The notes beneath the pieces were generated by a model that searched no databases, was not told the DNA's origin, and worked only from the letters and a program-made list of their open reading frames with translations. This document shows, piece by piece, positions 1-64,000 of a stretch of DNA of 64,000 nucleotides (positions are counted from its first letter, which is position 1; each line of letters begins with the position of its first letter). This DNA comes from Clostridia bacterium (lineage in GTDB: Bacteria; Bacillota; Clostridia; UBA1212; UBA1255). The position numbers were made by a program, and so were the translations under genes. The stretch covers positions 1,584 through 65,583 of the forward strand of contig JAFWQX010000066.1 of assembly GCA_017508875.1 (NCBI GenBank), given 5' to 3'.

Positions 1-1
1 T

Positions 2-211
2 TACACGCTTGGTGAGATTCCTGTACCGGGCTACGTGACCAAGATCAGCGACGACGAGTACATCATCGTCAATGACTACATCAAACCTGAGCCGCCTCAG
101 ACCGGCGACTACGACGTGCTTGCATTCGCAGGAATCGTAATGATCGCGCTTACCGGGCTGTTCGTGCTCAGAAAGAAAAAGAAGGTCAATGAAGAGGCAA
201 TGGCTGAATAA
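2..211 (+). CDS. 3' end of a cell-surface protein with sortase-type sorting signal (PPQTG motif, hydrophobic helix, RKKKK tail); partial
   Basis: In-frame translation ...EPPQTGDYDVLAFAGIVMIALTGLFVLRKKKKVNEEAMAE* ending at TAA 209-211; LPXTG-like motif + TM + basic tail architecture. Confidence 0.5.
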   Translation, partial: YTLGEIPVPGYVTKISDDEYIIVNDYIKPEPPQTGDYDVLAFAGIVMIALTGLFVLRKKKKVNEEAMAE

Positions 212-263
212 GCCTGCCGTGCCCTTCTGATGCCAAAGAGCAATTAAAGCTTGAAGGCATAAT

Positions 264-300
264 AAAAGCGGGAAGCCGTTCGCAGCTTCCCGCTTTTATA
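264..300. terminator. Rho-independent terminator hairpin (aaaagcgggaagc...gcttcccgctttt) flanked by A/T runs on both sides; bidirectional
   Basis: Perfect 13-bp stem with 8-nt loop followed by TTTTATATTATTT. Confidence 0.5.
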
Positions 301-321
301 TTATTTGATTTGCCGGACATA

Positions 322-368
322 ATAAAAGAGCTTGGAAACGCCTGAACAGCTGAATCCGAGCTCTTTTA
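322..368. terminator. Second hairpin terminator (aaaagagcttgg...ccgagctctttt), likely serving the minus-strand gene ending at 521
   Basis: Imperfect 10-bp stem, A-run 5' and T-run 3'. Confidence 0.4.
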
Positions 369-520
369 TTCTGCCCGCTGCGGTTCCGGCCAATAACTGG
401 TAATTCCGTATATAACGGGCCGGTCAGGCCTTCATTTCTGCTACTTTGTCGTTCCGGGCTTCGGATCGATTTCGCAGAATTGCGGCCTTTTAACTTACGT
501 AAAATTTTATAGCGGCGGTA

Positions 521-1264
521 TCAGCCTGCTTGTGAATATTCAGTCAAAACAGTGATAAATTCATGATTTGTCGGTCTTTTTGTAAATTTCGGAAAACATG
601 ATTTCCAGCCTCCGCTGTTCCAGGCAACAAAAGATATGAGCCGTATTGCACGTTCTACCGACGCCCCGGTCCTGCCGTATTTATCGGCAATGGCAGGGTA
701 GAGATTTTTCATCAGCAGCTGGTCTCCGTTTGAGTACCTGATAGCCATTACTGCGTCAAGAACGTATTTATATCCTGTATAGGAAGGGTAAACTTCGAGT
801 TTCAGGAGAATGTTTTTTACGTCATCGATAAATCGGCTTTTTTCGTCGTCGATCTTCATGCGTCTCGGGAGCGATTCGTATGTTCGCATCAGTTTATCCG
901 CGATCTGGTACGGCTCCAGATGACTGATAAACTGGTACATCACGTTTGCTTCCGAAAGCCTTCTTGCCGCGTATTCAGATATGACGTTCGATAAGATAAG
1001 GACGTCAGACAGGCCGCCGAGAGGGTGTTTGGTACGGTAGGTGACAATAGCATCTATCTGTCTGCGGTATTCTGTTTCGCTTTCTGACGGGCTCAATATG
1101 AGCAGGTCCGGGAACGAACAAGCTGCTATAGACATGCATTCGTCAATATCGGTCAATGTGGCTATGATACTGAATACTTCCGTGCGTTCTATTTCGCGTT
1201 TCAAAAGTATTCTGTAGAATTTTGAATCAATATTCTGATTAATCAAGACGATTACTTTGTACAT
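521..1264 (-). CDS. Spo0A-like transcription factor: Spo0A C-terminal DNA-binding domain with degenerate (pseudo) receiver domain
   Basis: C-terminal region ...GYKYVLDAVMAIRYS...LYPAIADKYGRTGASVERAIRLISFVAWNSGG...KRPTNHEFITVL matches Spo0A_C signature helices (Spo0A: [28 protein letters not shown]...KPTNSEFIA); N-terminal receiver lacks DD pocket and phospho-Asp; RBS AAAGGAGAAAAC upstream of ATG. Confidence 0.6.
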   Translation of the reverse strand: MYKVIVLINQNIDSKFYRILLKREIERTEVFSIIATLTDIDECMSIAACSFPDLLILSPSESETEYRRQIDAIVTYRTKHPLGGLSDVLILSNVISEYAARRLSEANVMYQFISHLEPYQIADKLMRTYESLPRRMKIDDEKSRFIDDVKNILLKLEVYPSYTGYKYVLDAVMAIRYSNGDQLLMKNLYPAIADKYGRTGASVERAIRLISFVAWNSGGWKSCFPKFTKRPTNHEFITVLTEYSQAG

Positions 1265-1397
1265 AATGTTTTCTCCTTTCTTTAGTAGTCAAAAGCAGCT
1301 GCTCTGCGAAATACGTTCCGATACTCTAATTCTACAACAATTCGCAAAAAAAGCAACATATTTCCGACTTTTCCGGATATTTCCGGATTTTTCCGAA

Positions 1398-1491
1398 AAC
1401 GGAACGGGGGACAGAGACCCGTTTCACTCAGCCGGGCTCAGGTAAACCGGCAGTAGAATCGTGCGAAACGGGTCTCTGTCCCCCGTTCCGC
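1398..1491. repeat. Long perfect inverted repeat (28-bp arms, ~36-bp loop) between divergent genes
   Basis: aaacggaacgggggacagagacccgtttcac ... gtgcgaaacgggtctctgtcccccgttccg; arms are exact reverse complements. Confidence 0.6.
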
Positions 1492-1515
1492 CTCGTTCCG
1501 CCTCGTTCCGCCTCG
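1481..1515. repeat. 3 tandem copies of decamer TTCCGCCTCG (CTCGTTCC-type microsatellite) just upstream of promoter
   Basis: ccccgttccgcctcgttccgcctcgttccgcctcg read directly. Confidence 0.6.
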
Positions 1516-1545
1516 AAAACTCGTGCAAAAATTTATATAAAATTC

Positions 1546-1574
1546 TTGACAAGTTTCGTGCCCTGTATTATAAT
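1546..1574 (+). promoter_or_regulatory. Sigma-A type promoter: TTGACA -17- TATAAT
   Basis: TTGACA at 1546-1551, 17-bp spacer, TATAAT at 1569-1574, upstream of RHH gene. Confidence 0.5.
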
Positions 1575-1648
1575 AATAAGCACAAAGGAAGCTTCCGCAC
1601 GAAGCTCCTTCAGACCAACAGACCACCAAAAAGGAGATGCCTGATAAA

Positions 1649-2302
1649 ATGAAAAAAAGCCTTTACAGCCTGATGCTGATGGACGAAGTCGTAAACGAAG
1701 TTGACCGCCTCGCATTCAGACGCGGGACGAACCGGTCGAGCCTCATAAACCAGATACTCGCCGAATACTTGTCCATGGCAACGCCCGAAAAACGTATCGG
1801 GAACATCTTCCGGCACATAGAAAGCGCAATGAACCGCGACAGCGTCATTGTCCCGTTCATTGACGAAAACGCAGGTACGATGCTCCTGAAGAGCAGTCTT
1901 GAATACAAATACCGCCCCACGATCAAATACGAAGTGGAACTATATAAAATTCCGCGCGGCGCCATCGGCGAGCTTACGGTGATTTTCCGGACCCAGTCGG
2001 ACAGCCTTATCAACGGCGTAAACAGCTTCCTGCGGCTCTGGATGAACCTTGAAGAGCACTACCTTGGCAAATATTTTCCGGAGCAGCCCACGGATTACAA
2101 GGCAGGCGACGGTAAATTCATCCGGGCCATCCATCTGCGCACCGACCGCGACTACAGCGACGAATCCGTAGGAGAAGCGATATCGGCCTACATACGGAAT
2201 TTCGACGAGCTCATCAAAGGCTATCTTGCGGGCACGTACAAAGCCGCAGAAGTCGAGCGCAGATACGTTGACGCCCTGAACAGGGGGATCGGAATACTAT
2301 AA
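1649..2302 (+). CDS. Ribbon-helix-helix (CopG/Arc-like) domain protein with C-terminal domain of unknown function
   Basis: N-terminus MKKSLYSLMLMDEVVNEVDRLAFRRGTNRSSLINQIL fits RHH beta-strand + two helices; start ambiguous (ATG 1637 directly abuts GGAG, ATG 1649 chosen). Confidence 0.5.
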   Translation: MKKSLYSLMLMDEVVNEVDRLAFRRGTNRSSLINQILAEYLSMATPEKRIGNIFRHIESAMNRDSVIVPFIDENAGTMLLKSSLEYKYRPTIKYEVELYKIPRGAIGELTVIFRTQSDSLINGVNSFLRLWMNLEEHYLGKYFPEQPTDYKAGDGKFIRAIHLRTDRDYSDESVGEAISAYIRNFDELIKGYLAGTYKAAEVERRYVDALNRGIGIL

Positions 2303-2317
2303 TGAAAGTTTAATTAG

Positions 2318-2361
2318 CGTTTAATAAACGTTTAATGAACGTACAATGAACGTGCAATGAA
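2318..2361 (+). promoter_or_regulatory. Four tandem 11-bp direct repeats CGTNNAATRAA immediately upstream of clpB RBS (candidate operator)
   Basis: cgtttaataaa cgtttaatgaa cgtacaatgaa cgtgcaatgaa, then GGAGGG RBS. Confidence 0.35.
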
Positions 2362-2375
2362 CGGAGGGATAATTA

Positions 2376-4979
2376 ATGAATGCAGATAAATTTACAAAAA
2401 AATCGATGGAGGCGCTGACGACGGCGCAGAACATCGCGACAGAAAACGATAACCAGCAGATAACCCAGGAACACCTGCTTTACGCGCTGATCGACCAGGA
2501 CGGCGGGCTCATAGGCAGCCTGCTGAAATCGATCGGCGTTGACAACGACCGCATGCTTAGCGAGCTCGACGGCCTGATCAGGGCTTTGCCGAAAGTGACG
2601 GGAAGCGGCAGGGAACCGGATAAAATATATATTGCCCCCGATACGGATAAGGCGCTCTCGCTCGCCCAGACGATCGCGGAAAAAGCGAAGGACGAGTACG
2701 TTTCAGTCGAACATATTATGCTCGGCATCATCGAGCGGCCCTCGGAAAACATATCAAAACTGCTGAAAAAATACGGAATCGACCGCTCCGGATTCGTAAA
2801 AGCGCTCGAAAACGTTAAAAACGGCCGGATCACGAGCGACGACCCCGAGAGCACGTACGATGCGCTGAAAAAGTACGGCACCGACCTGGTCGAACGCGCA
2901 AGAGCACAGAAACTTGACCCCGTGATCGGCAGGGACAATGAGATCCGTAACGTCATCCGCATCCTGTCGCGTAAGACGAAAAACAACCCTGTACTGATCG
3001 GCGAACCGGGCGTGGGCAAGACGGCTATTGCCGAAGGCCTGGCGCAGAGGATCGTTGCCGGCGACGTGCCGGAGGGGCTTAAAAACAAAACGATCATCTC
3101 GCTCGACATGGGCGCGTTGATCGCCGGCGCGAAGTACCGCGGTGAATTTGAGGAAAGGCTCAAAGCGGTGCTGGAGGAAGTGCGGAAATCGGAAGGCCGC
3201 GTGATACTGTTTATTGATGAACTCCACACGATCGTCGGTGCGGGAAAGACGGACGGTGCGATGGACGCCGGAAACCTCTTAAAGCCCATGCTTGCGAGGG
3301 GCGAGCTTCACTGCATAGGCGCGACGACGCTCGACGAGTACAGGAAGTACATCGAGAAGGACGCGGCGCTCGAGCGAAGGTTCCAGCAGGTGCTGGTAGA
3401 CGAACCCACCGTCGAAGACACGATATCGATCTTAAGAGGGCTGAAGGAAAAATACGAGATATTCCACGGCGTAAAAATACACGACGGAGCACTTGTCGCC
3501 GCCGCAACACTTTCACACAGGTACATAACAGACCGGTTCCTGCCGGATAAAGCAATTGACCTCGTCGACGAAGCCTGCGCGATGATCCGCACGGAGATCG
3601 ACTCGATGCCTCAGGAACTTGACGACCTGCGCAGAAAGATCATGCAGCTCGAGATCGAAGAGACCGCGCTTAAGAAAGAAACGGATAAGCTTTCACAGGA
3701 GCGGCTCGAGGCACTGCGTTCTGAACTGGCCGAATCCAAGGACAAATTCAACGCCATGAAAGCGGACTGGGAGGCCGAAAAGCAGGACATTGACAGCGTA
3801 AAGAGCATAAAAGAGGAGATCGACGCGGTCAACGGCGAGATCGAAGCGGCGTCAAGGAATTATGAGTACGAAGTGGCCGCCAAACTCCGCTACGGAAAAC
3901 TGCCCGAACTCACAGCCAAACTTGCCGAAGCCGAAAAGCGCAGCGAGCAGTCTGCGGGCGACGTGAAGCTTGTCCGCAACACCGTGACCGCAGATGAGAT
4001 CGCCGGCATCGTTGCGCGCTGGACGGGTATACCGGTGGCGAAGCTGATGGAAGGCGAGCGCGAAAAAGTGCTCCATCTGGACGAAATACTGCATAAGCGT
4101 GTGATCGGTCAGGACGAGGCGGTGCAGAAGGTCAGCGAGGCCATACTGCGGTCAAGGGCCGGTATTTCGGATCCCAACAGACCCATCGGTTCGTTCATGT
4201 TCTTAGGACCTACGGGCGTAGGTAAAACGGAGCTCGCAAAAGCGCTCGCGGAGGCACTGTTCGACGATGAGCACAATATCGTCAGGATCGATATGAGCGA
4301 ATATATGGAGAAGTTCAGCGTGTCAAGGCTCGTGGGTGCGCCTCCCGGATACGTCGGATACGACGAGGGCGGCCAGCTTACGGAGGCCGTAAGGCGCAAA
4401 CCGTACTCGGTGGTACTGTTCGACGAGATCGAAAAGGCACATCCGGACGTCTTTAACATACTGCTGCAGGTGCTTGACGACGGACGTATAACCGATTCCC
4501 AGGGCAGGACGGTAGATTTCAAAAACACGATCATAATTATGACGAGCAACCTCGGCTCCGATTTCCTGCTGGAAGGCATCGGTCCGGACGGCGAGATTTC
4601 CGAGGAGGCCAGAAACAGCGTAAGCGCACTGCTCTCGAGAACGTTCAGACCGGAGTTCCTGAACAGGCTCGACGAGATCGTGTATTACAAACCGCTTACC
4701 AAGGACGATATAGGCAGGATCATTCAGCTGCTGATCGCGTCGCTGAGAAACAGGCTAAAGGAGAAGTCGCTCGATCTCGAGATCACACCGGCGGCTGTTG
4801 AAAAGATAATTGAAGAGGGGTATGATCCGCTTTACGGAGCAAGGCCGCTCAAACGGTATCTGCAGGCAAAAGTCGAGACGGTCATCGCGAGGGCAATGCT
4901 GTCAGGCGATTTCGGCATGGGGGACACGATCGTTGTTGACACCGGCGAAAACGGCGGGTTCACAACGAAGCGAAAATAA
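2376..4979 (+). CDS. clpB: ATP-dependent chaperone ClpB (two AAA+ modules with coiled-coil middle domain)
   Basis: 867 aa; Walker A GEPGVGKT and GPTGVGKT; Clp N-domain; long coiled-coil between NBD1 and NBD2; strong RBS GGAGGG. Confidence 0.95.
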
Positions 4980-5075
4980 TATATAATTTGAACAGATCTA
5001 TAGGGATCGATCCGGGGGAATAGATCCAAACGGATAAAAACAATGGGATAAATCTGAGGGGAGTTGAGCAGGAAC

Positions 5076-6272
5076 ATGGCTAAAAACACTACTCGATCCG
5101 AACGGGCCGGAATTATTGTCCGGGCTATTACGTGCGCAGTGCTTGCTGCGATAATGCTGCTGTCGCTTGCGACAGGGTGTAAGAACGGGACAGACGGCAA
5201 CGGAACTGTCATTGACCGCCCCACGGAAGTATTGACGACGTCACCGCAGCCGCCGGAAACGACGCCGGACGCGACTCCGACACCTGCTCCGACCGAACTC
5301 CCCGAAGAATTATTTGTTGACAACGTTTATCCGCTTTCGGAGAACATTAACAGCTTTAAGGTGTACGGCAGGCACGAAGTGAAAGAAAAAGGCGTTACTT
5401 GCGACTGGTCAGGCAGCGGCTTTGCGTTCCGGGCCGCGTTCGAAGGAGACGTGTACCTCGAAACGACCGTTCCCGGAGAATGCTACCTGACCGTGTTCCT
5501 CGACGGCGAGCGCCAGACGGACGTAATAAAAGCGAGTAAAAACACGCTGCTTCTGAAGGACGTACCCAGAGGCAGCCACCTCGTCGAAGTGTTCCGCCAG
5601 TCGGAGATCAGGCAATGCCTCTTAATGCTTAAAACCGTGAAAATGCACGGAACGCTCCTCGAACGCCCCGCTGATAATCAACTGTTTTTTGAGTTTGTAG
5701 GCGACAGTATAACTTCCGGGTACGGGACAAATGCTAAAGCTGACGCGGGCACTAACACCGACGCGACGATGGGGTATCCTTTCCTTCTGTCGAGGTCAAT
5801 GAACGCGGACCACAGCATCGTTTCCGTTACCGGTATCGGTATGGTCAAGGGTTACGTCAACGAAACCATGCCTGACGTTTATAAGCTGCTTGACCGCTAC
5901 AGGTCCGCGAAGACGGTGTTCGAGCCGGTTCGGGTGCCAAATGCCGTGATCGTTAATCTGGGCACGAACGATGCCACTATGAGTTCGGACCCTGCTAAAT
6001 ATATCGATGCAGTGAAGGCGCTGATCGGTGAGATCAGATCGTTCTACGGCAATGACGTGCCCGTGGTCTGGGTGTATAATTCCATGCGCTCGGATCACAG
6101 CAGCCATACGCTTAAGGCGCTTTCGGAGCTGGGCGGCGAGGCGGCAAAGCTCTATTCGTTCAAGATGGAGATGGATTCGTCTTCGTTCGGTCATCCTTCG
6201 GCCAACGCGCATAAGATGGACGCCGAGGCGCTGAAGGCATTTATTGAGACGCTGCCGGGTATCGTTCCTTGA
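5076..6272 (+). CDS. Lipoprotein SGNH/GDSL-family hydrolase with Pro/Thr-rich linker
   Basis: Signal peptide + lipobox LATGC; linker TPDATPTPAPTELPEE; GDSL block FVGDSITSGYG; C-terminal SGNH-like region. Confidence 0.7.
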   Translation: MAKNTTRSERAGIIVRAITCAVLAAIMLLSLATGCKNGTDGNGTVIDRPTEVLTTSPQPPETTPDATPTPAPTELPEELFVDNVYPLSENINSFKVYGRHEVKEKGVTCDWSGSGFAFRAAFEGDVYLETTVPGECYLTVFLDGERQTDVIKASKNTLLLKDVPRGSHLVEVFRQSEIRQCLLMLKTVKMHGTLLERPADNQLFFEFVGDSITSGYGTNAKADAGTNTDATMGYPFLLSRSMNADHSIVSVTGIGMVKGYVNETMPDVYKLLDRYRSAKTVFEPVRVPNAVIVNLGTNDATMSSDPAKYIDAVKALIGEIRSFYGNDVPVVWVYNSMRSDHSSHTLKALSELGGEAAKLYSFKMEMDSSSFGHPSANAHKMDAEALKAFIETLPGIVP

Positions 6273-6297
6273 CACCCGACCAAGATTATTATATAAT
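6269..6297 (+). promoter_or_regulatory. Promoter for tRNA-Gln: TTGACA -17- TATAAT
   Basis: TTGACA 6269-6274, TATAAT 6292-6297, tRNA begins 6310. Confidence 0.55.
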
Positions 6298-6309
6298 CCG
6301 CCTAGCCGT

Positions 6310-6381
6310 TGGGGTGTAGCCAAGCGGTAAGGCACCAGACTTTGACTCTGGCATTCGCAAGTCCGAATCTTGCCATCCCAG
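6310..6381 (+). tRNA. tRNA-Gln (anticodon TTG)
   Basis: Manual fold: acceptor TGGGGTG/CATCCCA (U1-A72 as in bacterial tRNA-Gln), D arm GCCAAGCGGTAAGGC, anticodon stem CCAGA/TCTGG with loop CTTTGAC, T arm GCAAG-TCCGAAT-CTTGC, discriminator G; CCA not encoded. Confidence 0.8.
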
Positions 6382-6478
6382 TCAAATAGCCATCGTTACA
6401 AAAGCGGTGGCTATAATTTTTAAAAAGCAGTCTGATCGGAAGATCGGTCTGTATCGTCGCAAAAGCTGCGGGGCGTGG

Positions 6479-7291
6479 ATGATGAGCGAGATTTATTTCG
6501 ATTTCAAAAAAGAACCGGATTTTACAGGAATACTGATCTGCACCGATTTTGACGGAACACTGTACAGCCACGGGATCGCCCCCGCGAACGTCCCTGCGAT
6601 CGACTATTTCATGAAGCGCGGCGGTAAATTTACGCTGTGCTCGGGGCGCGACGGAAGACTGCTGAACGGCGGAAATCTGCCTTTTACGCCTAATGCCCCC
6701 GCGGCGTGTATGAACGGCGGCATTATCTACGATTTTCAGAAAGACGCGATCTTAACGCGCAATCCCATGGCGGATAACTATTACGAGCTCCTGCAGGATC
6801 TGATAGACGGAATGGAACTCAGATGCGCGGATATTGTCTCCGAAAACCTGCGTATCGGATTTAACACGGCCGATCCAGACGATTTCGCACGTGCGCGGGC
6901 TCAGATAAGTTCACCTGTGTACAAGCTTGTCGTCTATAAGGCTGAACCCTCTGACGACTGGGTCCCGGAAGCCGCAAAAAGAATATGTTCAGGCCGCGCT
7001 AACGTACTTTCCAATTCACGCAACTGCTTCGAGCTCAACGCTCCGGGGATCGATAAGGCGTACGGCGCACGCACCGTAAAAGAATATACAGGGTCAAAAA
7101 TACTCATAACCGTCGGAGATTGCGACGGTGACATGTCAATGTTCCGGATCGCCGACGACAGTTTTGCGGTGGGCAACGCGATCCCGGAGCTTAAAGCTAT
7201 TTCCGGCCATGTCGCCGAAGCGACTGTTTCGGAAGGCGCATTCCCGGAGATCATCCACGCCATTGCCTGCCTTTACGGAGGAGCAGAATGA
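6479..7291 (+). CDS. HAD-superfamily hydrolase (Cof-like, HAD-IIB)
   Basis: Motif I DFDGTLY near N-terminus, later GDCDGDMSMF motif (HAD motif IV-like); start uncertain (GTG 6407 or ATG 6479/6482). Confidence 0.65.
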   Translation: MMSEIYFDFKKEPDFTGILICTDFDGTLYSHGIAPANVPAIDYFMKRGGKFTLCSGRDGRLLNGGNLPFTPNAPAACMNGGIIYDFQKDAILTRNPMADNYYELLQDLIDGMELRCADIVSENLRIGFNTADPDDFARARAQISSPVYKLVVYKAEPSDDWVPEAAKRICSGRANVLSNSRNCFELNAPGIDKAYGARTVKEYTGSKILITVGDCDGDMSMFRIADDSFAVGNAIPELKAISGHVAEATVSEGAFPEIIHAIACLYGGAE

Positions 7292-10152
7292 AGACCGCAC
7301 GCCTCGATAAAGCGGAAAAACCGTTAAGAGCGCTCCTGCTGATTGCCGCATTCATAATACCGGCGCTCACGGCATTGTCCGTATTCGCGGCGTACGGGAT
7401 GTATCCGTTCGGGGAAAAATCCGTTCTCATAATGGACATGTCCGGACAATACGTGGAATTTCTTGCCGGACTTAAGCATCTGCGTTCTCCCGCGGATATG
7501 TATTTCAACTGGGGGAAGGTGCTTGGCGGTAATTATTCGGGCGTCTTTGCGTATTACGCCTCGAGCCCGCTGTCGTTTCTGACCGTTTTCTGTCCGGACC
7601 AGTACATGGACGCCGGGCTGCTGTTCCTTACGGTGCTGAAAATAGGTCTCTGCGGGCTTACGATGGCGCTCTTCCTCACTAAATTTCTTATGCGTACGTT
7701 TAACCGTTCCGTGCGTTTCGCGCTGGGAGAGGCGTTTTCGCGCAACACTATAAGGGCGGGGATCGTGCTTCTGTTCTCAACGCTTTACGCTCTTTGCTCC
7801 TATAACTGCGTGTACTCGATGTGCGTGATGTGGCTCGACGGCGTGATAATGCTGCCGCTCATACTGTACTTTACGGAGGTACTGATCGACCGCGGAAAAA
7901 TCGCGGGACTCGTTGCCTGCTTCACGTATATTTTTATTGCGAACTATTACGTCGCGTTCATGTGCGGCGTGTTTACGGTGATATATTACGTATTTTACTG
8001 CATTGACCGCAGAAAAACCGACGCGGAACTGGCGCTGGACAAAAGTACGGCCGTACGGTTCCACGCAAACCGCTTCCTGAAATTCGCGCTTTCGGCAATA
8101 CTTGCCGCATGTCTCGCTGCCTTCATCCTGCTTCCCGCATTCTTCTCGCTGTTCGAAGGAAAAATCGGCGGCGCAAACAGCTCGTACCCGTCCGACTGGA
8201 ATTATTCTTTTACCCAATTCATCCGCAAACTGTTCATAGGCGAGTACGACGCCATTACCAACAGCGGTGCGCCTTTCTTCTACGGAGGCGCTGCGGTGCT
8301 GCTCGCAGTCCCGCTTTTCTTCATGAACCGGAGGATAAAGGTCCGAACACGTATTTCGGCAGCCGCTATACTCGCGTTCCTGCTCTTTTCTACAGCGCTT
8401 TCTCCGTTGGACAATATGTGGCACATTTTCCAGCATCCGAACTGGTTCCCGTACCGCTGGTCGTTCATTCTCACGTTTTTTGCAGTATTCATCGCTTTCC
8501 GCGCCGTGCTTGCGTTTCGCTTCGAGAGTCCGGGGGCAATACTTTTTTCGTCTTGCTTGATCGGTGCGCTTTGTCACGCGGCGGTCAATATGTCTGAGGA
8601 TAAACCTGGCGCTGATCACGTTTACAGACAATTTGCGCTGGCCCTGATCTTCGCCGCACTGATCATCGCATTGTCGCTGCTGATGAAATTTTTCCGGCTG
8701 AAAAAGCGAAACACTTACGCGCTTAAGACCGCGGCAGGATTATTCTGTGCGCTTGCATTGTCCGTGACCGTAATTGTCACGGCAGTCAGGGAGGAAACGT
8801 ACCACTGGAAGCCGCTGCTCGAAGGACTTGACCGCGCGCACCACTACGAGACCGCCGAATCATATATAACGTACAAAGAAGAAATGTCGGAGGCGCTCGG
8901 GATCGTTGACAAAGACAGAAACGCGCTCGGACTTTCGAAGTATTCCGGCATAAGTCAGAACTTCTCGCGCAGCTACAACGAAGCTGTCGGGTTCGGGTAC
9001 AGGTCGGTCGCTCACTACAGTTCCGCGTTTAACAGGAGCGTCAATGATTTTCTCGGGAAATTAGGCTATTCCTGCGCTTATCTCTGGAACCTCGATTTCG
9101 GGGCAACGGCAGTGACGGACAGTATTTTCGGCCTTAAATATTATCTGAGCGGGAACGGTATCCTCGCGTGGGACGCGGAAGAACTTGTTGAAAGAGGCAG
9201 TCCGGCGCTCCCGTACGAATACGAAAAAATCGGAAGCGTTGACGGCGCGTTCGGAATAGATATCTACAGAAATCCGTACGCCGCTGACGGACCGTTCCTG
9301 CTGGGAGCCGATCCGTCCGGTTTCAGCCTTACGAACAATTATTTTGAAAACCAGAACGCGCTTATCAAACTCTGTTCGGGCCTTGAAGGAGACGTCTTCA
9401 AGCCGCTCGACAGGGGATACGTTACACTCACGCTTCCGGCGCTTCTCACCGGAAATAACGGCGAGGACGGTAATTACAGAGGCAGCGGCGCCGAACTTGA
9501 ATACACCGTGATATTGCCCGAAGGCGGGGTCCTTTACGCATTCTTCAAAGATTACGGGCACGAAGGTAATCCCAGTCTGAAGCTGCGCTCGGATGAGACG
9601 GATATAGATCCGATCAGGCTTTTCCGCGGAGAGACCAGCTGCATCCAGCGCCTCGGAAGTGCGCGCCCGGGCGGAGGCGTAGCGTTTACGATCGAGATAG
9701 CCAGATCGCTTAATACCAACGGCTTTATGTTTTACGTGCTGGATGAAGATATGCTTAAACAGCACATGGATGCCATCAAGGCGGCATCTCTTAACATAAC
9801 AAAGTTCGGGACGGGATATATTAAAGGGTCGTTCACGGACGGGAGCGCGGCTGCGAACGGCGGGTATCTGCTGCTTCCGGCAGCGTACGATCAGGGCTGG
9901 ACGGTAAAGGCAGACGGCGGGAAAGTTTCGACAAGTTCGCTCGATGGCGGATTGCTGGTCGCAAAGATCCCCGCCGGGACAAAAAACGTGGAGCTCAGGT
10001 ACAGGGCTAAGGGGCAGGTCGCAGGTACGTTGCTGTCAATATCCGCATTCGTTTTCTGCGCGTCTGCCATTGCCGCGACGCTGATCAAAAAACGCCGTAA
10101 GCGCCTGGACGCCGGGGCCTTAAACGATCCCGAACCGGTTGATTTTAAGTGA
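7288..10152 (+). CDS. YfhO-family polytopic membrane protein (envelope glycosylation-associated)
   Basis: 954 aa, N-terminal region MYPFGEKSVLIMDMSGQYVEFLAG characteristic of YfhO, >10 predicted TM helices followed by large extracytoplasmic C-terminal domain; RBS GGAGGAG. Confidence 0.75.
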   Translation: MKTARLDKAEKPLRALLLIAAFIIPALTALSVFAAYGMYPFGEKSVLIMDMSGQYVEFLAGLKHLRSPADMYFNWGKVLGGNYSGVFAYYASSPLSFLTVFCPDQYMDAGLLFLTVLKIGLCGLTMALFLTKFLMRTFNRSVRFALGEAFSRNTIRAGIVLLFSTLYALCSYNCVYSMCVMWLDGVIMLPLILYFTEVLIDRGKIAGLVACFTYIFIANYYVAFMCGVFTVIYYVFYCIDRRKTDAELALDKSTAVRFHANRFLKFALSAILAACLAAFILLPAFFSLFEGKIGGANSSYPSDWNYSFTQFIRKLFIGEYDAITNSGAPFFYGGAAVLLAVPLFFMNRRIKVRTRISAAAILAFLLFSTALSPLDNMWHIFQHPNWFPYRWSFILTFFAVFIAFRAVLAFRFESPGAILFSSCLIGALCHAAVNMSEDKPGADHVYRQFALALIFAALIIALSLLMKFFRLKKRNTYALKTAAGLFCALALSVTVIVTAVREETYHWKPLLEGLDRAHHYETAESYITYKEEMSEALGIVDKDRNALGLSKYSGISQNFSRSYNEAVGFGYRSVAHYSSAFNRSVNDFLGKLGYSCAYLWNLDFGATAVTDSIFGLKYYLSGNGILAWDAEELVERGSPALPYEYEKIGSVDGAFGIDIYRNPYAADGPFLLGADPSGFSLTNNYFENQNALIKLCSGLEGDVFKPLDRGYVTLTLPALLTGNNGEDGNYRGSGAELEYTVILPEGGVLYAFFKDYGHEGNPSLKLRSDETDIDPIRLFRGETSCIQRLGSARPGGGVAFTIEIARSLNTNGFMFYVLDEDMLKQHMDAIKAASLNITKFGTGYIKGSFTDGSAAANGGYLLLPAAYDQGWTVKADGGKVSTSSLDGGLLVAKIPAGTKNVELRYRAKGQVAGTLLSISAFVFCASAIAATLIKKRRKRLDAGALNDPEPVDFK

Positions 10153-10237
10153 ATAATGTGCGAAAATAAGGGCGGAGATAATTGACACCTGGAACGCGTC
10201 CGGGAACGCATAAATATATGCGGGAGGGTTATAAAAT

Positions 10238-10834
10238 ATGGACAGATTTGCGGAGCAGCTGAACTTCCTGAAAGAGATCGACCGTATGAAAACGGTATAC
10301 AGGCGGAACGTCGTCATTGATAAGTCGCGTCAGGAGGACGATGCTTCGCATTCCTGGCATATGGCGATGTTCGCGTGCGTGCTGAAAGAATATGCCCCGG
10401 AAGGCACGGATCTATTGACCGTCATAAAAATGTGCCTTGTACACGATCTGGTGGAGGTATACGCCGGCGACACGTTCTGCTACGATGCGGAAGGTAATAA
10501 GGACAAGGCGGAGCGCGAGAGGATTGCCGCGGACAAGCTTTTTGCGCTGCTTCCGGGCGATGACGGGAAAGAATTCAGGGCGCTGTGGGAGGAATTTGAC
10601 GATCCGTCAACGAAAGAGGGCTGGTTTGCTGCGGCGCTCGACCGCCTGCAGCCTTTTTTGCTTAACTACCACACCGGCGGGCACACGTGGCACCTTGCGA
10701 AGGTGACGCGGGAGGACCTGCTGAACCGCCTCGCGCCGATCAAAAACGGGATGCCTGATAAATGGGACAAGGTCGTGGAAATGGTTGACGATGCTATCGC
10801 GAGGGGCATGGTGCCGTGGGCGAGGGAGTTATGA
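10238..10834 (+). CDS. HD-domain 5'-deoxynucleotidase (YfbR-like)
   Basis: HSWHMAMFACVL...VHDLVEVYAGD (H...HD...D metal-binding pattern of HD superfamily), ~200 aa. Confidence 0.8.
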   Translation: MDRFAEQLNFLKEIDRMKTVYRRNVVIDKSRQEDDASHSWHMAMFACVLKEYAPEGTDLLTVIKMCLVHDLVEVYAGDTFCYDAEGNKDKAERERIAADKLFALLPGDDGKEFRALWEEFDDPSTKEGWFAAALDRLQPFLLNYHTGGHTWHLAKVTREDLLNRLAPIKNGMPDKWDKVVEMVDDAIARGMVPWAREL

Positions 10835-11070
10835 GTTCAGAATTCAGAGTTAAGAGTTAAGAGGCGAACCGAGTGATGGCACGAATTTTGGGTCTCATGC
10901 GATCCCTTCATTAATTCGCATTTCGGTCAAACAAAATTCTTAGCCATTCACTCGGCTTCGCAGAAGTTCAAATGAAGTTTAGGAAGTTAAGAGTTATGAG
11001 TTCAGAGTTATGAGTTAAGAGTTAAGAGTTATGAGTTCAGAGTTAAGAGTCATTCACTCGGCTTCGCTGG
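10826..11070. repeat. MITE-like intergenic repeat element (copy A): ~105-bp core with terminal inverted repeats, flanked on both sides by GAGTTMA heptamer microsatellites
   Basis: Core gaggcgaaccgagtgatggc...gccattcactcggcttcgc nearly identical to 44727-44830; heptamers gagttca/gagttaa/gagttat x4 and x9. Confidence 0.65.
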
Positions 11071-11124
11071 CGAAAAATAAGGAAGTCAAAGAAACCTTAA
11101 ATCAATGGAAGATGGAGATTGGAT

Positions 11125-11868
11125 ATGAATAATTACAGGAAGCTTTCAGTTGTTTTATGTGCGATTTTAGCATTTGTGCTTGCAGCGGGAATGCTTGCGG
11201 GCTGCAGTGTTGGTGAAAAAGCTGATCAGGGCGGCGTTGTGACTGAGGCTCCGGTGACGGAGGCTGCAACTGATATTCCGACGGCTGCACCGACTGAAAA
11301 ACCGACACCTACGCCTGATCCGACACCCACGCCTGAGCCTACTGAGAAGCCGGATTATTCAGGCGGGATCGTAAAAGAAGCCCCCGTGAGCTACTCGTTC
11401 TTCGGCAGAAAGAATCAGGACGCGCTTTGCGGGACCGGGCGCAGGATTGCCGTGCAATTTTATGCCACGACCGAGTTTGTCGAGCTGGGATTCCATTCTC
11501 CGACCTGGACTGCCAAGAGCGGATACACAGTTGATTATGAATTGTACGCGTGGGATAAGGACTACGAAACAACAGTTTTTGACCGAGAACCGGTTCTGAC
11601 GGGCCATTTTGAAAACTGGCAGGACGGCGTGTTCGTAGGTCTGAAAACAGAAGGATTGCCCGCGGGAGAATACGTGCTGCTTGCTCTTTACGGCTCTAAT
11701 GAAGAGATGCATAACAGCGGCGTATGGTACGACACAGACGTAGAAAGAGAAGACCAGATCTCATACGTTGACGACGAAATCTGGTTCGATCACGCCGTCT
11801 GGTTCGAGATCAAATACGCCAAAACGCCCAAAAATCTTTACGGACCGCTTTCGGATCCGGGCTTCTGA
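11125..11868 (+). CDS. Lipoprotein with Pro/Thr-rich linker and uncharacterized C-terminal domain
   Basis: Signal peptide with lipobox LAGC; PTEKPTPTPDPTPTPEPTEKP linker; RBS GGAG 7 nt upstream of ATG. Confidence 0.6.
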   Translation: MNNYRKLSVVLCAILAFVLAAGMLAGCSVGEKADQGGVVTEAPVTEAATDIPTAAPTEKPTPTPDPTPTPEPTEKPDYSGGIVKEAPVSYSFFGRKNQDALCGTGRRIAVQFYATTEFVELGFHSPTWTAKSGYTVDYELYAWDKDYETTVFDREPVLTGHFENWQDGVFVGLKTEGLPAGEYVLLALYGSNEEMHNSGVWYDTDVEREDQISYVDDEIWFDHAVWFEIKYAKTPKNLYGPLSDPGF

Positions 11869-11891
11869 TCTCAGTCGGGAGGGGATAAAAA

Positions 11892-14507
11892 TTGTTGAAC
11901 GTGATCAGGCATAACGCGTGCCGGAATAAAAGCGCAAACTCAAATTTGTTAAAGAATATTTGCAGAATTATTTGCATGATCCTGTGTGCGTTTCTATGCT
12001 CCGGGCTCGTGCTGTTCGGGGGGACAATATCTATGGCAGCTTCTTATGAGACCGCTCTTTATGACAGCAGCGTTCCGTCCGATTCGTATCAGCAGCTTAA
12101 GCTGACGGACAATGACGTTGCGGTACAGTTCGGCGTTACCGGTCCTGTTAAATCAATCAGCATATTTATTGCAAAGGCTACGGCGGTAACGAGAGGTTCC
12201 GTTAAGGTGAGGCTTTTTCCGTGGGGCGGCAGCTACGGCGGAACGCTGAAAGGCACGCCTGTATTCGAAACTGAATTCACGGAATTGCGCAGCGGCATCA
12301 CTTTGGATGTTGAGCTGCCGTCAGGCGCGGCTGCGGGCGAGTATCTGCTCTTTATGACAGGTGTTAAGGGCAATACTCATATAGGTGTTACGGGCATGCC
12401 GGACGCCTGCAAAGAAAAAGTAAGACTGTACTACAACGGGTCGCAGGTCGTTGACCGCAGCGCCGCCGTCGGTATCACGTTCGAAGGGGAAACCGGAGAA
12501 CTTGCCGCCATTTCGGAAAATACGCCTAAATTTGTCACATCCTCCTCTACGTGGGTCGTGACGGACGGATTGGGCAGAAAAGTTGAAAACAGCTACACCG
12601 ATACGCGGCGCGAGAATAAGACTGTAGGTCTGTTTTTCCATACCTGGCATACGAGCAACGGCGCAACGGGTACGCGTAATATCACGCACATCCTGAAAGA
12701 GCACCCGGAGATACAGAACGATTACAGCAGCCCTCTATGGGGGAATGCCGGGGCTTATTTCTGGAACGAGCCGATCTGGGGCTACTACCGTTCGAACGAC
12801 GAATGGGTGCTGAGGAAGCAGGCGGAACTGCTTGCCGACGCGGGCGTGGACGCCGTGTTCTTTGACAATACGAACGGTACGGCGACGTTTATTGACGACG
12901 CGCTTACTCTTTGCAAGGTGTGGTCGAAAGCCCGCGCAGACGGCGTTAAGACACCGCAGATCTCATTTATGCTGCCCATGTTCAATTATGACGACGTGGC
13001 GGTCCAGTTAAGGGAGATCTACACGAAATTGTACGGAGCGGGGCTTTATCAGGATCTGTGGTTCTACTGGAAAGGAAAGCCGCTGATCGTGGGTTATCCC
13101 GGCAGATTGAACGTTGTGAAAAATCCGCTGGACAAGGAAATATCTGAATTCTTCAATTTCCGCGTGATCAATCACGCTCAGTCGCAGGATCATATCCAGG
13201 TCCAGGCAGAAGACGGTACGCCGGTGGTAATGGGTGCGATACAGTCGGAGGTAACGGACAGCTACCAGCTCTGGAACTGGATATCCACATACCCGCAGCT
13301 TATTAACCGCAACCCTGACGGCAGCCCCGAGCAGGTGGCTGTGGCGATCGCGCATAACTGGTGCGCGGAAACGCATCTGACCGCCATGAACAACCCGAAA
13401 TTCCAGGTGTTCGGAAGACATTACGACCCGGTAAAAGGCAAAGTTGACAGCCGCGAAAACGCGAAGCTGTACGGCGCCTATTTCAGCGCACAATGGGAGT
13501 ACGCACTGAATATTGACCCCGAATTTATCTGGGTCACCGGCTGGAACGAATGGGTCGCGGGGCGGTTCAAGGACTTCTGGGGCGTTGAGAACGCTTTCCC
13601 GGACAATTTCAGCGACGAATACAGCCGCGATATCGAGCCCTCAAGGGGAGATCTGAAGGACCATTACTATTATCTGCTCGTGGATTTCATACGCAGATAT
13701 AAAGGTGTTGAACCCGCTAAAGTGTCGGACGTACCGGTGTCGATCGATATCAATACCGGCGCGGGCTGGGAGAGCGTTGAAAATGTGTACGAGACGTACG
13801 CGGGCGATACTGAAGACCGGAATACAAAAGGGTACGTTAACTTCGATACGGGCAAACAGTTCGAATACGTTAACACCACCGGCCGCAACGATATTGTCCT
13901 CGCGAAAGCCGCATATGACAGCGACAACGTGTATTTTATGGCGGAAACGGCGAAAGACCTTACCCCTTATACCGATCCTTCGTGGATGAGGCTGCTGCTG
14001 GAAGTAGAAGAAACCGGAGGCAGAAAATTGTCCGACGGTACCCCGAACTGGGAGAGCTTTCAGTATATTATCGGGCGCGAGGCAGGCACGGACGGATCCG
14101 TCAGGACTATCGAGCGTTCGACCGGAGGCTGGAACTGGGAGAAGATCGGGGACGTCAATTTCAGCGTCAATGCGAATCGCATCCAGATCGCTGTGCCGAG
14201 AACGCTTCTCGGGATCGGCGAAGGAGACAGTTTCGTACTTAATTTCAAGTGGTCGGACAATATGCAGGTCGACGGCGATATACTTGATTTCTACGTGAAC
14301 GGAGACGTTGCCCCTGAAGGCAGATTCAAGTATCAGCTCGCGGCCGGGACCGTGCCGGAGAGGGAAAGCGCTAAGCAGGAGACCAAAAAAGATCCGGTGC
14401 CGTGGATCGTTGCCGGGGCGGCGGTAGTGGCCGCAGGCGCTGCAGTGACCGCGGCTGCCGTCATAGGAAAGAAAAATAAAGAGAAAGAAGGCAAAACGGA
14501 GCAGTAA
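11892..14507 (+). CDS. Secreted putative glycoside-hydrolase-like (TIM-barrel) protein with C-terminal membrane anchor
   Basis: Strong RBS GGGAGGGG before TTG start; signal peptide; region GLFFHTWH...WGYYRSNDEWVLRKQAELLADAGVDAVFFDNTNG resembles glycosidase catalytic modules; C-terminal hydrophobic segment PWIVAGAAVVAAGAAVTAAAVIGKKNKEK; family not assignable by eye. Confidence 0.45.
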   Translation: MLNVIRHNACRNKSANSNLLKNICRIICMILCAFLCSGLVLFGGTISMAASYETALYDSSVPSDSYQQLKLTDNDVAVQFGVTGPVKSISIFIAKATAVTRGSVKVRLFPWGGSYGGTLKGTPVFETEFTELRSGITLDVELPSGAAAGEYLLFMTGVKGNTHIGVTGMPDACKEKVRLYYNGSQVVDRSAAVGITFEGETGELAAISENTPKFVTSSSTWVVTDGLGRKVENSYTDTRRENKTVGLFFHTWHTSNGATGTRNITHILKEHPEIQNDYSSPLWGNAGAYFWNEPIWGYYRSNDEWVLRKQAELLADAGVDAVFFDNTNGTATFIDDALTLCKVWSKARADGVKTPQISFMLPMFNYDDVAVQLREIYTKLYGAGLYQDLWFYWKGKPLIVGYPGRLNVVKNPLDKEISEFFNFRVINHAQSQDHIQVQAEDGTPVVMGAIQSEVTDSYQLWNWISTYPQLINRNPDGSPEQVAVAIAHNWCAETHLTAMNNPKFQVFGRHYDPVKGKVDSRENAKLYGAYFSAQWEYALNIDPEFIWVTGWNEWVAGRFKDFWGVENAFPDNFSDEYSRDIEPSRGDLKDHYYYLLVDFIRRYKGVEPAKVSDVPVSIDINTGAGWESVENVYETYAGDTEDRNTKGYVNFDTGKQFEYVNTTGRNDIVLAKAAYDSDNVYFMAETAKDLTPYTDPSWMRLLLEVEETGGRKLSDGTPNWESFQYIIGREAGTDGSVRTIERSTGGWNWEKIGDVNFSVNANRIQIAVPRTLLGIGEGDSFVLNFKWSDNMQVDGDILDFYVNGDVAPEGRFKYQLAAGTVPERESAKQETKKDPVPWIVAGAAVVAAGAAVTAAAVIGKKNKEKEGKTEQ

Positions 14508-14543
14508 TCATCCGGAATTAATTGCCGAAGCAGGAGTTTTCAT

Positions 14544-15407
14544 ATGATCAGGATCGTTGAACTCGATACAATAGCAAAAGTGATGGAACTGATAGAAGAT
14601 CAGAAATATAACAGTTCTATTCACCGCATGCGCTCAACGTACTTTTACAGGGGGCTGCCGGACGCCGGGTTCAGACTTACGACGAGCCTGCGCATGAACT
14701 GCAAACATCTTTACGGCGACCTCGAGCCCGCGGTCTTAAAGGCATTTACAAAATATGCCCGCATCGAAGATCCCGAGCTGAGCGGTTCAATATGGCGGCA
14801 GATGATAATAGGGCAGCATCACGGCCTTCCGACAAGGCTTATGGACTGGACGCGCTCTCCGCTCACTGCGCTGCATTTTGCGAGCACAGAGACCAATTTT
14901 GATAAAATGGATACGCGCGACAGTGTTGTGTGGCGGATAGATATGAGCGACGTCAATAAAAATCTGCCGCAGAGATATATTGACGTCCTCGAGCGCAACC
15001 ACGCGTTCGTGTTCTCGGTAGAATCGCTCGACGAACTCGTTGACAACCTCTCCGAATACGACGAGGATATGGGCGGGAACGCATTTGTCAGCATCGAACC
15101 GCCGTCCGTTGACCAGCGCATAATCAACCAGTATTCGTTTTTCTCGATCATTCCCAACGGCATGACCGACATCGAGGGCTTCCTTTCAGGATGTACACAA
15201 AACACCGTAAAGTATATAATAAAAAAAGAGATCCGCTGGGACGTGCGCGACCTTCTGGATCAGCTTAACATAAACGAGAGGATCCTGTATCCGGGCCTCG
15301 ACGGACTCTCGAAATCGATCGCCCGGCATTACTTTGTAAAACGTGAACTTGTAAAAGAAGCGGGCTTCGATCCCGATGCATTCGTTGGCCACGGCAGGCC
15401 GGAGTAA
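14544..15407 (+). CDS. FRG-domain protein
   Basis: FYRGLPDAGFRLTTSL and GQHHGLPTRLMDWTRSPLTALHFAS match the two conserved FRG blocks. Confidence 0.7.
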   Translation: MIRIVELDTIAKVMELIEDQKYNSSIHRMRSTYFYRGLPDAGFRLTTSLRMNCKHLYGDLEPAVLKAFTKYARIEDPELSGSIWRQMIIGQHHGLPTRLMDWTRSPLTALHFASTETNFDKMDTRDSVVWRIDMSDVNKNLPQRYIDVLERNHAFVFSVESLDELVDNLSEYDEDMGGNAFVSIEPPSVDQRIINQYSFFSIIPNGMTDIEGFLSGCTQNTVKYIIKKEIRWDVRDLLDQLNINERILYPGLDGLSKSIARHYFVKRELVKEAGFDPDAFVGHGRPE

Positions 15408-15431
15408 GTGCCATAAATTGGAGGAAACTGT

Positions 15432-16535
15432 ATGAAAGTTGTTTTGGATCATTTAACGAAAAGATTCCCTAACCGGAACAAGAAGATCAAAACCGAAGTG
15501 GTGGCGGTTGACGATTTTAATTTTGAGATCCCTGACGGAAAACTTGTCGGACTGCTCGGACCGTCCGGCTGCGGAAAAAGCACTGCGCTGAATCTGATCT
15601 GCGGCCTTGAAACGCCGACTAAAGGAAAAGTTTTTTTCGGGGACGAGGACGTTACCGAATATCCGCCGGAGCGCCGCGGAGTGGGTATGGTCTTCCAGAA
15701 CTACGCACTGTATCCGCATATGACCGTACGCGATAATATCATTTTCCCGCTCACCAACCTGAAAGGTAATAACAAGCTCACGAAAGAGGAAATGAACACC
15801 CGCGCTGAAAAAGCCGCGGCACTCGTACAGATCTCCGAACTTATGGAGCGCAAACCGAGCGAAATGTCCGGCGGACAGCAGCAGAGAGTTGCCATCGCCA
15901 GAGCCCTTGTGAAAACGCCCAGAGTGCTGCTGCTCGACGAACCGCTGTCAAACCTTGACGCCAGGCTGAGGCTTCAGACGCGCGAGGAAATCAGAAAGAT
16001 CCAGAAGGAAACCGGCGTCACGACCATATTCGTAACGCATGACCAGGAGGAGGCAATGAGTATCTCCGACCTCATTATCGTTATGAAGCTCGGGCGCGTG
16101 CAGCAGATCGGAGCTCCTCAGGAGGTGTACGACGAGCCGGTCAATCTTTTCGTGGCCAAGTTCCTCGGAACGCCTGCGATCAACGTCTTCTCCGGCAACG
16201 TTTCGGGCGGGAAGCTTTTTATAGGTGACAAGTGCGTTCTCGAGACCGAAGGGGCGCGCGACGGAAAAGTTTACGTCGGTATCCGGCCCGAGGGCTTCGT
16301 TCCGGATGCGGAAGGTCCGTTCGAATCTAAGCTTCTGCGAGTTGAGGTCATGGGCAGAGATATAACGGTCGTATCCGAACACGAACTTGCGGAAAATCCG
16401 ACGGTAAGATCGATCATCAGCGCCGAAAATCGCATTGACGTCACCTCCGAGACCGTCCGTTTCACATTAAAGCCAAATAAAGTATTTCTGTTTGACGCCG
16501 ATACCGAAGAGCGCGTGTTCTTCAAGACCGAATAA
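15432..16535 (+). CDS. Sugar ABC transporter ATP-binding protein (MalK/MsmX/UgpC type)
   Basis: Walker A GPSGCGKST, signature LSGGQQQRVAIARAL, Walker B LLLDEPLSNLDA, C-terminal TOBE-like regulatory domain. Confidence 0.9.
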   Translation: MKVVLDHLTKRFPNRNKKIKTEVVAVDDFNFEIPDGKLVGLLGPSGCGKSTALNLICGLETPTKGKVFFGDEDVTEYPPERRGVGMVFQNYALYPHMTVRDNIIFPLTNLKGNNKLTKEEMNTRAEKAAALVQISELMERKPSEMSGGQQQRVAIARALVKTPRVLLLDEPLSNLDARLRLQTREEIRKIQKETGVTTIFVTHDQEEAMSISDLIIVMKLGRVQQIGAPQEVYDEPVNLFVAKFLGTPAINVFSGNVSGGKLFIGDKCVLETEGARDGKVYVGIRPEGFVPDAEGPFESKLLRVEVMGRDITVVSEHELAENPTVRSIISAENRIDVTSETVRFTLKPNKVFLFDADTEERVFFKTE

Positions 16536-16554
16536 TTATCCGGGAGTAAAGCAT

Positions 16555-17445
16555 ATGAAAAAAAGCGGATTTAAAGCATGGCTGTACCTCCTGCCCGCGT
16601 TTATCTTCCTGGCGGTATTTATGATATACCCCCTGGTGGACGTAGTCATTTATTCGCTCGAGGAGGGCTACAGCTTCACTTCACAGCAGAGCCTCGGCGT
16701 CGGTCTGTACAACTTCTCAAAAGTGCTGCGAGACCCGATGTTCCTCCAGGCCCTGAAAAACACGTTTCTGATGGTTATAATTACGGTACCGATCTCCACG
16801 GGGCTGTCGCTCCTGATCGCGTACGGACTCAGCTCTATAAAAAAGCTGCAGGAACTGTTCCAGACTATATATTTTCTGCCATACGTGACAAATACGCTCG
16901 CCGTAGGTATGGTTTTCATGATCCTGTTCAACGACACGGAACACAGCGCGGGACTGGTGAGCGCTATAATCCGGTTCTTCGGCGGCGCGGGGGTCAATTT
17001 TATTAAGGGGCCGTACTGGGCGAAGATGTTCGTGCTGTGCTTCTACACCATCTGGATCGTCATGCCGTTCAAAATACTGATATTGACCAGCGCGCTTGCT
17101 TCGGTGAATCCGAACTTTTACAAGGCGGCTAAGGTCGACGGCGCGTCAAATGCGAAGATATTCTTCAAAATCACGCTTCCGATGATCTCCCCGACGCTCT
17201 TCTATCTGATCATTACCGGATTTATCGGCGCGTTCAAAGCATACAGCGATGCGGTCGCACTGTTCGGTACGGATCTTAACGCGGAGGGAATGAATACCAT
17301 TGTGGGCTACGTTTACGATAAACTGTACGGCAGCGGAGGAGGTTACCCGTCCTACGCGAGCGCGGCGGCGCTGATACTGTTCTCGATAGTGCTCACGATC
17401 ACGGTAATAAATCTTATTATCCGCCGCAAGAAAGTAATTTATTGA
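16555..17445 (+). CDS. Carbohydrate ABC transporter permease (MalF/UgpA-like)
   Basis: 6 TM helices, EAA-like loop (AAKVDGASNAKIFFKITLP); start moved to ATG 16555 (RBS GGGAG). Confidence 0.85.
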   Translation: MKKSGFKAWLYLLPAFIFLAVFMIYPLVDVVIYSLEEGYSFTSQQSLGVGLYNFSKVLRDPMFLQALKNTFLMVIITVPISTGLSLLIAYGLSSIKKLQELFQTIYFLPYVTNTLAVGMVFMILFNDTEHSAGLVSAIIRFFGGAGVNFIKGPYWAKMFVLCFYTIWIVMPFKILILTSALASVNPNFYKAAKVDGASNAKIFFKITLPMISPTLFYLIITGFIGAFKAYSDAVALFGTDLNAEGMNTIVGYVYDKLYGSGGGYPSYASAAALILFSIVLTITVINLIIRRKKVIY

Positions 17446-17457
17446 GGGGGTGCTGCT

Positions 17458-18336
17458 ATGAACGAAAACAACGAACTTGACAGAGCGGAAGCGAAAAAGA
17501 CCGCACGTAAAAGCGTTGCCGGCGCCGTTATAAAGTATTTTCTGCTGACACTCTGGGCACTGATGGTACTGTTCCCGTTCTACTGGATGATATTGTCCTC
17601 GATCAAATCATACAGTGAGTACAGCCAGGAAGTTACGCCCAAACTTTACGCCGCCTCACCGACGCTTAAGAATTATATTGACTCGTTCAACGCAGTGCCG
17701 CTCGCACGGTACTTCCTGAACACGTTCATATTCACCGTTGTCACCACTGCGGTGATGCTCGTGGTATCGATCCTCGCGGCGTACGCCTTCTCCCGCCTTG
17801 AATTCAAAGGAAAAAATTTTGTGTTCACGCTGTTCCTTTCACTGATGATGATACCGAACGAACTTGTGATAATAACCAATTTCGTTACTGTCACGAACCT
17901 CGGACTCAGAAACTCTTTCCCGGGCCTTATACTGCCGTCGGTCGCGTCGGTGTTCTACATCTATCTGCTGAAAGAGAATTTTGAGCAGATCCCGGACGAG
18001 CTGTACAAAGCGGCGAAGGTAGACGGTACTTCAGACCTCAAATATCTGCTGAAAGTTGTCGTTCCGATCGCAAAACCTACGATCGTTACGGTGGCAATAC
18101 TTAAAGTTATCGAGTGCTGGAATTCGTACGTGTGGCCGAGGCTCATCACGGATAAACAGGAATACTACCTCGTTTCAAACGGTATTCAGGAAATACGCCA
18201 GAACGGCTTCGGAAGGGAAAATATTCCCGAAATGATGGCCGCGGTCGTGGTCGTTTCCGTCCCGCTGATCATCCTGTTCCTCGTGTTCCGCAAGAAGATC
18301 ATGGCCGGAGTTTCGAGAGGGGGACTGAAAGGATGA
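17458..18336 (+). CDS. Carbohydrate ABC transporter permease (MalG/UgpE-like)
   Basis: TM topology and EAA motif AAKVDGTSDLKYLLKVVVP; RBS GAGGGGG. Confidence 0.85.
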   Translation: MNENNELDRAEAKKTARKSVAGAVIKYFLLTLWALMVLFPFYWMILSSIKSYSEYSQEVTPKLYAASPTLKNYIDSFNAVPLARYFLNTFIFTVVTTAVMLVVSILAAYAFSRLEFKGKNFVFTLFLSLMMIPNELVIITNFVTVTNLGLRNSFPGLILPSVASVFYIYLLKENFEQIPDELYKAAKVDGTSDLKYLLKVVVPIAKPTIVTVAILKVIECWNSYVWPRLITDKQEYYLVSNGIQEIRQNGFGRENIPEMMAAVVVVSVPLIILFLVFRKKIMAGVSRGGLKG

Positions 18337-20000
18337 AAAACAGAAAGAACCTCTTTATAAAAATTGCCGCCGCCGCTGTATGCGCGCTGATGCTGTGTAC
18401 GCTCTTCGCATCCTGCCACAAAGGAAAGGCAATCGTCGGATTCGTTGTCCCCGGCCATTCCGTTAACGCGCAGGGAGAGGAAGTGATCGATCCCGGGTAC
18501 GAACTTTCCGGTAATTACGAGATAACGTTCTGGGCTAAAAATGATACGAACGTGGCGCAGACGAAGATATACAAAGAAGCCATAGAGGATTTCGAGGCGC
18601 TTTACCCGAACATAAAGGTGAATATGAAGCTGTATACGGACTACAATATGATATACCGCGACGTTATCACCAATATTCCTACTCACACCACGCCGAACCT
18701 CTGCATTTCGTATCCGGACAACGTCGCTGCGTACCTTGCGGGCGATAATACCGTCGTTCCGCTCGACGACCTTATCTCCGATCCATATTACGGCCTGGGC
18801 GGCAGCAAACTGAAATTTGACGGACCGTCTATGGCTGAGATCGTTCCGCAGTTCATAGAAGAAGGAAAACTCGAAGGACATTATTACTGCCTGCCTTATA
18901 TGCGCTCGACAGAAGCGCTTTACGTCAATAAAACTTTCGTGGAGAAGCTCGGCTACACTCTGCCGGATATCGTCACGTGGGATTTCGTGTTCGAAGTATC
19001 CGAAAAAGCGCTCGAAAAGAACGCGGACGGAACGTATAAGGTTTCGGGCAAGAACGTACTCATCCCGTTCATCTACAAGTCCACGGACAATATGATGATC
19101 CAGATGCTGAAGCAGCTCGGTGCGGGCTATTCGAAGGACAACGGCGAGGTGCTGATCTTTAACGACACTACCCGGAAACTGCTGCTCGACATTTCTCCGC
19201 ACGCAAAAACGAAAGCGTTCTCCACTTTCAAGATCGTGAGCTACCCGGGCAACTATTTTAACGCGGGCGAGTGTATTTTCGCGGTCGATTCGACTGCAGG
19301 CGCGACGTGGATCGGCAGCAATTCTCCGCTTAAAGAAATATCGGACGATAAACTCGTCGATTTCGAGACCGTGACGCTTCCCGTACCTCAGTTCGACACG
19401 AACGCTCCGAAGATGATATCACAGGGCCCGTCGATGTGCATATTCAACAAAGACGATCCCGAAGAAGTGCTCGCCACGTGGCTTTTCGCCCAGTTCCTGC
19501 TCACAGATAAGGTCCAGATAGCGTATGCGCGCACTGAGGGGTACGTTCCTGTGACGCTCAAGGCACAGGAGACCGAAGAGTATAAAGATTACCTTTCCAG
19601 AGCGGGAGAGGACAACGACGATTTTTACCACGTTAAGATCGATGCCGCGAAACTGCTGCTTTCCAATCAGGAGAATACTTTCGTAACGCCTGTATTCAAC
19701 CACAGCGCGGATCTCAGGAACGCCGCCGGTCAATTGATCGAGGAGGTAGTTAAGTCGAACAACCGCCGCGAGAAGGTCGATGACGCTTATATTGACGCTC
19801 TTTACGCGAAAGTGACGAAACTTTACGGTCTCGACGAGATCGAAGTGAAGAACGGCGGGGAAGAGGAAAATAAAAAGCAGGAGCTCGGAAGAATGCCCGG
19901 CGGGTCAATCGCGCTGCTTACGGTGCTCGGGGTCACGTGGGTCGGACTTGCAGCGTATTTTATAAGCGAAAAATTGAAAGAAAAGAAAAAAAGTGGTTGA
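18333..20000 (+). CDS. ABC transporter extracellular solute-binding lipoprotein (family 1) with additional C-terminal TM helix
   Basis: Signal peptide + lipobox LFASC; SBP-like body; C-terminal LLTVLGVTWVGLAAYFISEKLKEKKKSG. Confidence 0.75.
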   Translation: MKNRKNLFIKIAAAAVCALMLCTLFASCHKGKAIVGFVVPGHSVNAQGEEVIDPGYELSGNYEITFWAKNDTNVAQTKIYKEAIEDFEALYPNIKVNMKLYTDYNMIYRDVITNIPTHTTPNLCISYPDNVAAYLAGDNTVVPLDDLISDPYYGLGGSKLKFDGPSMAEIVPQFIEEGKLEGHYYCLPYMRSTEALYVNKTFVEKLGYTLPDIVTWDFVFEVSEKALEKNADGTYKVSGKNVLIPFIYKSTDNMMIQMLKQLGAGYSKDNGEVLIFNDTTRKLLLDISPHAKTKAFSTFKIVSYPGNYFNAGECIFAVDSTAGATWIGSNSPLKEISDDKLVDFETVTLPVPQFDTNAPKMISQGPSMCIFNKDDPEEVLATWLFAQFLLTDKVQIAYARTEGYVPVTLKAQETEEYKDYLSRAGEDNDDFYHVKIDAAKLLLSNQENTFVTPVFNHSADLRNAAGQLIEEVVKSNNRREKVDDAYIDALYAKVTKLYGLDEIEVKNGGEEENKKQELGRMPGGSIALLTVLGVTWVGLAAYFISEKLKEKKKSG

Positions 20001-20025
20001 CAACGTAAATTCATTTGAGTATAAT
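19997..20025 (+). promoter_or_regulatory. Promoter for tRNA-Leu: TTGACA -17- TATAAT (overlaps stop of upstream gene)
   Basis: TTGACA 19997-20002, TATAAT 20020-20025. Confidence 0.5.
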
Positions 20026-20071
20026 CACCATCGCTGACTGCGTTAGGTTTGGCCGGCGCTCTCAGTGATTC

Positions 20072-20151
20072 GCGAGTATGGTGGAATTGGCAGACACGTG
20101 CGTTTAAGGGGCGCATGGGAGACCGTATCGGTTCAAGTCCGATTACTCGCA
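20072..20151 (+). tRNA. tRNA-Leu (class II, long variable arm); anticodon reads AAG by canonical positional parse, TAA if loop is shifted by one
   Basis: Acceptor GCGAGTA/TACTCGC, D arm GTGGAATTGGCAGACAC (Leu-like), anticodon stem TGCGT/GCGCA with loop TTAAGGG, T arm ATCGG-TTCAAGT-CCGAT, discriminator A. Confidence 0.7.
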
Positions 20152-20158
20152 CTTGATC

Positions 20159-20200
20159 CAGCCCGGATGCTTATTAAGCGATTCGGGCTGTTTTCTTTTT
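20159..20200 (+). terminator. Rho-independent terminator after tRNA-Leu
   Basis: cagcccggatgcttattaagcgattcgggctg followed by TTTTCTTTTT. Confidence 0.6.
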
Positions 20201-20216
20201 GCCGGAGGTTTTGAAA

Positions 20217-20795
20217 ATGAACGAACACGAACTGAAATATATGCTTGACGGGGCCGGATACGACGCCTGCATGAAAGCGCTTTGCGACAAATGCAAAGAA
20301 TGCGGCACCGAACGCCTTATAATTAATTATTATTACGATACTGCCGCGCGTGCGCTTCATAAAGAGGGGATAACGCTCAGAATAAGGCAGATCGGTGACC
20401 GCCTCCAGGGCCAGATAAAACGCCACGATAAGGGGGCGAGCGCCGACAGTAATGAGTCATATTTTGAAGTAAGCGAACTTCCTTCAGCGATCAGATTTGA
20501 GGGGCGCAAAGCAAAACTGCTCGGCGCGCTGGTGAATAAACGTACTGTCTTCAAGGCTGACGGTATGGAATTCGATCTCGATGCTGTGAGCTATCTCGGA
20601 AAGTCTGATTATGAGCTGGAAATAGAATTTGCAGAAGGAAAAGAAGCTGAAGCACACGCCGCGGCGATCTCTCTCGGCGTCGCTTTTCTGCCGAAGCGCG
20701 GCGGCAAATTTTCACGGTTCCTTAAAGCACTTGCAAAAATAGAAGACAGCGTGATTGCCCCGGGCGCGGTTAGCGGAGAAGGGGACGAATTATAA
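20217..20795 (+). CDS. CYTH-domain protein (CyaB/thiamine-triphosphatase-like)
   Basis: N-terminal EHELKYML (ExExK signature of CYTH), ~190 aa; RBS GGAGG upstream of ATG 20217. Confidence 0.65.
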   Translation: MNEHELKYMLDGAGYDACMKALCDKCKECGTERLIINYYYDTAARALHKEGITLRIRQIGDRLQGQIKRHDKGASADSNESYFEVSELPSAIRFEGRKAKLLGALVNKRTVFKADGMEFDLDAVSYLGKSDYELEIEFAEGKEAEAHAAAISLGVAFLPKRGGKFSRFLKALAKIEDSVIAPGAVSGEGDEL

Positions 20796-20807
20796 TTTAC
20801 GGCAATA

Positions 20808-21677
20808 TCATTCCGTTAACCTTACGGATACTTCGCCCGTTGACAACGTAATTGTGTCTCCGCTGCTGTTTTTTACTATGAGCCCGAAGTCGTGCGTCAG
20901 GCCTGCGGCTTCGGCTGTGTACAGCGCCTGTCCGGCCGCATTTTTAACTGTAAGCTTTCTTCCGAACATCCATGAGATCCTTTTTAAATAGCTCTCGTAA
21001 AGCGCTTCCGGGGCGCTTTTTTCATTTTCGGAAAGGGCGCTGAGCTGAGTTTTCAGTTTTTTGATGATCCTCCCGGCGAGAAACTCCCGCGGGTAAGATG
21101 AAATGCGACTGACACAACCGGAACCGGCTTTGTCCCCGCTGATCGCCTGCTGCTTTTCGCTCACAGTTCCTGCGATGCCTTCAAGTTCGGACGGAAAACC
21201 ACCAAGCGGCCGGGAAATATTGACGCCGATACCGATGACCGCGAACGACAGCCCGCTTCCTGTTATCCTGCCTTCCGTCAGTATTCCTCCGGCCTTTTTG
21301 CCGTCAATAATAATATCGTTGACCCATTTAATGCGCGCCTTCGTGCCGAACAGTTCGTCGATGCTCCGGGCAACGCACGCTCCGGCCGCAACGGTCAATT
21401 TTGCGCATATTTCGTCTGTTTTTACGCTTTTCGGGAGCACGTCGTCCCGAATTATCAGACTAAGGTAAAGGCCGCTGCTTTCGGGCGAATAAAAAGTTCT
21501 CCCGAGTCTGCCGCGCCCTGCCGTCTGCGATTCCGCGATCACCGCCGTATACGAGGCAGCTCCGTCCGCGGCAAGTTTCGCTGCGAGCAGGTTGGTCGAA
21601 TCTACGCATTCTTCCGTGATAAGCATCCCGTCGCTAATTACTGCTTCGGTCAATATTATTTTACGCTGGAGTCCCAT
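20808..21677 (-). CDS. birA: Biotin--[acetyl-CoA-carboxylase] ligase (group I BirA, no HTH)
   Basis: GRGRLGRTFYSPESSGLYLSLI matches BirA GRGRxGRxWxSPxGxGLYxS motif; start set at internal ATG (MGLQRK) preceded by AGGTAAA RBS. Confidence 0.85.
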   Translation of the reverse strand: MGLQRKIILTEAVISDGMLITEECVDSTNLLAAKLAADGAASYTAVIAESQTAGRGRLGRTFYSPESSGLYLSLIIRDDVLPKSVKTDEICAKLTVAAGACVARSIDELFGTKARIKWVNDIIIDGKKAGGILTEGRITGSGLSFAVIGIGVNISRPLGGFPSELEGIAGTVSEKQQAISGDKAGSGCVSRISSYPREFLAGRIIKKLKTQLSALSENEKSAPEALYESYLKRISWMFGRKLTVKNAAGQALYTAEAAGLTHDFGLIVKNSSGDTITLSTGEVSVRLTE

Positions 21678-21898
21678 TTTACCTGCCGCCTGCCTTTGCC
21701 TTATGCCTCTTAGACGTATTGCCTTGTGCCGCAAAAGCACTACGCCTTCGCGGTGCTGCAACGTTGTCCGCTCGCTTCGCTGCATCCCGCCGATTGTAAC
21801 ATCGAAACGGAAAAGCGTCAATACTCGTCAATACGATCTTGCGCGCGGCTGAAAAACGCGAGACGCAACTAAAGACGCAACTTAAGAATTCTATATTT

Positions 21899-21917
21899 TT
21901 GAAAAATGTGCTATAAT
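21899..21917 (+). promoter_or_regulatory. Extended -10 promoter (TGcTATAAT) upstream of sufC
   Basis: TG at 21909-10, TATAAT 21912-21917; no well-spaced -35. Confidence 0.35.
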
Positions 21918-21969
21918 CTATTAACGCTCTTGCGGGCGCATTATATTGAGAATGGACAGGACGGAGAAA

Positions 21970-22692
21970 ATGCTCAAACTTGTTGACATCGAATTTTCTG
22001 CGAATACCGAAACGGGCAGAAAAGACATTTTAAAAGGAATAAATCTTGAGATCGGCGACGGGTTTACCGTTGTCACCGGACCGAACGGGGGCGGGAAGTC
22101 CTCTTTGGCGAAAGTGATCTCCGGCCTTTATAAGCCTACGGCAGGGCGCATTTATTTAAACGGCCGCGACGTTACTGATATGAGTATTACGGAGCGTGCG
22201 AAGGCCGGGATCAGTTACGCGTTCCAGCAGCCGGTGCGGTTCAAGGGGCTTACTGTTAAGGATCTTATTACGATCTCGGCGGGGAAAGACATATCTGTAT
22301 CGGAGGCGTGCGAATATCTTTCATCGGTAGGACTGTGCGCCAGAGATTATATTGACCGCGAAGTAAACGCGAGCCTTTCGGGCGGCGAGCTCAAGCGAAT
22401 AGAAATTGCCACCGTCCTTGCGCGCGGGACGGATTTTGCCGTATTTGACGAGCCCGAGGCCGGAATCGATCTGTGGAGCTTTCACAGCCTTATAAAGGTC
22501 TTCGAGCGTATGCGCGAAAAAACCAGCGGGGCTATAATGATAATATCGCACCAGGAGAGGATACTTGATATTGCCGACCGCATCGTCGTAATAAGCGAAG
22601 GCAGAGTGGAGCGCGAGGGGACAAAAGCGGAAATATTGCCCGGACTTATGTACGACCGCGCCTGCCCGAGGCTCGACGGCGTCAATGAATAA
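21970..22692 (+). CDS. sufC: Fe-S cluster assembly ATPase SufC
   Basis: Walker A GPNGGGKSS, signature LSGGELKRIEIATVL, Walker B FAVFDEPEAGIDL; RBS GGAGAA. Confidence 0.85.
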   Translation: MLKLVDIEFSANTETGRKDILKGINLEIGDGFTVVTGPNGGGKSSLAKVISGLYKPTAGRIYLNGRDVTDMSITERAKAGISYAFQQPVRFKGLTVKDLITISAGKDISVSEACEYLSSVGLCARDYIDREVNASLSGGELKRIEIATVLARGTDFAVFDEPEAGIDLWSFHSLIKVFERMREKTSGAIMIISHQERILDIADRIVVISEGRVEREGTKAEILPGLMYDRACPRLDGVNE

Positions 22693-22701
22693 GTTTTTGC
22701 T

Positions 22702-23679
22702 GTGTTTCGGAGGTTTGATATGGATCAGCTTAATTTTGATATAGATTTTGAAATGAAAGACGTCGCCGCGGTGGGACGCGGACTGCTCGATTCGATCGCC
22801 GGGATCACGGAAGTGCCCGACGGCGCGTTCAACATCAGGGCGGACGGCAGGTCGATAGGCCGCGCACAGACGAAAGCGGTGGAGATCGTTACAAAGAAGG
22901 ATAAGCCGGGGATTGATATATTCATTAAGCCCGGAACGACGGGAGAAAAAGTGTACATTCCCGTAATATTGACCGAACCCGGCCTCCAGGACCTCGTCTA
23001 TAATGATTTTTATGTCGGAGAAGCATCGACAGTCGAGATCATTGCCGGCTGCGGCATACACAACGACGGGTGCGGCGAGTCTCGCCACGACGGCATCCAC
23101 ACGTTCCACGTCGAAAAGAACGCGCACGTTAAATATGTCGAACGCCACTACGGTGAAGGCGGGGGAGAGGGCACGAACGTGATGAATCCGACGACTGTGG
23201 TCAATCTCGGAAAGAATGCTTATATGGAGATGGAAACGACGCAGATCAAAGGCGTGGATTCGACTGAACGTGTGACGCGCGGCGTGCTTGAAGACGGGGC
23301 GCAGCTCGTGGTCAATGAGAAGATTATGACGCATGGTGTACAGCATGCGACAACAGATTTTGTGGTCGAACTGAACGGCGACGGCTCTTCGGCAAACGTG
23401 GTTTCCCGCTCTGTTGCAAAGGACAATTCCCGCCAGCAGTTTACTGCCGATCTTCGCGGCAATGCCCGCTGCCACGGTCACAGCGAGTGTGACGCTATTA
23501 TTATGGACAACGCGGTCGTTTCTTCTCTGCCTCAGATCACGGCGAATTCAGTGGATGCCGAGCTGATACACGAGGCGGCAATAGGCAAGATCGCCGGCGA
23601 GCAGCTTGAGAAGCTTATGTCGCTCGGGCTTTCCGAGTCCGAAGCTGAGGCAAAGATCATCGATGGTTTCCTGAAGTAA
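22702..23679 (+). CDS. SufB/SufD-family Fe-S assembly protein (short form)
   Basis: 325 aa beta-helix-like region with conserved SufBD C-terminal pattern; immediately follows sufC. Confidence 0.7.
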   Translation: MFRRFDMDQLNFDIDFEMKDVAAVGRGLLDSIAGITEVPDGAFNIRADGRSIGRAQTKAVEIVTKKDKPGIDIFIKPGTTGEKVYIPVILTEPGLQDLVYNDFYVGEASTVEIIAGCGIHNDGCGESRHDGIHTFHVEKNAHVKYVERHYGEGGGEGTNVMNPTTVVNLGKNAYMEMETTQIKGVDSTERVTRGVLEDGAQLVVNEKIMTHGVQHATTDFVVELNGDGSSANVVSRSVAKDNSRQQFTADLRGNARCHGHSECDAIIMDNAVVSSLPQITANSVDAELIHEAAIGKIAGEQLEKLMSLGLSESEAEAKIIDGFLK

Positions 23680-23707
23680 AACCCGGGCGGTCTCCTGGTT
23701 TCCTGGA

Positions 23708-23815
23708 GGGTTTTCTTAAGGGCTTTCTTAAGGGCTTTTTTAAGGGGCTTCTCAAGGGCTTTCTCAAGTGGCTTCTCAAGGGCTTTCTCAAGTGGCTTCT
23801 CAAGGGCTTTCTCAA
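23708..23815. repeat. Nine tandem 12-bp repeats (GGGCTTTCTCAA / GTGGCTTCTCAA variants)
   Basis: Read directly; unit resembles the last 12 coding nt of sufB/D (GGTTTCCTGAAG). Confidence 0.8.
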
Positions 23816-23970
23816 GGAAAACTTAACAGTCTTTCAGCGACAGACTCTCCCGCTCTCGCTCCCCAGTCTCTCTTCGGGCTCTCCGCGGGCTCTGCGGGAA
23901 AAATTACTGTTGCATTTTATTTTTTGTTGTAGTATAATATGCTTCGCTGCTTGAAAAGGCGGCTATCTAT

Positions 23971-24046
<76 letters not shown>

Positions 24047-24049
24047 AAA

Positions 24050-24085
24050 AAGCAAGGCATCCGTCAGGGTGCCTTGTTTTTTTGG
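24050..24085 (+). terminator. Rho-independent terminator after tRNA-fMet
   Basis: gcaaggcatccgtcagggtgccttg + TTTTTTTGG. Confidence 0.7.
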
Positions 24086-24113
24086 TGGGGAAGAAAAGTC
24101 TGGCAGGGAAGGT

Positions 24114-24236
24114 CCGGGTTATGAGCACGACGAGCGGGCACCGCAAAGGGCGCGAAGCGATAACCCGGAGGTCGTTGGTTCAAATCCTTCCCCCGCAGCC
24201 ATACCACTTTAGCACTTTAATGTGGTAAATTTTCAC
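24114..24236. repeat. Degenerate tRNA-fMet remnant: inverted copy of anticodon arm (24114-24135) followed by direct copy of tRNA 3' half (24160-24197) and conserved tail; att-like scar
   Basis: ataacccggaggtcgttggttcaaatccttcccccgca duplicated exactly from 24003-24044; tail cataccactttagcactttaatgtggtaaattttcac recurs at 26425, 27875(partial), 30851. Confidence 0.65.
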
Positions 24237-24337
24237 TTTAGTGCTTGTGTTTTTTCTTTTTTAATCAAAAAGGTATTGACATCCTATATTTCATTTAATA
24301 TAATGGTTTCACCGATTCGGTGAAAGGATGGATTTCA

Positions 24338-25402
24338 ATGAAACAAGGCTTGACTGATTTGCAGTACGAACAACTTGCCAAAGAAGCTTTTACAAAGCTA
24401 ATGAGCAGTATCCCTTTCGTATCAGATATTGAAATAATAAAAACTGGGTTGCAACGCGGGTTTGGTGACTTTCGCGCTGTCGTTCACTTTACGGATTCAA
24501 AAGCAGTTCAGGATTTTTACGTAGAGGTTAAATCCAACGGTGAGAAGCGGTACGCTAATATCTTTTGCATGGAAGCAAAACAGCACATCGATGATTTATG
24601 CTACTTGTTTATGGCACCTTATGTATCGGAATCAACATCTGAATATCTGCGTGAAAACAATCTGAGTTTTTTGGATTTAAGTGGTAATTGTTTTATTTTG
24701 ACAAGACGAATGATAATTCATGTTAGCGGAAAACCGAATCAGTTCATTGAGAAACGAGAAAAGAAGAACTATTTATCAAAGTCGTCTTCGGCAGCTTCTG
24801 CGGTTATCAGAACGATGCTGAATGATCCGGATAAATGGTGGAAAGTCAAAGAATTGTCTGAGGTTTCGAAGAAAGCTATCGGAACTGTTTCGAACGTAAA
24901 AGTTTTTCTGACAGAAAAAGATTGGATTGACGACCATATTTATCAATTCCGTTTAAAAAATTTCAAGGAGCTACTTTATGTATGGAGCAAAGACTATCAT
25001 AAAAAAAAATCAATAACAAAGGAATATTATTCTTTGTTTTCTTTGCCAGAACTTGAGACAGAAATATCAAAATGGAGCAAAACGCATGACCGCAATGCCG
25101 TACTTGGCGGTTTTTCCGCCGCGGCAAGATATGTGCCAACTGTTCGGTATAACAAGATCAACGTTTATGTTGCAGAAGAAGGATTGTACGAATTTGAAAA
25201 AGATCTTGCTTTGACGCCGGTTAGTTCGGGAGGAAATATTGTTGTGACGATCCCTCATGACGATACTCCATGTATGTTCAATCAGGAAATCAATGATTCT
25301 ATAGTTTCATCACCGGCACAAACCGTTATTGATTTACTTGGAATGCCAAACCGCGGAGAAGAGGCCGCCGAAGCGATCATATCTAAATACTATAGGAGGT
25401 AG
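24338..25402 (+). CDS. Hypothetical protein, possible AbiEi-like partner of downstream nucleotidyltransferase
   Basis: Low-GC gene directly upstream (5-bp gap) of AbiEii-like gene; no recognizable motif; assignment by gene context only. Confidence 0.35.
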   Translation: MKQGLTDLQYEQLAKEAFTKLMSSIPFVSDIEIIKTGLQRGFGDFRAVVHFTDSKAVQDFYVEVKSNGEKRYANIFCMEAKQHIDDLCYLFMAPYVSESTSEYLRENNLSFLDLSGNCFILTRRMIIHVSGKPNQFIEKREKKNYLSKSSSAASAVIRTMLNDPDKWWKVKELSEVSKKAIGTVSNVKVFLTEKDWIDDHIYQFRLKNFKELLYVWSKDYHKKKSITKEYYSLFSLPELETEISKWSKTHDRNAVLGGFSAAARYVPTVRYNKINVYVAEEGLYEFEKDLALTPVSSGGNIVVTIPHDDTPCMFNQEINDSIVSSPAQTVIDLLGMPNRGEEAAEAIISKYYRR

Positions 25403-25407
25403 TCAAA

Positions 25408-26247
25408 ATGGATAAGAATGATAATTTGAAAAAATCGACAGATTATTCTCAAGGTCAAAAAGATGCCGCCTATTCCGTACTTGGCGAAATTGTTAACTTA
25501 CTTGCCGATTATTCTGACAATTTACGTATTATCGGAGGATGGGTTCCAACTCTTTTGTATCCGGACAAAGAGCATATCGGATCAATAGACGTTGACGTTT
25601 TGCTGAATCAGCAAAAGATCCAAAAAGCCCAAGGGTATGAGAATATCAGACGAATTCTGACCAGAAACGGTTATACAAAACATCCTGATAAGTACTTTTC
25701 TTTCGTTAAAACCGTGAGTATTCAAGGGGTTGACTATTCTGTCGATGTTGACTTCCTTTCAGGGAAATACGGAGGAGACGGAGGAAATATCAGTAAACAC
25801 GTAGACGGAATCAAAACTCTTCCTGCTACCGCGGGGAACTTTGCGTTTGAGTTTCAGCCGCAAAAAGTCAAAATCGAGTATCAACGTCCGGACGGTGCAA
25901 AAGATTTTGGAAACGTCAGCGTGATTTCCGTCATTCCGTATATAGTTATGAAAACCGACGCACTTGGCAGAGGAAAGCCAAAAGATGCATACGATATTTA
26001 CTGTACAATCACATCATACCCCGGTGGTATCATAGCCCTGGCTAAAGAATTTCTGCCATACTCAAAAAAGAAGCTCATCCAAGAAATGTGCGAAAAACTC
26101 AAAGAAAAATTTGCATCGCCGGATCATGCCGGCCCAACCGATATAGTAGCTTTTTTGGACATTTCAGATGAAGATGAGATCCTGAGAATAAAGCAGGATG
26201 CGTATCAGCGCGTCAAATATCTGATAGATATTTTAGACAAAGAGTAA
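25408..26247 (+). CDS. Nucleotidyltransferase of AbiEii/AbiGii (DUF1814) toxin family
   Basis: RIIGGWVPTLLYPDKEHIGSIDVDVLL = GS-x(n)-D-x-D minimal NTase motif in AbiEii-like context; ~280 aa; strong RBS AGGAGG. Confidence 0.55.
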   Translation: MDKNDNLKKSTDYSQGQKDAAYSVLGEIVNLLADYSDNLRIIGGWVPTLLYPDKEHIGSIDVDVLLNQQKIQKAQGYENIRRILTRNGYTKHPDKYFSFVKTVSIQGVDYSVDVDFLSGKYGGDGGNISKHVDGIKTLPATAGNFAFEFQPQKVKIEYQRPDGAKDFGNVSVISVIPYIVMKTDALGRGKPKDAYDIYCTITSYPGGIIALAKEFLPYSKKKLIQEMCEKLKEKFASPDHAGPTDIVAFLDISDEDEILRIKQDAYQRVKYLIDILDKE

Positions 26248-26339
26248 TCAAAACAGAAAAGTGAACTCCTCCCTTGCGATACCATTGTACCGCGAAGGAG
26301 GAGTTCTGTAAAATGTGCGATTTCAGGCTTGGTCGGTCA

Positions 26340-26470
26340 GCAGATAAGCGGATGAAAATGCGCGCAGGGGCCGTAAATACTTGATTTTATTGTGGTATGG
26401 TCAAATCCGTTATCTCCACTCGGACCATACCGCTTTAGTGCTTTAAAGTGATGAATTTTCAGTTGGGATA
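26340..26470. repeat. Island cassette-boundary repeat, copy 1 (mini-ORF MRAGAVNT 26358-26384 + hairpin 26394-26431 + conserved tail)
   Basis: Aligns with copies at 27790-27900 and 30768-30895 and with tRNA-fMet 3' end/flank. Confidence 0.65.
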
Positions 26471-26579
26471 GAAGACAATGCAGACCTGAATCTTTACTTT
26501 TTTGTAAATTGGAGCGAATCATCTTTACTTTTCCGCTTTCTTGTGTTATAATAAGTAAAGATGAAAGTGAGGTCACACT

Positions 26580-27494
26580 ATGTTTTCATATAAAGGGTTG
26601 GAACAAAAACTGAAAGAGCGGGGAATTGGACGTTCTGATCTGACAAAACTGTTAGGGCTTTCTTCGCGGACGGTCGCAAAGGTAGGCAAAGGCGAGAAGC
26701 TTTCGCGCGGGGTTATGGAAAAACTTGCAGATTTCTTTGGGTGTTCTCCCGAAGAATTGTGCAGGGAGGTTTCGGACAATCCAATTCTGCAAATGCTGCG
26801 GGAAGAAAAAGAGGCGAAAATTTCCGGAGGGCTTTATCACGAGCTGCAGGTGCGTATGACCTACAACTCCAACCACATCGAAGGAAGTAGGCTCACGGAA
26901 GATCAGACACGATTGATTTTCGAAACGAACACGCTGAACGTCGGAGACGGCGTTCCGGTGGACGACATTTTGGAGACGGTGCATCATTTCCGCGCCATTG
27001 ACTACGTCATCGATTCGGCGGATCAAGTTCTTACCGAAGACATCATCAAGGAACTGCATTATATCCTCAAGCACGATACCAAGGATTCAACGCTTGATTG
27101 GTTCGCGGTAGGTGATTATAAAAAACGTCCGAACGTGGTTGGCGGTCGGGAGACGGCAAAACCGAAGGATGTACCGGTGCAGATGAAAAAGTTGCTTGAC
27201 GAATATAACGCGAAGCAGGATATAACGGTCAACGATATCATCGCTTTCCACGCCGAATTTGAAAAGATCCATCCTTTCCAGGATGGCAACGGTCGCGTCG
27301 GCAGACTTATCGCGCTGAAAGAATGTCTGCGGTTCTGTATCGTGCCGTTCCTCATCGAAGACAGCAAAAAGATGTTTTACTATAGAGGCCTGTCAGAGTG
27401 GGATAACGAAAAAGGCTGGCTCACCGACACCTGTCTTGATGGTCAGGATACATTCAGAAAATTGCTTGAAATGTTTGAAATAGAACTGGACTGA
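26580..27494 (+). CDS. Fic-family protein with N-terminal XRE-type HTH
   Basis: Fic motif HPFQDGNGRVGR; N-terminal LGLSSRTVAKVGKGEK HTH. Confidence 0.85.
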   Translation: MFSYKGLEQKLKERGIGRSDLTKLLGLSSRTVAKVGKGEKLSRGVMEKLADFFGCSPEELCREVSDNPILQMLREEKEAKISGGLYHELQVRMTYNSNHIEGSRLTEDQTRLIFETNTLNVGDGVPVDDILETVHHFRAIDYVIDSADQVLTEDIIKELHYILKHDTKDSTLDWFAVGDYKKRPNVVGGRETAKPKDVPVQMKKLLDEYNAKQDITVNDIIAFHAEFEKIHPFQDGNGRVGRLIALKECLRFCIVPFLIEDSKKMFYYRGLSEWDNEKGWLTDTCLDGQDTFRKLLEMFEIELD

Positions 27495-27789
27495 GAAGGC
27501 AATGTTTAGTCAAAAACAAAAAAGTTAAACCCAAAAACAATCAATTCTATATATTAGTAACAATTTGAAAGCAAGCAGGAAAAACAGCAACATTAGTGTT
27601 ATCAAACTTTTATGTAATGATGCAAATTATATTTTGAGGGAAAGAGCAAAAGGCCTTAGGAAACTTTAAGCGATAACGTAAATCTAAAAGAATGGCAGCC
27701 CTATGATTGAGAGCTGTCATTCTTTATTCTATCTTAGTATACTGTTTTCAAAACGTTTGGCATGGTGGTTCCTCTTATGTTTTTGTTAA

Positions 27790-27900
27790 TGATCCATGGA
27801 GGAAAAATGCGCGCAGGTGCCGTAAACACTTAGTTTTATTTGTGGTTTGGTCAAATCCGTTATCTCCACTCAGACCAAATCTTTGTAGCCACAAATCCAG
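27790..27900. repeat. Island cassette-boundary repeat, copy 2 (mini-ORF 27807-27833, hairpin 27844-27881)
   Basis: Same element; hairpin stem carries compensatory changes relative to copy 1 (tat/ata -> ttt/aaa). Confidence 0.65.
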
Positions 27901-27931
27901 TGCTTGGGTATTTGATCAAAGCCTTGAAAAC

Positions 27932-29080
27932 CTAATCCTCGTCATACGTTATTTCATAATGCAGTTGGAACGCTCCGGCAAGGTATCTGCGGCGGAGGTC
28001 GCTGTTTATCCATTCGATATTCTTTTGAAAAACGCTGCTGCCGCCGTTCCATTCGACCAGCTCGTCATGCCGCGGATCTTTCTTGTCTTGGAGAATACGG
28101 ATCAACTCTGAGAATCCTCCCGGGCCGCCGCAGTCCTCCGGTGGTGCGTCGCCTTTCAACTCCGTACATACCGGGGCGGGTAGATCAGCGTCTTCAATTA
28201 TCTCGACAAGCCGAATCTCGTGAGTCCACCCGTCGCCGAAATCATATTCGTAAGAAATGCGGTCGGTCTTAGAAAAGACCTCCTCAAGCGTGATCTCCCG
28301 CTCGTCAACGATTTCGCACCCGCGTGCGCCGTATATGTCATCATCTTCCGGAGACGGTATTCTTGCTAACTGTATCGGACGGCCACTTTTTGACCGCTTC
28401 AGGATAAACTCATGCAAGTGGTAATCTTTCCACAAAAACAAATTCTGAATGATATCGTGCAGATAGAATAGCGAAAAGTTCATAGGTACCGTAACGCATC
28501 TGAGGCAAGGCGTTTCAAGCTCAAGTGATATGTCAAAAACGCCGGCACGGGTACTGTAGAGCTTGCCATATTTTTCTTTAAGCGCACGTTCTTGCTCTTC
28601 GTAGGTTGCGTAGACGTCCTTTTTGTCGGAGGTGAACCTGAGATCATCATTGATCATAGGAAGCAGAACCGTTTGAAAACGATCGTCGGGTTCAAAACAG
28701 TTTTCGTAGCGTTCAATTCTTTGGCAGAACTTGTTTAATCTTGCAACGGAAGACCTATCGCCTGTTTTACACAAGCTTGCCGGGAAACAGCAATCGGCGA
28801 TATAGCGGTCGATCACCTCTTGGGAGATGCTTTCCGATGCGAGCATATTCCGTAATCCTGCCTCCAACAGTTCTTGCAACTTCTTTTTATCGCCTGCCGT
28901 GATCCCGTACAGCAGGAAACCGCATCCCGTCGAATCATTGGCGATCACAATGCACTTTCTGCGATTCATCACGATAAGATTTGCGGAAAAAGCAAAAAGT
29001 GGATCAATTCCTTTTGTGGCCTGTTCCGGAGATATGCCTAAATAATCAATCAGTTTTTTTGTGCATCCGATTTGTATCAT
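27932..29080 (-). CDS. pRiA4b ORF-3-like family protein (PRiA4_ORF3 domain) with N-terminal uncharacterized domain
   Basis: YEYDFGDGWTHEIRLVEI matches YxYDFGDxWxH signature; RBS AGAAAGGAAAGG. Confidence 0.65.
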   Translation of the reverse strand: MIQIGCTKKLIDYLGISPEQATKGIDPLFAFSANLIVMNRRKCIVIANDSTGCGFLLYGITAGDKKKLQELLEAGLRNMLASESISQEVIDRYIADCCFPASLCKTGDRSSVARLNKFCQRIERYENCFEPDDRFQTVLLPMINDDLRFTSDKKDVYATYEEQERALKEKYGKLYSTRAGVFDISLELETPCLRCVTVPMNFSLFYLHDIIQNLFLWKDYHLHEFILKRSKSGRPIQLARIPSPEDDDIYGARGCEIVDEREITLEEVFSKTDRISYEYDFGDGWTHEIRLVEIIEDADLPAPVCTELKGDAPPEDCGGPGGFSELIRILQDKKDPRHDELVEWNGGSSVFQKNIEWINSDLRRRYLAGAFQLHYEITYDED

Positions 29081-29118
29081 AATTGCCTTTCCTTTCTAAG
29101 ACTTAACAAAATCTCAGA

Positions 29119-30630
29119 TCAATGTTCAACTCTGTAAAACTTTTGATACTTGCTCTTAGGTTTCTCCGGTATCGTCATCGCGAGTTTGCCCGCGACGACA
29201 AGCGGTCTCAGGTATTTTGTAACAACGTAATACGGCGTTTGGATGTTCAGCATTGAGGCGATCTCTTCCTTGCTTTTCGGCTCTGTGCAAAAAGTAAGTA
29301 TCCGTTCTTCGACGGTGACGGATGGACTGCCGGGAACGATCGACGTTTCCTTTTTTGAAAACAGCGTCGCCTTGAAAATGCCTCTGTAGTTTTCAAACAG
29401 CGGCTCGGGAAGCCCGGCTTTCCTCATTGCTTCACGAATCGTCGGAATACCGGAAAAACGGTTTTCGGTATCGATCATGACTTCGAGATTGCTTGCGATA
29501 AACGGGTTTCTTGTGTCTCCCGGGACTTTTCCGAGATCGTTGATCGTCAGGCGTCCGTAAAGCCCGCCAGGATTTTCTACCACAAGTCTGTCGCGGAAAA
29601 GGATCACTCTGACAGGGGAGCCCTCGGTATGAACGCTGTAATCTCGGTGGATCAGAGCGTTCAGGATCAATTCGCGGACGGCGACGAGCGGATATTCCGG
29701 CTTATCGGTCCTGCGACCGTTTTCATCCACAACAACGGCGGTTTTTATGTTTCGCCTTACAAAGTTCATTGCGCCTTCCAGCATCTCCGGTATCGTTCCG
29801 TCAAAGCGCTTGTTGTCGATAAAGCGTTCTCCGGACGCTCCGAGGTCGCCAATCTCATATCCGTCTACGACCATAGCGGTGATACCGAGCTGGGGGAAAA
29901 ACGCTTGGGGATAATCGCCGACAAGCATCAGCCCGGCGACGGTAGGCTTGCCGTTATCCGTGAGCCCTTGAAGTTTCATGATTCTGAGATCATCCTGATT
30001 TGCGAGCTGCGGCTTTTCCGTTTTTAGCTTTGCAAAATACAAACTCAGTTTTTCGCGGCTGAGATCATCCGTTTCCGCGCGGTCCACGATTCGCAGCTCG
30101 TCGCGGATCTTCTTTTTATAGACTTCGTAACTGTAGATTTCATATTCGGTCATCGGCATATCCGCGTCGCCTACGCGAACATAAGAGCCGCGGATCCTGC
30201 CGGCTGGCTTATAGAAGCAAGGTTTATTTTCGGGCTCGCACTCCGGTATTTCGGCGCTTACGACCACTTTTCCTTCGTATTCGGCAACCGTAAAAAACGG
30301 GCGAACGACCGGTTCCATCTGCTCCGCGGCGTTTTTGACCTGGACCTGCAGATCCTGCGCGTCATATACGCCCGTAACCTCATACCCAGCCTTTTCATCA
30401 ACGCCGAAAATGATCGTACCGCCGTCATTCTGGTTGGAAAAGCTTGACAGAGTATCGTAAAGCTTTTTAGACGTGCCGCCCAACGCCTTTTTGACTTCCA
30501 CATACTGTTTTTCGCATTTCTGACGCTTCAGAGCGTCTATCAGTTCTATCAGATCTTTCTCTGTCAATGCTGTTGCTCCTTTCGTTATCACAATCTTATT
30601 ATAGTGTTTTTCAAAACGATTGTCAAACAT
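29119..30630 (-). CDS. Schlafen-like AlbA_2 DNA-binding domain + HATPase_c_4 (RecG-C-terminal-like) putative regulator
   Basis: N-terminal AlbA_2-like block (IVITKGATALTEKDLIELID..., FGVDEKAGYEVTGV), C-terminal NALIHRDYS GHKL-like motif. Confidence 0.7.
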   Translation of the reverse strand: MFDNRFEKHYNKIVITKGATALTEKDLIELIDALKRQKCEKQYVEVKKALGGTSKKLYDTLSSFSNQNDGGTIIFGVDEKAGYEVTGVYDAQDLQVQVKNAAEQMEPVVRPFFTVAEYEGKVVVSAEIPECEPENKPCFYKPAGRIRGSYVRVGDADMPMTEYEIYSYEVYKKKIRDELRIVDRAETDDLSREKLSLYFAKLKTEKPQLANQDDLRIMKLQGLTDNGKPTVAGLMLVGDYPQAFFPQLGITAMVVDGYEIGDLGASGERFIDNKRFDGTIPEMLEGAMNFVRRNIKTAVVVDENGRRTDKPEYPLVAVRELILNALIHRDYSVHTEGSPVRVILFRDRLVVENPGGLYGRLTINDLGKVPGDTRNPFIASNLEVMIDTENRFSGIPTIREAMRKAGLPEPLFENYRGIFKATLFSKKETSIVPGSPSVTVEERILTFCTEPKSKEEIASMLNIQTPYYVVTKYLRPLVVAGKLAMTIPEKPKSKYQKFYRVEH

Positions 30631-30694
30631 TTTTCAAAACAAAATCACGTTTTTCAAAACGAATTTTGATATTTTAACAATTGTGTTTTGAAAA
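30631..30694. promoter_or_regulatory. Operator-like TTTTCAAAAC decamer repeats (two direct upstream + one inside first codons + one inverted) upstream of AlbA_2/HATPase gene
   Basis: TTTTCAAAAC at 30608, 30631, 30651; GTTTTGAAAA at 30685. Confidence 0.4.
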
Positions 30695-30767
30695 ATGCGG
30701 CTTTTGTCAAATTGCGGAAGTGTTTCAGTGCCGCTTTTCGACAAAAGCCGTTGTTTTTATTGTCTTA

Positions 30768-30895
30768 TGATCCTCGGAGGAAAAATGCGTGCAGGTGCCG
30801 TAAACACTTGATTTTGTTGGGATTTGGTCAAATCCGTTATCTCCACTCAGACCATACTACCTTAGCGCTGTAAAGTGATGAATTTTTACTTTCGG
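30768..30895. repeat. Island cassette-boundary repeat, copy 3 (mini-ORF 30785-30811, weaker hairpin, conserved tail)
   Basis: Alignment with copies 1 and 2. Confidence 0.6.
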
Positions 30896-31307
30896 AGAGG
30901 TATTTAACAATCGTTATAATCGACAGAACAATGAACATTGTCAAAAACTTGTCGAAAAGTTGCGTCGTAAATGACGTAACTTTTTGATATTATGCTTTGA
31001 CGTAGGCGTACTATAATGTTATAATATCGAAAAGTAGCGTCGGCCCAGACGATATTGTGAGGTATAGATATGATAAAAAGAGATTTGTATTTGAACCGCA
31101 TCATAATTATGATGATAACGGTATTTATCATGTGAATCTTATTGATTTTCTTTTGGGAAAAGTGGAATTGTTTTGAAAACAAGCAAGTCTTGCGCGACCG
31201 TTCAAAGCGCGATCAAACGCCTGACTTAACTCTGATCGATCAAACAAAACGGGTCAAATAAAACCGGATAACGAACCAATATAAAAAATTCGGGGAGAAT
31301 AATTGAT

Positions 31308-31901
31308 ATGAAAAAGACCGAACTCGTTGAACGCTCAAAAATGTATTTGAAATTACTTATTAACGGGATACATCCTGTAACAGGGGAGCAGATCCCGACA
31401 GATTCTGCCTTATTGGGGGATAGAGTTAAAAAATGTTTTAGCTTTATCAGCGGGATCCTTGATGAATACATTGAATTAACCGGCAAAGTTGAAAAGCTCG
31501 AGAAGGAAAAGGAAGCTAATACTGTTATTGTTATGAAAAAGCAGCCATTTGCAATTTCACACGAACAATGCCAGGACATCAAGCTTTCAAAAGAACCAAT
31601 ATCGATGTACTCACTTGTGAGAAATATCAACTCAGTAATCAATACAGAATCAATGGAAAAAATGACTTCAACCGTTATCAACAAGTGGTTATTAAACAGA
31701 GGATTTATAACGGCGTCAAAAGTTCCGACAACTGTGAACAAAACTGTATTCAGCCCGTCGGAACTTGCGGCAAAAATAGGAATAAAAACCGAATCTGTTA
31801 TTAATAAGGCTACCGGCGAAATTAATCCGCAGATCAAATTCAGCGAAAGCGCTCAACTGTTTATAATTGAAAACATAGAAGAAATATCCGGATGCGTTTG
31901 A
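31308..31901 (+). CDS. Hypothetical protein (low GC, island-associated)
   Basis: ORF of 197 aa with RBS; preceded by TTGACG-17-TATAAT promoter at ~31036-31064; no recognizable motif. Confidence 0.4.
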   Translation: MKKTELVERSKMYLKLLINGIHPVTGEQIPTDSALLGDRVKKCFSFISGILDEYIELTGKVEKLEKEKEANTVIVMKKQPFAISHEQCQDIKLSKEPISMYSLVRNINSVINTESMEKMTSTVINKWLLNRGFITASKVPTTVNKTVFSPSELAAKIGIKTESVINKATGEINPQIKFSESAQLFIIENIEEISGCV

Positions 31902-31920
31902 TCACACTGAACTACTCAAC

Positions 31921-33069
31921 TTAGCCTTTCACGAGCACGGTCTTCACGTTTTTGCCCGCGAGCGCATCGCGGAAAGCACGGTTCGTCTCGGAGACCGGAT
32001 ACGTTGTCGCCAGCGACCGGATAAGGGGCTGAAGTTCCGCGTGCTCTTTCAGGAAGGCGAGGTAGTCGTGAACGTCGATCATCGAATACTGCGAAGAACC
32101 GATGATCCGGAGCGCTTTAAACGTGATCAGCTCGGGCCGGATCTCAACGCCGCCCGCGTTACTGTATTGACCGGGAACGAGATAAACGCCGCGGTTTCGC
32201 AGAACGTTGATGCCGAGCGGGACAGCGGAAGGTGAGCCTGACGCCTCAAAGCACAGATCGACGCCGAGACCGCCGTTTTCCGCCTGGAGTTTTTTCTCAA
32301 CCGCGTCCGTGCCTTCCGCCTGAAGGCTCAGCACTTCGTCAGCGCCGAGTTCGAGCGCCAGTCTGCGCTTTTCAGGATTATCCCTGCCGGTCACAGCATA
32401 CAGTTTTTTTACGCCGATCGCGTGCAGATATACGATCGCGAAGCAGCCGACGGGGCCGAGCCCCTGAACGACGGCAACGGTTTCTTTTCCGGGGACAAAA
32501 CCCGCTCTTTGGCCCAGTCTGAATGCGTGTATTGCCGTGGGCCCGGGGCAGGCGAAGACCGCAGCTGCGACGGGGTCAATTCCTTCCGGTATCCGTACGA
32601 GGTTCGCAAGAGGAGTGAAATTGACCTCCGCGTACCCGCCGAACAGGTAAGGCGAAGTGTTTATGCTGCCCTCGTTCGTGACTTTCATATTCACGCAGTT
32701 CGCGTCGTCGCCGCTGAGGCAGAGGGGACATTCACCGCACGGCACCGCAATGTCGGCAATGACGTTGTCGCCGGGCTTCAGCCCGTATTTCGCCGCTTCC
32801 TCCGGATCGCAGTCATTAAGTCTTCCTACAAATTCATGTCCTACTATCGAATCCGCCGGTGCAAACAGCGTTCCTCTTTGAAAATGCAGGTCCGTGCCGC
32901 ATACGCCGCTCGCGATCAGCTCTGATCTTCCGTAGCCTTTCGGCGCCTTTACGACCTCGAATTCCCTGATCGCGAATGGCCTTCCGGGACCCTGAAACAC
33001 CGCGCCCTTTGCGGAAGGCGCTTTGATCTTATTGCTCCCGATGCAGTTGTTTTCAATAATTTCAGTCAT
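31921..33069 (-). CDS. Zinc-dependent alcohol dehydrogenase (MDR family)
   Basis: GVCGTDLH and GHEFVG catalytic-zinc motifs, structural-zinc Cys cluster CGECPLC, Rossmann GLGPVG; start set at MTEII with RBS AAAGGA. Confidence 0.85.
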   Translation of the reverse strand: MTEIIENNCIGSNKIKAPSAKGAVFQGPGRPFAIREFEVVKAPKGYGRSELIASGVCGTDLHFQRGTLFAPADSIVGHEFVGRLNDCDPEEAAKYGLKPGDNVIADIAVPCGECPLCLSGDDANCVNMKVTNEGSINTSPYLFGGYAEVNFTPLANLVRIPEGIDPVAAAVFACPGPTAIHAFRLGQRAGFVPGKETVAVVQGLGPVGCFAIVYLHAIGVKKLYAVTGRDNPEKRRLALELGADEVLSLQAEGTDAVEKKLQAENGGLGVDLCFEASGSPSAVPLGINVLRNRGVYLVPGQYSNAGGVEIRPELITFKALRIIGSSQYSMIDVHDYLAFLKEHAELQPLIRSLATTYPVSETNRAFRDALAGKNVKTVLVKG

Positions 33070-33101
33070 TTTAGCTAATCCTTTCTGGTACGAATAGTAA
33101 A

Positions 33102-33863
33102 TCACTCGACGGTACAATCGAAATATTGTCCGTAGATATTTTTTATGCGCGAAATTTCATCCGGGCCAGGCGGAGATGTCGATGCGTATGCGTATTCTTT
33201 CCCCATTGCCGCATATTTTGCACTTCCGAGCCGGTGAAAGGGGAGCAGATCCACTGACTTCACGCCCGCGCCAAGTAATTGACCGCACATGATTTCCGCG
33301 TCGTTTTCTGACAAATTAAACCCCGGTACGAGGGGTACACGCACGCGCACGTTCTCGCCGCGCCCCGTAAGTTTGCTGATATTGTTAAGTACCGCTTCCC
33401 GGTCTCCTCCGACGATTTTTGCGTACTTTTCGCTGTCCGCAGTTTTATAATCGATAAGGAACACCTGAATGCGGCCGAGCAGCGGCACGAACCGCTCCCA
33501 CGGAACGCACGCGGCTGTGTCTATGACCGTATTAACGCGTTCTTCAGCGAGCAGATCTATAAGCCCGGAGAACTCTTCGCTCTGAAGCATCGGCTCGCCT
33601 CCGCTTAAAGTGAGACCGCCGTCGTCCCCGTAAAATTCTTTATCTTCCAGCACTTCCTCCGCTATTCTCTCGATGGGCAAAAATCTCCCGTGAACGATAA
33701 CTTTCCCTGCCTGCGCGTATACCAGGCGCTCGGGCAATGCCGAAACCGTCTCGGGGTTATGGCACCACGGACAATGCAGGTTACAGCCCTTCAGGAATAC
33801 CGTCGTGCGTATCCCCGGACCGTCACCAGTGCTGAAGTGCTGTATTTCCGATACGTTTAACAT
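33102..33863 (-). CDS. Glycyl-radical enzyme activating protein (radical SAM)
   Basis: CNLHCPWCHNPE (CxxxCxxC), DGPGIRTTVFLKGC N-terminal block; start ATG 33863 or TTG 33869. Confidence 0.85.
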   Translation of the reverse strand: MLNVSEIQHFSTGDGPGIRTTVFLKGCNLHCPWCHNPETVSALPERLVYAQAGKVIVHGRFLPIERIAEEVLEDKEFYGDDGGLTLSGGEPMLQSEEFSGLIDLLAEERVNTVIDTAACVPWERFVPLLGRIQVFLIDYKTADSEKYAKIVGGDREAVLNNISKLTGRGENVRVRVPLVPGFNLSENDAEIMCGQLLGAGVKSVDLLPFHRLGSAKYAAMGKEYAYASTSPPGPDEISRIKNIYGQYFDCTVE

Positions 33864-33895
33864 GTTCAAAATTTCTGGCGCCCTGGCGGCAATTA

Positions 33896-36121
33896 TCAGA
33901 GATCGTCGTGCTGTGTGCGGCTAAGTATGTCGAGCTGGACCTCTTTCGCGAGCGTAACGTAGAGGGCTGAGAAACCGGAGACGCGGACAACGAGGGAACG
34001 GTAGTTTTCAGGATGTTCCATCGCGTCGATCAGTATCTTGCGCGAAGTCGAATTGATCTGGACTTCCTGGCCGCCGCGGCTGAAATACACGCGGATCAGC
34101 TTAAGCAGCTTTTCACGCTTCCCGTCCGCGAAGGCGGAAGGCGCAAATTTCTGATTAACCACCGTGCCGCACGCGCAATTCGTGTAATCGGGTTTAGAGA
34201 CGCTCAAGAGCGTTGACGTCACGCCGCGTGTATCGCATCCGTACGTGGGGGAGGCGGCGTCTGAAAGCGGCTTCCCGGCGAGTCTTCCGTCCGGCGTCGC
34301 GCCCAGAGCCATACCGGCGTTGATATTAGAAGTATTGGCCGCCATAGCGGTATAAAAACCGCCGCCGTCGTACGTGTGATACTTTCTGAACTCATCGGAC
34401 AAATGCTGCGTATACCAGACGGCGTAGCGGTCAACGAAATCGTCGTTGTTCCCGTATTTCGGCGCCGCGAGGGCAAGTGCGTGAAGTTCACCGTGACCTT
34501 CGTAATTATCGCGCATTGCCTGCACGATCTCCGAAAGCTTAGCGGCGCGGTCAACGAATACTATCTTTTCTATTGCCGCGAGCGAGTCGCTGACGGTCCC
34601 GACGCCCATAAGCGCCGCGCCGTGTATAGACGGATATTTCGAGCCGCCGTTGTTTATATCCTTGCCGCGCTCGATGCAGAACTGGGCGAAAAGCGACAGG
34701 AAGGAGCTGTTATAGTTTTCCGGATCAGGCACCGACATATAGCGGTTAGCGGTATCGACGTAATCTTTTACGGCCTTATCGAGCAGCAACGTATAGATCT
34801 TCATAAAATCTTCCATTGACTGAATGTCGTCAGGGCTGCTGAGTCTTCCGCCCTGTGCATCGCTTTTCACGCCGCATTCCGCAGCCGCACTCTGCAGCGT
34901 CTCACGGTCCAGAAGCATTTTTTCAAGGTAATTTATCGGGTCGAAACGCCCGTCGTTCCACGGCGGCTGCTGGCCGGGCAGGAAGTTTTCGATGCATCCC
35001 ACCATGCAGTAATTGCGCACGTCTTTAAGGTCGTATCCGTACCGCAGGAGGGCGGGAATATTCGCCATATCGTTCATAAGCGCGGGGTAGCCGAGACCGG
35101 TCCCGATGACTTTAAGGCATTCGTCCAGAAATTCGTCGGGCGTGTCAGGGGCAATGCGTGCAGAAAGGTTAGGACCGGGCATGTTGACGTCGCGTACGGC
35201 GCGAAGCACACAGAAGCTGAGCTCATTGACCGCGTTGATTCCGTCGGCGTCAACGCCCCCGATGCAGATATTTACGACGTCGTCTCCACCGAGAATCCTC
35301 TTTTCACAAATCTTCGCGAACGTGTTGGCAACGAGCAGTTCGGCTTCTTCGAACGTGATATTGCCGGCGTCAATATCTTTTTTGAACAGCGGGTACAGAT
35401 ACTGGTCGATCCTTCCGAGCGCCATGGCGTAGCGGCCCTCGTACAGATAGCAGCTGTGGATCATCCATACGAGCTGGAGCCCCTGCGCGAACGTCTGAGG
35501 CGCACCTTCCAAAAGCGCCTCGCAGTTGCTTTTTATGAAATCAAGCCGTGCAACTCCCGCAGGGTCGTTATCGCATTCCGCGGCAAGTTTTTTTGCAAGC
35601 TCCCCGTGTGCCCGGATACGCTCCGAGAGCCCCTTAAGCGCCAGCTCCATACTAAGCAGAAAGTCAACAACTTCCGGATCGTCAGAATGCTGCGCTTTCG
35701 ACGCTTCTATTTTGCGTTTCAGGCCTGGAATTCCGACGGTAAGAACGGTCTCGAAATCCGAAGCAAAATGGTCGCTATGCGTAGAAAAATTTCGCTCGGG
35801 ATACATCGCGTTAAGCCTGGCGGACTCAGCCTTCTGCTCGGGCGTAAGGTCAATAAACAGCGGCCTTATGCTTCCGACGATCAGGTCGTTTTTATATATT
35901 TGAGGCCGCGGCAACGTAAACAGCGAATAGATACCGGCCGCCCGTCTTCCTGACGGCGTGTCGCGGACAATATCTTCATCTGCGCCTTTTTCTTTTCTTT
36001 CAAAATAGCCGTATCCGACCGAGCGGAACCAGTCAGGTCTGTACTCTCCTGAAGCAGGGGAAAGCATCTCCTGCTTTAGCGTCTCTAAACTGTTGTTCCC
36101 GGCAAATTCACTGATTTTCAT
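33896..36121 (-). CDS. Glycyl radical enzyme, PFL2/glycerol-dehydratase-like family (substrate unknown)
   Basis: ~740 aa; C-terminal glycine-radical motif VRVSGFSALY; active-site Cys loop region; start taken at ATG 36121 with AGGAG 10 nt upstream (GTG 36130 alternative). Confidence 0.85.
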   Translation of the reverse strand: MKISEFAGNNSLETLKQEMLSPASGEYRPDWFRSVGYGYFERKEKGADEDIVRDTPSGRRAAGIYSLFTLPRPQIYKNDLIVGSIRPLFIDLTPEQKAESARLNAMYPERNFSTHSDHFASDFETVLTVGIPGLKRKIEASKAQHSDDPEVVDFLLSMELALKGLSERIRAHGELAKKLAAECDNDPAGVARLDFIKSNCEALLEGAPQTFAQGLQLVWMIHSCYLYEGRYAMALGRIDQYLYPLFKKDIDAGNITFEEAELLVANTFAKICEKRILGGDDVVNICIGGVDADGINAVNELSFCVLRAVRDVNMPGPNLSARIAPDTPDEFLDECLKVIGTGLGYPALMNDMANIPALLRYGYDLKDVRNYCMVGCIENFLPGQQPPWNDGRFDPINYLEKMLLDRETLQSAAAECGVKSDAQGGRLSSPDDIQSMEDFMKIYTLLLDKAVKDYVDTANRYMSVPDPENYNSSFLSLFAQFCIERGKDINNGGSKYPSIHGAALMGVGTVSDSLAAIEKIVFVDRAAKLSEIVQAMRDNYEGHGELHALALAAPKYGNNDDFVDRYAVWYTQHLSDEFRKYHTYDGGGFYTAMAANTSNINAGMALGATPDGRLAGKPLSDAASPTYGCDTRGVTSTLLSVSKPDYTNCACGTVVNQKFAPSAFADGKREKLLKLIRVYFSRGGQEVQINSTSRKILIDAMEHPENYRSLVVRVSGFSALYVTLAKEVQLDILSRTQHDDL

Positions 36122-36233
36122 CGGATCCACACTCCTGTACCGGTAAAAGTTTCAAAAACTGAAACTATACCCGCTGATCTTCGGAAAGTATATAATAAAA
36201 AAAGATAAAATGCAAACAAAAACTCTTTTTCCG

Positions 36234-36690
36234 CCGGGCGGCGGATAACTTTGGCACACAAAGTGGTAAAATCGGGTTTTGTGTGCCAGGCGGGCGCTGT
36301 CTCTTAGCCGGGCAGCAGCTAACTTTGGCACACAAAGTGGTAAAATCGGGTTTTGTGTGCCAGCAGGGCGCTGTCTCTCAGCCGGGCAGCAGCTAACTTT
36401 GGCACACAAAGTGGAAAAATCGAGATTTGTGTGCCAGCCCGGCTCTATCTTGAGAACATCAGAAGGCGAAAAATGAACAATTCGTGGCACACAAATCGCC
36501 GAAATTGAGGATCGTGTGCCACTCCTCCTAAATCTCCGGGAAAAAATGAGAAATTCGTGGCACACAAATCGCCGAAATCGAGGATCGTGTGCCACTCCTC
36601 CTAAATCTCCGGGGGAAAATGAGAAATTCGTGGCACACAAATCGACGAAATCGAGGATCGTGTGCCACTTCTCCTCAACCTCAGCAGGAA
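36234..36690. repeat. Array of six ~65-73-bp tandem units, each containing a long palindrome (type A x3: TGGCACACAAA-N15-TTTGTGTGCCA; type B x3: GTGGCACAC-N21-GTGTGCCAC)
   Basis: Palindromes at 36252-36288, 36326-36362, 36399-36436, 36485-36521, 36558-36594, 36630-36666; spacers between them nearly identical. Confidence 0.8.
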
Positions 36691-36761
36691 AATGAACAAT
36701 CCGTAGCGCGAGAAGATGTCAATACAATCATATGCAAATTAAGGCATAGATATACTCGCTG

Positions 36762-36813
36762 CTTGTTGCTCGTTCCTCGTTCCTCGTTCATCGTTACTCG
36801 TTGCTCGTCGTTC
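36762..36813. repeat. Heptamer microsatellite TTNCTCG x7 (CTCGTTCC-type) immediately upstream of promoter
   Basis: ttgctcg ttcctcg ttcctcg ttcatcg ttactcg ttgctcg tcgttcc. Confidence 0.6.
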
Positions 36814-36820
36814 CGCCGTA

Positions 36821-36849
36821 TTGATTTTTCCTCCTGAAATCTTTATAAT
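36821..36849 (+). promoter_or_regulatory. Promoter TTGATT -17- TATAAT for partner-switching operon
   Basis: TTGATT 36821-26, TATAAT 36844-49. Confidence 0.5.
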
Positions 36850-36893
36850 TGAAACGTAAACAACTGGCATTGAAGCAGAAAGGGGAACGCCTT

Positions 36894-37190
36894 ATGAACA
36901 TAACAAAAAACAGAGAAGAAAACAAATTGACCGTCGCCGTCGAAGGAAAGATCGACTCTGTTACCGCACCGGAATTCGAAGAATTTATCAGGGAAAATAT
37001 TGACGGCGTGACCGAACTGACGTTCGATCTCTCGTCGCTCGACTATATATCTTCCGCAGGACTGCGCGTGCTTCTGCTTACCCAGAAACGCATGAATGCA
37101 CAGGGTACGATGAAGGTTACAAACGTCAATGAAACAGTGAGTGAGATTTTTGAAGTTACCGGTTTTTCTGACATACTCACTATCGCTTAA
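36894..37190 (+). CDS. STAS-domain anti-sigma-factor antagonist (SpoIIAA/RsbV-like)
   Basis: 98 aa; DLSSLDYISSAGLRVLL with conserved phosphorylatable Ser context; RBS AAAGGGGA. Confidence 0.8.
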   Translation: MNITKNREENKLTVAVEGKIDSVTAPEFEEFIRENIDGVTELTFDLSSLDYISSAGLRVLLLTQKRMNAQGTMKVTNVNETVSEIFEVTGFSDILTIA

Positions 37191-37217
37191 GCGGATGCTT
37201 TTAATAAGGAGCGCACA

Positions 37218-39356
37218 ATGCCCGAAAAAAGTGTAAGAGAGATGAATAAATACGAGAGGCTGCGTTATTCGCTCGCTTCCCGTACGTTCCATACTGCGAT
37301 AGGCGGAGCTGCGATCCTGGGGATCGTTGCCCTGGTCATCGGCCTCGGATGGTACGCTTATTCATACTCGAGCCAGCTTATCAAAGGAGCGTTCGGCGTT
37401 TCGAAGAACGCCCAGATGATAATATCGAAAATCATCGATCCGACCGATCTGGGGCGCGACGTGATGGATCTGTACAGATTGGTTCCTGAAGAAACCCGCG
37501 GTGACGGGGATGACGCGGAATACCTTTCACTGTACGACTCGTTTAAAACGCGGGAGGATTACGTACAGATATTGTCGATCCTTAAAGATTTTCGCGATTC
37601 CAGCACTGTCAGCGACGTGTACTACGCTATGTACGACGAAGAAACGGGTATGCTGGTATATTTTGCGGATCCGGACGAAGACGAAGACACTGTATGCCCT
37701 ACGGGCTTTTTTGAGACCGCCACGAAGAAAGAACTCAATACGTTCCTTCGCTGGAACGGCAAAAAAACGCCTTATTATATAGAAAAGACCGAAAGATACG
37801 GCTGGATCTGCACGACCGGAATAAGTGTAAAGGATCAGGACGGAAGCATTGCCGGATTCATACTCGCGGACGTAACGCTAAAAGAAGTGGGAAGCGGAAT
37901 GCTCAGGTTCCTGCTCCAGTACGGAATATCGATGTTCGTACTCATAAATCTTGTCGCGATATTCATGACGCGCCACATGAAGAAAAAGCTGGTAAAGCCC
38001 ATAAACGAGATCGCTGAGGCTGCCGAAGCGTATCTGAAAGATAAGAAAGACGGCGCAAGGGTGACGGATCATTTCTCGAAACTCAATATAAATACGGGTG
38101 ACGAAGTTGAGAATCTTGCCCTTATTATGGCAGATATGGAAACCGACCTGGCGGATTACGAGGACGATCTTACCAGAGTTGCCGCGGAAAAAGAGCGCAT
38201 CAGCATCGAACTTTCGCTCGCGACAAGGATCCAGGCGGATATGCTGCCGAATATTTTCCCCGCATTTCCTGAAAGAAGCGAGTTTGACGTGTTTGCGTCA
38301 ATGAAACCCGCGAAAGAAGTTGGCGGCGATTTTTACGACTTCTTCCTTATTGACGAAGACCACCTCGGACTCGTAATGGCTGACGTATCGGGGAAAGGTG
38401 TCCCCGCGGCGCTGTTTATGATGGTATCGAAGATACTTGTCCAGAACATAGCGATGTCAGGTAAAAGCCCGGCGGAGGTCATTAAGACTATCAACGCTCA
38501 GATCTGCGCCAATAACCGCGAAGAAATGTTCGTGACGGTGTGGTTCGGAGTGCTGGACGTTCGCGACGGCACGCTTAGGGCGGTCAATGCGGGCCATGAA
38601 TATCCGATGCTTAAGAAGCCCGGCGGCGACTTCGAACTGGTAAAAGACACACACGGATTCGTTGTGGGCGGATTCGCATCTTCAAAATACAAAGAATATG
38701 AACTGAAGCTTGAACCCGGTGCGAAGCTGTTTTTGTATACCGACGGAGTTACGGAAGCGTCTAACGAAGATTCCGTGCTTTTCGGAACGGGGCGAACGCT
38801 CGAAGTGCTGAATAAAAATAAAAATGAGGAGCCGGAGAAGGTCGTTCAGAGTGTAAACAATGCGATCTCTGAGTTTTGCGGAAGCGCTCCGCAGTTCGAT
38901 GATATTACGCTTATGTGTCTCGAGTATTTCGGGAAAGGGAACACGGAAATGAAGGAAATTACTGTCGAAGCCAAAATTGAAAATATCCCTGAAGTCACTG
39001 ATTTTGTCAACGGCGAACTTGAGAAACTTGAGTGTTCACTTAAGGCGCAGATGCAGATAGACGTGGCGATAGACGAAATGTTCGGCAACATTGCCCGCTA
39101 CGCATACGGCGGGGGCGCGGGAAACGCGACAGTTCAGATTCGCGCAAAGAAAGAACCCAAAGCGGTGGAACTGACGTTTATTGACGGCGGCACCCCGTAC
39201 GATCCTCTGAAGAAAGACGATCCGGATATCTCTCTCGGAGCTGACGAGAGGGAAGTCGGAGGGCTCGGGATCTTCCTGGTCAAAAAAACGATGGATGATA
39301 TGAAATACGAATATAAAGACGGGCAGAACAGACTTACGGTAACCAAATTGCTGTGA
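37218..39356 (+). CDS. Membrane sensor - PP2C (SpoIIE/RsbU-type) phosphatase - HATPase_c (RsbW/SpoIIAB-type kinase) fusion protein
   Basis: Two TM segments flanking ~180-aa extracytoplasmic domain; PP2C motifs GGDFYDFF, DVSGKGVPAALFM, TDGVTEA; C-terminal GHKL region VELTFIDGG...GGLGIFLVKK. Confidence 0.8.
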   Translation: MPEKSVREMNKYERLRYSLASRTFHTAIGGAAILGIVALVIGLGWYAYSYSSQLIKGAFGVSKNAQMIISKIIDPTDLGRDVMDLYRLVPEETRGDGDDAEYLSLYDSFKTREDYVQILSILKDFRDSSTVSDVYYAMYDEETGMLVYFADPDEDEDTVCPTGFFETATKKELNTFLRWNGKKTPYYIEKTERYGWICTTGISVKDQDGSIAGFILADVTLKEVGSGMLRFLLQYGISMFVLINLVAIFMTRHMKKKLVKPINEIAEAAEAYLKDKKDGARVTDHFSKLNINTGDEVENLALIMADMETDLADYEDDLTRVAAEKERISIELSLATRIQADMLPNIFPAFPERSEFDVFASMKPAKEVGGDFYDFFLIDEDHLGLVMADVSGKGVPAALFMMVSKILVQNIAMSGKSPAEVIKTINAQICANNREEMFVTVWFGVLDVRDGTLRAVNAGHEYPMLKKPGGDFELVKDTHGFVVGGFASSKYKEYELKLEPGAKLFLYTDGVTEASNEDSVLFGTGRTLEVLNKNKNEEPEKVVQSVNNAISEFCGSAPQFDDITLMCLEYFGKGNTEMKEITVEAKIENIPEVTDFVNGELEKLECSLKAQMQIDVAIDEMFGNIARYAYGGGAGNATVQIRAKKEPKAVELTFIDGGTPYDPLKKDDPDISLGADEREVGGLGIFLVKKTMDDMKYEYKDGQNRLTVTKLL

Positions 39357-39397
39357 CCTGCACAAGCTGCACTTCAAATAAAAAGGAGACAGAAGAT

Positions 39398-40570
39398 ATG
39401 AAATATAAAGAAAACGGCAGTGAATTGACAATAAATTTTGAGGGGCACATTGATTCCGCAAACGCGAAGGAGATAGAAGACGAGATCAGCGCCATAAAGG
39501 CAAAGGCACACCCGGAAAAACTTGTCATTGACTGCGAGAATCTTCAGTATATATCAAGCGCCGGACTCAGGATAGTTCTGCGCCTGATGAAAGAGATCAA
39601 ACCTATTTCTATCGTCAACGTCTCTTCCGAGGTTTACGAGATATTCGATATGACCGGTTTTACGGAGATGGCGGAGGTGCACAAAGCGTACAGAAAAGTG
39701 TCCGTCGACGGCTGCGAAATTATCGGAAAAGGTGCGAACGGAACCGTGTACAGAATTGACCGCGACACGATCGTAAAGGTCTACGTGAACCCGGATTCGC
39801 TGCCGGAAATCCAGCGCGAACGCGAGCTTGCCCGAAAAGCATTCGTGCTCGGTATCCCGACCGCTATACCGTACGACGTTGTCCGCGTAGGCGAAGGCTA
39901 CGGTTCGGTTTTTGAACTGCTCAGCGCAAAAAGCCTCGCTGAGATCCTCTCCAAAGATCCCGGCCAGTTCGACAGCGTACTTAAATACAGCGTGGATCTG
40001 CTCAAAACGATCCATTCGAAAGAACTTCCGAAAGGCGAGATGCCTGACTGCAAAGCCACGGTGCTGGGATGGGTGGAATTTCTGAAAGACTACCTTCCGG
40101 AAGCGCAATATAAAAAACTCAAGGCGCTCGTGGAGGCTGTCCCCGAGGATAACCATATTATGCACGGCGATTATCATATGAAAAACGTCATGCTGCAGGA
40201 CGGAGAAGCGCTGCTGATAGATATGGACACGCTGTGCCTCGGCCACCCGGTGTTCGAATTCGGCTCGATTTTTAATTCGTATATCGGATATTCTGAACTC
40301 GATACGGAAAACGTCAGAAAATTCCTCGGCATTCCTTTTGAAACCGCGAAACAGATATGGGACAGGACGGTGCGTATGTATTTCGGAACCGACGACGAGG
40401 CATTCATTCAGGCGGTAAAGGACAAGGCGAAGGTCGTAGGTTATACGAGAGTTATGCGCCGCGCGATTCGCCGCGGGTCAATGGACGATCCCGCCACGCT
40501 TGCTGTCGTCAATAACTGCAGAAAGCATTTTGACGAACTGCTTGCGCGCCTTGACACACTTGAATTCTGA
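39398..40570 (+). CDS. STAS domain fused to aminoglycoside-phosphotransferase/choline-kinase-like (protein-kinase fold) domain
   Basis: N-terminal STAS (LQYISSAGLRIVLRL); kinase-like Gly loop GKGANGTVY, Lys in VKVY, catalytic HGDYHMKNVML, IDMDT metal-binding loop. Confidence 0.7.
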   Translation: MKYKENGSELTINFEGHIDSANAKEIEDEISAIKAKAHPEKLVIDCENLQYISSAGLRIVLRLMKEIKPISIVNVSSEVYEIFDMTGFTEMAEVHKAYRKVSVDGCEIIGKGANGTVYRIDRDTIVKVYVNPDSLPEIQRERELARKAFVLGIPTAIPYDVVRVGEGYGSVFELLSAKSLAEILSKDPGQFDSVLKYSVDLLKTIHSKELPKGEMPDCKATVLGWVEFLKDYLPEAQYKKLKALVEAVPEDNHIMHGDYHMKNVMLQDGEALLIDMDTLCLGHPVFEFGSIFNSYIGYSELDTENVRKFLGIPFETAKQIWDRTVRMYFGTDDEAFIQAVKDKAKVVGYTRVMRRAIRRGSMDDPATLAVVNNCRKHFDELLARLDTLEF

Positions 40571-40583
40571 GAGGGGCGCCGCC

Positions 40584-41774
40584 ATGAAGATATACGTGCG
40601 AAAAAAGAAGCCGAAGCTTTACGGCCTGCTGATATTCTCGATAGTGTTTGTGATCGCCGTCGCGGTCCTTTATGCGATCTCGCAAAGCACGAGCTTTAAT
40701 GCGCTGCCTTACATAACGGTATCGATGCCGCTGTATTTTGCCGCAGTGCTTGTTATACTTGTGATATCGCTCAAAAGGCAGATCGAGTACAATCCTTATT
40801 CGTACAATACGATCTATTATTTCGGCTTTTCGCTGTTCGTATTGTCCGTGCTCGTCACCCATATTGCCGCGGCGATCAGATATTTCATGAACACCGGGGA
40901 ATACGGATTCCGCGATACGGCCAGAATCATACTCTGGTCTGCGCGGCAATACATGATCGTAACGTTTCCGCTGCTCGCTGTTTTCTCGATAGGCCTTCTG
41001 GTCTCGAATATTGTCCTAATTAAGAAAGAGGGGAAGAGCCTCGCCAATACTCTGGGCATTCTGCTCGCCGTAGCACTGATGGCGGGAGAGGGAGTGCTTA
41101 TCTGGCTCGGAAGCATTGCGTCGGGTCCTTTCGGTATCGCGATCAATCTTTTATGCGCCATTTTTGTTTACGCGGAATGTATGCTGTTCGGGGCGATTTT
41201 CGCTGACATTCTGGTGGCAACGCACGTTCCGGCGTATGACAAGGATTATATTCTGATATTGGGCTGCAAGGTAGCGAAAAACGGCGAACCGATGCCGATA
41301 CTTCAAAAACGTATTGACCGCGCCATCGCTTTTTATGACGAGCAGGTGAGCAGGACGGGGAAAGCTCCCGTATTCATTCCGTCCGGCGGAAAAGGGGCCG
41401 ATGAGCCGTTGTCCGAAGCGGAATGCATGCGCAATTACCTGATCGCCAAAGGGTTTACCGATGAGCAGATAATAATGGAAGACGAATCGAAAAATACCAT
41501 ACAGAACATGCGTTTTTCCTTTAAAAAAGTTCCCGAAGAGGCGAAATGCGCCTTTTCAACTTCCGGATATCACGTTTTCAGAAGCGGCATAGCAGCTAAC
41601 AGGGCGCAGAAATTCAAGGCGGAAGGCGTAGGCGCTCCGTCCAGATGGTATTTCTGGCCGAACGCTTCGGTGAGAGAATTCATCGGACTGCTTACGGGCC
41701 ACAGGGGAAAGCAGCTGCTCGTGCTGTTCGGGCTGATCGCGGCGTACCTGCTGCTGAGCTTTCTGGCCGGATGA
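40584..41774 (+). CDS. Polytopic membrane protein with C-terminal DUF218 (YdcF/SanA/ElyC-like) domain
   Basis: 6 predicted TM helices then ILGCKV...PILQKRIDRAIAFY...FIPSGGKG...ECMRNYL (DUF218 pattern). Confidence 0.6.
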   Translation: MKIYVRKKKPKLYGLLIFSIVFVIAVAVLYAISQSTSFNALPYITVSMPLYFAAVLVILVISLKRQIEYNPYSYNTIYYFGFSLFVLSVLVTHIAAAIRYFMNTGEYGFRDTARIILWSARQYMIVTFPLLAVFSIGLLVSNIVLIKKEGKSLANTLGILLAVALMAGEGVLIWLGSIASGPFGIAINLLCAIFVYAECMLFGAIFADILVATHVPAYDKDYILILGCKVAKNGEPMPILQKRIDRAIAFYDEQVSRTGKAPVFIPSGGKGADEPLSEAECMRNYLIAKGFTDEQIIMEDESKNTIQNMRFSFKKVPEEAKCAFSTSGYHVFRSGIAANRAQKFKAEGVGAPSRWYFWPNASVREFIGLLTGHRGKQLLVLFGLIAAYLLLSFLAG

Positions 41775-41859
41775 TCTTTTTGCTCGCGTTTTGCTCGCGA
41801 TGAGTTGCCAATCCGGGCAGATCAGTATATAATATAAAAAAATACCCGGAGGTAACTGT

Positions 41860-43590
41860 ATGTTTTGTCCATTTTGCGGAAACGAAGTAAAAGACGGATC
41901 GGTCTTTTGTCAGAAATGTGGAAAACGGCTTGTAAATGAGGCTGCGAACAGCGTTCAGATAAAAAAGAAAGCGGAGACCTCTGCAGAGGCTGCAGCAGCA
42001 GAAAAAGAAGCAAAAACAGAAGCAAAAGCTGCCAAACCTGTTTCAAACACGCCCAAAAAGAAACTAAGCAAAAAAGCGTTGACCGGAATAATTGCCGGAG
42101 CAGCCGCACTGGTACTGGCGATAATCCTTATAGTAGTACTTGTGTCTGTTAACAGAAATAAAGGCGGAAAGTCTAATTTTGCAGTTCCTTCAGGGGCAAT
42201 AGAGTATTTTGAAAAAGACGGATATTTATATCTTGTCAACTCGAAAGGCGCGCTCACCAGAGTGGACCTTGACGGCGGCGAACTCAACAGGTACAACATC
42301 AAGTTCGATACGAACAACGAAAAGGCTGTGTTCGCCGTTGAACGCAAGTCTGATAACTGGCTTTCGAGCAGTTCATACGACGTATATTATTATGACGGAA
42401 AAAGTGCTGTTAAGATCGATGAGATCACAGATGAGTACTACTATGACGGTTTCCGGATCTCTGCCGGCGGAAATGTCGTCGTTTATGCAAAAGACGATAA
42501 TATTTACTCATATTCCGGAGGAAAGAGCGCTCTGATCGCTGAAGACGCCGAACTTTCTGCTTTGTCTCCGAACGGAAAAACGATCGGGTATTACAAGCGT
42601 ACTGAAGATAAAGTGCAGGGTTATTATTTCACCGGAGGAAAAGAACATTTCGTGATCAATTCCGGCTATCCCGTTTTTATAACGAATAACGCAGATCTCG
42701 TTTATATAGAGCGCGAAGGCAGTTCGGACTCCAGCACGTTCTATGCCCAGAAGAAGGACAAAGAAGATACGAGAGTAAAGCTGTGGAATGAAAGTGACGT
42801 AAGCAGCGGCGGCACAGTAAATTATGACGGCACCCAGCTGCTTATTTTAAAGGGAAACGGATCGTATTTCTGCAAGAACGGCAATGAACCTGTAAAAGTT
42901 TCGAATAAAAAGTTGACTCCGCTTATCCCGTATAGGGTATTTGGCAGAAGTTATAATTCGGGGGAACAGGTCATCAAAAATCTGGAAAATGCTATATATT
43001 TAGAGAGATCAGGCAGCGACTCGTATTCTTCCGGCGCTGATATTGTCGTATTGAGAGCCGGAAAAACAGAGAAAGTCGTATCCGGACTGGATTCAGATTC
43101 GATCATTGACGCTACTATCTCGCTTGACGGAAGGTCGTTCGGATACGAGGACGACGAAGGTCTGCATTATATCAGGCTCGCGAAGGACGCAAAGGAACAA
43201 TTGGTAATTGACGCTAATGATTATGAGACGTATTTCGTTGACCCTGATCTGACGGTAGCATTTTACTGGAATGAATTCGACGAATTGTATTTCCAGAAGC
43301 TTAACGGCAAGGCAGTGAAGGTATTTGACGCAAGCAGCAATAAAACGGCAAAGACCAGCTGCCTGTTCGGCAAAAAGTTGTATTTTGTACAAGACAATAC
43401 GTTGTACTGCTCGAACGGCGGGAAAGCCTTTGAAGTCCGAAAAGACGTTGCAAATGTATACGCCGGCCTAAAAGTGCTGCTTATTAGCGACGTAGAAGGG
43501 AACGTTTATTCTTCTACAGACGGTAAGAGCTTCACAAAGATAGCGGACACCGATTTCATTGCCGAAGAAAGCGGATCTATCTGGGATTGA
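41860..43590 (+). CDS. Zinc-ribbon (CxxC-x10-CxxC) single-pass membrane protein with large extracytoplasmic beta-rich domain
   Basis: MFCPFCGNEVKDGSVFCQKCG; Lys/Ala-rich linker; TM helix LTGIIAGAAALVLAIILIVVLV; ~470-aa Tyr/Gly/Asp-rich domain. Confidence 0.55.
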   Translation: MFCPFCGNEVKDGSVFCQKCGKRLVNEAANSVQIKKKAETSAEAAAAEKEAKTEAKAAKPVSNTPKKKLSKKALTGIIAGAAALVLAIILIVVLVSVNRNKGGKSNFAVPSGAIEYFEKDGYLYLVNSKGALTRVDLDGGELNRYNIKFDTNNEKAVFAVERKSDNWLSSSSYDVYYYDGKSAVKIDEITDEYYYDGFRISAGGNVVVYAKDDNIYSYSGGKSALIAEDAELSALSPNGKTIGYYKRTEDKVQGYYFTGGKEHFVINSGYPVFITNNADLVYIEREGSSDSSTFYAQKKDKEDTRVKLWNESDVSSGGTVNYDGTQLLILKGNGSYFCKNGNEPVKVSNKKLTPLIPYRVFGRSYNSGEQVIKNLENAIYLERSGSDSYSSGADIVVLRAGKTEKVVSGLDSDSIIDATISLDGRSFGYEDDEGLHYIRLAKDAKEQLVIDANDYETYFVDPDLTVAFYWNEFDELYFQKLNGKAVKVFDASSNKTAKTSCLFGKKLYFVQDNTLYCSNGGKAFEVRKDVANVYAGLKVLLISDVEGNVYSSTDGKSFTKIADTDFIAEESGSIWD

Positions 43591-43636
43591 CCGGCGCAGA
43601 TAATAATACGTCAATCGAATACATGGAAGGGTTAAT

Positions 43637-44710
43637 ATGAGCAAAAAAAGGATTATATGTACGATTATTATTGCCGCCGTACTCACTGCCGCTGCGTGCC
43701 TGACGGCCTGCAGTACTTCGGCGCCCGAGCCGCAGAAAACGGATAAACCCGCTGCGACCGCGACAGAAATTATTGGCAACGCGACGAAGGCGCCCGATTC
43801 CGAAGCGACTGAGTTGATCACGACTGCTCCGACTGACGAACCTGTAATAACCCCCACGGACGCTCCGACTCCGGCTCCTACCGAAGCACCGCTTCCCGAA
43901 CCCGGAACGATGGTCTATTACGAGGACTTTTCTTCATACGGAAACGTCAGCAAAAACGATGAAGTAGCTAAAACGCTCGGCTGGAAGCTCCTGACCGTAG
44001 AAGCTGACGGAGCACCGAGCGATCTTACAGCGACGCTTGCGATCAAAGACGGAAAGCTTGAAGTGACGAACTTTAACGCTGACGGGGACAGCGACGGAAA
44101 AGACGGATATCTTATGATGCTTGACGACGCGTATATGGACAAGGTGCTTCGCGCGGGTGAATATACCGTCGAGTATGACGTTACGTACAACGACGCGGCT
44201 AATTACAAGCGCTACGTCAACGTTGTTACTGAATATAACAGCGAAGGGTTTAATTCGTTCCATTTCAGAATAGGCGGTTACGGCAACAATCAGCTTTATT
44301 ATCAGGGAACGTGGTTCAAATACGAGGAAAACACCGAGAGAAACTTATATGCCGCAAGGAAGGGTAACAACGAGATCGGGCAGACTATCGCGTTTAAGCT
44401 TCGCGGAATAGAGGGGAAAATAGAGGATAACAACGCTATTCCCAACTTTAAAGGTGTTCCGGTCACGATACGCGTCGTACGGTCGAACGGGTATGCGTCG
44501 GTTTATATGAAGACCGCGGAAATGAATGATTTTATTCAGGTGAGTGAAACTACCGAAACTTCCGAAGCGTTTAATACGGGCAAGTTGCTGAAGGGCAAGG
44601 CGGTCTGTTTTAAGGTCGGCGGAAAGATCAATGCTTCGGTGGATCGCATTGCTATCTGGACGGGCAGCGGAGAAATGCCTGCGGATCATACGGTGACGTA
44701 TGTGCCTTAA
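43637..44710 (+). CDS. Lipoprotein with Pro/Thr/Ala-rich linker, uncharacterized domain
   Basis: Signal peptide + lipobox LTACS; TDEPVITPTDAPTPAPTEAPLPEP linker; RBS GGAAGGG. Confidence 0.6.
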   Translation: MSKKRIICTIIIAAVLTAAACLTACSTSAPEPQKTDKPAATATEIIGNATKAPDSEATELITTAPTDEPVITPTDAPTPAPTEAPLPEPGTMVYYEDFSSYGNVSKNDEVAKTLGWKLLTVEADGAPSDLTATLAIKDGKLEVTNFNADGDSDGKDGYLMMLDDAYMDKVLRAGEYTVEYDVTYNDAANYKRYVNVVTEYNSEGFNSFHFRIGGYGNNQLYYQGTWFKYEENTERNLYAARKGNNEIGQTIAFKLRGIEGKIEDNNAIPNFKGVPVTIRVVRSNGYASVYMKTAEMNDFIQVSETTETSEAFNTGKLLKGKAVCFKVGGKINASVDRIAIWTGSGEMPADHTVTYVP

Positions 44711-44897
44711 GAGTTAAGAGTTCAGAGGCGAACCGAGTGATGGCACGAATTTTGGGTCTCATGCGTTCCCTTCATTAATTCGCATTTCGGTCAAACAAAA
44801 TTCTTAGCCATTCACTCGGCTTCGCAGAAGTTTAAGTGGAGTTTAGTGAGTTCAGAGTTAAGAGTTAAGAGTTCAGAGTTCAGAGTTAATAGTTATC
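44708..44897. repeat. MITE-like intergenic repeat element (copy B) with flanking GAGTTMA heptamer microsatellites
   Basis: Core 44727-44830 ~95% identical to 10861-10965. Confidence 0.65.
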
Positions 44898-44922
44898 AGA
44901 TATGAGGCTGCATTCTGCAGAG

Positions 44923-46269
44923 ATGAATATGACGGAAGGACCGATCGCGAAGCAGATCGTTATTTTCGCCATACCGCTTTTTCTGGGGAATCTTTTCCAG
45001 CAGCTGTACAACACCGCGGACACGTTCGTTGTGGGAAATCTGCTGGGCGATGACGCTCTGGCGGCGGTCAGTTCGTCAGGCAGCCTGATCTTTCTGCTTG
45101 TGGGCTTTTTCAGCGGGATCGCTATGGGCGCCGGAGTGGCGATAGCGCGCTTTTACGGGGCGGGAGAAGTGGCGCTTATGCGCAAAGCCATACACACGTC
45201 GCTCGCCACGTTTTTTCTTGCCGGGATCGTGATGTCGGTCGCCGGGGCGTTCGGGGCAAGGTCAATGCTTCAGCTGATGAGTACGCCGTCCGAGGTCCTC
45301 GCGCAGGCAACGGAATACGTTGCCACCTACTTCGCCGGGCTTGTTACTATGATCATGTACAACGTGTGCATGGGCATTATGCAGGCCGTGGGCGACTCGC
45401 GCCACCCGCTTTATTACCTCATCATTTCATCTGTTGTCAACATCGTGCTGGACTATGCGTTCATAGGGCTGTTCGGATTCGGAGTGTGGTCCGCGGCGAT
45501 TGCCACCGTCCTGTCTCAGCTTTTAAGCGTGTGCCTTTGCTTATGGAGACTTATGCGGATCGATGCGGATTACCGCGTAAACTTTAAAGAACTCCGTATT
45601 GACCGCAAAACACTCGCCCTTATCCTCAAATACGGCCTGCCGTCCGGATTTCAGAATTCAGTGATTTCGATAGCGAACGTCGTGGTCCAGTCTCACATCA
45701 ATCATTTCGGTAAGGAGGCAATGGCAGGCTGCGGTGCGTACGCTAAGATCGAAGGGTTCGCGTTCCTGCCGGTTACGTGCTTCAGCGCCGCTATCACCAC
45801 TTTCGTAAGTCAGAACCTCGGGGCGCGCAATCCCGAGAGAGCGAAGAAGGGAGCAAGGTTCGGGATATTGACCGCGGTACTTGCTGCGGAGGTCATAGGA
45901 GGCATTATAATCCTGGCTGCCCCGTATCTGATCGACGCGTTTACGGAAAGCAAAGAAGCGCTCGCGTTCGGCGTTGACAAATCGCGCATCTGCAGCGGCT
46001 TCTTCTTCCTGTGTGCGCTCTGCCACTGTCTCGCGGCGGTGCTGCGCGGCGCGGGAAAGGCGGTGGTGCCGATGGCGGCGATGCTTGCCTGCTGGTGCCT
46101 TATCCGCGTCACGATCCTGTTTATCTTCGTCCCTGTCCTCGGCACTATCGACATAGTTAACTGGGTCTATCCGATCACCTGGTTCCTGTGCGCCGGAGTT
46201 TTAGCCATATATTATTTTACTGCCGACTGGGCGGGACAGCGAAAAAAAGAAGCCGTAACGGGTGACTGA
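44923..46269 (+). CDS. MATE-family multidrug/oligosaccharidyl-lipid efflux transporter
   Basis: 12 TM helices, N-terminal AIPLFLGNLFQQLYNTADTFVVGNL typical of MATE; start ATG 44923 (44902 alternative). Confidence 0.8.
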   Translation: MNMTEGPIAKQIVIFAIPLFLGNLFQQLYNTADTFVVGNLLGDDALAAVSSSGSLIFLLVGFFSGIAMGAGVAIARFYGAGEVALMRKAIHTSLATFFLAGIVMSVAGAFGARSMLQLMSTPSEVLAQATEYVATYFAGLVTMIMYNVCMGIMQAVGDSRHPLYYLIISSVVNIVLDYAFIGLFGFGVWSAAIATVLSQLLSVCLCLWRLMRIDADYRVNFKELRIDRKTLALILKYGLPSGFQNSVISIANVVVQSHINHFGKEAMAGCGAYAKIEGFAFLPVTCFSAAITTFVSQNLGARNPERAKKGARFGILTAVLAAEVIGGIIILAAPYLIDAFTESKEALAFGVDKSRICSGFFFLCALCHCLAAVLRGAGKAVVPMAAMLACWCLIRVTILFIFVPVLGTIDIVNWVYPITWFLCAGVLAIYYFTADWAGQRKKEAVTGD

Positions 46270-46316
46270 CGCCCGCGCAGGCTTCGCGTGTATTTCGGCA
46301 ATTACTAACTTTTTTA

Positions 46317-47252
46317 TTATTTTTCAGTCATCAGCTTTTCCGCACGCGATGCGAAAACGCGCCCCGTCCGGGCAATGAATTTCATAAGATCCGGGCAAAG
46401 TTCGTTGTCAACGACGTTCCAGATATTAAACGTTTCGAAGCTCAGAGTTTTGTCGAACCCGATAGCCGCGAGACCGGCAACGAAATTGTCCCAGTTCAGC
46501 ACACCCATATACGGTGCGAGATGCTGATCCCTGCTGCCGTCGTTGTCATGAACGTGGAAAACCTCGATGCGGTCTCCGAGCTCGGCCATAGAATTGTATA
46601 TATTCTTTCCGACGAGCAGATTATGACCGGTATCGAAGCAGAACGCGAAGCGCCTCTCTCCGGCTATGCTGTTTAACGTATCTATATACCGGCACGCCGT
46701 CGTAATATCAGAGCAGCACGCCTCATATATCTTCCCCTTATACGAATCAAACATATTTTCAAGGCAGATGATAACGTCGTACTTTTTCGCCGCGCCGATC
46801 AGCTTTGAATAGCTTTCGATATTGAGGTTCCATTCTTCTTCCGGATCAAGCTTCCCGGCCGCTGATTTGAAAAAGAACGGGTGGACGACAAGCCTTTTGC
46901 AGCCGATATACGCCGAGCACTGTATGGTCTTCTGAAGGCATCTGATCAGATACTCGTTATAATCGGGATGCTCCGGGTCAAAGGGCAGGACGGTCGGGAA
47001 CAGCGCGTGCGCCTGATAATTATCGATGCCGTATTTTTCGGCCGCGAGCTTGTAGCAGTCGCAGGAGGCAAGCATATTTTCCTCCGGTCCGTCGAAGATC
47101 GTGCTCCGGGCTTTCGCGCGGATCTCATGCCCTCTGAAAAGATGGTCGAGATTAACGTCAACGCCGTCAAAACCCGCTTCTTTTATTATCCTGTAAGTCT
47201 CGTCGCATCCCAGTCTTTCGGAGATACCGCCTGTCTGAACCGCAATTTTCAT
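46317..47252 (-). CDS. Sugar phosphate isomerase/epimerase (xylose-isomerase-like TIM barrel)
   Basis: AP-endonuclease-2/TIM-barrel pattern (MKIAVQTGG, HVHDNDG metal site); start at MKIAV with RBS GGAGGAA. Confidence 0.7.
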   Translation of the reverse strand: MKIAVQTGGISERLGCDETYRIIKEAGFDGVDVNLDHLFRGHEIRAKARSTIFDGPEENMLASCDCYKLAAEKYGIDNYQAHALFPTVLPFDPEHPDYNEYLIRCLQKTIQCSAYIGCKRLVVHPFFFKSAAGKLDPEEEWNLNIESYSKLIGAAKKYDVIICLENMFDSYKGKIYEACCSDITTACRYIDTLNSIAGERRFAFCFDTGHNLLVGKNIYNSMAELGDRIEVFHVHDNDGSRDQHLAPYMGVLNWDNFVAGLAAIGFDKTLSFETFNIWNVVDNELCPDLMKFIARTGRVFASRAEKLMTEK

Positions 47253-47497
47253 ATCAAATTCCTCCTGCCCTCTGGCAATACCGGCTGTCAATTATTTCTC
47301 CTGAGATATATACGTAAGCAGACAAAAACCGGCTGTTTTCAAGCTGGATTTTACCACCTGCCGCCTGCCGCCGTCAATAACTCCGCTATTGATTTTGCGC
47401 TCTAAATATACTACAATATGTCCGTGGGTAAAGGGCGGCATGAAATGCCTTTTAACGCCGCCTCTGTATCTGATATTTCGATTGGGAATGATTTTTT

Positions 47498-48307
47498 ATG
47501 GCTAACGAAAACGATTACAATTATAGACGGACTTCTTCAAACGGCACGCCGCAGCAGCGCGCGGGGACTCACAGCAGTGCGCTTGCGAACCAGCGTTCTT
47601 CAGACGTCAGGACCGCGGGAACGTCTTCTGCGGGAGCCCGCAGACCTTCACCGAGCGGCGCGGGAGCAGATGCTTCGAGGAACCAGAGCAGCAGTAAAGC
47701 TCAGGCCGATCAAAAAAAATATATGATCCGCCGCATCGCTTTCCTTGTGATCGCGTTGCTTATAATACTTCTTATCATTCTTGCTATCGTAGGCATCGTT
47801 AAGGCGGTTTCTAAGCCCAGGAAGAAAACGCAGGACGTCTTAATGAAAGAAGTGTTGTTCGAGGCCGGAGAATACGGCCCTGCTGCGGAACAGCTTCTCA
47901 CAGAAACGGGCAGAGACGCCGTGCTTAAAGGCGCACGCGTTGAATTCGAGACGGATATCGGGCAGATCAATTTCCACGTACTCGGAGCATATAAAGTAAA
48001 TATGTTATATACTGACCTCGATGGCAATATTTCGAGGCACTCAGTGCAGATCAAAGTCGTTGACACCGTACCTCCGACGGGTGTGGCGGTCGACAGATTT
48101 ACGGAAAAGGGGCAGGCGCTGAAAGTCGAAGATTTCATTGCCTCCGGCTCGGTCCGCGACGAAACAGACGTGGCTGTGTCGATAGAGAACGAACCTGATT
48201 ACAATAAAGTAGGAACACAGACGATCAGCATACTCCTCGTTGACCGGGGAGGAAACCAGACGAGACTGACCGCTTCGGTCACGGTAACGGAAGCGTCCGA
48301 AGATTGA
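47498..48307 (+). CDS. Membrane-anchored protein with disordered N-terminus and Ig-like (DUF5011-like) extracytoplasmic domain
   Basis: Ser/Ala/Arg-rich N-terminus, TM helix IAFLVIALLIILLIILAIVGIV, C-terminal VVDTVPPTG Ig-like block. Confidence 0.45.
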   Translation: MANENDYNYRRTSSNGTPQQRAGTHSSALANQRSSDVRTAGTSSAGARRPSPSGAGADASRNQSSSKAQADQKKYMIRRIAFLVIALLIILLIILAIVGIVKAVSKPRKKTQDVLMKEVLFEAGEYGPAAEQLLTETGRDAVLKGARVEFETDIGQINFHVLGAYKVNMLYTDLDGNISRHSVQIKVVDTVPPTGVAVDRFTEKGQALKVEDFIASGSVRDETDVAVSIENEPDYNKVGTQTISILLVDRGGNQTRLTASVTVTEASED

Positions 48308-48343
48308 GACGCAGAGTATTAACAAAAGAAAAAGGAGAAGAAA

Positions 48344-49768
48344 ATGAGCGGGGATAAAGCTAAGAGCAACGGCCTTAAAATTATGATAATAGTTATGGTG
48401 GCGATAATCGTAGCGCTTGTAGTTATTATCGCAAAAATCAGTACGGATAAGCCTTCCGATCCCGGCAGGGTGGTCATCAATACTTCCGGCGCCGACGGCA
48501 CGCCCGGAGTTATGACAGCGCTTCCGCACGGAGGCGACACTACCGGCGAACCGTACGATCCTTCTAAAACGGATTCTCCCGAAGGGCAAACCGGAGCGCC
48601 TGCCACCGGAGAGGTCGTTACACCTATTGTGACTGCGACTCCTGTTCCTACGGCCACGAAAAAGCCTTCCGGAGATCTTCCTCTTGTTGACTATACCGGA
48701 ATAGTTGAACACGTTTTCACTCACTCGCTCGTCGCTTTCCCGGAACTCGGGTATCCGAAGGACATTTCCGACGTCGATAAAGTGATGAACACGTATTTCA
48801 TCGACTGCATAACCGTGCCGGAATTCAAGGCGATACTTCAGGCGCTTTACGACGACGGATATATGCTGGTGAATATCAATTACGTTTACGAGAAGGACAG
48901 CAACGGTATACCGCGCCTTAAAAAAACGTTTAAATTCCCCGAAGGAAAGAAGCCTCTCGTATTCTCCTTTGACGATACGTGCTATTACAGTAACAAGATG
49001 GGCCGCGGAATGATCGATAAACTCATCATCATTGACGGAAAGATCGGTACGTATACAAAACATAAAGACGGAACGGTGGTACAGGGATTTGACGAAGAAC
49101 ATATTCCGATCCTTGACCGCTTTGTAGAAGAGCATCCGGACTTTTCGTTCAACGGCGCAAAAGGAATGATCTGCCTTACGGGCTATGACGGAATACTCGG
49201 CTACCGTACTCAGCGTGTTTCCGAGGGAGACGGAAGAACGGAAGCGGACAGGCAGCGCGAGATCGAAGCAGTTAAGCCCATCATTCAGCTGCTTAAAGAC
49301 ACGGGCTGGTACTTTGCGAGCCATTCATATAAACACGGCGTGATGGAAAAATATTCTACCGAGAGCATGGAAGACTGTGCATACAAATTCCAAAATGAAG
49401 TAATTCCGCTTATCGGTGAAACGAAGATATACGTATATCCTTACGGAAGCTGGAAACGTTCATCCGACGGAAAGACCTGCCCCGGTCCTCAGAGAGTGCT
49501 CAACGATCTCGGCTTCGAATATTTCTGCAGCGTGGGCGCTAACTGGTACGCTAATACCCGCGCAGATCTGGGCAACGTGATCCTTCAGGACCGCGCTAAT
49601 ATCGACGGTACGGCTTTCGTATGGTTCCAGGATCTTTTCACGACCCACGAAGAAACCGGTAAGCCGCGTTTCCCGAGCATCAACTTCCGTGAAATATATG
49701 ACGATGCCAGAAACATCTCTTATGATGACGCAGTGGCCGCATATAAAAAGTGGAAGGGAATAGAGTAA
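48344..49768 (+). CDS. Membrane-anchored polysaccharide deacetylase (CE4/NodB homology)
   Basis: N-terminal TM; LVFSFDDT (NodB motif 1, DD) and HSYKH (H-S-x-x-H motif); RBS AAAGGAG. Confidence 0.6.
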   Translation: MSGDKAKSNGLKIMIIVMVAIIVALVVIIAKISTDKPSDPGRVVINTSGADGTPGVMTALPHGGDTTGEPYDPSKTDSPEGQTGAPATGEVVTPIVTATPVPTATKKPSGDLPLVDYTGIVEHVFTHSLVAFPELGYPKDISDVDKVMNTYFIDCITVPEFKAILQALYDDGYMLVNINYVYEKDSNGIPRLKKTFKFPEGKKPLVFSFDDTCYYSNKMGRGMIDKLIIIDGKIGTYTKHKDGTVVQGFDEEHIPILDRFVEEHPDFSFNGAKGMICLTGYDGILGYRTQRVSEGDGRTEADRQREIEAVKPIIQLLKDTGWYFASHSYKHGVMEKYSTESMEDCAYKFQNEVIPLIGETKIYVYPYGSWKRSSDGKTCPGPQRVLNDLGFEYFCSVGANWYANTRADLGNVILQDRANIDGTAFVWFQDLFTTHEETGKPRFPSINFREIYDDARNISYDDAVAAYKKWKGIE

Positions 49769-49771
49769 AAT

Positions 49772-50737
49772 ATGGAGATATCATACGGCCGCGGGGTCCC
49801 TTTACGTCAATTAAATTCCGGTAAAGAGAATACTTCCGCGGCCGGAACAGCTGTTGCCCTCGGCTTTTTCGACGGAGTACACGAGGGTCACAGGGCTTTA
49901 CTCAGAGAGCTTAAAACTCTTTCCGAAAAGGAAGGACTTAAGAGCGTCGTTTATACGTTTGTAAACCATCCGGCCGAAGCTTTGGGGAAAGAAGTTAAAC
50001 TGCTTTGCTCTAACAGGCAGAAGGCCGCGTATATATCCGAAGAAGGCGCAGATCAGCTCGTATTCGACTGGTTCGATGAAGAATTCAGCAGGATGCCTCC
50101 GGAACAGTTCGTGCGCGACGTGCTCGCCGGGTATCTGAATGCGCAGATAGTGGTGGCTGGAGAGAATTATACATTCGGTTTTAAGGGAAGCGGAAACGTC
50201 AGGCTGCTTTCGGAGCTTGGAGAGCGGTACGGATTTAAGACTGTTATCATTCCGCGGATCGAGACAGTGACCGGAGGAAACAGGGTCACTGTATCAAGCT
50301 CGCTTTTGAGGGAGCTTATTGCCCGCGGGCAGCTGCGGGAGTACGCAAAACTTACCGGACACCCGTTCGTGATCGAAGGAATTGTCCGGACCGGGCGCGA
50401 AGTAGGAAGAAAAATAGGTTTTCCTACCGCGAACATTAAGCCTGACCGCAGGCTGGCGCTTCCCGAAAGGGGAGTATACGCGACTTTGACCCGGATATCG
50501 TCCGAACCGGGCGCGGCGTATAAAAGTATCACGAATATAGGCATAAATCCGACGTTCACTGACGCCGGCGGAGTAAGTATAGAAACAAACATTCTCGATT
50601 TTGAAGGCGATCTGTACGGCAGAACACTTACTGTGGAAGTGCTCGAAAAAATGAGGGACGAGTTCCATTTCCTGGATCCGGACGCTCTCAGAAAGCAGAT
50701 AGCCAGTGACGCAGAAAAACGGAGGCATATCATATGA
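49772..50737 (+). CDS. ribF: Bifunctional riboflavin kinase / FAD synthetase
   Basis: GFFDGVHEGH nucleotidyltransferase motif; C-terminal riboflavin kinase GFPTANI...TNIGINPTF. Confidence 0.9.
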   Translation: MEISYGRGVPLRQLNSGKENTSAAGTAVALGFFDGVHEGHRALLRELKTLSEKEGLKSVVYTFVNHPAEALGKEVKLLCSNRQKAAYISEEGADQLVFDWFDEEFSRMPPEQFVRDVLAGYLNAQIVVAGENYTFGFKGSGNVRLLSELGERYGFKTVIIPRIETVTGGNRVTVSSSLLRELIARGQLREYAKLTGHPFVIEGIVRTGREVGRKIGFPTANIKPDRRLALPERGVYATLTRISSEPGAAYKSITNIGINPTFTDAGGVSIETNILDFEGDLYGRTLTVEVLEKMRDEFHFLDPDALRKQIASDAEKRRHII

Positions 50738-51861
50738 TGTTAATAACTAATTCGATAAGGATGCTTGCGGAGAAAGGGTTCGTGGAATTCCCGAATCTGT
50801 TCAAAAATCACGGCCTTAAACTGAATATAAATGACGTAGCGTTTAAAATAGGCTCGTTCGAAGTGCGGTGGTACGGTCTGCTGATCAGCTTCGTCGTGCT
50901 GCTGAGCATTTTCCTTGGTATGAGATCGTGTAAGAAATACAATATCGATCCTAATGATCTTCTTGATTATCGTATATTCGCGCTTCCCGCCGCGATAATC
51001 GGACTCAGGGTATACTACGTGGCGTTTAATTTCTCCCAGTACAAAGACAATCTTCTCTCCGTCTTTTATTTCTGGGAAGGCGGGCTCGCGATCTACGGCG
51101 GCATTATAGGCGCTGTAATAGCGATATTCATAGTTTCAAAGGTCAAGAAGCAGAAGTTTTTGCATATTGTCGATTTCCTGATTGGTTACGTCGCGCTCGG
51201 GCAGGCCGTGGGCCGCTGGGGAAATTTCTTCAACCAGGAAGCTTTCGGAGGTCCTACGACGCTCCCCTGGGGAATGACAGGCGATAAGATCGCGCTTTTC
51301 GTACGCAGCCAGGGCTGGGACATAGGAACGCTCGTTCATCCTACGTTTTTATATGAATCGCTGTGGTGCTTTATTGTGTTTACGGCGATAATGCTTTACA
51401 GACGCAGCAAGTTTTACAAAAGCGACGGCGAATGCCTTGCATTGTATATGATCATGTACGGCTTCGAGCGAATGCTCGTGGAAGGATTGAGGACAGACAG
51501 CCTTTATATCGGAAAAACGGGAATACGCGTTTCGCAGCTGCTCTCGGCTATTCTGGTCATTGTCGGCATAGCGCTGTTTATCGACCTGAAAGTCCGCTAC
51601 CGCAAGGCCGTTTATGAAGGAACGATCGGCGAAGGCGCGGAAGTTGACACCGGCTTCGGGAAGGCAAGGGAACTGATGGACGGCGTAGAAAATGCAGATG
51701 CTGAAAACGGCGGCGATATTGACGCCGGGAGTGCCGTATCTATTGCCGCCGAAGGCGCAGACGTGGCTGACGCGGTTGATGAGGTCGAGGCGGCCGAGAC
51801 CGCCGATGCCGAAGCGGAAGATCCCGATGACGCAGAAAAACAGTCCGAAACCGATGCATAA
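50734..51861 (+). CDS. lgt: Prolipoprotein diacylglyceryl transferase with ~90-aa acidic Ala/Asp/Glu-rich C-terminal extension
   Basis: Lgt signature GQAVGRWGNFFNQEAFG, GGLAIYGGIIGA; overlaps ribF stop. Confidence 0.85.
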   Translation: MMLITNSIRMLAEKGFVEFPNLFKNHGLKLNINDVAFKIGSFEVRWYGLLISFVVLLSIFLGMRSCKKYNIDPNDLLDYRIFALPAAIIGLRVYYVAFNFSQYKDNLLSVFYFWEGGLAIYGGIIGAVIAIFIVSKVKKQKFLHIVDFLIGYVALGQAVGRWGNFFNQEAFGGPTTLPWGMTGDKIALFVRSQGWDIGTLVHPTFLYESLWCFIVFTAIMLYRRSKFYKSDGECLALYMIMYGFERMLVEGLRTDSLYIGKTGIRVSQLLSAILVIVGIALFIDLKVRYRKAVYEGTIGEGAEVDTGFGKARELMDGVENADAENGGDIDAGSAVSIAAEGADVADAVDEVEAAETADAEAEDPDDAEKQSETDA

Positions 51862-51875
51862 ATGACGTTTTACAG

Positions 51876-53054
51876 ATGTTTAAAAGAAAGTCGTCAAAAA
51901 TTATAACGAAGGATGAAGGCCGCCTGTTCCGCGAAGTCTCCGCAAACAGGACGGTCGATTTCCTCGTGGAATTCGATTACTTTCTCCTAATAATCGTACT
52001 CGCGATAACCGTGATCGGAATGATATTCCTCGGGAGCGCCATGAGCAACATGTACGCCGACGGGGGCAGAGCGGCAATGCGTTCTCAGATCGCGGGACTG
52101 ATCATAGGAGTCATTGCCGCCATCGTACTGGCATTTTTTGACTACAACCTTCTGAAAAAAATAACCTGGCCTTTTTACGCGGTCAACGTACTTCTGATGC
52201 TCAGCGTATTTACGCCTCTCGGCATAGAAGATTACGGCAGCCGCGCCTGGATCGGTTTCGGCTCATTTACGTACCAGCCGTCGGAACTTATGAAACTCGC
52301 GATGGTGCTCGTAATAGCGGTGGAACTCGAAAAAGCCCTGGAAAACGGCTTCGGCCTCAGGCAGGTAATAATCATATCTGTCGCATTTATGATACCGCTC
52401 GGCCTGATAGTGCTCCAGAAAGACATAGGGCAGGCGATGGTACTCACGTTTTCCTTCCTGATGGTCCTGTTCGTCGGGAAAGCTAAATTCTGGTATGTGC
52501 TCGGGGTGATCGCGCTCGGAGCCGCAACGGTACCGTTTTTGTGGAAATTTTATTTTAACGATACGCGGCGGGCAAGGCTCTTCGCTTTCCTTGATCCCGC
52601 GAAATATCCCGACTATTCGCTTCAGCTCGTACGCTCCGAGACGGCGATAGGCTCCGGAGGTCTTACCGGCCAGGGGCTCGGCAGGGGGGCAATGAACGGC
52701 GGTAAGAAGATCCTGGTTAAGATGTCCGACTCGATCTTCGCAGTGATAGGCGAGGAAGGCGGGTTCATCGTCGCGGCGCTTCTGATATTGCTTTTCGGGA
52801 TCCTGCTTATGCGTATGTGCTATATTTCATCGCGCGCAAAAGATATTTACGGAAAATGCGTTGCCGTAGGGATTCTGGCGATGTTTCTGTTCAATATTTT
52901 CGAAAATATCGGAATGAATCTCGGCATCATGCCGATAACAGGCCTCCCGCTTCCGTTCGTAAGCAAAGGCGGAAGTGCGATGATCACGAATTACATCTGT
53001 ATCGGCGTGCTTCTTAGTGTTTCACTGAGGCGGAAGAGGGACCTCTTTGAGTAA
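51876..53054 (+). CDS. FtsW/RodA/SpoVE-family peptidoglycan glycosyltransferase
   Basis: 10-TM SEDS topology, conserved RSETAIGSGGLTGQGLG and PLPFVSKGGSAMI blocks. Confidence 0.85.
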   Translation: MFKRKSSKIITKDEGRLFREVSANRTVDFLVEFDYFLLIIVLAITVIGMIFLGSAMSNMYADGGRAAMRSQIAGLIIGVIAAIVLAFFDYNLLKKITWPFYAVNVLLMLSVFTPLGIEDYGSRAWIGFGSFTYQPSELMKLAMVLVIAVELEKALENGFGLRQVIIISVAFMIPLGLIVLQKDIGQAMVLTFSFLMVLFVGKAKFWYVLGVIALGAATVPFLWKFYFNDTRRARLFAFLDPAKYPDYSLQLVRSETAIGSGGLTGQGLGRGAMNGGKKILVKMSDSIFAVIGEEGGFIVAALLILLFGILLMRMCYISSRAKDIYGKCVAVGILAMFLFNIFENIGMNLGIMPITGLPLPFVSKGGSAMITNYICIGVLLSVSLRRKRDLFE

Positions 53055-53871
53055 ACTGATCAAAGAAGTTAACAGCATTTTCGTACAAGATCATTGACCG
53101 CTCCGACTCCGTAAGCTCGAGGGCGTTAAAACGCGCAAACTCATCGACGTGGTTCCACATCGGCGAATCGGTGCCGAAAAACACGTGCGAAACACCGTGA
53201 GCGCGGATGATATTGACCGCTTTCTCCGGCGGCACGAACATCAGCGAGCTCGACGTATCGATATAGACGCGCGGATGACCGTAATTGACCTTCGCCGTAT
53301 CCCAGTCCCTGTAGCCCCCGAGATGCGCGGCGATGGCGATCAGCTTCGGAAAACGTTCGAGCACTCTGTTCAGCCTGCGCGGATCCGAAAAATCGTACCT
53401 GTCATCACCCGTATGGAAAAGGATCGGGAGCCTTCCCTCGGCAGCTTCATAGATAGGAAACGCAGATTCGTCGTCAATATTGAATTTCTGAAAATCCGGA
53501 TGCAGCTTTATGCCTTTGAGTCCCAGCGAGATCATGCGGTCAATCTCCGCCGCGGGATCTTCGAAATCCGGATGCAGCGAACCGAACCCGATGAACTCCG
53601 GGTGCTTCTGTACCTCGGCGGCAACAAAATCGTCTATCGACTTTACCTGATGCGCTGTTGTCGCGGTAGAGCAGACGAGGTACTTGGTAACTCCGATCTT
53701 CGCGCCGTCCTCGAGCAGATACTCCGAAGTCCCTTTGTTCTCCATAGGGATACCGTAAAATTGCCCGATCGCATCGACCGCTTTCTCCTCGATCTTAGAC
53801 GGGAAGATATGAGTGTGCATATTGATCAAAGGCTTGACTGTTTTTTTATCATCAAAAGAAGGTTTTGGCAT
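53014..53871 (-). CDS. Amidohydrolase-2 family metal-dependent hydrolase (TIM barrel)
   Basis: NMHTHIFP N-terminal His pair, HLGG, conserved Asp near C-terminus; RBS AGGAGA. Confidence 0.65.
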   Translation of the reverse strand: MPKPSFDDKKTVKPLINMHTHIFPSKIEEKAVDAIGQFYGIPMENKGTSEYLLEDGAKIGVTKYLVCSTATTAHQVKSIDDFVAAEVQKHPEFIGFGSLHPDFEDPAAEIDRMISLGLKGIKLHPDFQKFNIDDESAFPIYEAAEGRLPILFHTGDDRYDFSDPRRLNRVLERFPKLIAIAAHLGGYRDWDTAKVNYGHPRVYIDTSSSLMFVPPEKAVNIIRAHGVSHVFFGTDSPMWNHVDEFARFNALELTESERSMILYENAVNFFDQFTQRGPSSASVKH

Positions 53872-53905
53872 AAAATAATCTCCTGAAAAATCCTGTTCGT
53901 AGAAA

Positions 53906-54745
53906 TCAAACGTCTATCACCATTCCGTCAAACGCAGGGGTCACGCCGAGCGGCTCCAGTTCTTTTACGAGCTGCGCGTGAGAGGAATGGAGCGTTCTCG
54001 CCATGTGTGAAGTATAAAATCTGACGTCAGGCGAAAAATAATGGTATTTGCGGAACGTTTCAAGCATCAGCTTAAGCATTTCGAGAGTATTGTGCTCAAA
54101 AATGCGCCAGTCGTTCGGAGCGGTAACGCCGCAGGTCAGCTCCATCACCATTGCATTGACCGGCTTCTCTTTTATAACGTTCCAGGACTGCGTCGGGATC
54201 CACGCGCTGTCACAGCCGTAATACAGCATTCTTACGTCAGCCGCCGGCAGCACGCCGTCCGGAAGGGAAGGATCGGGCGGATCTACGCCTTCGATGAGGT
54301 ACAGACGCGTATCTTCGTCCCAGTAATCGCCCTGATGGTTGCTGCGGAGCGACCAGATATTGTAATCACCTATCCTGTACGGCTCGCGGGAAACGGGGAT
54401 CGCGGTAAAATCTATTTTTGAAGCGAGCTCATCTCCGAGAGTAGCCTTAAGCTTTTTCATACACGCGGGATCGCCCCAGAGTTTAACGCTCCTGCCGCAG
54501 CAGAGGAGCTTCACCGTATCGGGCCAGAAATGGTCGTTATGCGTGTGGGTGACAATGATATTTTTTACGTTGTCGAAAAGCTCAGGCTTTCCGGCCGAGA
54601 CGGCAAAGTGAAATATATGCGGCCCGGGGTCAATGAGCAGGTCGTCGTTTACAAGTGCGGATGAAAACCGCCTGAATTCCAAAGCAGGATCATACGCGTT
54701 AATATCCCAGTCTGCCGCGCCCGTTCCCAAAAACGTCAATTTCAT
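53906..54745 (-). CDS. MBL-fold metallo-hydrolase
   Basis: THTHNDH (HxHxDH) zinc-binding motif. Confidence 0.7.
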   Translation of the reverse strand: MKLTFLGTGAADWDINAYDPALEFRRFSSALVNDDLLIDPGPHIFHFAVSAGKPELFDNVKNIIVTHTHNDHFWPDTVKLLCCGRSVKLWGDPACMKKLKATLGDELASKIDFTAIPVSREPYRIGDYNIWSLRSNHQGDYWDEDTRLYLIEGVDPPDPSLPDGVLPAADVRMLYYGCDSAWIPTQSWNVIKEKPVNAMVMELTCGVTAPNDWRIFEHNTLEMLKLMLETFRKYHYFSPDVRFYTSHMARTLHSSHAQLVKELEPLGVTPAFDGMVIDV

Positions 54746-55585
54746 AATATCACCTGTCCCGTTATTTCAAACACTAACAATCGATCCGAGCGGCTTCTTA
54801 AAAAGAAACCTGCACAAATATATCACTGCCGCGCCATTTTATCAATCAAAAAAATATTTTAACTTTTCAGTTTCACTTCACTTCCTGCCAATTGACACAA
54901 AGCCCGCGGAAATAAATAAAAATCGTGAATTGTTAGAGTGAATTCCGGTTTCTTCAGAGAAGCAAGGAATTCTTAAACTAAATTCAAATTTGGGTTCGCG
55001 AACTGGAAATTTGCATTTAAAAACCAAAGCAGCAAACAAGAAAAATACGTGCACTTATCTAAACCGGCTTAATTCGGTTCTCAGGCTAATTTCCGGTTAA
55101 ACAGTGTTCTCGTCTAGTTGTTTTTTGATTTTACTAAACGTTGTTCTGTTTGCGGTGGAGAGTGTTAATATTCTCGGCGCGCAACCGCCCTCAATGCACA
55201 ACGACAAACAAGATCTGTTTCGTCATTGCTCATTGAGGGCGGCGTAAAATAGATAGTGTGTTTCTTTTCATAAAGAGATAATTGCAGTTAGTAAGTCATT
55301 TAAAACATCTTCTCCGTATACAGGGATAATGTTTCCGTTGGAGTAAATCCACTCAAAGGAGAAACGCGGAGATTGTTAATATAATTCATCACAGTTTCAT
55401 ATCTTTATGAGTGCATCTGTCAACTGATGCCTTTTGGAAAGTACTTTCTAAGCTGTTTATTCATGTTTTCAACAGATGCTTTTTTGATTTGACTTATATG
55501 CATCGCAGAAAAAAAGATTTTTGATGTTTTTTGGCGTTTTTTTTGCGTTTGGCTTTGCGTTTGGCTTTTCGATAATAAAAAAGTG

Positions 55586-55614
55586 TTGACATTCACATAT
55601 TTTTACGTTACAAT
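55586..55614 (+). promoter_or_regulatory. Promoter TTGACA -17- TACAAT
   Basis: TTGACA 55586-91, TACAAT 55609-14, ~90 nt upstream of ATG 55706. Confidence 0.5.
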
Positions 55615-55705
55615 AATAGCGAAAAATAATTTTAGTATCAATTAAGATATAAAAATTATTTTTATCGGTTTTTTTCTGTTGGATTTTATGAAAGGAGATG
55701 ATTGT

Positions 55706-57199
55706 ATGAATCGAATTGTTCGTTGCTTAAGTACTCTCTTGCTAAGTATTATTTTTTTGACGAATGCTTCTTTTTTTAAAAAGAAAGATCCATTATACAA
55801 ATTCGACGATTCAAATAGTTATGAGAATCGGTTAGTAACAGAAGAGCAGTTTTTAAATCAAAAGATTTACGTATATGATAAGTATGCGGAATCATATTTT
55901 TTTAGTTATCCAGTCAAAAAATATGATCCTAGTAAAGATCAAATTACAGATATTGACAGCGGAGATGTTTTGCCGTCAAACATTTTCTGCTATGAAAAGA
56001 ACCTTGAGACTAACCTTTGGCTAGAAACGAAGAATAGCAACTTATATTTTTTGTTTGACAAATTGCTTCTTGATCAATATTGGGATCTGATAATAGATGA
56101 GGTTGAATTGATTATTAATATCAATGATTTATCCCACGTTTTTCAGATTTCTTCTGGTTTTTATGATGCTATGAAGGACGCTAAAAATAATACTACATCT
56201 TCTGTCGTTGCTTTAAAAATCAATGAATTTTTAAATTTGCCTGATAATTACTCAATTCAACTTAAAATTGTTACTGAATTACCAATCCAAAATAATCCAT
56301 CCAAAGGAACTAATTCTATCTCGTCTGGCTACTATTTTCTTTATCCATATGGTGAAAACGACACATACGCAATGGACGCTAATACTTTATCGGATTATAA
56401 AGTTTTTTTATGGGCGTTTACGGGTACCAATACGCAAGTGTGGAATATTACAGTTTCTGTTCTTAATGGGTATGCAGTATTAAAGAATGTTTACAATAAC
56501 ATGTATCTGCGTTGGGATTTAACAAATATGAATGTTACCCTTGACATAGGGGGTGTTGTGGGCAATAGATTTACTATTGATTATTATGATTCAAATTGCT
56601 ACACATTGAAACCATGGTACTCGAATAAAATAGTAAAATATAATTCGGTTTCGAATTATTCAAATGTTTGTTTGACAAATGCTTCAAGTACAGTTTTATC
56701 CACAGAAAAATGGACATTTGTTCCTGTTTCTACAATTGGTATGGCAGGAAGCTATCGGCCAGAATATTCAAGTACATTTAGATGTTATCCATATGCAATG
56801 AGATTAAGTATATCATTAAATGTACCATCTTTAAGTAGCAACTATACTGTTCAAGAAGTTGCTCAAAATGTTGTCAATGATCCCGCTTTGTATGCTAATA
56901 ACAGGAAAGCAAGAATATTAGAATCAAATATGAATTATACTTCATATATTAAAAATACCGAATACAGGGTTGCGGTTAGAGTTGGAACAAATAATCCTGA
57001 TTACCCGGGATTGCATGATTATCATTTTATGGAACAATTGAATGACGGAAGTTGGGCACATAAACCCGCAGTTAATTATTCAAGAAACGATATCTTAAAT
57101 CCTGAAACTGATGATTGGAATCAATACGCTAATAATATTCTCGTTAGAGAGAAATTTTATGATAGCGTTATAATTTATCTGGCCATAAGTTATATTTAA
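55706..57199 (+). CDS. Secreted protein with ricin-B-like beta-trefoil (QxW) lectin region; low-GC, likely horizontally acquired
   Basis: Signal peptide MNRIVRCLSTLLLSIIFLTNASF; QxW-type repeats (TQVW, EKWTF); gene ~33% GC vs ~55% flanks; RBS AAAGGAG. Confidence 0.45.
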   Translation: MNRIVRCLSTLLLSIIFLTNASFFKKKDPLYKFDDSNSYENRLVTEEQFLNQKIYVYDKYAESYFFSYPVKKYDPSKDQITDIDSGDVLPSNIFCYEKNLETNLWLETKNSNLYFLFDKLLLDQYWDLIIDEVELIININDLSHVFQISSGFYDAMKDAKNNTTSSVVALKINEFLNLPDNYSIQLKIVTELPIQNNPSKGTNSISSGYYFLYPYGENDTYAMDANTLSDYKVFLWAFTGTNTQVWNITVSVLNGYAVLKNVYNNMYLRWDLTNMNVTLDIGGVVGNRFTIDYYDSNCYTLKPWYSNKIVKYNSVSNYSNVCLTNASSTVLSTEKWTFVPVSTIGMAGSYRPEYSSTFRCYPYAMRLSISLNVPSLSSNYTVQEVAQNVVNDPALYANNRKARILESNMNYTSYIKNTEYRVAVRVGTNNPDYPGLHDYHFMEQLNDGSWAHKPAVNYSRNDILNPETDDWNQYANNILVREKFYDSVIIYLAISYI

Positions 57200-57222
57200 A
57201 TATCACGAGGAGGAAACAGATC

Positions 57223-57870
57223 ATGAAAAAGAAAAAAATTATTATTATGACGCTTTTCATAATATCTATTATGAGCGTTCTTGCCACATCACTTTTTGTC
57301 GCTTTTGCGAATCTTTCTATGGAGAGCAATAACAAGGGGAGAAACAGTAATCAAATCGAAAACACTCCGGATCCCAAAACCGGTATTGTCCCTCCGAAAT
57401 TGATTACCGATTATAAAAACGGGACAGACGAATTACTCAGTGAAAAGCGAAAATATTACGACGATAATAATATTGAATTCGATATTCTTCTGGTTTTCAA
57501 TACATACACTGAAAACATATACAGCGATGCACTAAATTGTGTCGGTCACCGCCTGTTTGTCCTTCCGGCAGAGGGAAGCGATTATAAGATCATTAATCTG
57601 AAAGGCAACTTTTGCCCTATAAGCTATTATGAAGAGGATAATGCTTTTTATGACATATGCGGCAACGCAGATTCTACCGCGCCATGGTTTGACATATCGT
57701 TTGAAATCGCATCCGATAAGAAAGGAAACGAATCAGTTACTCTGCAATTTGAATATATTACAGATGAAAACGGAGATAAGCGTTTAGAGCTTGTTTCCTG
57801 TTCGGCGCAAAAGACTAAAGTGTTTATTGAAAACTATGATATGATTAGTAAGGCGAACAGTACCATATAA
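57223..57870 (+). CDS. Hypothetical secreted/membrane-anchored protein (low GC)
   Basis: N-terminal hydrophobic segment IIIMTLFIISIMSVLATSLFVAFA; strong RBS GAGGAGGAAA. Confidence 0.5.
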   Translation: MKKKKIIIMTLFIISIMSVLATSLFVAFANLSMESNNKGRNSNQIENTPDPKTGIVPPKLITDYKNGTDELLSEKRKYYDDNNIEFDILLVFNTYTENIYSDALNCVGHRLFVLPAEGSDYKIINLKGNFCPISYYEEDNAFYDICGNADSTAPWFDISFEIASDKKGNESVTLQFEYITDENGDKRLELVSCSAQKTKVFIENYDMISKANSTI

Positions 57871-58204
57871 AATTGAGAAAATAAAACCAACGGTTTAATG
57901 CTCCCGGCGAGAGTTTCTTATCAAGGTGGAAGTCATAGCATACAGAGCCACAATTGCTTTTCTCGAGGGACATAAGGTGTTATTTTAAAGTAGAACGCTC
58001 CGGCTGAACGTGAATACGGCGGCCGGTTTTTTTGCTCGGAAAGTTGCGTGAGAAGCCCTGATCAGAATTATCCAAAAAATATTACTTCATAGATTGTGAT
58101 CCGGATCAGTGCTGCATTTGACTAGAAGGGGTCTGAAAAGCTATAATTCAGCAGGCCGCACAGCAGCGTTGCTTTTTGCGGCGAACGGGAGGCAGCATTC
58201 TTCG

Positions 58205-58792
58205 ATGGTAAAAGGGAAAAAGCAGGAGCAGGATATAAAAGTGATCGAACGCGAACTCAGAAAGTGCAGACGTTCTTTATCGATCTGCGGGATAAGCGTT
58301 ATTGCCCTGGGACTGTGGAGCGTCGCAAAAGCAATTCTAAACAGCATACTGAACCAGACCGTCCTTGACACCATGCTCAATAAGATCAGTTTTAACAAAT
58401 TGCCGCTGCTGAAAAGCGAGTCTGATACTATCACTTTTACGGTGTACCTGACCTCCGCACTTGTCCTTATATTTGAACTCGGGCTGCGTGTCTACGTTGG
58501 TCTTACAGCTATATCTGAATCACACGGAACGAAAAGGAGACCGGTTTATATCGTTCTCACTGTAATTATTGACGGCCTGATATTGATAAGCCTGCTTCCT
58601 TCTGTTATTTCAACAATATTTTCGCGCGGCTTTCTGCTCACAAAAATCGCTTCGCTGCTGCTGGATATAACGTCCTTCGCAGTATTGACCGAACTCGCTA
58701 TAGATGCAATAAAGCTGCGGATATATCTGAAACGGTTTGAAGTCGCGGCAGTGTCCGCTGTTGACGCAGACGTATCCGGGCAGGAGGTATGA
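58205..58792 (+). CDS. Hypothetical polytopic membrane protein
   Basis: 4 predicted TM helices; start uncertain (GTG 58109 or ATG 58205). Confidence 0.4.
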   Translation: MVKGKKQEQDIKVIERELRKCRRSLSICGISVIALGLWSVAKAILNSILNQTVLDTMLNKISFNKLPLLKSESDTITFTVYLTSALVLIFELGLRVYVGLTAISESHGTKRRPVYIVLTVIIDGLILISLLPSVISTIFSRGFLLTKIASLLLDITSFAVLTELAIDAIKLRIYLKRFEVAAVSAVDADVSGQEV

Positions 58793-58796
58793 GCGT

Positions 58797-59987
58797 ATGG
58801 AAAAAGACTTTCATTATTACGCTACGTACTGCGCCGCATATATAGCCGGATTTACACACGAAGAGAGCGTCAGGATCGCCTGGAGCGCGGCATTCGTTGA
58901 CAACTGCTCTAAAACTTTCCTTGCCAGAGCGAAGGCCCCTTTGAGCGCGGCGACTACTCAGCTTCAGATGGAGCTGATGGAAATGCGTACCGACGTCATA
59001 GGGCTTCAGGAGATCACCAGGATCTGGACGTCGTTTCATTTCCTGCCCAGGGACCTTTATGCGCCGGTAAAAGGTGCGAAGCGCTACAGAAATAAATACA
59101 GACTGCTCTGCGGGCCCAACGGACCGCTGCTGAAAGATACGATCGAACTTGCCAAAAGCAGCGGAACACTCGAAGCTATAGGCCTGTCGATGCACGTGCT
59201 CGCCGATACCTGGGCGCATATGTATTTCATCGGAACGACTTCGCTCGTGTTCAACACTTCAAATTATCATTTTTATGAGAAGATTGCCGACGGAAACGGC
59301 GGCTTTTATGAAAAGCATATAACCTTCCGCCATAATCCGGGCATCCCTGACGATGCGGTGAATTCGCTCTATACTGCCACGCCATTCTCACTGAGAGAAA
59401 ATGCTGTTTTCAATCTCGGCCACGGACGGCTTACGCACCTGCCTGATTATGCTTACGCGAGATACAGGTACATGCCTTCATGGAAGAATTACGAAGAAGT
59501 GTATAAAGACAATCCTGAAGATTTCTACAAAGCGTTCTGCCAGATGATCTATGCGCTTAAATATCTGCGCGGTGCAACAGACCGCTTCGAAACGGACACT
59601 TATGATTTCGAGGCTGCAAAGCCGTACGAACATGAAATACGTACGTTCTTCGAAAAGAGGCAGATCGAGCTAGCGAAAGAATGGAAGGCACTTTCGCTGA
59701 AATTGTCCGGGAAAGAATTTGCACCGTTTGAAATAGAACCTGCGGCAGTAGAATACATTGACGCCGGGGAAGATCGCGACAATACTGTGCTCGGCAGGTT
59801 CATAAAAGCGGCGCTCGCCCAGAAAAGCATGGTGACTAATAAAGTATTCAAGTCCGGAAATCTGACGTGCGGCTACTCCGTTAATTATGAAGAAAAGGGG
59901 CTAAAGGGCATAAAAGATTATTTCAAGCTGCTCGAACTCCACAATGAAGACAGAATAAACCAGAGGCGGAAGGGGAGAGAACAGTGA
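58797..59987 (+). CDS. Hypothetical protein with His-rich putative metal site (HYYATY...HVLADTWAHMYF)
   Basis: ORF with RBS GGAGGT; no family assignable by eye. Confidence 0.45.
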   Translation: MEKDFHYYATYCAAYIAGFTHEESVRIAWSAAFVDNCSKTFLARAKAPLSAATTQLQMELMEMRTDVIGLQEITRIWTSFHFLPRDLYAPVKGAKRYRNKYRLLCGPNGPLLKDTIELAKSSGTLEAIGLSMHVLADTWAHMYFIGTTSLVFNTSNYHFYEKIADGNGGFYEKHITFRHNPGIPDDAVNSLYTATPFSLRENAVFNLGHGRLTHLPDYAYARYRYMPSWKNYEEVYKDNPEDFYKAFCQMIYALKYLRGATDRFETDTYDFEAAKPYEHEIRTFFEKRQIELAKEWKALSLKLSGKEFAPFEIEPAAVEYIDAGEDRDNTVLGRFIKAALAQKSMVTNKVFKSGNLTCGYSVNYEEKGLKGIKDYFKLLELHNEDRINQRRKGREQ

Positions 59988-60556
59988 CCAAATTCAAACG
60001 CGCCACCATTTTAATGATCTCGGCGGCAATGATATTGACAGCCATCGTTTTTATGGTATCTCCTAAAGAAAGTTATCCCGTAGTAACGCTGATCCTGAGC
60101 TTCATGCTGCTCGCCTACGGCATCCGGCAGATCATTTACTATATTGTTATGGCACGCCATATGGTCGGAGGCAGATTGATCCTTTATATCGGGCTGATAC
60201 TGCTCGATCTGGGACTGTTTACAGCGACGCTTTCAGTCATTCCGCTTCCGTACGTTATGCTTTATCTGCTCGGCGGATACGCTTTTGCGGGGGCAATAGA
60301 TCTGATGCGCGCGAAGGAGGCCAGGCGCCTGCACTCTCCCGAATGGAAATTCATTTTGTTCAAAGGCGTGGTCAATATTCTGATCGCCGTTATCTGCCTC
60401 GTGCTGATCTTCGTAGGGACAACTATTGCCGCGGTGTACATTTATTCTGCAGGCCTGATCTATTCGTCGATTTTGCGTATCGTTACGGCAATGCGCAAAA
60501 CGGCCGTCGTATACATTCCTCAGACTGAAATAGAAAGGATAATGTCGTTAAAATGA
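59984..60556 (+). CDS. Hypothetical membrane protein (4-5 TM; HdeD/DUF308-like topology)
   Basis: Hydrophobicity pattern only. Confidence 0.45.
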   Translation: MTKFKRATILMISAAMILTAIVFMVSPKESYPVVTLILSFMLLAYGIRQIIYYIVMARHMVGGRLILYIGLILLDLGLFTATLSVIPLPYVMLYLLGGYAFAGAIDLMRAKEARRLHSPEWKFILFKGVVNILIAVICLVLIFVGTTIAAVYIYSAGLIYSSILRIVTAMRKTAVVYIPQTEIERIMSLK

Positions 60557-61155
60557 AAAGATCATTCAACAAGACTGTTCCGGCAAAGCTTATAGCAGCC
60601 TTACTTGCAGTTGCCGCCGTGTTTATGCTCGCGTCGTGCGAAAAACTCAACGAACTTGTCGGAGGGTGGGGCGACGAATTCGGAAATCTAATCCAGGAGC
60701 TCGAAAATGAAGAGAACGGTACGTCGCAGCCCGAAGGCACAAACGGAAAGTACGATTTCGTATCCAAAGACGTTGACGGACGAACGGTCCGGCTTTCGGA
60801 TTTTAAGGACGCCTCCGTCGTGATGATCAATTACTGGGAGCCCTGGTGCGGCCCTTGCCTCAGAGAAATGCCCGACCTCGCCCGCCTTTATGAAAATTAT
60901 AAAGACAAAGGCCTCGTGATCGTAGGCGTTTTCAGCGAGACCGGTATGGATAAAGAAGTGCGCGACATCATTGCCGACGACGGTATAACGTATCCTGTCG
61001 TACGCAAACAGGGCGTGCTCAAAAACTTCAACGGACCGTACGTTCCGACGACGCTGTTCGTTGACGCGAACGGAAATCCGCTTTCGGATTCGGAAGTAGT
61101 CGGATCGAAAAGCTACGACGAGTGGGAGAGCATTTTAAAACTGTATCTTGAATGA
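60553..61155 (+). CDS. TlpA/ResA-like thiol-disulfide oxidoreductase lipoprotein
   Basis: Lipobox LASC; thioredoxin active site [13 protein letters not shown]. Confidence 0.75.
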
Positions 61156-61274
61156 ACTTCGAGGCAGGCGGGACTTAGCTATGGAAGGCAAAACGGTCAA
61201 TAAAAAAACGGTTCGCCTGGTTTTATCCGTGCTGGCGCTCGCTTTGGGCGCGGCAATGATCATCTTCGGCGTGC

Positions 61275-62264
61275 TTGGCGGTCAGTTCGTTTCTGTTTTC
61301 CGCAAGGCGGCGACAATATGTCTGGAGTGTGTCGGGATTGGATAAGGCGGGCAGAGCATCGGTTTTTAAAAATTTTATATTCCGCTACCGCCTCGCTTTC
61401 CAGGGCATCGCTGCGCTTCTGCAGAACGCCAATTTCAAAGGCTTTTTCACCGGAAAGCCGTTTTCCGGCGCCGCGAAAGGCGTCTGCGTACCCGGGCTCA
61501 ACTGCTATTCCTGCCCCGGAGCGATAGGCGCGTGTCCGATAGGTTCTCTTCAGAGTTTTATGTCTGCGAGGCGGTTCAAATTTCCGTATTACGTGCTCGG
61601 GCTGCTGATTTTTTTCGGCGTGCTGCTGGGCAGGGCGGTGTGCGGTTTTCTCTGCCCGTTCGGGCTTCTGCAGGATCTGCTATTTAAGATCCCGCTCGGG
61701 AAAATACCGGTATTCGGGAAGCTTAGGCAGAAACTGCATAAAAACCGCGTTGACCGCGTACTGCGCAAATTGAAATACGCCGTACTCGTACTGTGCGTGA
61801 TAGTACTGCCGCTGTTCTTTAAATTGACACCCGTATTCTGCAAATATATCTGCCCCTCCGGAACCGTCTCCGGAATACTCGTCGGTCTGGCCGATTCATC
61901 GGTCGGAGCGCTGTTCGGCAGTATGTTTATGTGGAAAGTGTCCGTGCTGTCAATGATCGTGCTTGCGTGCGTACTGGTAAGCCGCCCGTTCTGCAGATAT
62001 CTCTGCCCGCTGGGCGCGTTTTACGCCCCGTTCAACAAGATCTCGCTCGTTCGATTAAGCGTCGATGCTTCGAAGTGCGTCTCCTGCGGGAAGTGCTCGT
62101 CCGTCTGCGGCATGGGCGTCGATCCGGTCAAATCTCCCGACGACCTCGAATGTATACGCTGCGGTAAGTGCGCGGTCAATTGCCCGGCCGGTGCGATACA
62201 TATCGGTGTAAAAAGCTGCGTAAAAAGCCGCGTAAAAAGCCGGAGCTCAAAATCAAGTATTTAA
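61275..62264 (+). CDS. Membrane-bound polyferredoxin (NapH/CcoG-like, multiple CxxC and 2x[4Fe-4S] motifs); N-terminal boundary uncertain, possible frameshift with ORF 61181-61345
   Basis: [54 protein letters not shown]. Confidence 0.55.
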
Positions 62265-62361
62265 AATTGAAAATCACCGCTGAAGAATGTATAATATAAC
62301 AGCCCGAAAGGGCGGTTAATTATTATACGCAAAAGCGTCCGGTAAACGGAGGAACACTAAC

Positions 62362-64000
62362 ATGGCAGAAAATAAAGAAAACGAAAGAAAAACATATTAT
62401 ATTACGACCCCGATATATTACCCGAGCGGAAATATGCACATCGGACACTCATATACGACCGTCGCCGCAGACGCCGAGGCGAGGTACAGGCGCCTTAAAG
62501 GCTACGACGTGATGTTCCTCACCGGCACCGACGAACACGGCCAGAAGATACAGAGAAAAGCCGCGGAAAAAGGCGTTACGCCTAAAGAATACGTTGACGA
62601 GATCGTCGCGAATACGAAAGAACTCTGGAAGCTTATGAACGTTTCTAACGATCAGTTCATTCGCACCACGGACGATTTCCACGTAAAAGCCGTGCAGAAG
62701 ATATTCAAGAAGCTGTACGACCAGGGGGATATATACAAGAGCGAATACGAGGGCTGGTACTGTACGCCTTGCGAATCGTTCTGGACCGAAACGCAGCTCG
62801 TTGACGGGAAATGCCCGGACTGCGGACGGCCGGTCGAGAGGACGCGCGAAGAGAGCTACTTCTTCAGGCTTTCTAAATATCAGCAGCGGCTCATCGATTT
62901 CATCGAAAGCCATCCCGATTTTATTCAGCCCGTTTCAAGAAAGAACGAGATGCTGAATAATTTCCTGCGTCCCGGACTCGAAGATCTGTGCGTTTCGAGA
63001 ACTTCGTTCGACTGGGGGATCCCGGTGACGTTCGACGAGAAGCACGTAGTTTACGTATGGGTCGACGCACTTTCAAACTACATAACCGCACTGGGATACG
63101 GCAGCGACGACGACAGCAGATTTAAAAAATACTGGCCCGCACAGGTCCATCTGGTCGGAAAAGAAATTGTCCGCTTCCACACTATCATCTGGCCTGCGCT
63201 GCTGATGGCGCTCGATCTGCCTCTGCCGGAACAGGTGTACGGGCACGGCTGGCTGCTGATCGACGGCGGAAAAATGTCCAAATCCAAGGGCAACGTCGTT
63301 GACCCGCGCATTCTTTGCGCAAAGTACGGCTGCGACGCCATCCGCTATTTCCTGCTGCGCGAAGTCCCGTTCGGATCGGACGGCGTGTTTACGAACGAAG
63401 CGCTGATAGGCAGGATCAACGCGGATCTTGCGAACGACCTCGGAAATCTCGTGTCGCGCACTGTGTCGATGCAGCTCAAATATTTCGGCGGAGTTCAGAG
63501 CGCGGACAAAGTTTTTGCGGATGCTGACAATGAAATCCGCGGCCTTTTCAAAGAGATCTACGATAACGTTCAGGTCCAGATGGACGCGCTTCAGTTCCCG
63601 ACGGCGCTCGTGGAAATATGGCGCGGCGTATCGAGGCTCAATAAATTCATCGATGAGACCGCACCGTGGGTACTCGCCAAAACTGCTGATACCGTGAAAG
63701 CGGATAAGGACAGGCTCGCAGGAGTTATGTATACGCTGCTCGAAGGCATTCGCGCGATCTCCGTACTTATCGAACCTTTTATGCCCGAAACTCCTGCAAA
63801 AATACGCGAACAGCTCGGCATCGCAGAAAGACCGGAGCTTACCGCGTGGGAAACGGCGGCGCAGTGGGGCGTATACCCCGACGGCACCGAAGTGAAAAAA
63901 GGCGAAGCGCTGTTCCCGAGGATAGATCCTCAAAAAGAACTCGAAGAGCTTGAAAAAATAAACGCACTGGCCAAAGAAAAAGCGGGCGGGAGCGATAAGG
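62362..64000 (+). CDS. metG: Methionyl-tRNA synthetase (partial, continues past window end)
   Basis: HIGH motif ([10 protein letters not shown]), zinc knuckle CTPC...CPDCG, KMSKS motif; RBS GGAGGAA. Confidence 0.9.

Follow-up and report, generated by a model that had tools for sequence, protein, structure and literature searches.

What a partner-switching system controls when no sigma factor is encoded beside it is the question raised by an operon in a rumen Clostridia genome. Within the 64-kb stretch of DNA analysed here (the window), five co-directional genes, g1 to g5, occupy positions 36894-43590 of the forward strand (the strand of every feature described below) and are separated by gaps of 27, 41, 13 and 85 bp. 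This layout, reported in a first-pass annotation of the same DNA, is borne out by the open reading frames (ORFs), and each of the domains expected from it (STAS, SpoIIE/PP2C, HATPase_c_2, APH, DUF218 and Zn_Ribbon_1) was matched in Pfam. The operon had also been described as lacking a sigma factor, and no sigma-70-family ORF was found in the operon or in the whole window.

The proposed consensus promoter fares less well. A promoter-like site is present at 36821-36849, 45 bp 5ʹ of the g1 ATG, but it is near-consensus (TTGATT-17-TATAAT, 10 of 12 matches), and it is only suggestive because such sites are not enriched in the region (10 found, 10.4 expected from shuffled sequence). A ribosome-binding site, GAAAGGGGAA, lies ahead of g1 at approximately 36879-36888, and an alternative TTG start for g1 at 36849 would fall within the promoter-like site. 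A second promoter-like site (TTGCCA-17-TATAAT) is located at 41805-41833, within the 85 bp that separate g4 from g5.

The first gene, g1 (36894-37190), encodes a single-domain STAS protein of 98 aa from its ATG (Pfam STAS, 6.8e-16) that scores 75 bits against the NCBIfam model ant_ant_sig, above the cut-off of 53.45. Its putative phospho-acceptor is Ser54 (codon 37053-37055) in the motif YISSAGLR. The second gene, g2 (37218-39356), encodes a bifunctional membrane sensor of 712 aa, whose architecture was assigned from Pfam matches, hydropathy and fold comparison. Two transmembrane (TM) segments, aa 23-50 and aa 228-251, flank an extracytoplasmic sensor domain of PDC/Cache-like fold (aa 51-227; 37368-37898), and these are followed by a HAMP-like segment and helical linker (aa ~252-342), a PP2C/SpoIIE-family phosphatase domain (aa 379-570; 38352-38927; 9.7e-52) and a GHKL (HATPase_c_2) domain of the anti-sigma serine kinase type (aa 584-710; 38967-39347; 4.2e-19). 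Among 55 homologues, the PP2C residues D371, D389, D509, D561 and D562 and the GHKL residues E620, N624, D656, G658 and G681-G684 are invariant. The STAS, GHKL and PP2C logic read from the sequence at first pass is thus present with intact catalytic motifs, and hydropathy and folds agree that phosphatase and kinase share one chain behind a two-TM sensor.

The third gene, g3 (39398-40570), encodes the second STAS domain, fused as previously proposed to a kinase of the APH/choline-kinase fold. Pfam places STAS at aa 4-95 (8.8e-16) and APH at aa 107-296 (4.1e-16) of this 390-aa protein, and the kinase as a whole spans aa ~100-390. The STAS domain is 38% identical to g1 and carries the same motif, including Ser54 (codon 39557-39559), and the kinase displays a Gly loop (G110-G115), K127, H256-G-D258-x4-N263 and D275. 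It is only 8-17% identical to any solved member of the APH/choline-kinase superfamily (PF01636), and it scores 100.8 bits against the paralogous family TIGR02172 (NCBIfam), under the cut-off of 228. The STAS-APH family is large, with 936 clusters (50% identity) at E≤1e-30 and matches in 347 species genomes in our scan. Among 150 cluster representatives (33-62% identity), Ser54 is retained in 147 of 148, K127 in 148, H256 and D258 in 146, N263 in 145 and D275 in 147. Some members are further fused, as GHKL-STAS-APH, as STAS-APH-GHKL (two independent cluster representatives and locus L092), as HD_4-STAS-APH or, in one cluster representative, as Na_H_Exchanger-STAS-APH.

We compared 79 species-level STAS-APH genome loci (80 related loci in some counts; individual loci carry L numbers). 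The gene immediately 5ʹ of STAS-APH encodes HD_4 (a RelA/SpoT-type hydrolase, 31 of 79 loci), PP2C-GHKL (21), GHKL (10) or STAS (2) in 64 of 78 cases. GHKL lies within 7 kb of STAS-APH in 54 of 79 loci; among the 62 loci with 3.5 kb or more of sequence upstream, the figure is 44. Other common partners are MatE-GHKL fusions (10 of 80) and Cof-type HAD phosphatases. In a reciprocal look-up, three of four PP2C-GHKL homologues (53-58% identity) are directly followed by STAS-APH, and in L088 the two genes form a self-contained operon with opposite-strand genes on either side. PP2C and GHKL are separate genes in L013, L047, L052, L080 and L087. In approximately 12 loci GHKL is present and PP2C is not nearby. 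Switch components were not detectable near STAS-APH in L030, L048, L057, L058, L059, L070, L079, L081 and L084, in which regulation in trans, or none, is possible.

A reading in which g1 and g2 work as a signalling pair, with g3 to g5 as unrelated genes that merely follow them, would agree with the promoter-like site ahead of g5 and with the lineage-specific occurrence of g5 and of the next gene, g6. However, adjacency is maintained at 56-65% identity across Oscillospiraceae, Lachnospiraceae, Erysipelotrichaceae and Christensenellales, where gene order differs but the same genes recur, and some of the partners are covalently fused. Chance proximity is therefore a far-fetched account of the locus as a whole, and very unlikely for g1 to g4. 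The comparison supports a real module, but one that is smaller and more modular than first described: as a set of five the genes are not conserved, since the zinc-ribbon gene g5 has homologues nearby in only 3 of 79 loci and about a third of STAS-APH loci, minimal two-gene operons included, lack a free STAS gene.

Given such a module, its output could still be transcription. The closest structures to the g2 GHKL domain are true anti-sigma factors, SpoIIAB and RsbW, and a conventional switch would have this domain sequester a sigma factor whose gene lies outside the window, elsewhere in the same genome, with the STAS domains of g1 and g3 as ordinary antagonists and the APH domain as a passenger or modulator. 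The same PP2C-to-GHKL order occurs in Mycobacterium tuberculosis Rv1364c, which acts on or is linked to SigF. Rv1364c is a phosphatase that initiates the general stress response and bears fused anti-sigma and anti-anti-sigma domains, but its sensor is a cytoplasmic PAS domain and its STAS domain is held in cis at the C-terminus, unlike the arrangement in g2 (PMC12143880). An ECF-type sigma gene also lies directly beside the free STAS gene in L031 and L052, and our sigma search of this genome covered 64 kb. Nonetheless, we consider an anti-sigma switch unlikely. Scores against the NCBIfam equivalog models for SpoIIAB, RsbW, SpoIIAA and SpoIIE are all far under their cut-offs. Among the 80 related loci, 76 have no sigma gene within about 10 kb, three have an ECF-type sigma gene nearby and a fourth has a fragment, and Sigma70 domains occur in only 2 of 131 co-directional mid-size neighbours. 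Moreover, two-gene operons and GHKL-STAS-APH fusions are hard to square with a passenger APH domain, and kinase catalytic residues and phospho-serine are alike under strong purifying selection.

Alternatively, STAS-APH could serve as an input, such that the kinase domain reports a metabolite by binding or turnover and changes the availability of its STAS domain to GHKL. The output would then be exerted by g1 or GHKL on the DUF218 protein or on a MATE, SDF, MscS or Na+/H+ transporter. SLC26 transporters are regulated by STAS domains (PMC8256260), and transporters recur near STAS-APH: 13 loci have an SDF symporter and 7 have MscS, along with the MatE-GHKL and Na_H_Exchanger fusions noted above. 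In addition, PP2C-GHKL is directly followed by DUF218 in L090, without STAS-APH. However, a free STAS protein, which this scheme would employ, is absent from many loci as described above, DUF218 and each transporter are found in a minority of loci only, and nothing marks the APH domain as a non-catalytic sensor because all of its catalytic residues are retained. This inverted arrangement seems improbable as well.

We favour, with some confidence, a partner-switching-type serine phosphorylation module that acts on an enzyme and not on a sigma factor. The earlier suggestion that the switch output is a kinase activity fits the two-gene operon of L088, the GHKL/STAS-APH fusions and the near-invariance of Ser54 and the catalytic residues. 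In the proposed mechanism, the Cache/PDC domain of g2 would sense an extracytoplasmic ligand and relay the signal via HAMP, presumably setting the balance between the PP2C phosphatase and the GHKL serine kinase. Both activities are predicted to target Ser54 of the g3 STAS domain and Ser54 of g1, because of motif identity, synteny and fusions. The resulting signal-dependent phosphorylation and dephosphorylation would gate the attached g3 kinase, either within the g3 molecule or because the GHKL domain would retain the unphosphorylated STAS-kinase at the membrane. By competing as a substrate or serving as a decoy, g1 could make the switch sharper or buffer it. The g3 kinase most likely acts on a hydroxyl of a small molecule or peptide, because every one of its nearest folds is a small-molecule kinase, and in many relatives an HD_4 or Cof-type HAD phosphohydrolase encoded alongside probably undoes its reaction. 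The sensor/STAS-kinase pairing, found again in many gut Firmicutes, suggests that what this module directly controls is an enzyme and not a sigma factor.

A related arrangement is known from Anabaena PCC 7120, in which All4160, a STAS-Bac_transf protein, forms a partner-switching-like system with the kinase Alr3423 and the REC-SpoIIE phosphatase HenR, and in which the phosphatase can be lost without effect when STAS bears the non-phosphorylatable S74A substitution (bioRxiv 10.64898/2026.04.08.717354). There, and as predicted for the present operon, a SpoIIE-type phosphatase is paired with a GHKL-type serine kinase on a STAS domain N-terminal to an enzyme, and regulation is sigma-free and post-translational. 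They differ in the enzyme (a Bac_transf sugar transferase versus an APH-fold kinase), in the phosphatase (REC input and separate from the kinase versus fused to it behind a Cache-HAMP membrane sensor) and in gene organization (dispersed in a cyanobacterial genome versus one operon in Bacillota). If All4160 and SpoIIAA are a guide, the putative direction of the switch would be that STAS is released or inactive when phosphorylated. Vibrio fischeri SypE likewise combines an RsbW-like serine kinase and PP2C in one polypeptide that acts on a STAS protein, SypA, with no known sigma factor as output (PMC8256260). However, SypA is a STAS-only protein with no enzyme fused, unlike g3. SypE is reportedly cytoplasmic with a central REC domain in the order kinase-REC-PP2C, unlike g2. 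In Pseudomonas aeruginosa SiaABCD, kinase and phosphatase are separate proteins and the enzyme is bound in trans by a STAS-like protein; g2 is not a SiaA orthologue because it scores 68.8 bits against the NCBIfam SiaA equivalog, with a cut-off of 700.

The first-pass annotation also noted DUF218 and zinc-ribbon membrane proteins downstream. Both are there, but only the former recurs with the module. The DUF218 gene, g4 (40584-41774), encodes a polytopic membrane protein of 396 aa with a SanA/ElyC/YdcF-type domain at aa 221-368 (Pfam, 4.1e-25), and matched no NCBIfam model. DUF218 immediately follows STAS-APH in 10 of 79 loci and adjoins STAS-APH, GHKL or PP2C-GHKL in L089, L090, L092, L094 and L096, and look-ups starting at DUF218 or at PP2C-GHKL return to the same neighbourhood. 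Searched from three directions, g4 is a true recurrent accessory partner. Escherichia coli SanA and ElyC, which share its DUF218 domain and membrane anchoring, influence the synthesis of peptidoglycan and of enterobacterial common antigen (PMC12176290, PMC3879167), and the envelope-directed function suggested earlier draws solely on knowledge of these proteins. Unlike them, g4 carries a C-terminal TM segment in addition to six or seven N-terminal ones seen by hydropathy, and on a low-confidence positive-inside reading its DUF218 domain might be cytoplasmic.

The 576-aa product of g5 (41860-43590) has a zinc ribbon (Zn_Ribbon_1, aa 2-24; 2.2e-07), one TM segment (aa 71-103 by hydropathy) and an extracytoplasmic domain of ~470 aa; a faint TcaA match is confined to aa 3-48. 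Its homologues near STAS-APH are restricted to the closest relatives (L008, L009 and L073), g5 is a doubtful member of the module, and the site at 41805-41833 may provide it with its own promoter. The co-directional run extends past 43590 to g6 (43637-44710), a lipoprotein-like gene (signal peptide plus Cys) with no family match that accompanies g5 in those relatives. Both g5 and g6 are lineage-specific additions. The run ends with a MATE transporter gene (44902-46269; Pfam), which may be tied to the module because of the MatE-GHKL fusions in related loci. As a recurrent membrane partner, g4 would locate the pathway to the membrane or envelope, as possibly would this transporter.

The locus lies in the genome of an uncultured rumen Clostridia MAG. 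Its five co-directional genes on the forward strand encode a free STAS protein (g1, 36894-37190, 98 aa), a 712-aa membrane sensor carrying Cache/PDC, HAMP, PP2C and GHKL domains (g2, 37218-39356), a 390-aa fusion of a STAS domain to an APH-fold kinase (g3, 39398-40570), a polytopic DUF218 protein (g4, 40584-41774) and a protein with an N-terminal zinc ribbon (g5, 41860-43590). The intergenic gaps are 27, 41, 13 and 85 bp. The six-frame ORF list bears out the coordinates and spacing proposed in the first-pass annotation, and all of the domains named there (STAS, PP2C, GHKL, APH, DUF218 and zinc ribbon) were recovered by Pfam and NCBIfam searches. The co-directional run does not stop at position 43590, where the first-pass annotation ended the operon, but continues on the same strand with g6, which encodes a lipoprotein-like protein (43637-44710), and then a gene for a MATE transporter (44902-46269). 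The consensus promoter reported ahead of g1 is present as TTGATT-17-TATAAT (36821-36849), but it is near-consensus rather than full consensus, because 10 of 12 positions match. The best promoter-like match of the region, TTGCCA-17-TATAAT (41805-41833, 11 of 12), occupies the 85-bp gap before g5, which suggests that transcription of g5, g6 and the MATE gene may be separate from that of g1-g4. Such promoter-like sites are no more frequent in this region than in shuffled sequence. No intrinsic terminators were detected between genes as far as 47.4 kb, and no known RNAs or riboswitches were detected in the long intergenic region upstream of g1 at Rfam gathering thresholds; the Rfam matches in the window are two tRNAs, both located outside this region.

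The g2 protein has two predicted transmembrane segments (aa 23-50 and 228-251, from hydropathy), followed by a SpoIIE/PP2C domain (aa 379-570, 9.7e-52) and a HATPase_c_2 domain (aa 584-710, 4.2e-19) identified using Pfam. It thus contains both a phosphatase of the PPM/PP2C (SpoIIE-family) type with its metal-binding Asp residues and a GHKL kinase/anti-sigma domain with its N, G1 and G2 boxes, as expected of a partner-switching system. Because the PP2C metal ligands (D371, D389, D509, D561 and D562) and the GHKL boxes (E620, N624, D656, G658 and G681-G684) are invariant among 55 homologues of 51-67% identity, both the phosphatase and the kinase activities are probably real. The Cache domain of g2 (aa 51-227) has fold matches to DctB, CitA and a formate sensor, which makes organic acids candidate ligands. 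The sensor that precedes the PP2C-GHKL unit varies among related loci, with 5TMR-LYT in L014, dCache_1 in L038 and HAMP in L043. One Vescimonas MAG (JAZLJB01) carries two paralogous STAS-APH modules, L014 and L019, in which a 5TMR-LYT-PP2C-GHKL protein is present in one module and a 683-aa PP2C-GHKL protein in the other. The presence of two modules with different sensors in a single genome suggests that the family expands through swapped input domains.

Both g1 and the N-terminus of g3 match Pfam STAS and NCBIfam ant_ant_sig above cut-off, and each presents the phosphorylatable serine of a STAS antagonist. Ser54 of g3 (STAS domain, aa 4-95) aligns with Ser58 of SpoIIAA, the phospho-acceptor, and g1, which is 38% identical to the STAS domain of g3, carries the same YISSAGLR motif and also Ser54. 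The remainder of g3 includes an APH domain (Pfam, aa 107-296), so that domain searches confirmed both of the folds on which the earlier interpretation depended, GHKL in g2 (as HATPase_c_2) and APH in g3. The Gly loop, beta3 Lys, HxDxxxxN motif and Mg-binding Asp of the APH/choline kinase superfamily (PF01636) are all present. An AF2 model (pLDDT 90.7, pTM 0.75) places the STAS domain (aa 4-95) and the kinase (aa ~100-390) in one confident chain, and fold comparison with this model placed protein kinases lower (YihE 13.3, Bud32 ~11.5). No NCBIfam equivalog gives g3 a defined substrate, and TIGR02172 scores 100.8 against a cut-off of 228. Among the best 150 cluster representatives (33-62% identity to g3), Ser54 is kept in 147 of 148, K127 in 148, H256 and D258 in 146, N263 in 145 and D275 in 147. 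This conservation places both the STAS half and the kinase half under selection.

The hallmark that is missing is the target to be sequestered, a cognate sigma factor, which such operons usually encode. As the first-pass annotation had noted for the operon, no sigma factor is encoded with these genes, and phmmer and hmmsearch analyses of all stop-to-stop ORFs of ≥80 aa revealed no sigma-70-family ORF anywhere in the 64-kb window. A cognate sigma factor may be encoded elsewhere in the genome, beyond the window. The screen used SigF and SigW probes (as seeds only) and then an HMM built from their matches, and was applied both to the window and to 80 STAS-APH loci. ECF-type genes were encountered only in L019 (5334-5867), L031 (2254-2820) and L052 (3431-4090), plus a fragment in L014, and only two of 131 co-directional neighbours of 140-330 aa from 79 loci carry Sigma70_r2 and r4. 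Since these screens find sigma genes at few loci and none in the window, the STAS-APH family is sigma-less in cis. L019, L031 and L052 may be rare variants in which the switch also touches transcription. In L031 and L052, the ECF-type gene adjoins the free STAS gene.

Partner switching is usually taught as sigma-factor control, and to our knowledge few partner switches act on other targets, these being SypA, SiaC acting on SiaD and, since 2026, All4160. Sigma-less partner switches are already established, and the present genes can be compared with several described systems. Orthology to the sporulation proteins SpoIIAA, SpoIIAB and SpoIIE or to RsbW of the SigB pathway was rejected, as all equivalog models score far below their NCBIfam cut-offs (bits versus cut-off: spore_II_AA, 48/115; spIIAB, 19/135; spore_II_E, 41/491; RsbW, 30/145). 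SypE is a dual kinase/phosphatase for the STAS protein SypA in a sigma-less switch (PMC8256260), and SiaA, SiaB and SiaC control the diguanylate cyclase SiaD (PMC9239204). The g2 protein is not SiaA, since NF038263 yields 68.8 bits against a cut-off of 700, and no GGDEF (SiaD-type) gene is present in the operon; such a gene follows the module in related locus L002 only. Bifunctional proteins that pair PP2C with a kinase are on record from Campylobacterota (PMC9239204), and Rv1364c combines PAS, PP2C, anti-sigma and STAS domains in a single chain (PMC12143880). The closest parallel to the defining feature of g3, a STAS-tethered enzyme as the putative client, is the Anabaena system of All4160, a STAS-Bac_transf protein. 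There, Ser74 is an in vitro substrate of the kinases Alr3423 and All2284, and with an S74A variant the loss of HenR, a SpoIIE-type phosphatase, is bypassed (bioRxiv 10.64898/2026.04.08.717354, April 2026). STAS-glycosyltransferase proteins are widespread in cyanobacteria (bioRxiv 10.64898/2026.04.08.717354). Like All4160, g3 has an N-terminal STAS domain with a phospho-acceptor-type serine fused to a catalytic domain.

A STAS-APH profile search of 1.84 billion cluster representatives (50%-identity clusters) returned 12,771 matches at E≤1e-3 and 936 at E≤1e-30, and the best 150 are nearly all full-length, at ~390 aa. A scan limited to a single genome for each species recovered relatives in 347 species; the members found come mainly from Bacillota of the rumen and gut. 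We fetched 80 loci, called ORFs and searched these with the domains of the window; 79 were scorable. The loci span Oscillospiraceae, Lachnospiraceae, Ruminococcaceae, Erysipelotrichaceae, Christensenellales, Peptococcaceae and a single Olsenella MAG; one carrier, Erysipelotrichaceae bacterium NK3D112 (L049), is in culture. The family is widespread and uncharacterised, and it is open to direct testing. A full-text literature search yielded no paper on STAS-APH fusions, and public annotations name these proteins 'anti-sigma factor antagonist' or 'phosphotransferase'.

Linkage between genes of the module is conserved. The gene directly upstream of STAS-APH encodes an HD_4 protein (31), PP2C-GHKL (21), a stand-alone GHKL protein (10) or a STAS protein (2), or 64 of 78 in all, and STAS (13) and DUF218 (10) are found directly downstream among 79 loci. 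Within 7 kb, the same 79 loci include GHKL in 54, free STAS in 50, PP2C in 42, DUF218 in 13 and g5-like proteins in 3. PP2C and GHKL reside on separate genes in five loci (L013, L047, L052, L080 and L087). Reciprocally, three of four PP2C-GHKL homologues (53-58% identity) are followed directly by STAS-APH, one of them (L088) in a two-gene operon flanked on either side by opposite-strand genes, and the fourth (L090) is followed directly by DUF218. Three of four DUF218 homologues (44-56% identity) likewise reside in module neighbourhoods, ordered HAMP-PP2C, STAS-APH-GHKL, Cof-type HAD, MatE-GHKL and DUF218 in L092; STAS, a 209-aa protein without a Pfam match, STAS-APH, GHKL and DUF218 in L094; and HD_4, STAS-APH, a 920-aa protein without a Pfam match and DUF218 in L096. 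Fusion proteins tie the parts of the module together covalently. Cluster representatives include STAS-APH-GHKL (P0248, P0273) and GHKL-STAS-APH (P0243), HD_4-STAS-APH (P0330) and HD-CE-STAS-APH, as well as Na_H_Exchanger-STAS-APH, STAS-APH-PHP and STAS-APH with a PolyA_pol head domain. Modification of STAS-APH by a cognate GHKL/SpoIIE pair is predicted from this genomic linkage, including the adjacency in 64 of 78 loci, the fusions and the two-gene operons. As these minimal operons show, the module can do without g1, and STAS-APH can serve as its only client.

The commonest partners in other loci are HD_4 and MatE-GHKL. Family matches of the HD_4 neighbour are confined to the RelA/SpoT N-terminal hydrolase region. 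Fusions of a MATE protein to a C-terminal anti-sigma-type kinase domain (MatE-HATPase_c_2) were found in 10 of the 80 loci (e.g. L027:7657-9411, L038:6751-8520 and L092:4231-5976), and no description of this transporter-kinase fusion was found in the literature. The fusion may place the transporter within the same switch, either as sensor or as client. STAS-HAD (Cof-type HAD-IIB) fusions are present in two STAS-APH operons (L034:6766-7845 and L067:3875-5005). This is a second STAS-tethered enzyme, whose chemistry is opposite to that of STAS-APH (phosphatase versus kinase). Further recurrent neighbours are SDF symporters (13 loci), ABC exporters (18) and MscS (7). The window locus has neither HD_4 nor Cof-type HAD, and MatE-GHKL is represented only by the unfused MATE gene.

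The g4 protein belongs to DUF218 (88.7 bits versus a Pfam gathering score of 27.6), and its homologues are named 'YdcF family protein' in the source annotation. Hydropathy predicts six or seven N-terminal transmembrane segments and one at the C-terminus, and a positive-inside reading places the DUF218 domain, with low confidence, on the cytoplasmic side. DUF218 is a real but minority partner of the module. In Escherichia coli, the characterised DUF218 proteins SanA and ElyC influence how peptidoglycan and enterobacterial common antigen are made (PMC12176290, PMC3879167), and by this analogy there is a weak pointer linking g4 to the envelope. The g5 protein has one predicted transmembrane segment (hydropathy), and similar proteins occur near STAS-APH only in the closest relatives, L008, L009 and L073; together with g6, it is a lineage-specific addition. 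Assignment of g5 as TcaA was rejected (NF053815, 14.9 bits versus a cut-off of 550, over aa 3-48 only), the likeness being confined to an architecture of zinc ribbon, transmembrane segment and ectodomain. Sequence searches of the PDB gave no useful match for g4 or g5. The view of the five genes as one unit was accordingly abandoned, given that g5 (with g6) is lineage-specific, g1 is optional and DUF218 is a minority partner. The core of the earlier interpretation, a sigma-less switch with a kinase as its likely output, is judged to be right.

What the data show directly is the domains with their intact catalytic motifs, the folds, the conserved linkage and the fusions; these best support a phospho-switch of the partner-switching type with an enzyme as its client. 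Input through the Cache-HAMP region would shift g2 between kinase and phosphatase modes, both of which would act on Ser54 of the g3 STAS domain and also on g1, which would be a competing substrate. The phosphorylation state of Ser54 would in turn gate the APH-fold kinase, through autoinhibition or because the GHKL domain sequesters it. Members of the family fuse a STAS switch to a small-molecule-type kinase that is co-inherited with a GHKL kinase and a PP2C phosphatase. If this mechanism is right, an extracellular signal would lead straight to phosphorylation of a metabolite or of a precursor of the envelope, with no transcriptional step, and a role would be provided for thousands of genes whose only annotation is 'anti-sigma factor antagonist', 'phosphotransferase' or 'SpoIIE family protein phosphatase'. 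The hypothesis is testable now, with Ser54, the catalytic residues and the partner proteins defined and a cultured carrier (NK3D112) available.

In other loci a phosphohydrolase (HD_4 or Cof-type HAD) is often located beside the kinase or fused to it, and this leads us to speculate that the kinase product is turned over and that kinase and hydrolase may together run a small-molecule phosphorylation cycle. A stronger version, which we consider rather unlikely, holds that the STAS-gated kinase and its partner phosphohydrolase (HD_4 at 31 of 79 loci, in some cases fused to the kinase, or else a Cof-type HAD, which can itself be STAS-fused) constitute a signal-controlled phosphorylation cycle acting on some small molecule. 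Candidates for it would be a messenger of the nucleotide or alarmone-like kind, or a precursor of the membrane or cell wall on which the DUF218 and MATE partners act. If true, a partner switch would here work as a direct metabolic valve, in a previously unrecognised pathway of signalling or envelope modification found widely among gut and rumen Bacillota.

Two other associations were evaluated and set aside. An operon on the opposite strand (31921-36130), divergent from g1, encodes a PFL2-family glycyl-radical enzyme (744 aa), a radical-SAM activase and a Zn-dependent alcohol dehydrogenase. The glycyl-radical enzyme reaches none of the equivalog cut-offs (those for CutC, HypD, sulfopropanediol dehydratase and PFL), and a functional link to the module was dropped because the synteny is confined to the closest relatives, L009 and L073. 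An anti-phage defence system was ruled out by the finding of zero PADLOC matches among the six proteins.

The 760-bp region between the glycyl-radical-enzyme operon and g1 contains two adjacent tandem arrays of 92-93% identity, one of 2.8 copies of 74 bp (36233-36438) and the other of 3.1 copies of 73 bp (36470-36695). Each unit of the first array carries a hairpin with 10-bp arms, GGCACACAAA-N15-TTTGTGTGCC, and the second array carries a variant with shorter arms (...GTGTGCC). An exact search with the 10-bp-arm pattern hit the three first-array hairpins (six matches over both strands), versus zero expected from shuffles. The repeats at 36233-36695 have no Rfam match and are found neither in L008, a 94%-identical relative, nor in any other fetched locus. 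A short tandem repeat (36753-36808; a GTTCCTC-like 7-mer × 6, or a 14-mer × 4) abuts the -35 element of the putative operon promoter on its upstream side.

Farther upstream, a low-GC stretch (~24000-31900, 0.40-0.43 versus ~0.52 elsewhere) begins directly after a tRNA (23971-24043) and encodes AbiEi_2-domain, HTH-Fic, PRiA4_ORF3/DUF6933 and Schlafen-AlbA_2/HATPase_c_4 proteins. The stretch has the look of an accessory or defence-type islet that entered at the tRNA. Another low-GC dip (0.34-0.40) is located at 54-58 kb.

Follow-up and report, generated by a model that had tools for sequence, protein, structure and literature searches.

The window, by which we mean the whole 64 kb stretch of clostridial DNA that was analysed, contains a cluster of four closely spaced genes, the third of which encodes a STAS domain fused to a kinase of the APH/ChoK fold (Table 1). 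A stand-alone STAS protein, a membrane protein (TM-PP2C-GHKL) and the STAS-APH fusion follow one another in this order with gaps of 27–41 nt, and a gene for a DUF218 protein completes the cluster. Because the genes downstream of it lie 13–41 nt apart, the promoter-like site at the head of the cluster is predicted to be the likely start of the operon.

Table 1. Positions in the window of the STAS-APH fusion gene, its domains and motifs, and the neighbouring features
Feature	Position	Strand	Remark
Promoter-like site TTGATT-17-TATAAT ahead of the four genes	36821..36849	+	consensus match, not enriched over shuffles
Stand-alone STAS protein, 98 aa	36894..37190	+	STAS PF01740 E 7e-16
Membrane sensor, PP2C phosphatase fused to RsbW-like serine kinase, 712 aa	37218..39356	+	profile matches
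PP2C (SpoIIE-type) domain of sensor	38352..38927	+	SpoIIE PF07228 E 9.7e-52, profile 1-191 of 192, 176 bits
GHKL (HATPase_c_2, RsbW/SpoIIAB-like) domain of sensor	38967..39347	+	HATPase_c_2 PF13581 E 4.2e-19
STAS-APH-fold kinase fusion protein, 390 aa	39398..40570	+	the feature under study
STAS domain, aa 4-95	39407..39682	+	predicted phospho-acceptor Ser54 codon 39557-39559
APH/ChoK-fold kinase domain, aa 107-390	39716..40567	+	
Gly-rich loop of APH/ChoK-fold domain	39725-39751	+	
K127 codon of APH/ChoK-fold domain	39776-39778	+	
Catalytic loop HGDYHMKN of APH/ChoK-fold domain	40163-40186	+	
Metal-binding IDMD of APH/ChoK-fold domain	40217-40228	+	
Multi-pass membrane protein, C-terminal DUF218	40584..41774	+	DUF218 PF02698 E 4e-25; 13 nt downstream of fusion gene

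The stand-alone (solo) STAS protein scores 75.4 bits against TIGR00377 (cut-off 53.45) and shares 37% identity and the phospho-site motif YISSAGLR with the fused STAS domain. The sensor has two hydrophobic segments and is laid out as a first transmembrane helix (aa 23–50), an extracytoplasmic stretch of ~175 aa, a second transmembrane helix (aa 228–251), the PP2C domain (aa 379–570), and the GHKL domain (aa 584–710), the last of which aligns with RsbW of B. subtilis (6m36_A) and has its E..N, D.G, and GGLG motifs intact. The DUF218 gene is operonic by spacing, yet it recurs in just 6 of 80 related loci, and it is doubtful that its product forms part of the system. The Pfam-annotated context shows no sigma-factor gene, either inside the operon or up to about 10 kb from it, and an Rfam search of the operon region returned no structured RNA or riboswitch match at E ≤ 0.1. 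Six proteins of the system gave 0 matches to the defence models of PADLOC-DB 2.0, on which ground a known defence system was rejected.

A sequence-only reading of this DNA had described the third gene product as a STAS domain fused to an APH-fold phosphotransferase, and the fusion is genuine: the protein matches both PF01740 and PF01636, all of the motifs quoted in that reading are present, and the domain calls and the fold are secure. The fused STAS domain lies above the curated cut-offs for PF01740 and TIGR00377, adopts the STAS fold, and is of the SpoIIAA/RsbV type by sequence as well as by fold, with S54 aligned to the SpoIIAA phospho-acceptor S58 at the start of helix 2. The APH part likewise matches above the cut-off and has a bilobal kinase fold, in which K127 (beta-3), E141 (helix-C), the catalytic H256, D258, and N263, and the metal-binding D275 are all found; the domain is apparently competent for catalysis and belongs to the small-molecule (APH/ChoK) kinases. 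Its closest structural neighbours are all small-molecule kinases, the top fold matches in the PDB being the APH(2''), APH(3'), and APH(4) enzymes at merely 7–18% identity, and no protein-kinase match better than E ~0.3 was obtained by sequence with the STAS-APH query. Against TIGR02172 the window protein reaches 100.8 bits, short of the curated cut-off of 228.2; we therefore place it in a diverged sister group of that family that has gained a STAS domain, and not among its members.

Conservation was assessed on 150 sequences, each representing a 50%-identity cluster, with identities of 34–61%. The serine context that the sequence-only reading had singled out is kept almost throughout, with S54 present in 148 of the 149 representatives that were aligned, and K127, E141, H256, D258, N263, and D275 are each conserved in 140–149 of the 150 (K127 in 149, D258 in 148, N263 in 146, and D275 in 148). 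A pseudokinase devoid of the catalytic Asp/Asn, a possibility raised in the same reading, is ruled out, the catalytic residues being all present and conserved. The junction between the STAS and kinase domains (aa 85–109) has a mean column identity of 0.60, compared with 0.47 for the STAS core.

The fusion is also common: word-sharing hits number more than 8000, clusters at E ≤ 1e-30 number 716, and a collection of one genome per species yields at least 163 stretches whose match was confirmed. Its carriers, which amount to hundreds of sequence clusters, are Clostridia, Erysipelotrichaceae, Collinsella, and spirochaetes of gut and rumen, and they include the cultured Butyrivibrio sp. NC2002 and AC2005, Collinsella tanakaei, and Intestinimonas aquisgranensis. 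A gene-calling or frameshift artefact is ruled out by the recurrence of the 390-aa architecture in 120 of the 120 best hits and nearly all of the 150 representatives, as well as by the source contig's own gene call, which agrees with the 390-aa fusion ORF. The sequence-only reading had also considered that the fusion might prove to be both common and annotated; common it is, but the public names are generic, namely 'anti-sigma factor antagonist' or 'phosphotransferase', and a literature search found no published work on a STAS-APH fusion. Since there is no sigma gene in the operon or within ~10 kb, and a sigma-like gene lies near just 2 of the 80 related loci (one ECF-type seed; group-3 sigmas may be missed), the NCBI name 'anti-sigma factor antagonist' is probably wrong as a functional statement, and a sigma-factor output was rejected on the same counts.

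The gene neighbourhood was compared across 80 genome loci, of which 35 are fully flanked on either side. One or more partner-switching parts occur in 59 of the 80 loci and in 29 of the 35 with full flanks, 27 of which have a GHKL kinase; the remaining 21 of the 80 lack such a part in their available flanks, and many of those contigs are short. A solo STAS gene is present in 45 loci, with Y[ITMV]SSAGLR kept in 44 of them, a PP2C-GHKL fusion like that of the window in 25, and all three of solo STAS, PP2C, and GHKL in 26, whereas in some loci the available sequence shows STAS-APH together with a solo STAS but no GHKL gene (e.g., L006, L042, L044, L054, and L059). The fusion gene itself has acquired further domains: the triple fusion STAS-APH-GHKL is found in six loci, as well as in P0126 and P0143, the order GHKL-STAS-APH in P0124, and a Na+/H+ exchanger fused to STAS-APH in one representative (P0230). 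Besides DUF218, the neighbours PHP (8 loci), ABC ATPase (~13), SDF transporter (6), and MatE (5) each recur too irregularly to count as core parts.

A frequent partner outside the partner-switching genes is a Rel/SpoT-type HD_4 hydrolase, the gene of which abuts the start of STAS-APH in 39 of the 80 loci; roughly half of the related loci have it translationally coupled to STAS-APH, and it is sometimes fused, as in HD_4-STAS-APH (P0227) and HD_4-TIGR02172 (L101). This 190-aa partner carries the Rel-type motifs RK, HP.E, HDxxED, and DKLxNxR, its catalytic motifs are conserved, and it is most similar to Lmo0812 (4yf1), the Rel/SpoT hydrolase domains, and MESH1. There is no HD_4 gene within the 64 kb window; therefore, the hydrolase link belongs to the family and not to this locus. 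A RelA/SpoT synthetase was looked for as a regular neighbour and found near one locus alone (L075). The family-wide pairing with HD_4 had gone unmentioned in the sequence-only reading, and hints on the substrate of the kinase are given by the neighbourhood in the form of HD_4, PHP, and PolyA_pol-head fusions.

Kinases of the TIGR02172 type that lack a STAS domain occur in operons consisting of HD_4, kinase, dCache-PP2C-GHKL, and STAS; in metagenomes, such STAS-less neighbours of HD_4 score 223–250 bits against TIGR02172 (cut-off 228.2), and these relatives have the same catalytic core as STAS-APH. Because they share the HD_4, PP2C-GHKL, and STAS operons, this kinase clade is linked to partner-switching proteins with or without a fused STAS domain.

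On balance we lean, if only somewhat, towards the reading that STAS-APH is the effector of a partner-switching-like serine phosphorelay that has an enzyme as its output instead of a sigma factor. The membrane sensor would hold both opposing activities, that is, the PP2C phosphatase and the RsbW-like GHKL serine kinase, and would set the phosphorylation of Ser54 in the fused STAS domain as well as that of the matching Ser in the solo STAS protein. We infer that S54 is phosphorylated by the adjacent GHKL domain and that this phosphorylation alters the activity of the kinase; the phospho-state of the fused STAS domain could act on the attached kinase domain either allosterically, via the conserved STAS-kinase junction, or by way of the GHKL domain holding the protein. 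An alternative to the gating of catalysis is that the STAS domain merely mediates GHKL binding, and it counts against the gated-enzyme model that its simple version has no need of a second STAS protein bearing the same phospho-site.

As to chemistry, the kinase may phosphorylate a nucleotide- or ribose-type compound at a hydroxyl, a step that the HD_4 enzyme would reverse or counteract. Because the substrates of APH-fold enzymes are very diverse, gene neighbourhood and rare fusions are the sole ground for this proposal, which is the most economical one we can offer. A bolder version, which we put forward as a speculation with little chance of being right, is that the STAS/TIGR02172-type kinase and the coupled HD_4 enzyme are the maker and breaker of an undescribed phosphorylated nucleotide or of an RNA 3'-end/ribose modification, constituting an alarmone-like signal in which an APH-fold kinase replaces the RSH synthetase and which, in anaerobes of gut and rumen, is switched by a partner-switching phosphorelay driven by the membrane sensor.

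Several other explanations have to be weighed against the effector reading. The APH domain could play the part of the sigma factor, in that the GHKL domain would bind and silence the kinase until dephosphorylated solo STAS displaces it, with the fused STAS domain being mainly a tether or decoy. The presence of the same site in two STAS proteins, the triple fusions STAS-APH-GHKL and GHKL-STAS-APH, and the unfused TIGR02172 modules, in which kinase, PP2C-GHKL, and a single solo STAS stand as RsbV, RsbW, and target do, all speak for this arrangement, which we nevertheless consider rather unlikely: the GHKL–APH contact is an assumption of this explanation alone, the conservation of the junction above that of the STAS core fits a fixed coupling better than a loose tether, and the fused S54, kept as strictly as the catalytic residues, probably serves as a genuine phospho-site rather than a decoy. 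It is improbable that the fused STAS domain serves to bind a ligand or to dock a protein, as in SulP/SLC26 transporters or MlaB, with the partner-switching linkage reflecting the solo STAS protein only, given that the fused domain belongs to the SpoIIAA/RsbV type, that its SSxGLR site hardly varies and matches that of the solo protein exactly, and that a GHKL kinase has been fused to STAS-APH in several lineages; what favours such a role is the set of loci without a partner-switching gene in the available flanks and the Na+/H+ exchanger fusion, which recalls transporter-type STAS domains.

Two further explanations concern the identity of the kinase domain. That it is itself the STAS kinase, autophosphorylating S54 or modifying solo STAS and so replacing or supplementing the RsbW-like kinase, would suit loci such as the five named above, in which the available sequence holds no GHKL gene beside STAS-APH and solo STAS, and some APH-fold enzymes do act on peptides (TvaE and LxmK are among the fold matches); with a GHKL kinase in 27 of the 35 full-flank loci, small-molecule kinases as the best structural neighbours, no better protein-kinase match by sequence than that given above, and a catalytic core shared with STAS-less relatives, we think this very improbable. 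An antibiotic-modifying phosphotransferase of the aminoglycoside or macrolide type with a regulatory STAS domain, to which the top PDB folds would point, is scarcely credible in view of the low identity to those enzymes, of an NCBIfam APH(3') match that is weak, confined to relatives, and far under the cut-off, and of the setting, which is that of a conserved chromosomal gene of obligate anaerobes among signalling genes; a plasmid-borne resistance gene was ruled out when tblastn against 72,556 plasmids gave no match.

Partner switching ranks among the most common forms of bacterial signalling, and STAS-APH provides a concrete and very widespread candidate output for those modules in which no sigma factor is found, namely an enzyme joined to the proposed phospho-switch. 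Its recurrent coupling to a Rel/SpoT-type hydrolase suggests that STAS-APH systems may control nucleotide or alarmone chemistry via a fold not previously linked to such chemistry, and because cultured carriers exist, experiments are feasible.

Compared with the SpoIIAA/SpoIIAB/SpoIIE and RsbV/RsbW/RsbU modules of Bacillus, the window system is alike in its SpoIIAA-type STAS fold with an equivalent phospho-acceptor Ser and in the co-encoded GHKL (HATPase_c_2) kinase and SpoIIE-type PP2C; it differs in that its operon has no sigma factor, that kinase and phosphatase reside in one membrane protein, and that there are two STAS substrates, one of which bears a 285-aa enzyme domain. The union of kinase and phosphatase within one polypeptide is shared with SypE of Vibrio fischeri and CrsR of Shewanella oneidensis, in which an RsbW-like kinase and a PP2C phosphatase act on a STAS protein; in CrsR, as in the window sensor, the PP2C domain comes before the GHKL domain. 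Those proteins reside in the cytoplasm under the control of a receiver domain, whereas the window sensor has two TM helices and an extracytoplasmic region. SypE is named, together with SypA, in PMC10120452. With TIGR02172 and the APH-ChoK kinases (PF01636) the window protein has in common the fold, the Gly-rich loop, the beta-3 Lys, HGDxxxxN, and IDxD, and bona fide members of TIGR02172 occupy the same HD_4 and partner-switching neighbourhood; the window protein differs in its sub-threshold TIGR02172 score and in its STAS domain. The pairing of maker and hydrolase, sometimes fused, recalls the bifunctional Rel/SpoT homologues (RSH) and the small alarmone hydrolases (SAH), but the 'maker' here is an APH-fold kinase and not a synthetase of the RelA/SpoT nucleotidyltransferase fold.

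The closest precedents are STAS domains fused to effectors. In Anabaena PCC 7120, an anti-sigma-type kinase, Alr3423, and a SpoIIE-type phosphatase, HenR, together determine the STAS phospho-state of the STAS-glycosyltransferase All4160, and the output is enzyme activity, not transcription (bioRxiv 10.64898/2026.04.08.717354). The window system resembles it in the N-terminal STAS domain fused to an enzyme, the GHKL kinase and SpoIIE-type phosphatase, and the lack of a sigma factor; All4160, however, has a glycosyltransferase as effector and a TM segment between its domains, and it is cyanobacterial and without HD_4, whereas the window protein carries an APH-fold kinase and belongs to gut anaerobes. 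In CapK/CapS, a GHKL kinase phosphorylates the conserved Ser of a STAS-wHTH protein and thereby directly changes the behaviour of the effector (PMC13373217); here too a STAS domain is fused to an effector with a GHKL kinase alongside, but the CapS effector binds DNA, its demonstrated mechanism is dimer dissociation, and it belongs to immune operons, whereas the window system has no PADLOC match. The sequence-only reading had not recognised the architecture from characterised systems, which still holds for STAS-APH itself, but STAS-enzyme and STAS-effector precedents now exist (10.64898/2026.04.08.717354, PMC13373217). At the level of genes, the window system has the architecture, operon, synteny, and fusions of a STAS-fused-effector module of the All4160/CapS type; STAS-glycosyltransferase and STAS-wHTH proteins were already known, and what is new is an APH-fold kinase as the proposed STAS-fused output.

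The fusion of a STAS domain to a kinase-fold domain proposed by the sequence-only reading is borne out by matches to both Pfam models, and the gene call on a public contig bearing an identical protein likewise gives 390 residues; every motif quoted in that reading is present. The fused protein (STAS-APH) also passes TIGR00377, the NCBIfam anti-sigma-antagonist superfamily model (62.8 bits versus a cut-off of 53.45), and among kinase models it scores highest against TIGR02172 (100.8 bits), below the 228-bit cut-off. In a HMMER alignment the second Ser of YISSAGL, S54, pairs with S58, the phospho-acceptor of B. subtilis SpoIIAA. Conservation was assessed by aligning STAS-APH with 150 representatives of clusters at 50% identity, which are 34-61% identical to it: S54 is kept in 148 of 149 representatives, and, with n = 150, G56 and R58 are each kept in 148, K127 in 149, E141 in 140, H256 in 147, D258 in 148, N263 in 146, and D275 in 148. 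The catalytic Asp and Asn, whose loss would have marked a pseudokinase, are thus retained together with the other catalytic residues, and that reading is ruled out. The switch site and the active site alike are under strong selection. Mean column identity is 0.60 at the STAS-kinase junction (residues 85-109) versus 0.47 in the STAS core, and a junction better conserved than the core argues for domains held in fixed coupling rather than joined by a floppy linker.

STAS-APH is encoded by the third of four same-strand genes lying 13-41 nt apart, the others specifying a stand-alone (solo) STAS protein, a SpoIIE-type phosphatase fused to an RsbW-like serine kinase (PP2C-GHKL), and a DUF218 membrane protein. 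In the PP2C-GHKL protein, two hydrophobic helices (aa 23-50 and 228-251) lie on either side of a region of ~175 aa. The PP2C/SpoIIE domain that follows is full-length (aa 379-570, 176 bits), and the C-terminus is a HATPase_c_2 domain (aa 584-710) that can be aligned with RsbW and in which the ATP-binding motifs E..N, D.G, and GGLG are intact. The partner-switching module is complete in the window save for a sigma factor, no gene for which was found in the surroundings of the operon. A DUF218 protein is encoded close to STAS-APH in 6 of 80 related genome loci (L001, L011, L038, L057, L060, and L077), a recurrence too sporadic for it to be called part of the system.

Features of the window, with protein domains of STAS-APH given by residue
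Feature	Position	Strand	Details
SLFN/AlbA_2 protein	29119-30630	-	HATPase_c_4; weak Fic-like_C match
Glycyl-radical enzyme cluster	31921-36130	-	divergent from STAS operon
Zinc alcohol dehydrogenase	31921-33117	-	in glycyl-radical enzyme cluster
Radical-SAM activase	33102-33869	-	of glycyl-radical enzyme
Two adjoining tandem arrays	36233-36707		3 x 74 nt + 3 x 73 nt
Promoter-like site	36821-36849		consensus-type match; such matches no commoner here than in shuffled sequence
Solo STAS	36894-37190	+	98 aa; 37% identical to fused STAS; identical YISSAGLR site
PP2C-GHKL protein	37218-39356	+	712 aa; PP2C/SpoIIE + HATPase_c_2 domains
STAS-APH gene	39398-40570	+	ATG 9 nt downstream of AGGAG; TGA stop 40568-40570
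STAS domain of STAS-APH	residues 4-95		PF01740, E 8.8e-16
APH domain of STAS-APH	residues 107-296		PF01636, E 4.1e-16
Multi-pass membrane protein	40584-41774	+	C-terminal DUF218; 13 nt after STAS-APH gene

The tandem arrays lie in the 760-bp intergenic region that separates the glycyl-radical-enzyme gene (-) from the solo STAS gene (+), and each repeat unit carries the imperfect palindrome GGCACACAAA-N15-(T/C)GTGTGCC, of which there are six sites in the arrays and none elsewhere in the window (0 expected by chance). The arrays have no Rfam match. The orthologous locus L001, which is 94% identical, lacks them, and its intergenic region is ~500 bp shorter as estimated from ORF coordinates; the arrays may be a set of operators or have arisen by recent tandem expansion. 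The glycyl-radical enzyme has 744 aa, with PFL-like and Gly_radical domains. Further upstream, G+C is 0.40-0.43 in the 24-32 kb stretch holding the SLFN/AlbA_2 protein, against ~0.51 elsewhere, and G+C drops again, to 0.34-0.40, at 54-58 kb; both stretches may be acquired islands.

A word-indexed search returned at least 8000 candidate relatives of STAS-APH, all at E <= 1e-5; 119 of the best 120 of these matches, nearly all of 388-395 aa, have both domains, the exception (P0021, 330 aa) having APH only. When 1.84 billion cluster representatives were searched exhaustively, 716 clusters matched at E <= 1e-30, with both domains covered in nearly all of the best 150, and 163 matching stretches were confirmed in a collection with one genome per species. 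The best 80 of these 163 belong to Clostridia of the rumen and gut (Oscillospiraceae, Acutalibacteraceae, Lachnospiraceae, Ruminococcaceae, and Christensenellaceae), as well as to Erysipelotrichaceae, Mogibacterium, Solobacterium, Collinsella tanakaei, and Sphaerochaetaceae/Spirochaetales, and cultured carriers among them include Butyrivibrio sp. NC2002 and AC2005 and Intestinimonas aquisgranensis. No plasmid match to STAS-APH and no defence-system match was found. The concern that the fusion might prove common and already annotated holds for the first half only: it is common, but the best 120 matches bear the generic database names 'anti-sigma factor antagonist' or 'phosphotransferase', the family is uncharacterised, and a full-text literature search found no publication on the fusion.

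ORFs were called in the best 80 of the 163 loci and compared with the proteins of the window. At least one partner-switching part is present in 59 of the 80, with solo STAS in 45, PP2C in 37, and GHKL in 48; all three occur together in 26, and PP2C and GHKL are fused as in the window in 25. Of the 35 loci whose flanks each reach 5 kb or more, 29 carry one or more of these parts, and a GHKL kinase is encoded in 27. The Y[ITMV]SSAGLR site is kept in 44 of the 45 solo STAS proteins, and a search with one ECF-type seed places a sigma-like gene near no more than 2 of the 80 loci. In six of the 80 loci, and in representatives P0126 and P0143, STAS-APH carries a C-terminal GHKL domain, which is N-terminal in P0124; such fusions speak strongly for STAS-APH and the RsbW-like kinase acting on each other.

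A second recurrent neighbour is HD_4 (PF13328), a same-strand gene of ~190 aa which in 39 of 80 loci ends a few bases from, or overlaps, the start of STAS-APH, and which is absent from the window and from L001. Its product is most similar to Lmo0812 (4yf1, E 5e-19), Rel/SpoT hydrolase domains, MESH1, and small alarmone hydrolases, and also resembles RelA/SpoT family models; the Rel-type motifs G..RK, LHP.E, LHDxVED, and DKLxNxR are invariant in 17-39 HD_4 copies. P0227 is an HD_4-STAS-APH fusion, and in L056 STAS-APH comes after an HD_4-STAS protein. When an HD_4 alignment was searched reciprocally against metagenome contigs, ~33 of the returned loci were close full-length relatives: STAS-APH directly follows HD_4 in five of them, and an APH-fold kinase of ~280 aa that has no STAS domain does so in eight (L089, L093, L096, L097, L099, L101, L104, and L108); where the contig is long enough, genes for a (dCache-)PP2C-GHKL protein and then for a solo STAS come next. 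HD_4 and this kinase share one ORF in L101. The STAS-less kinases score 223-250 bits against TIGR02172 (cut-off 228.2), and three of the five scanned pass. On this evidence the evolutionary unit comprises the HD_4 hydrolase, a TIGR02172-type kinase, STAS, and PP2C-GHKL; the subfamily in the window is the version with a STAS domain fused onto the kinase. The eight STAS-less loci suggest a conserved, uncharacterised module that extends beyond the fusion family. Rare architectures (Na_H_Exchanger-STAS-APH, STAS-APH-PHP, STAS-APH-PolyA_pol head, where the added domain is a nucleotidyltransferase, and HD-CE-STAS-APH) come from P0230, P0138, P0174, and P0180, and a PHP (phosphoesterase) gene adjoins in 8 of the 80 loci. 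A RelA/SpoT-type synthetase is near STAS-APH in one locus only, L075, where a synthetase-like ORF (motif EIQIRSILQHAW) and a second HD_4 gene, both within 1064-2285, lie just upstream of the PP2C-GHKL, STAS, HD_4, STAS-APH cluster.

In the mechanism that we propose, the GHKL domain would phosphorylate S54 of STAS-APH as well as the solo STAS, the PP2C domain would reverse this on a signal sensed outside the membrane, and the STAS state would control the kinase domain, either allosterically or via binding to the GHKL domain, with the kinase domain acting on a small molecule. That STAS-APH is an enzyme effector controlled by partner switching we regard as somewhat probable, and the interpretation given in the sequence-only reading thus has partial support. 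The main rival is a classical switch, in which the APH domain would be the sequestered target of GHKL and the solo STAS its antagonist; we consider this unlikely. Within the enzyme-effector mechanism, the weakest step is our favoured guess that HD_4 antagonises the kinase and that the substrate is a ribose or nucleotide hydroxyl, favoured because the commonest coupled partner of the kinase clade is a Rel/SpoT-type 3'-pyrophosphohydrolase-like enzyme; the nucleotide-signal reading of STAS-APH and HD_4 is distinctly improbable.

The STAS-APH family is large, conserved, and unstudied, and through it partner switching may be tied to nucleotide-type chemistry, a connection that can be tested and could prove important. 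The system would work like the SpoIIAA/AB/E and RsbV/W/U modules, but sigma-factor release, the feature behind the name of those modules, is lacking. SypE and CrsR are known examples of regulators that fuse a kinase to a phosphatase. The nearest functional precedents are two recent ones: Anabaena All4160, a STAS-glycosyltransferase controlled by the kinase Alr3423 together with HenR, a phosphatase of the SpoIIE type (bioRxiv 10.64898/2026.04.08.717354), and CapS, a repressor of STAS-wHTH architecture that the GHKL kinase CapK phosphorylates (PMC13373217). What is new here is the type of effector, an APH-fold kinase, together with the presence of two paired, predicted STAS substrates, the fusion of PP2C and GHKL in a membrane sensor, and the link to an HD_4 hydrolase across the family.
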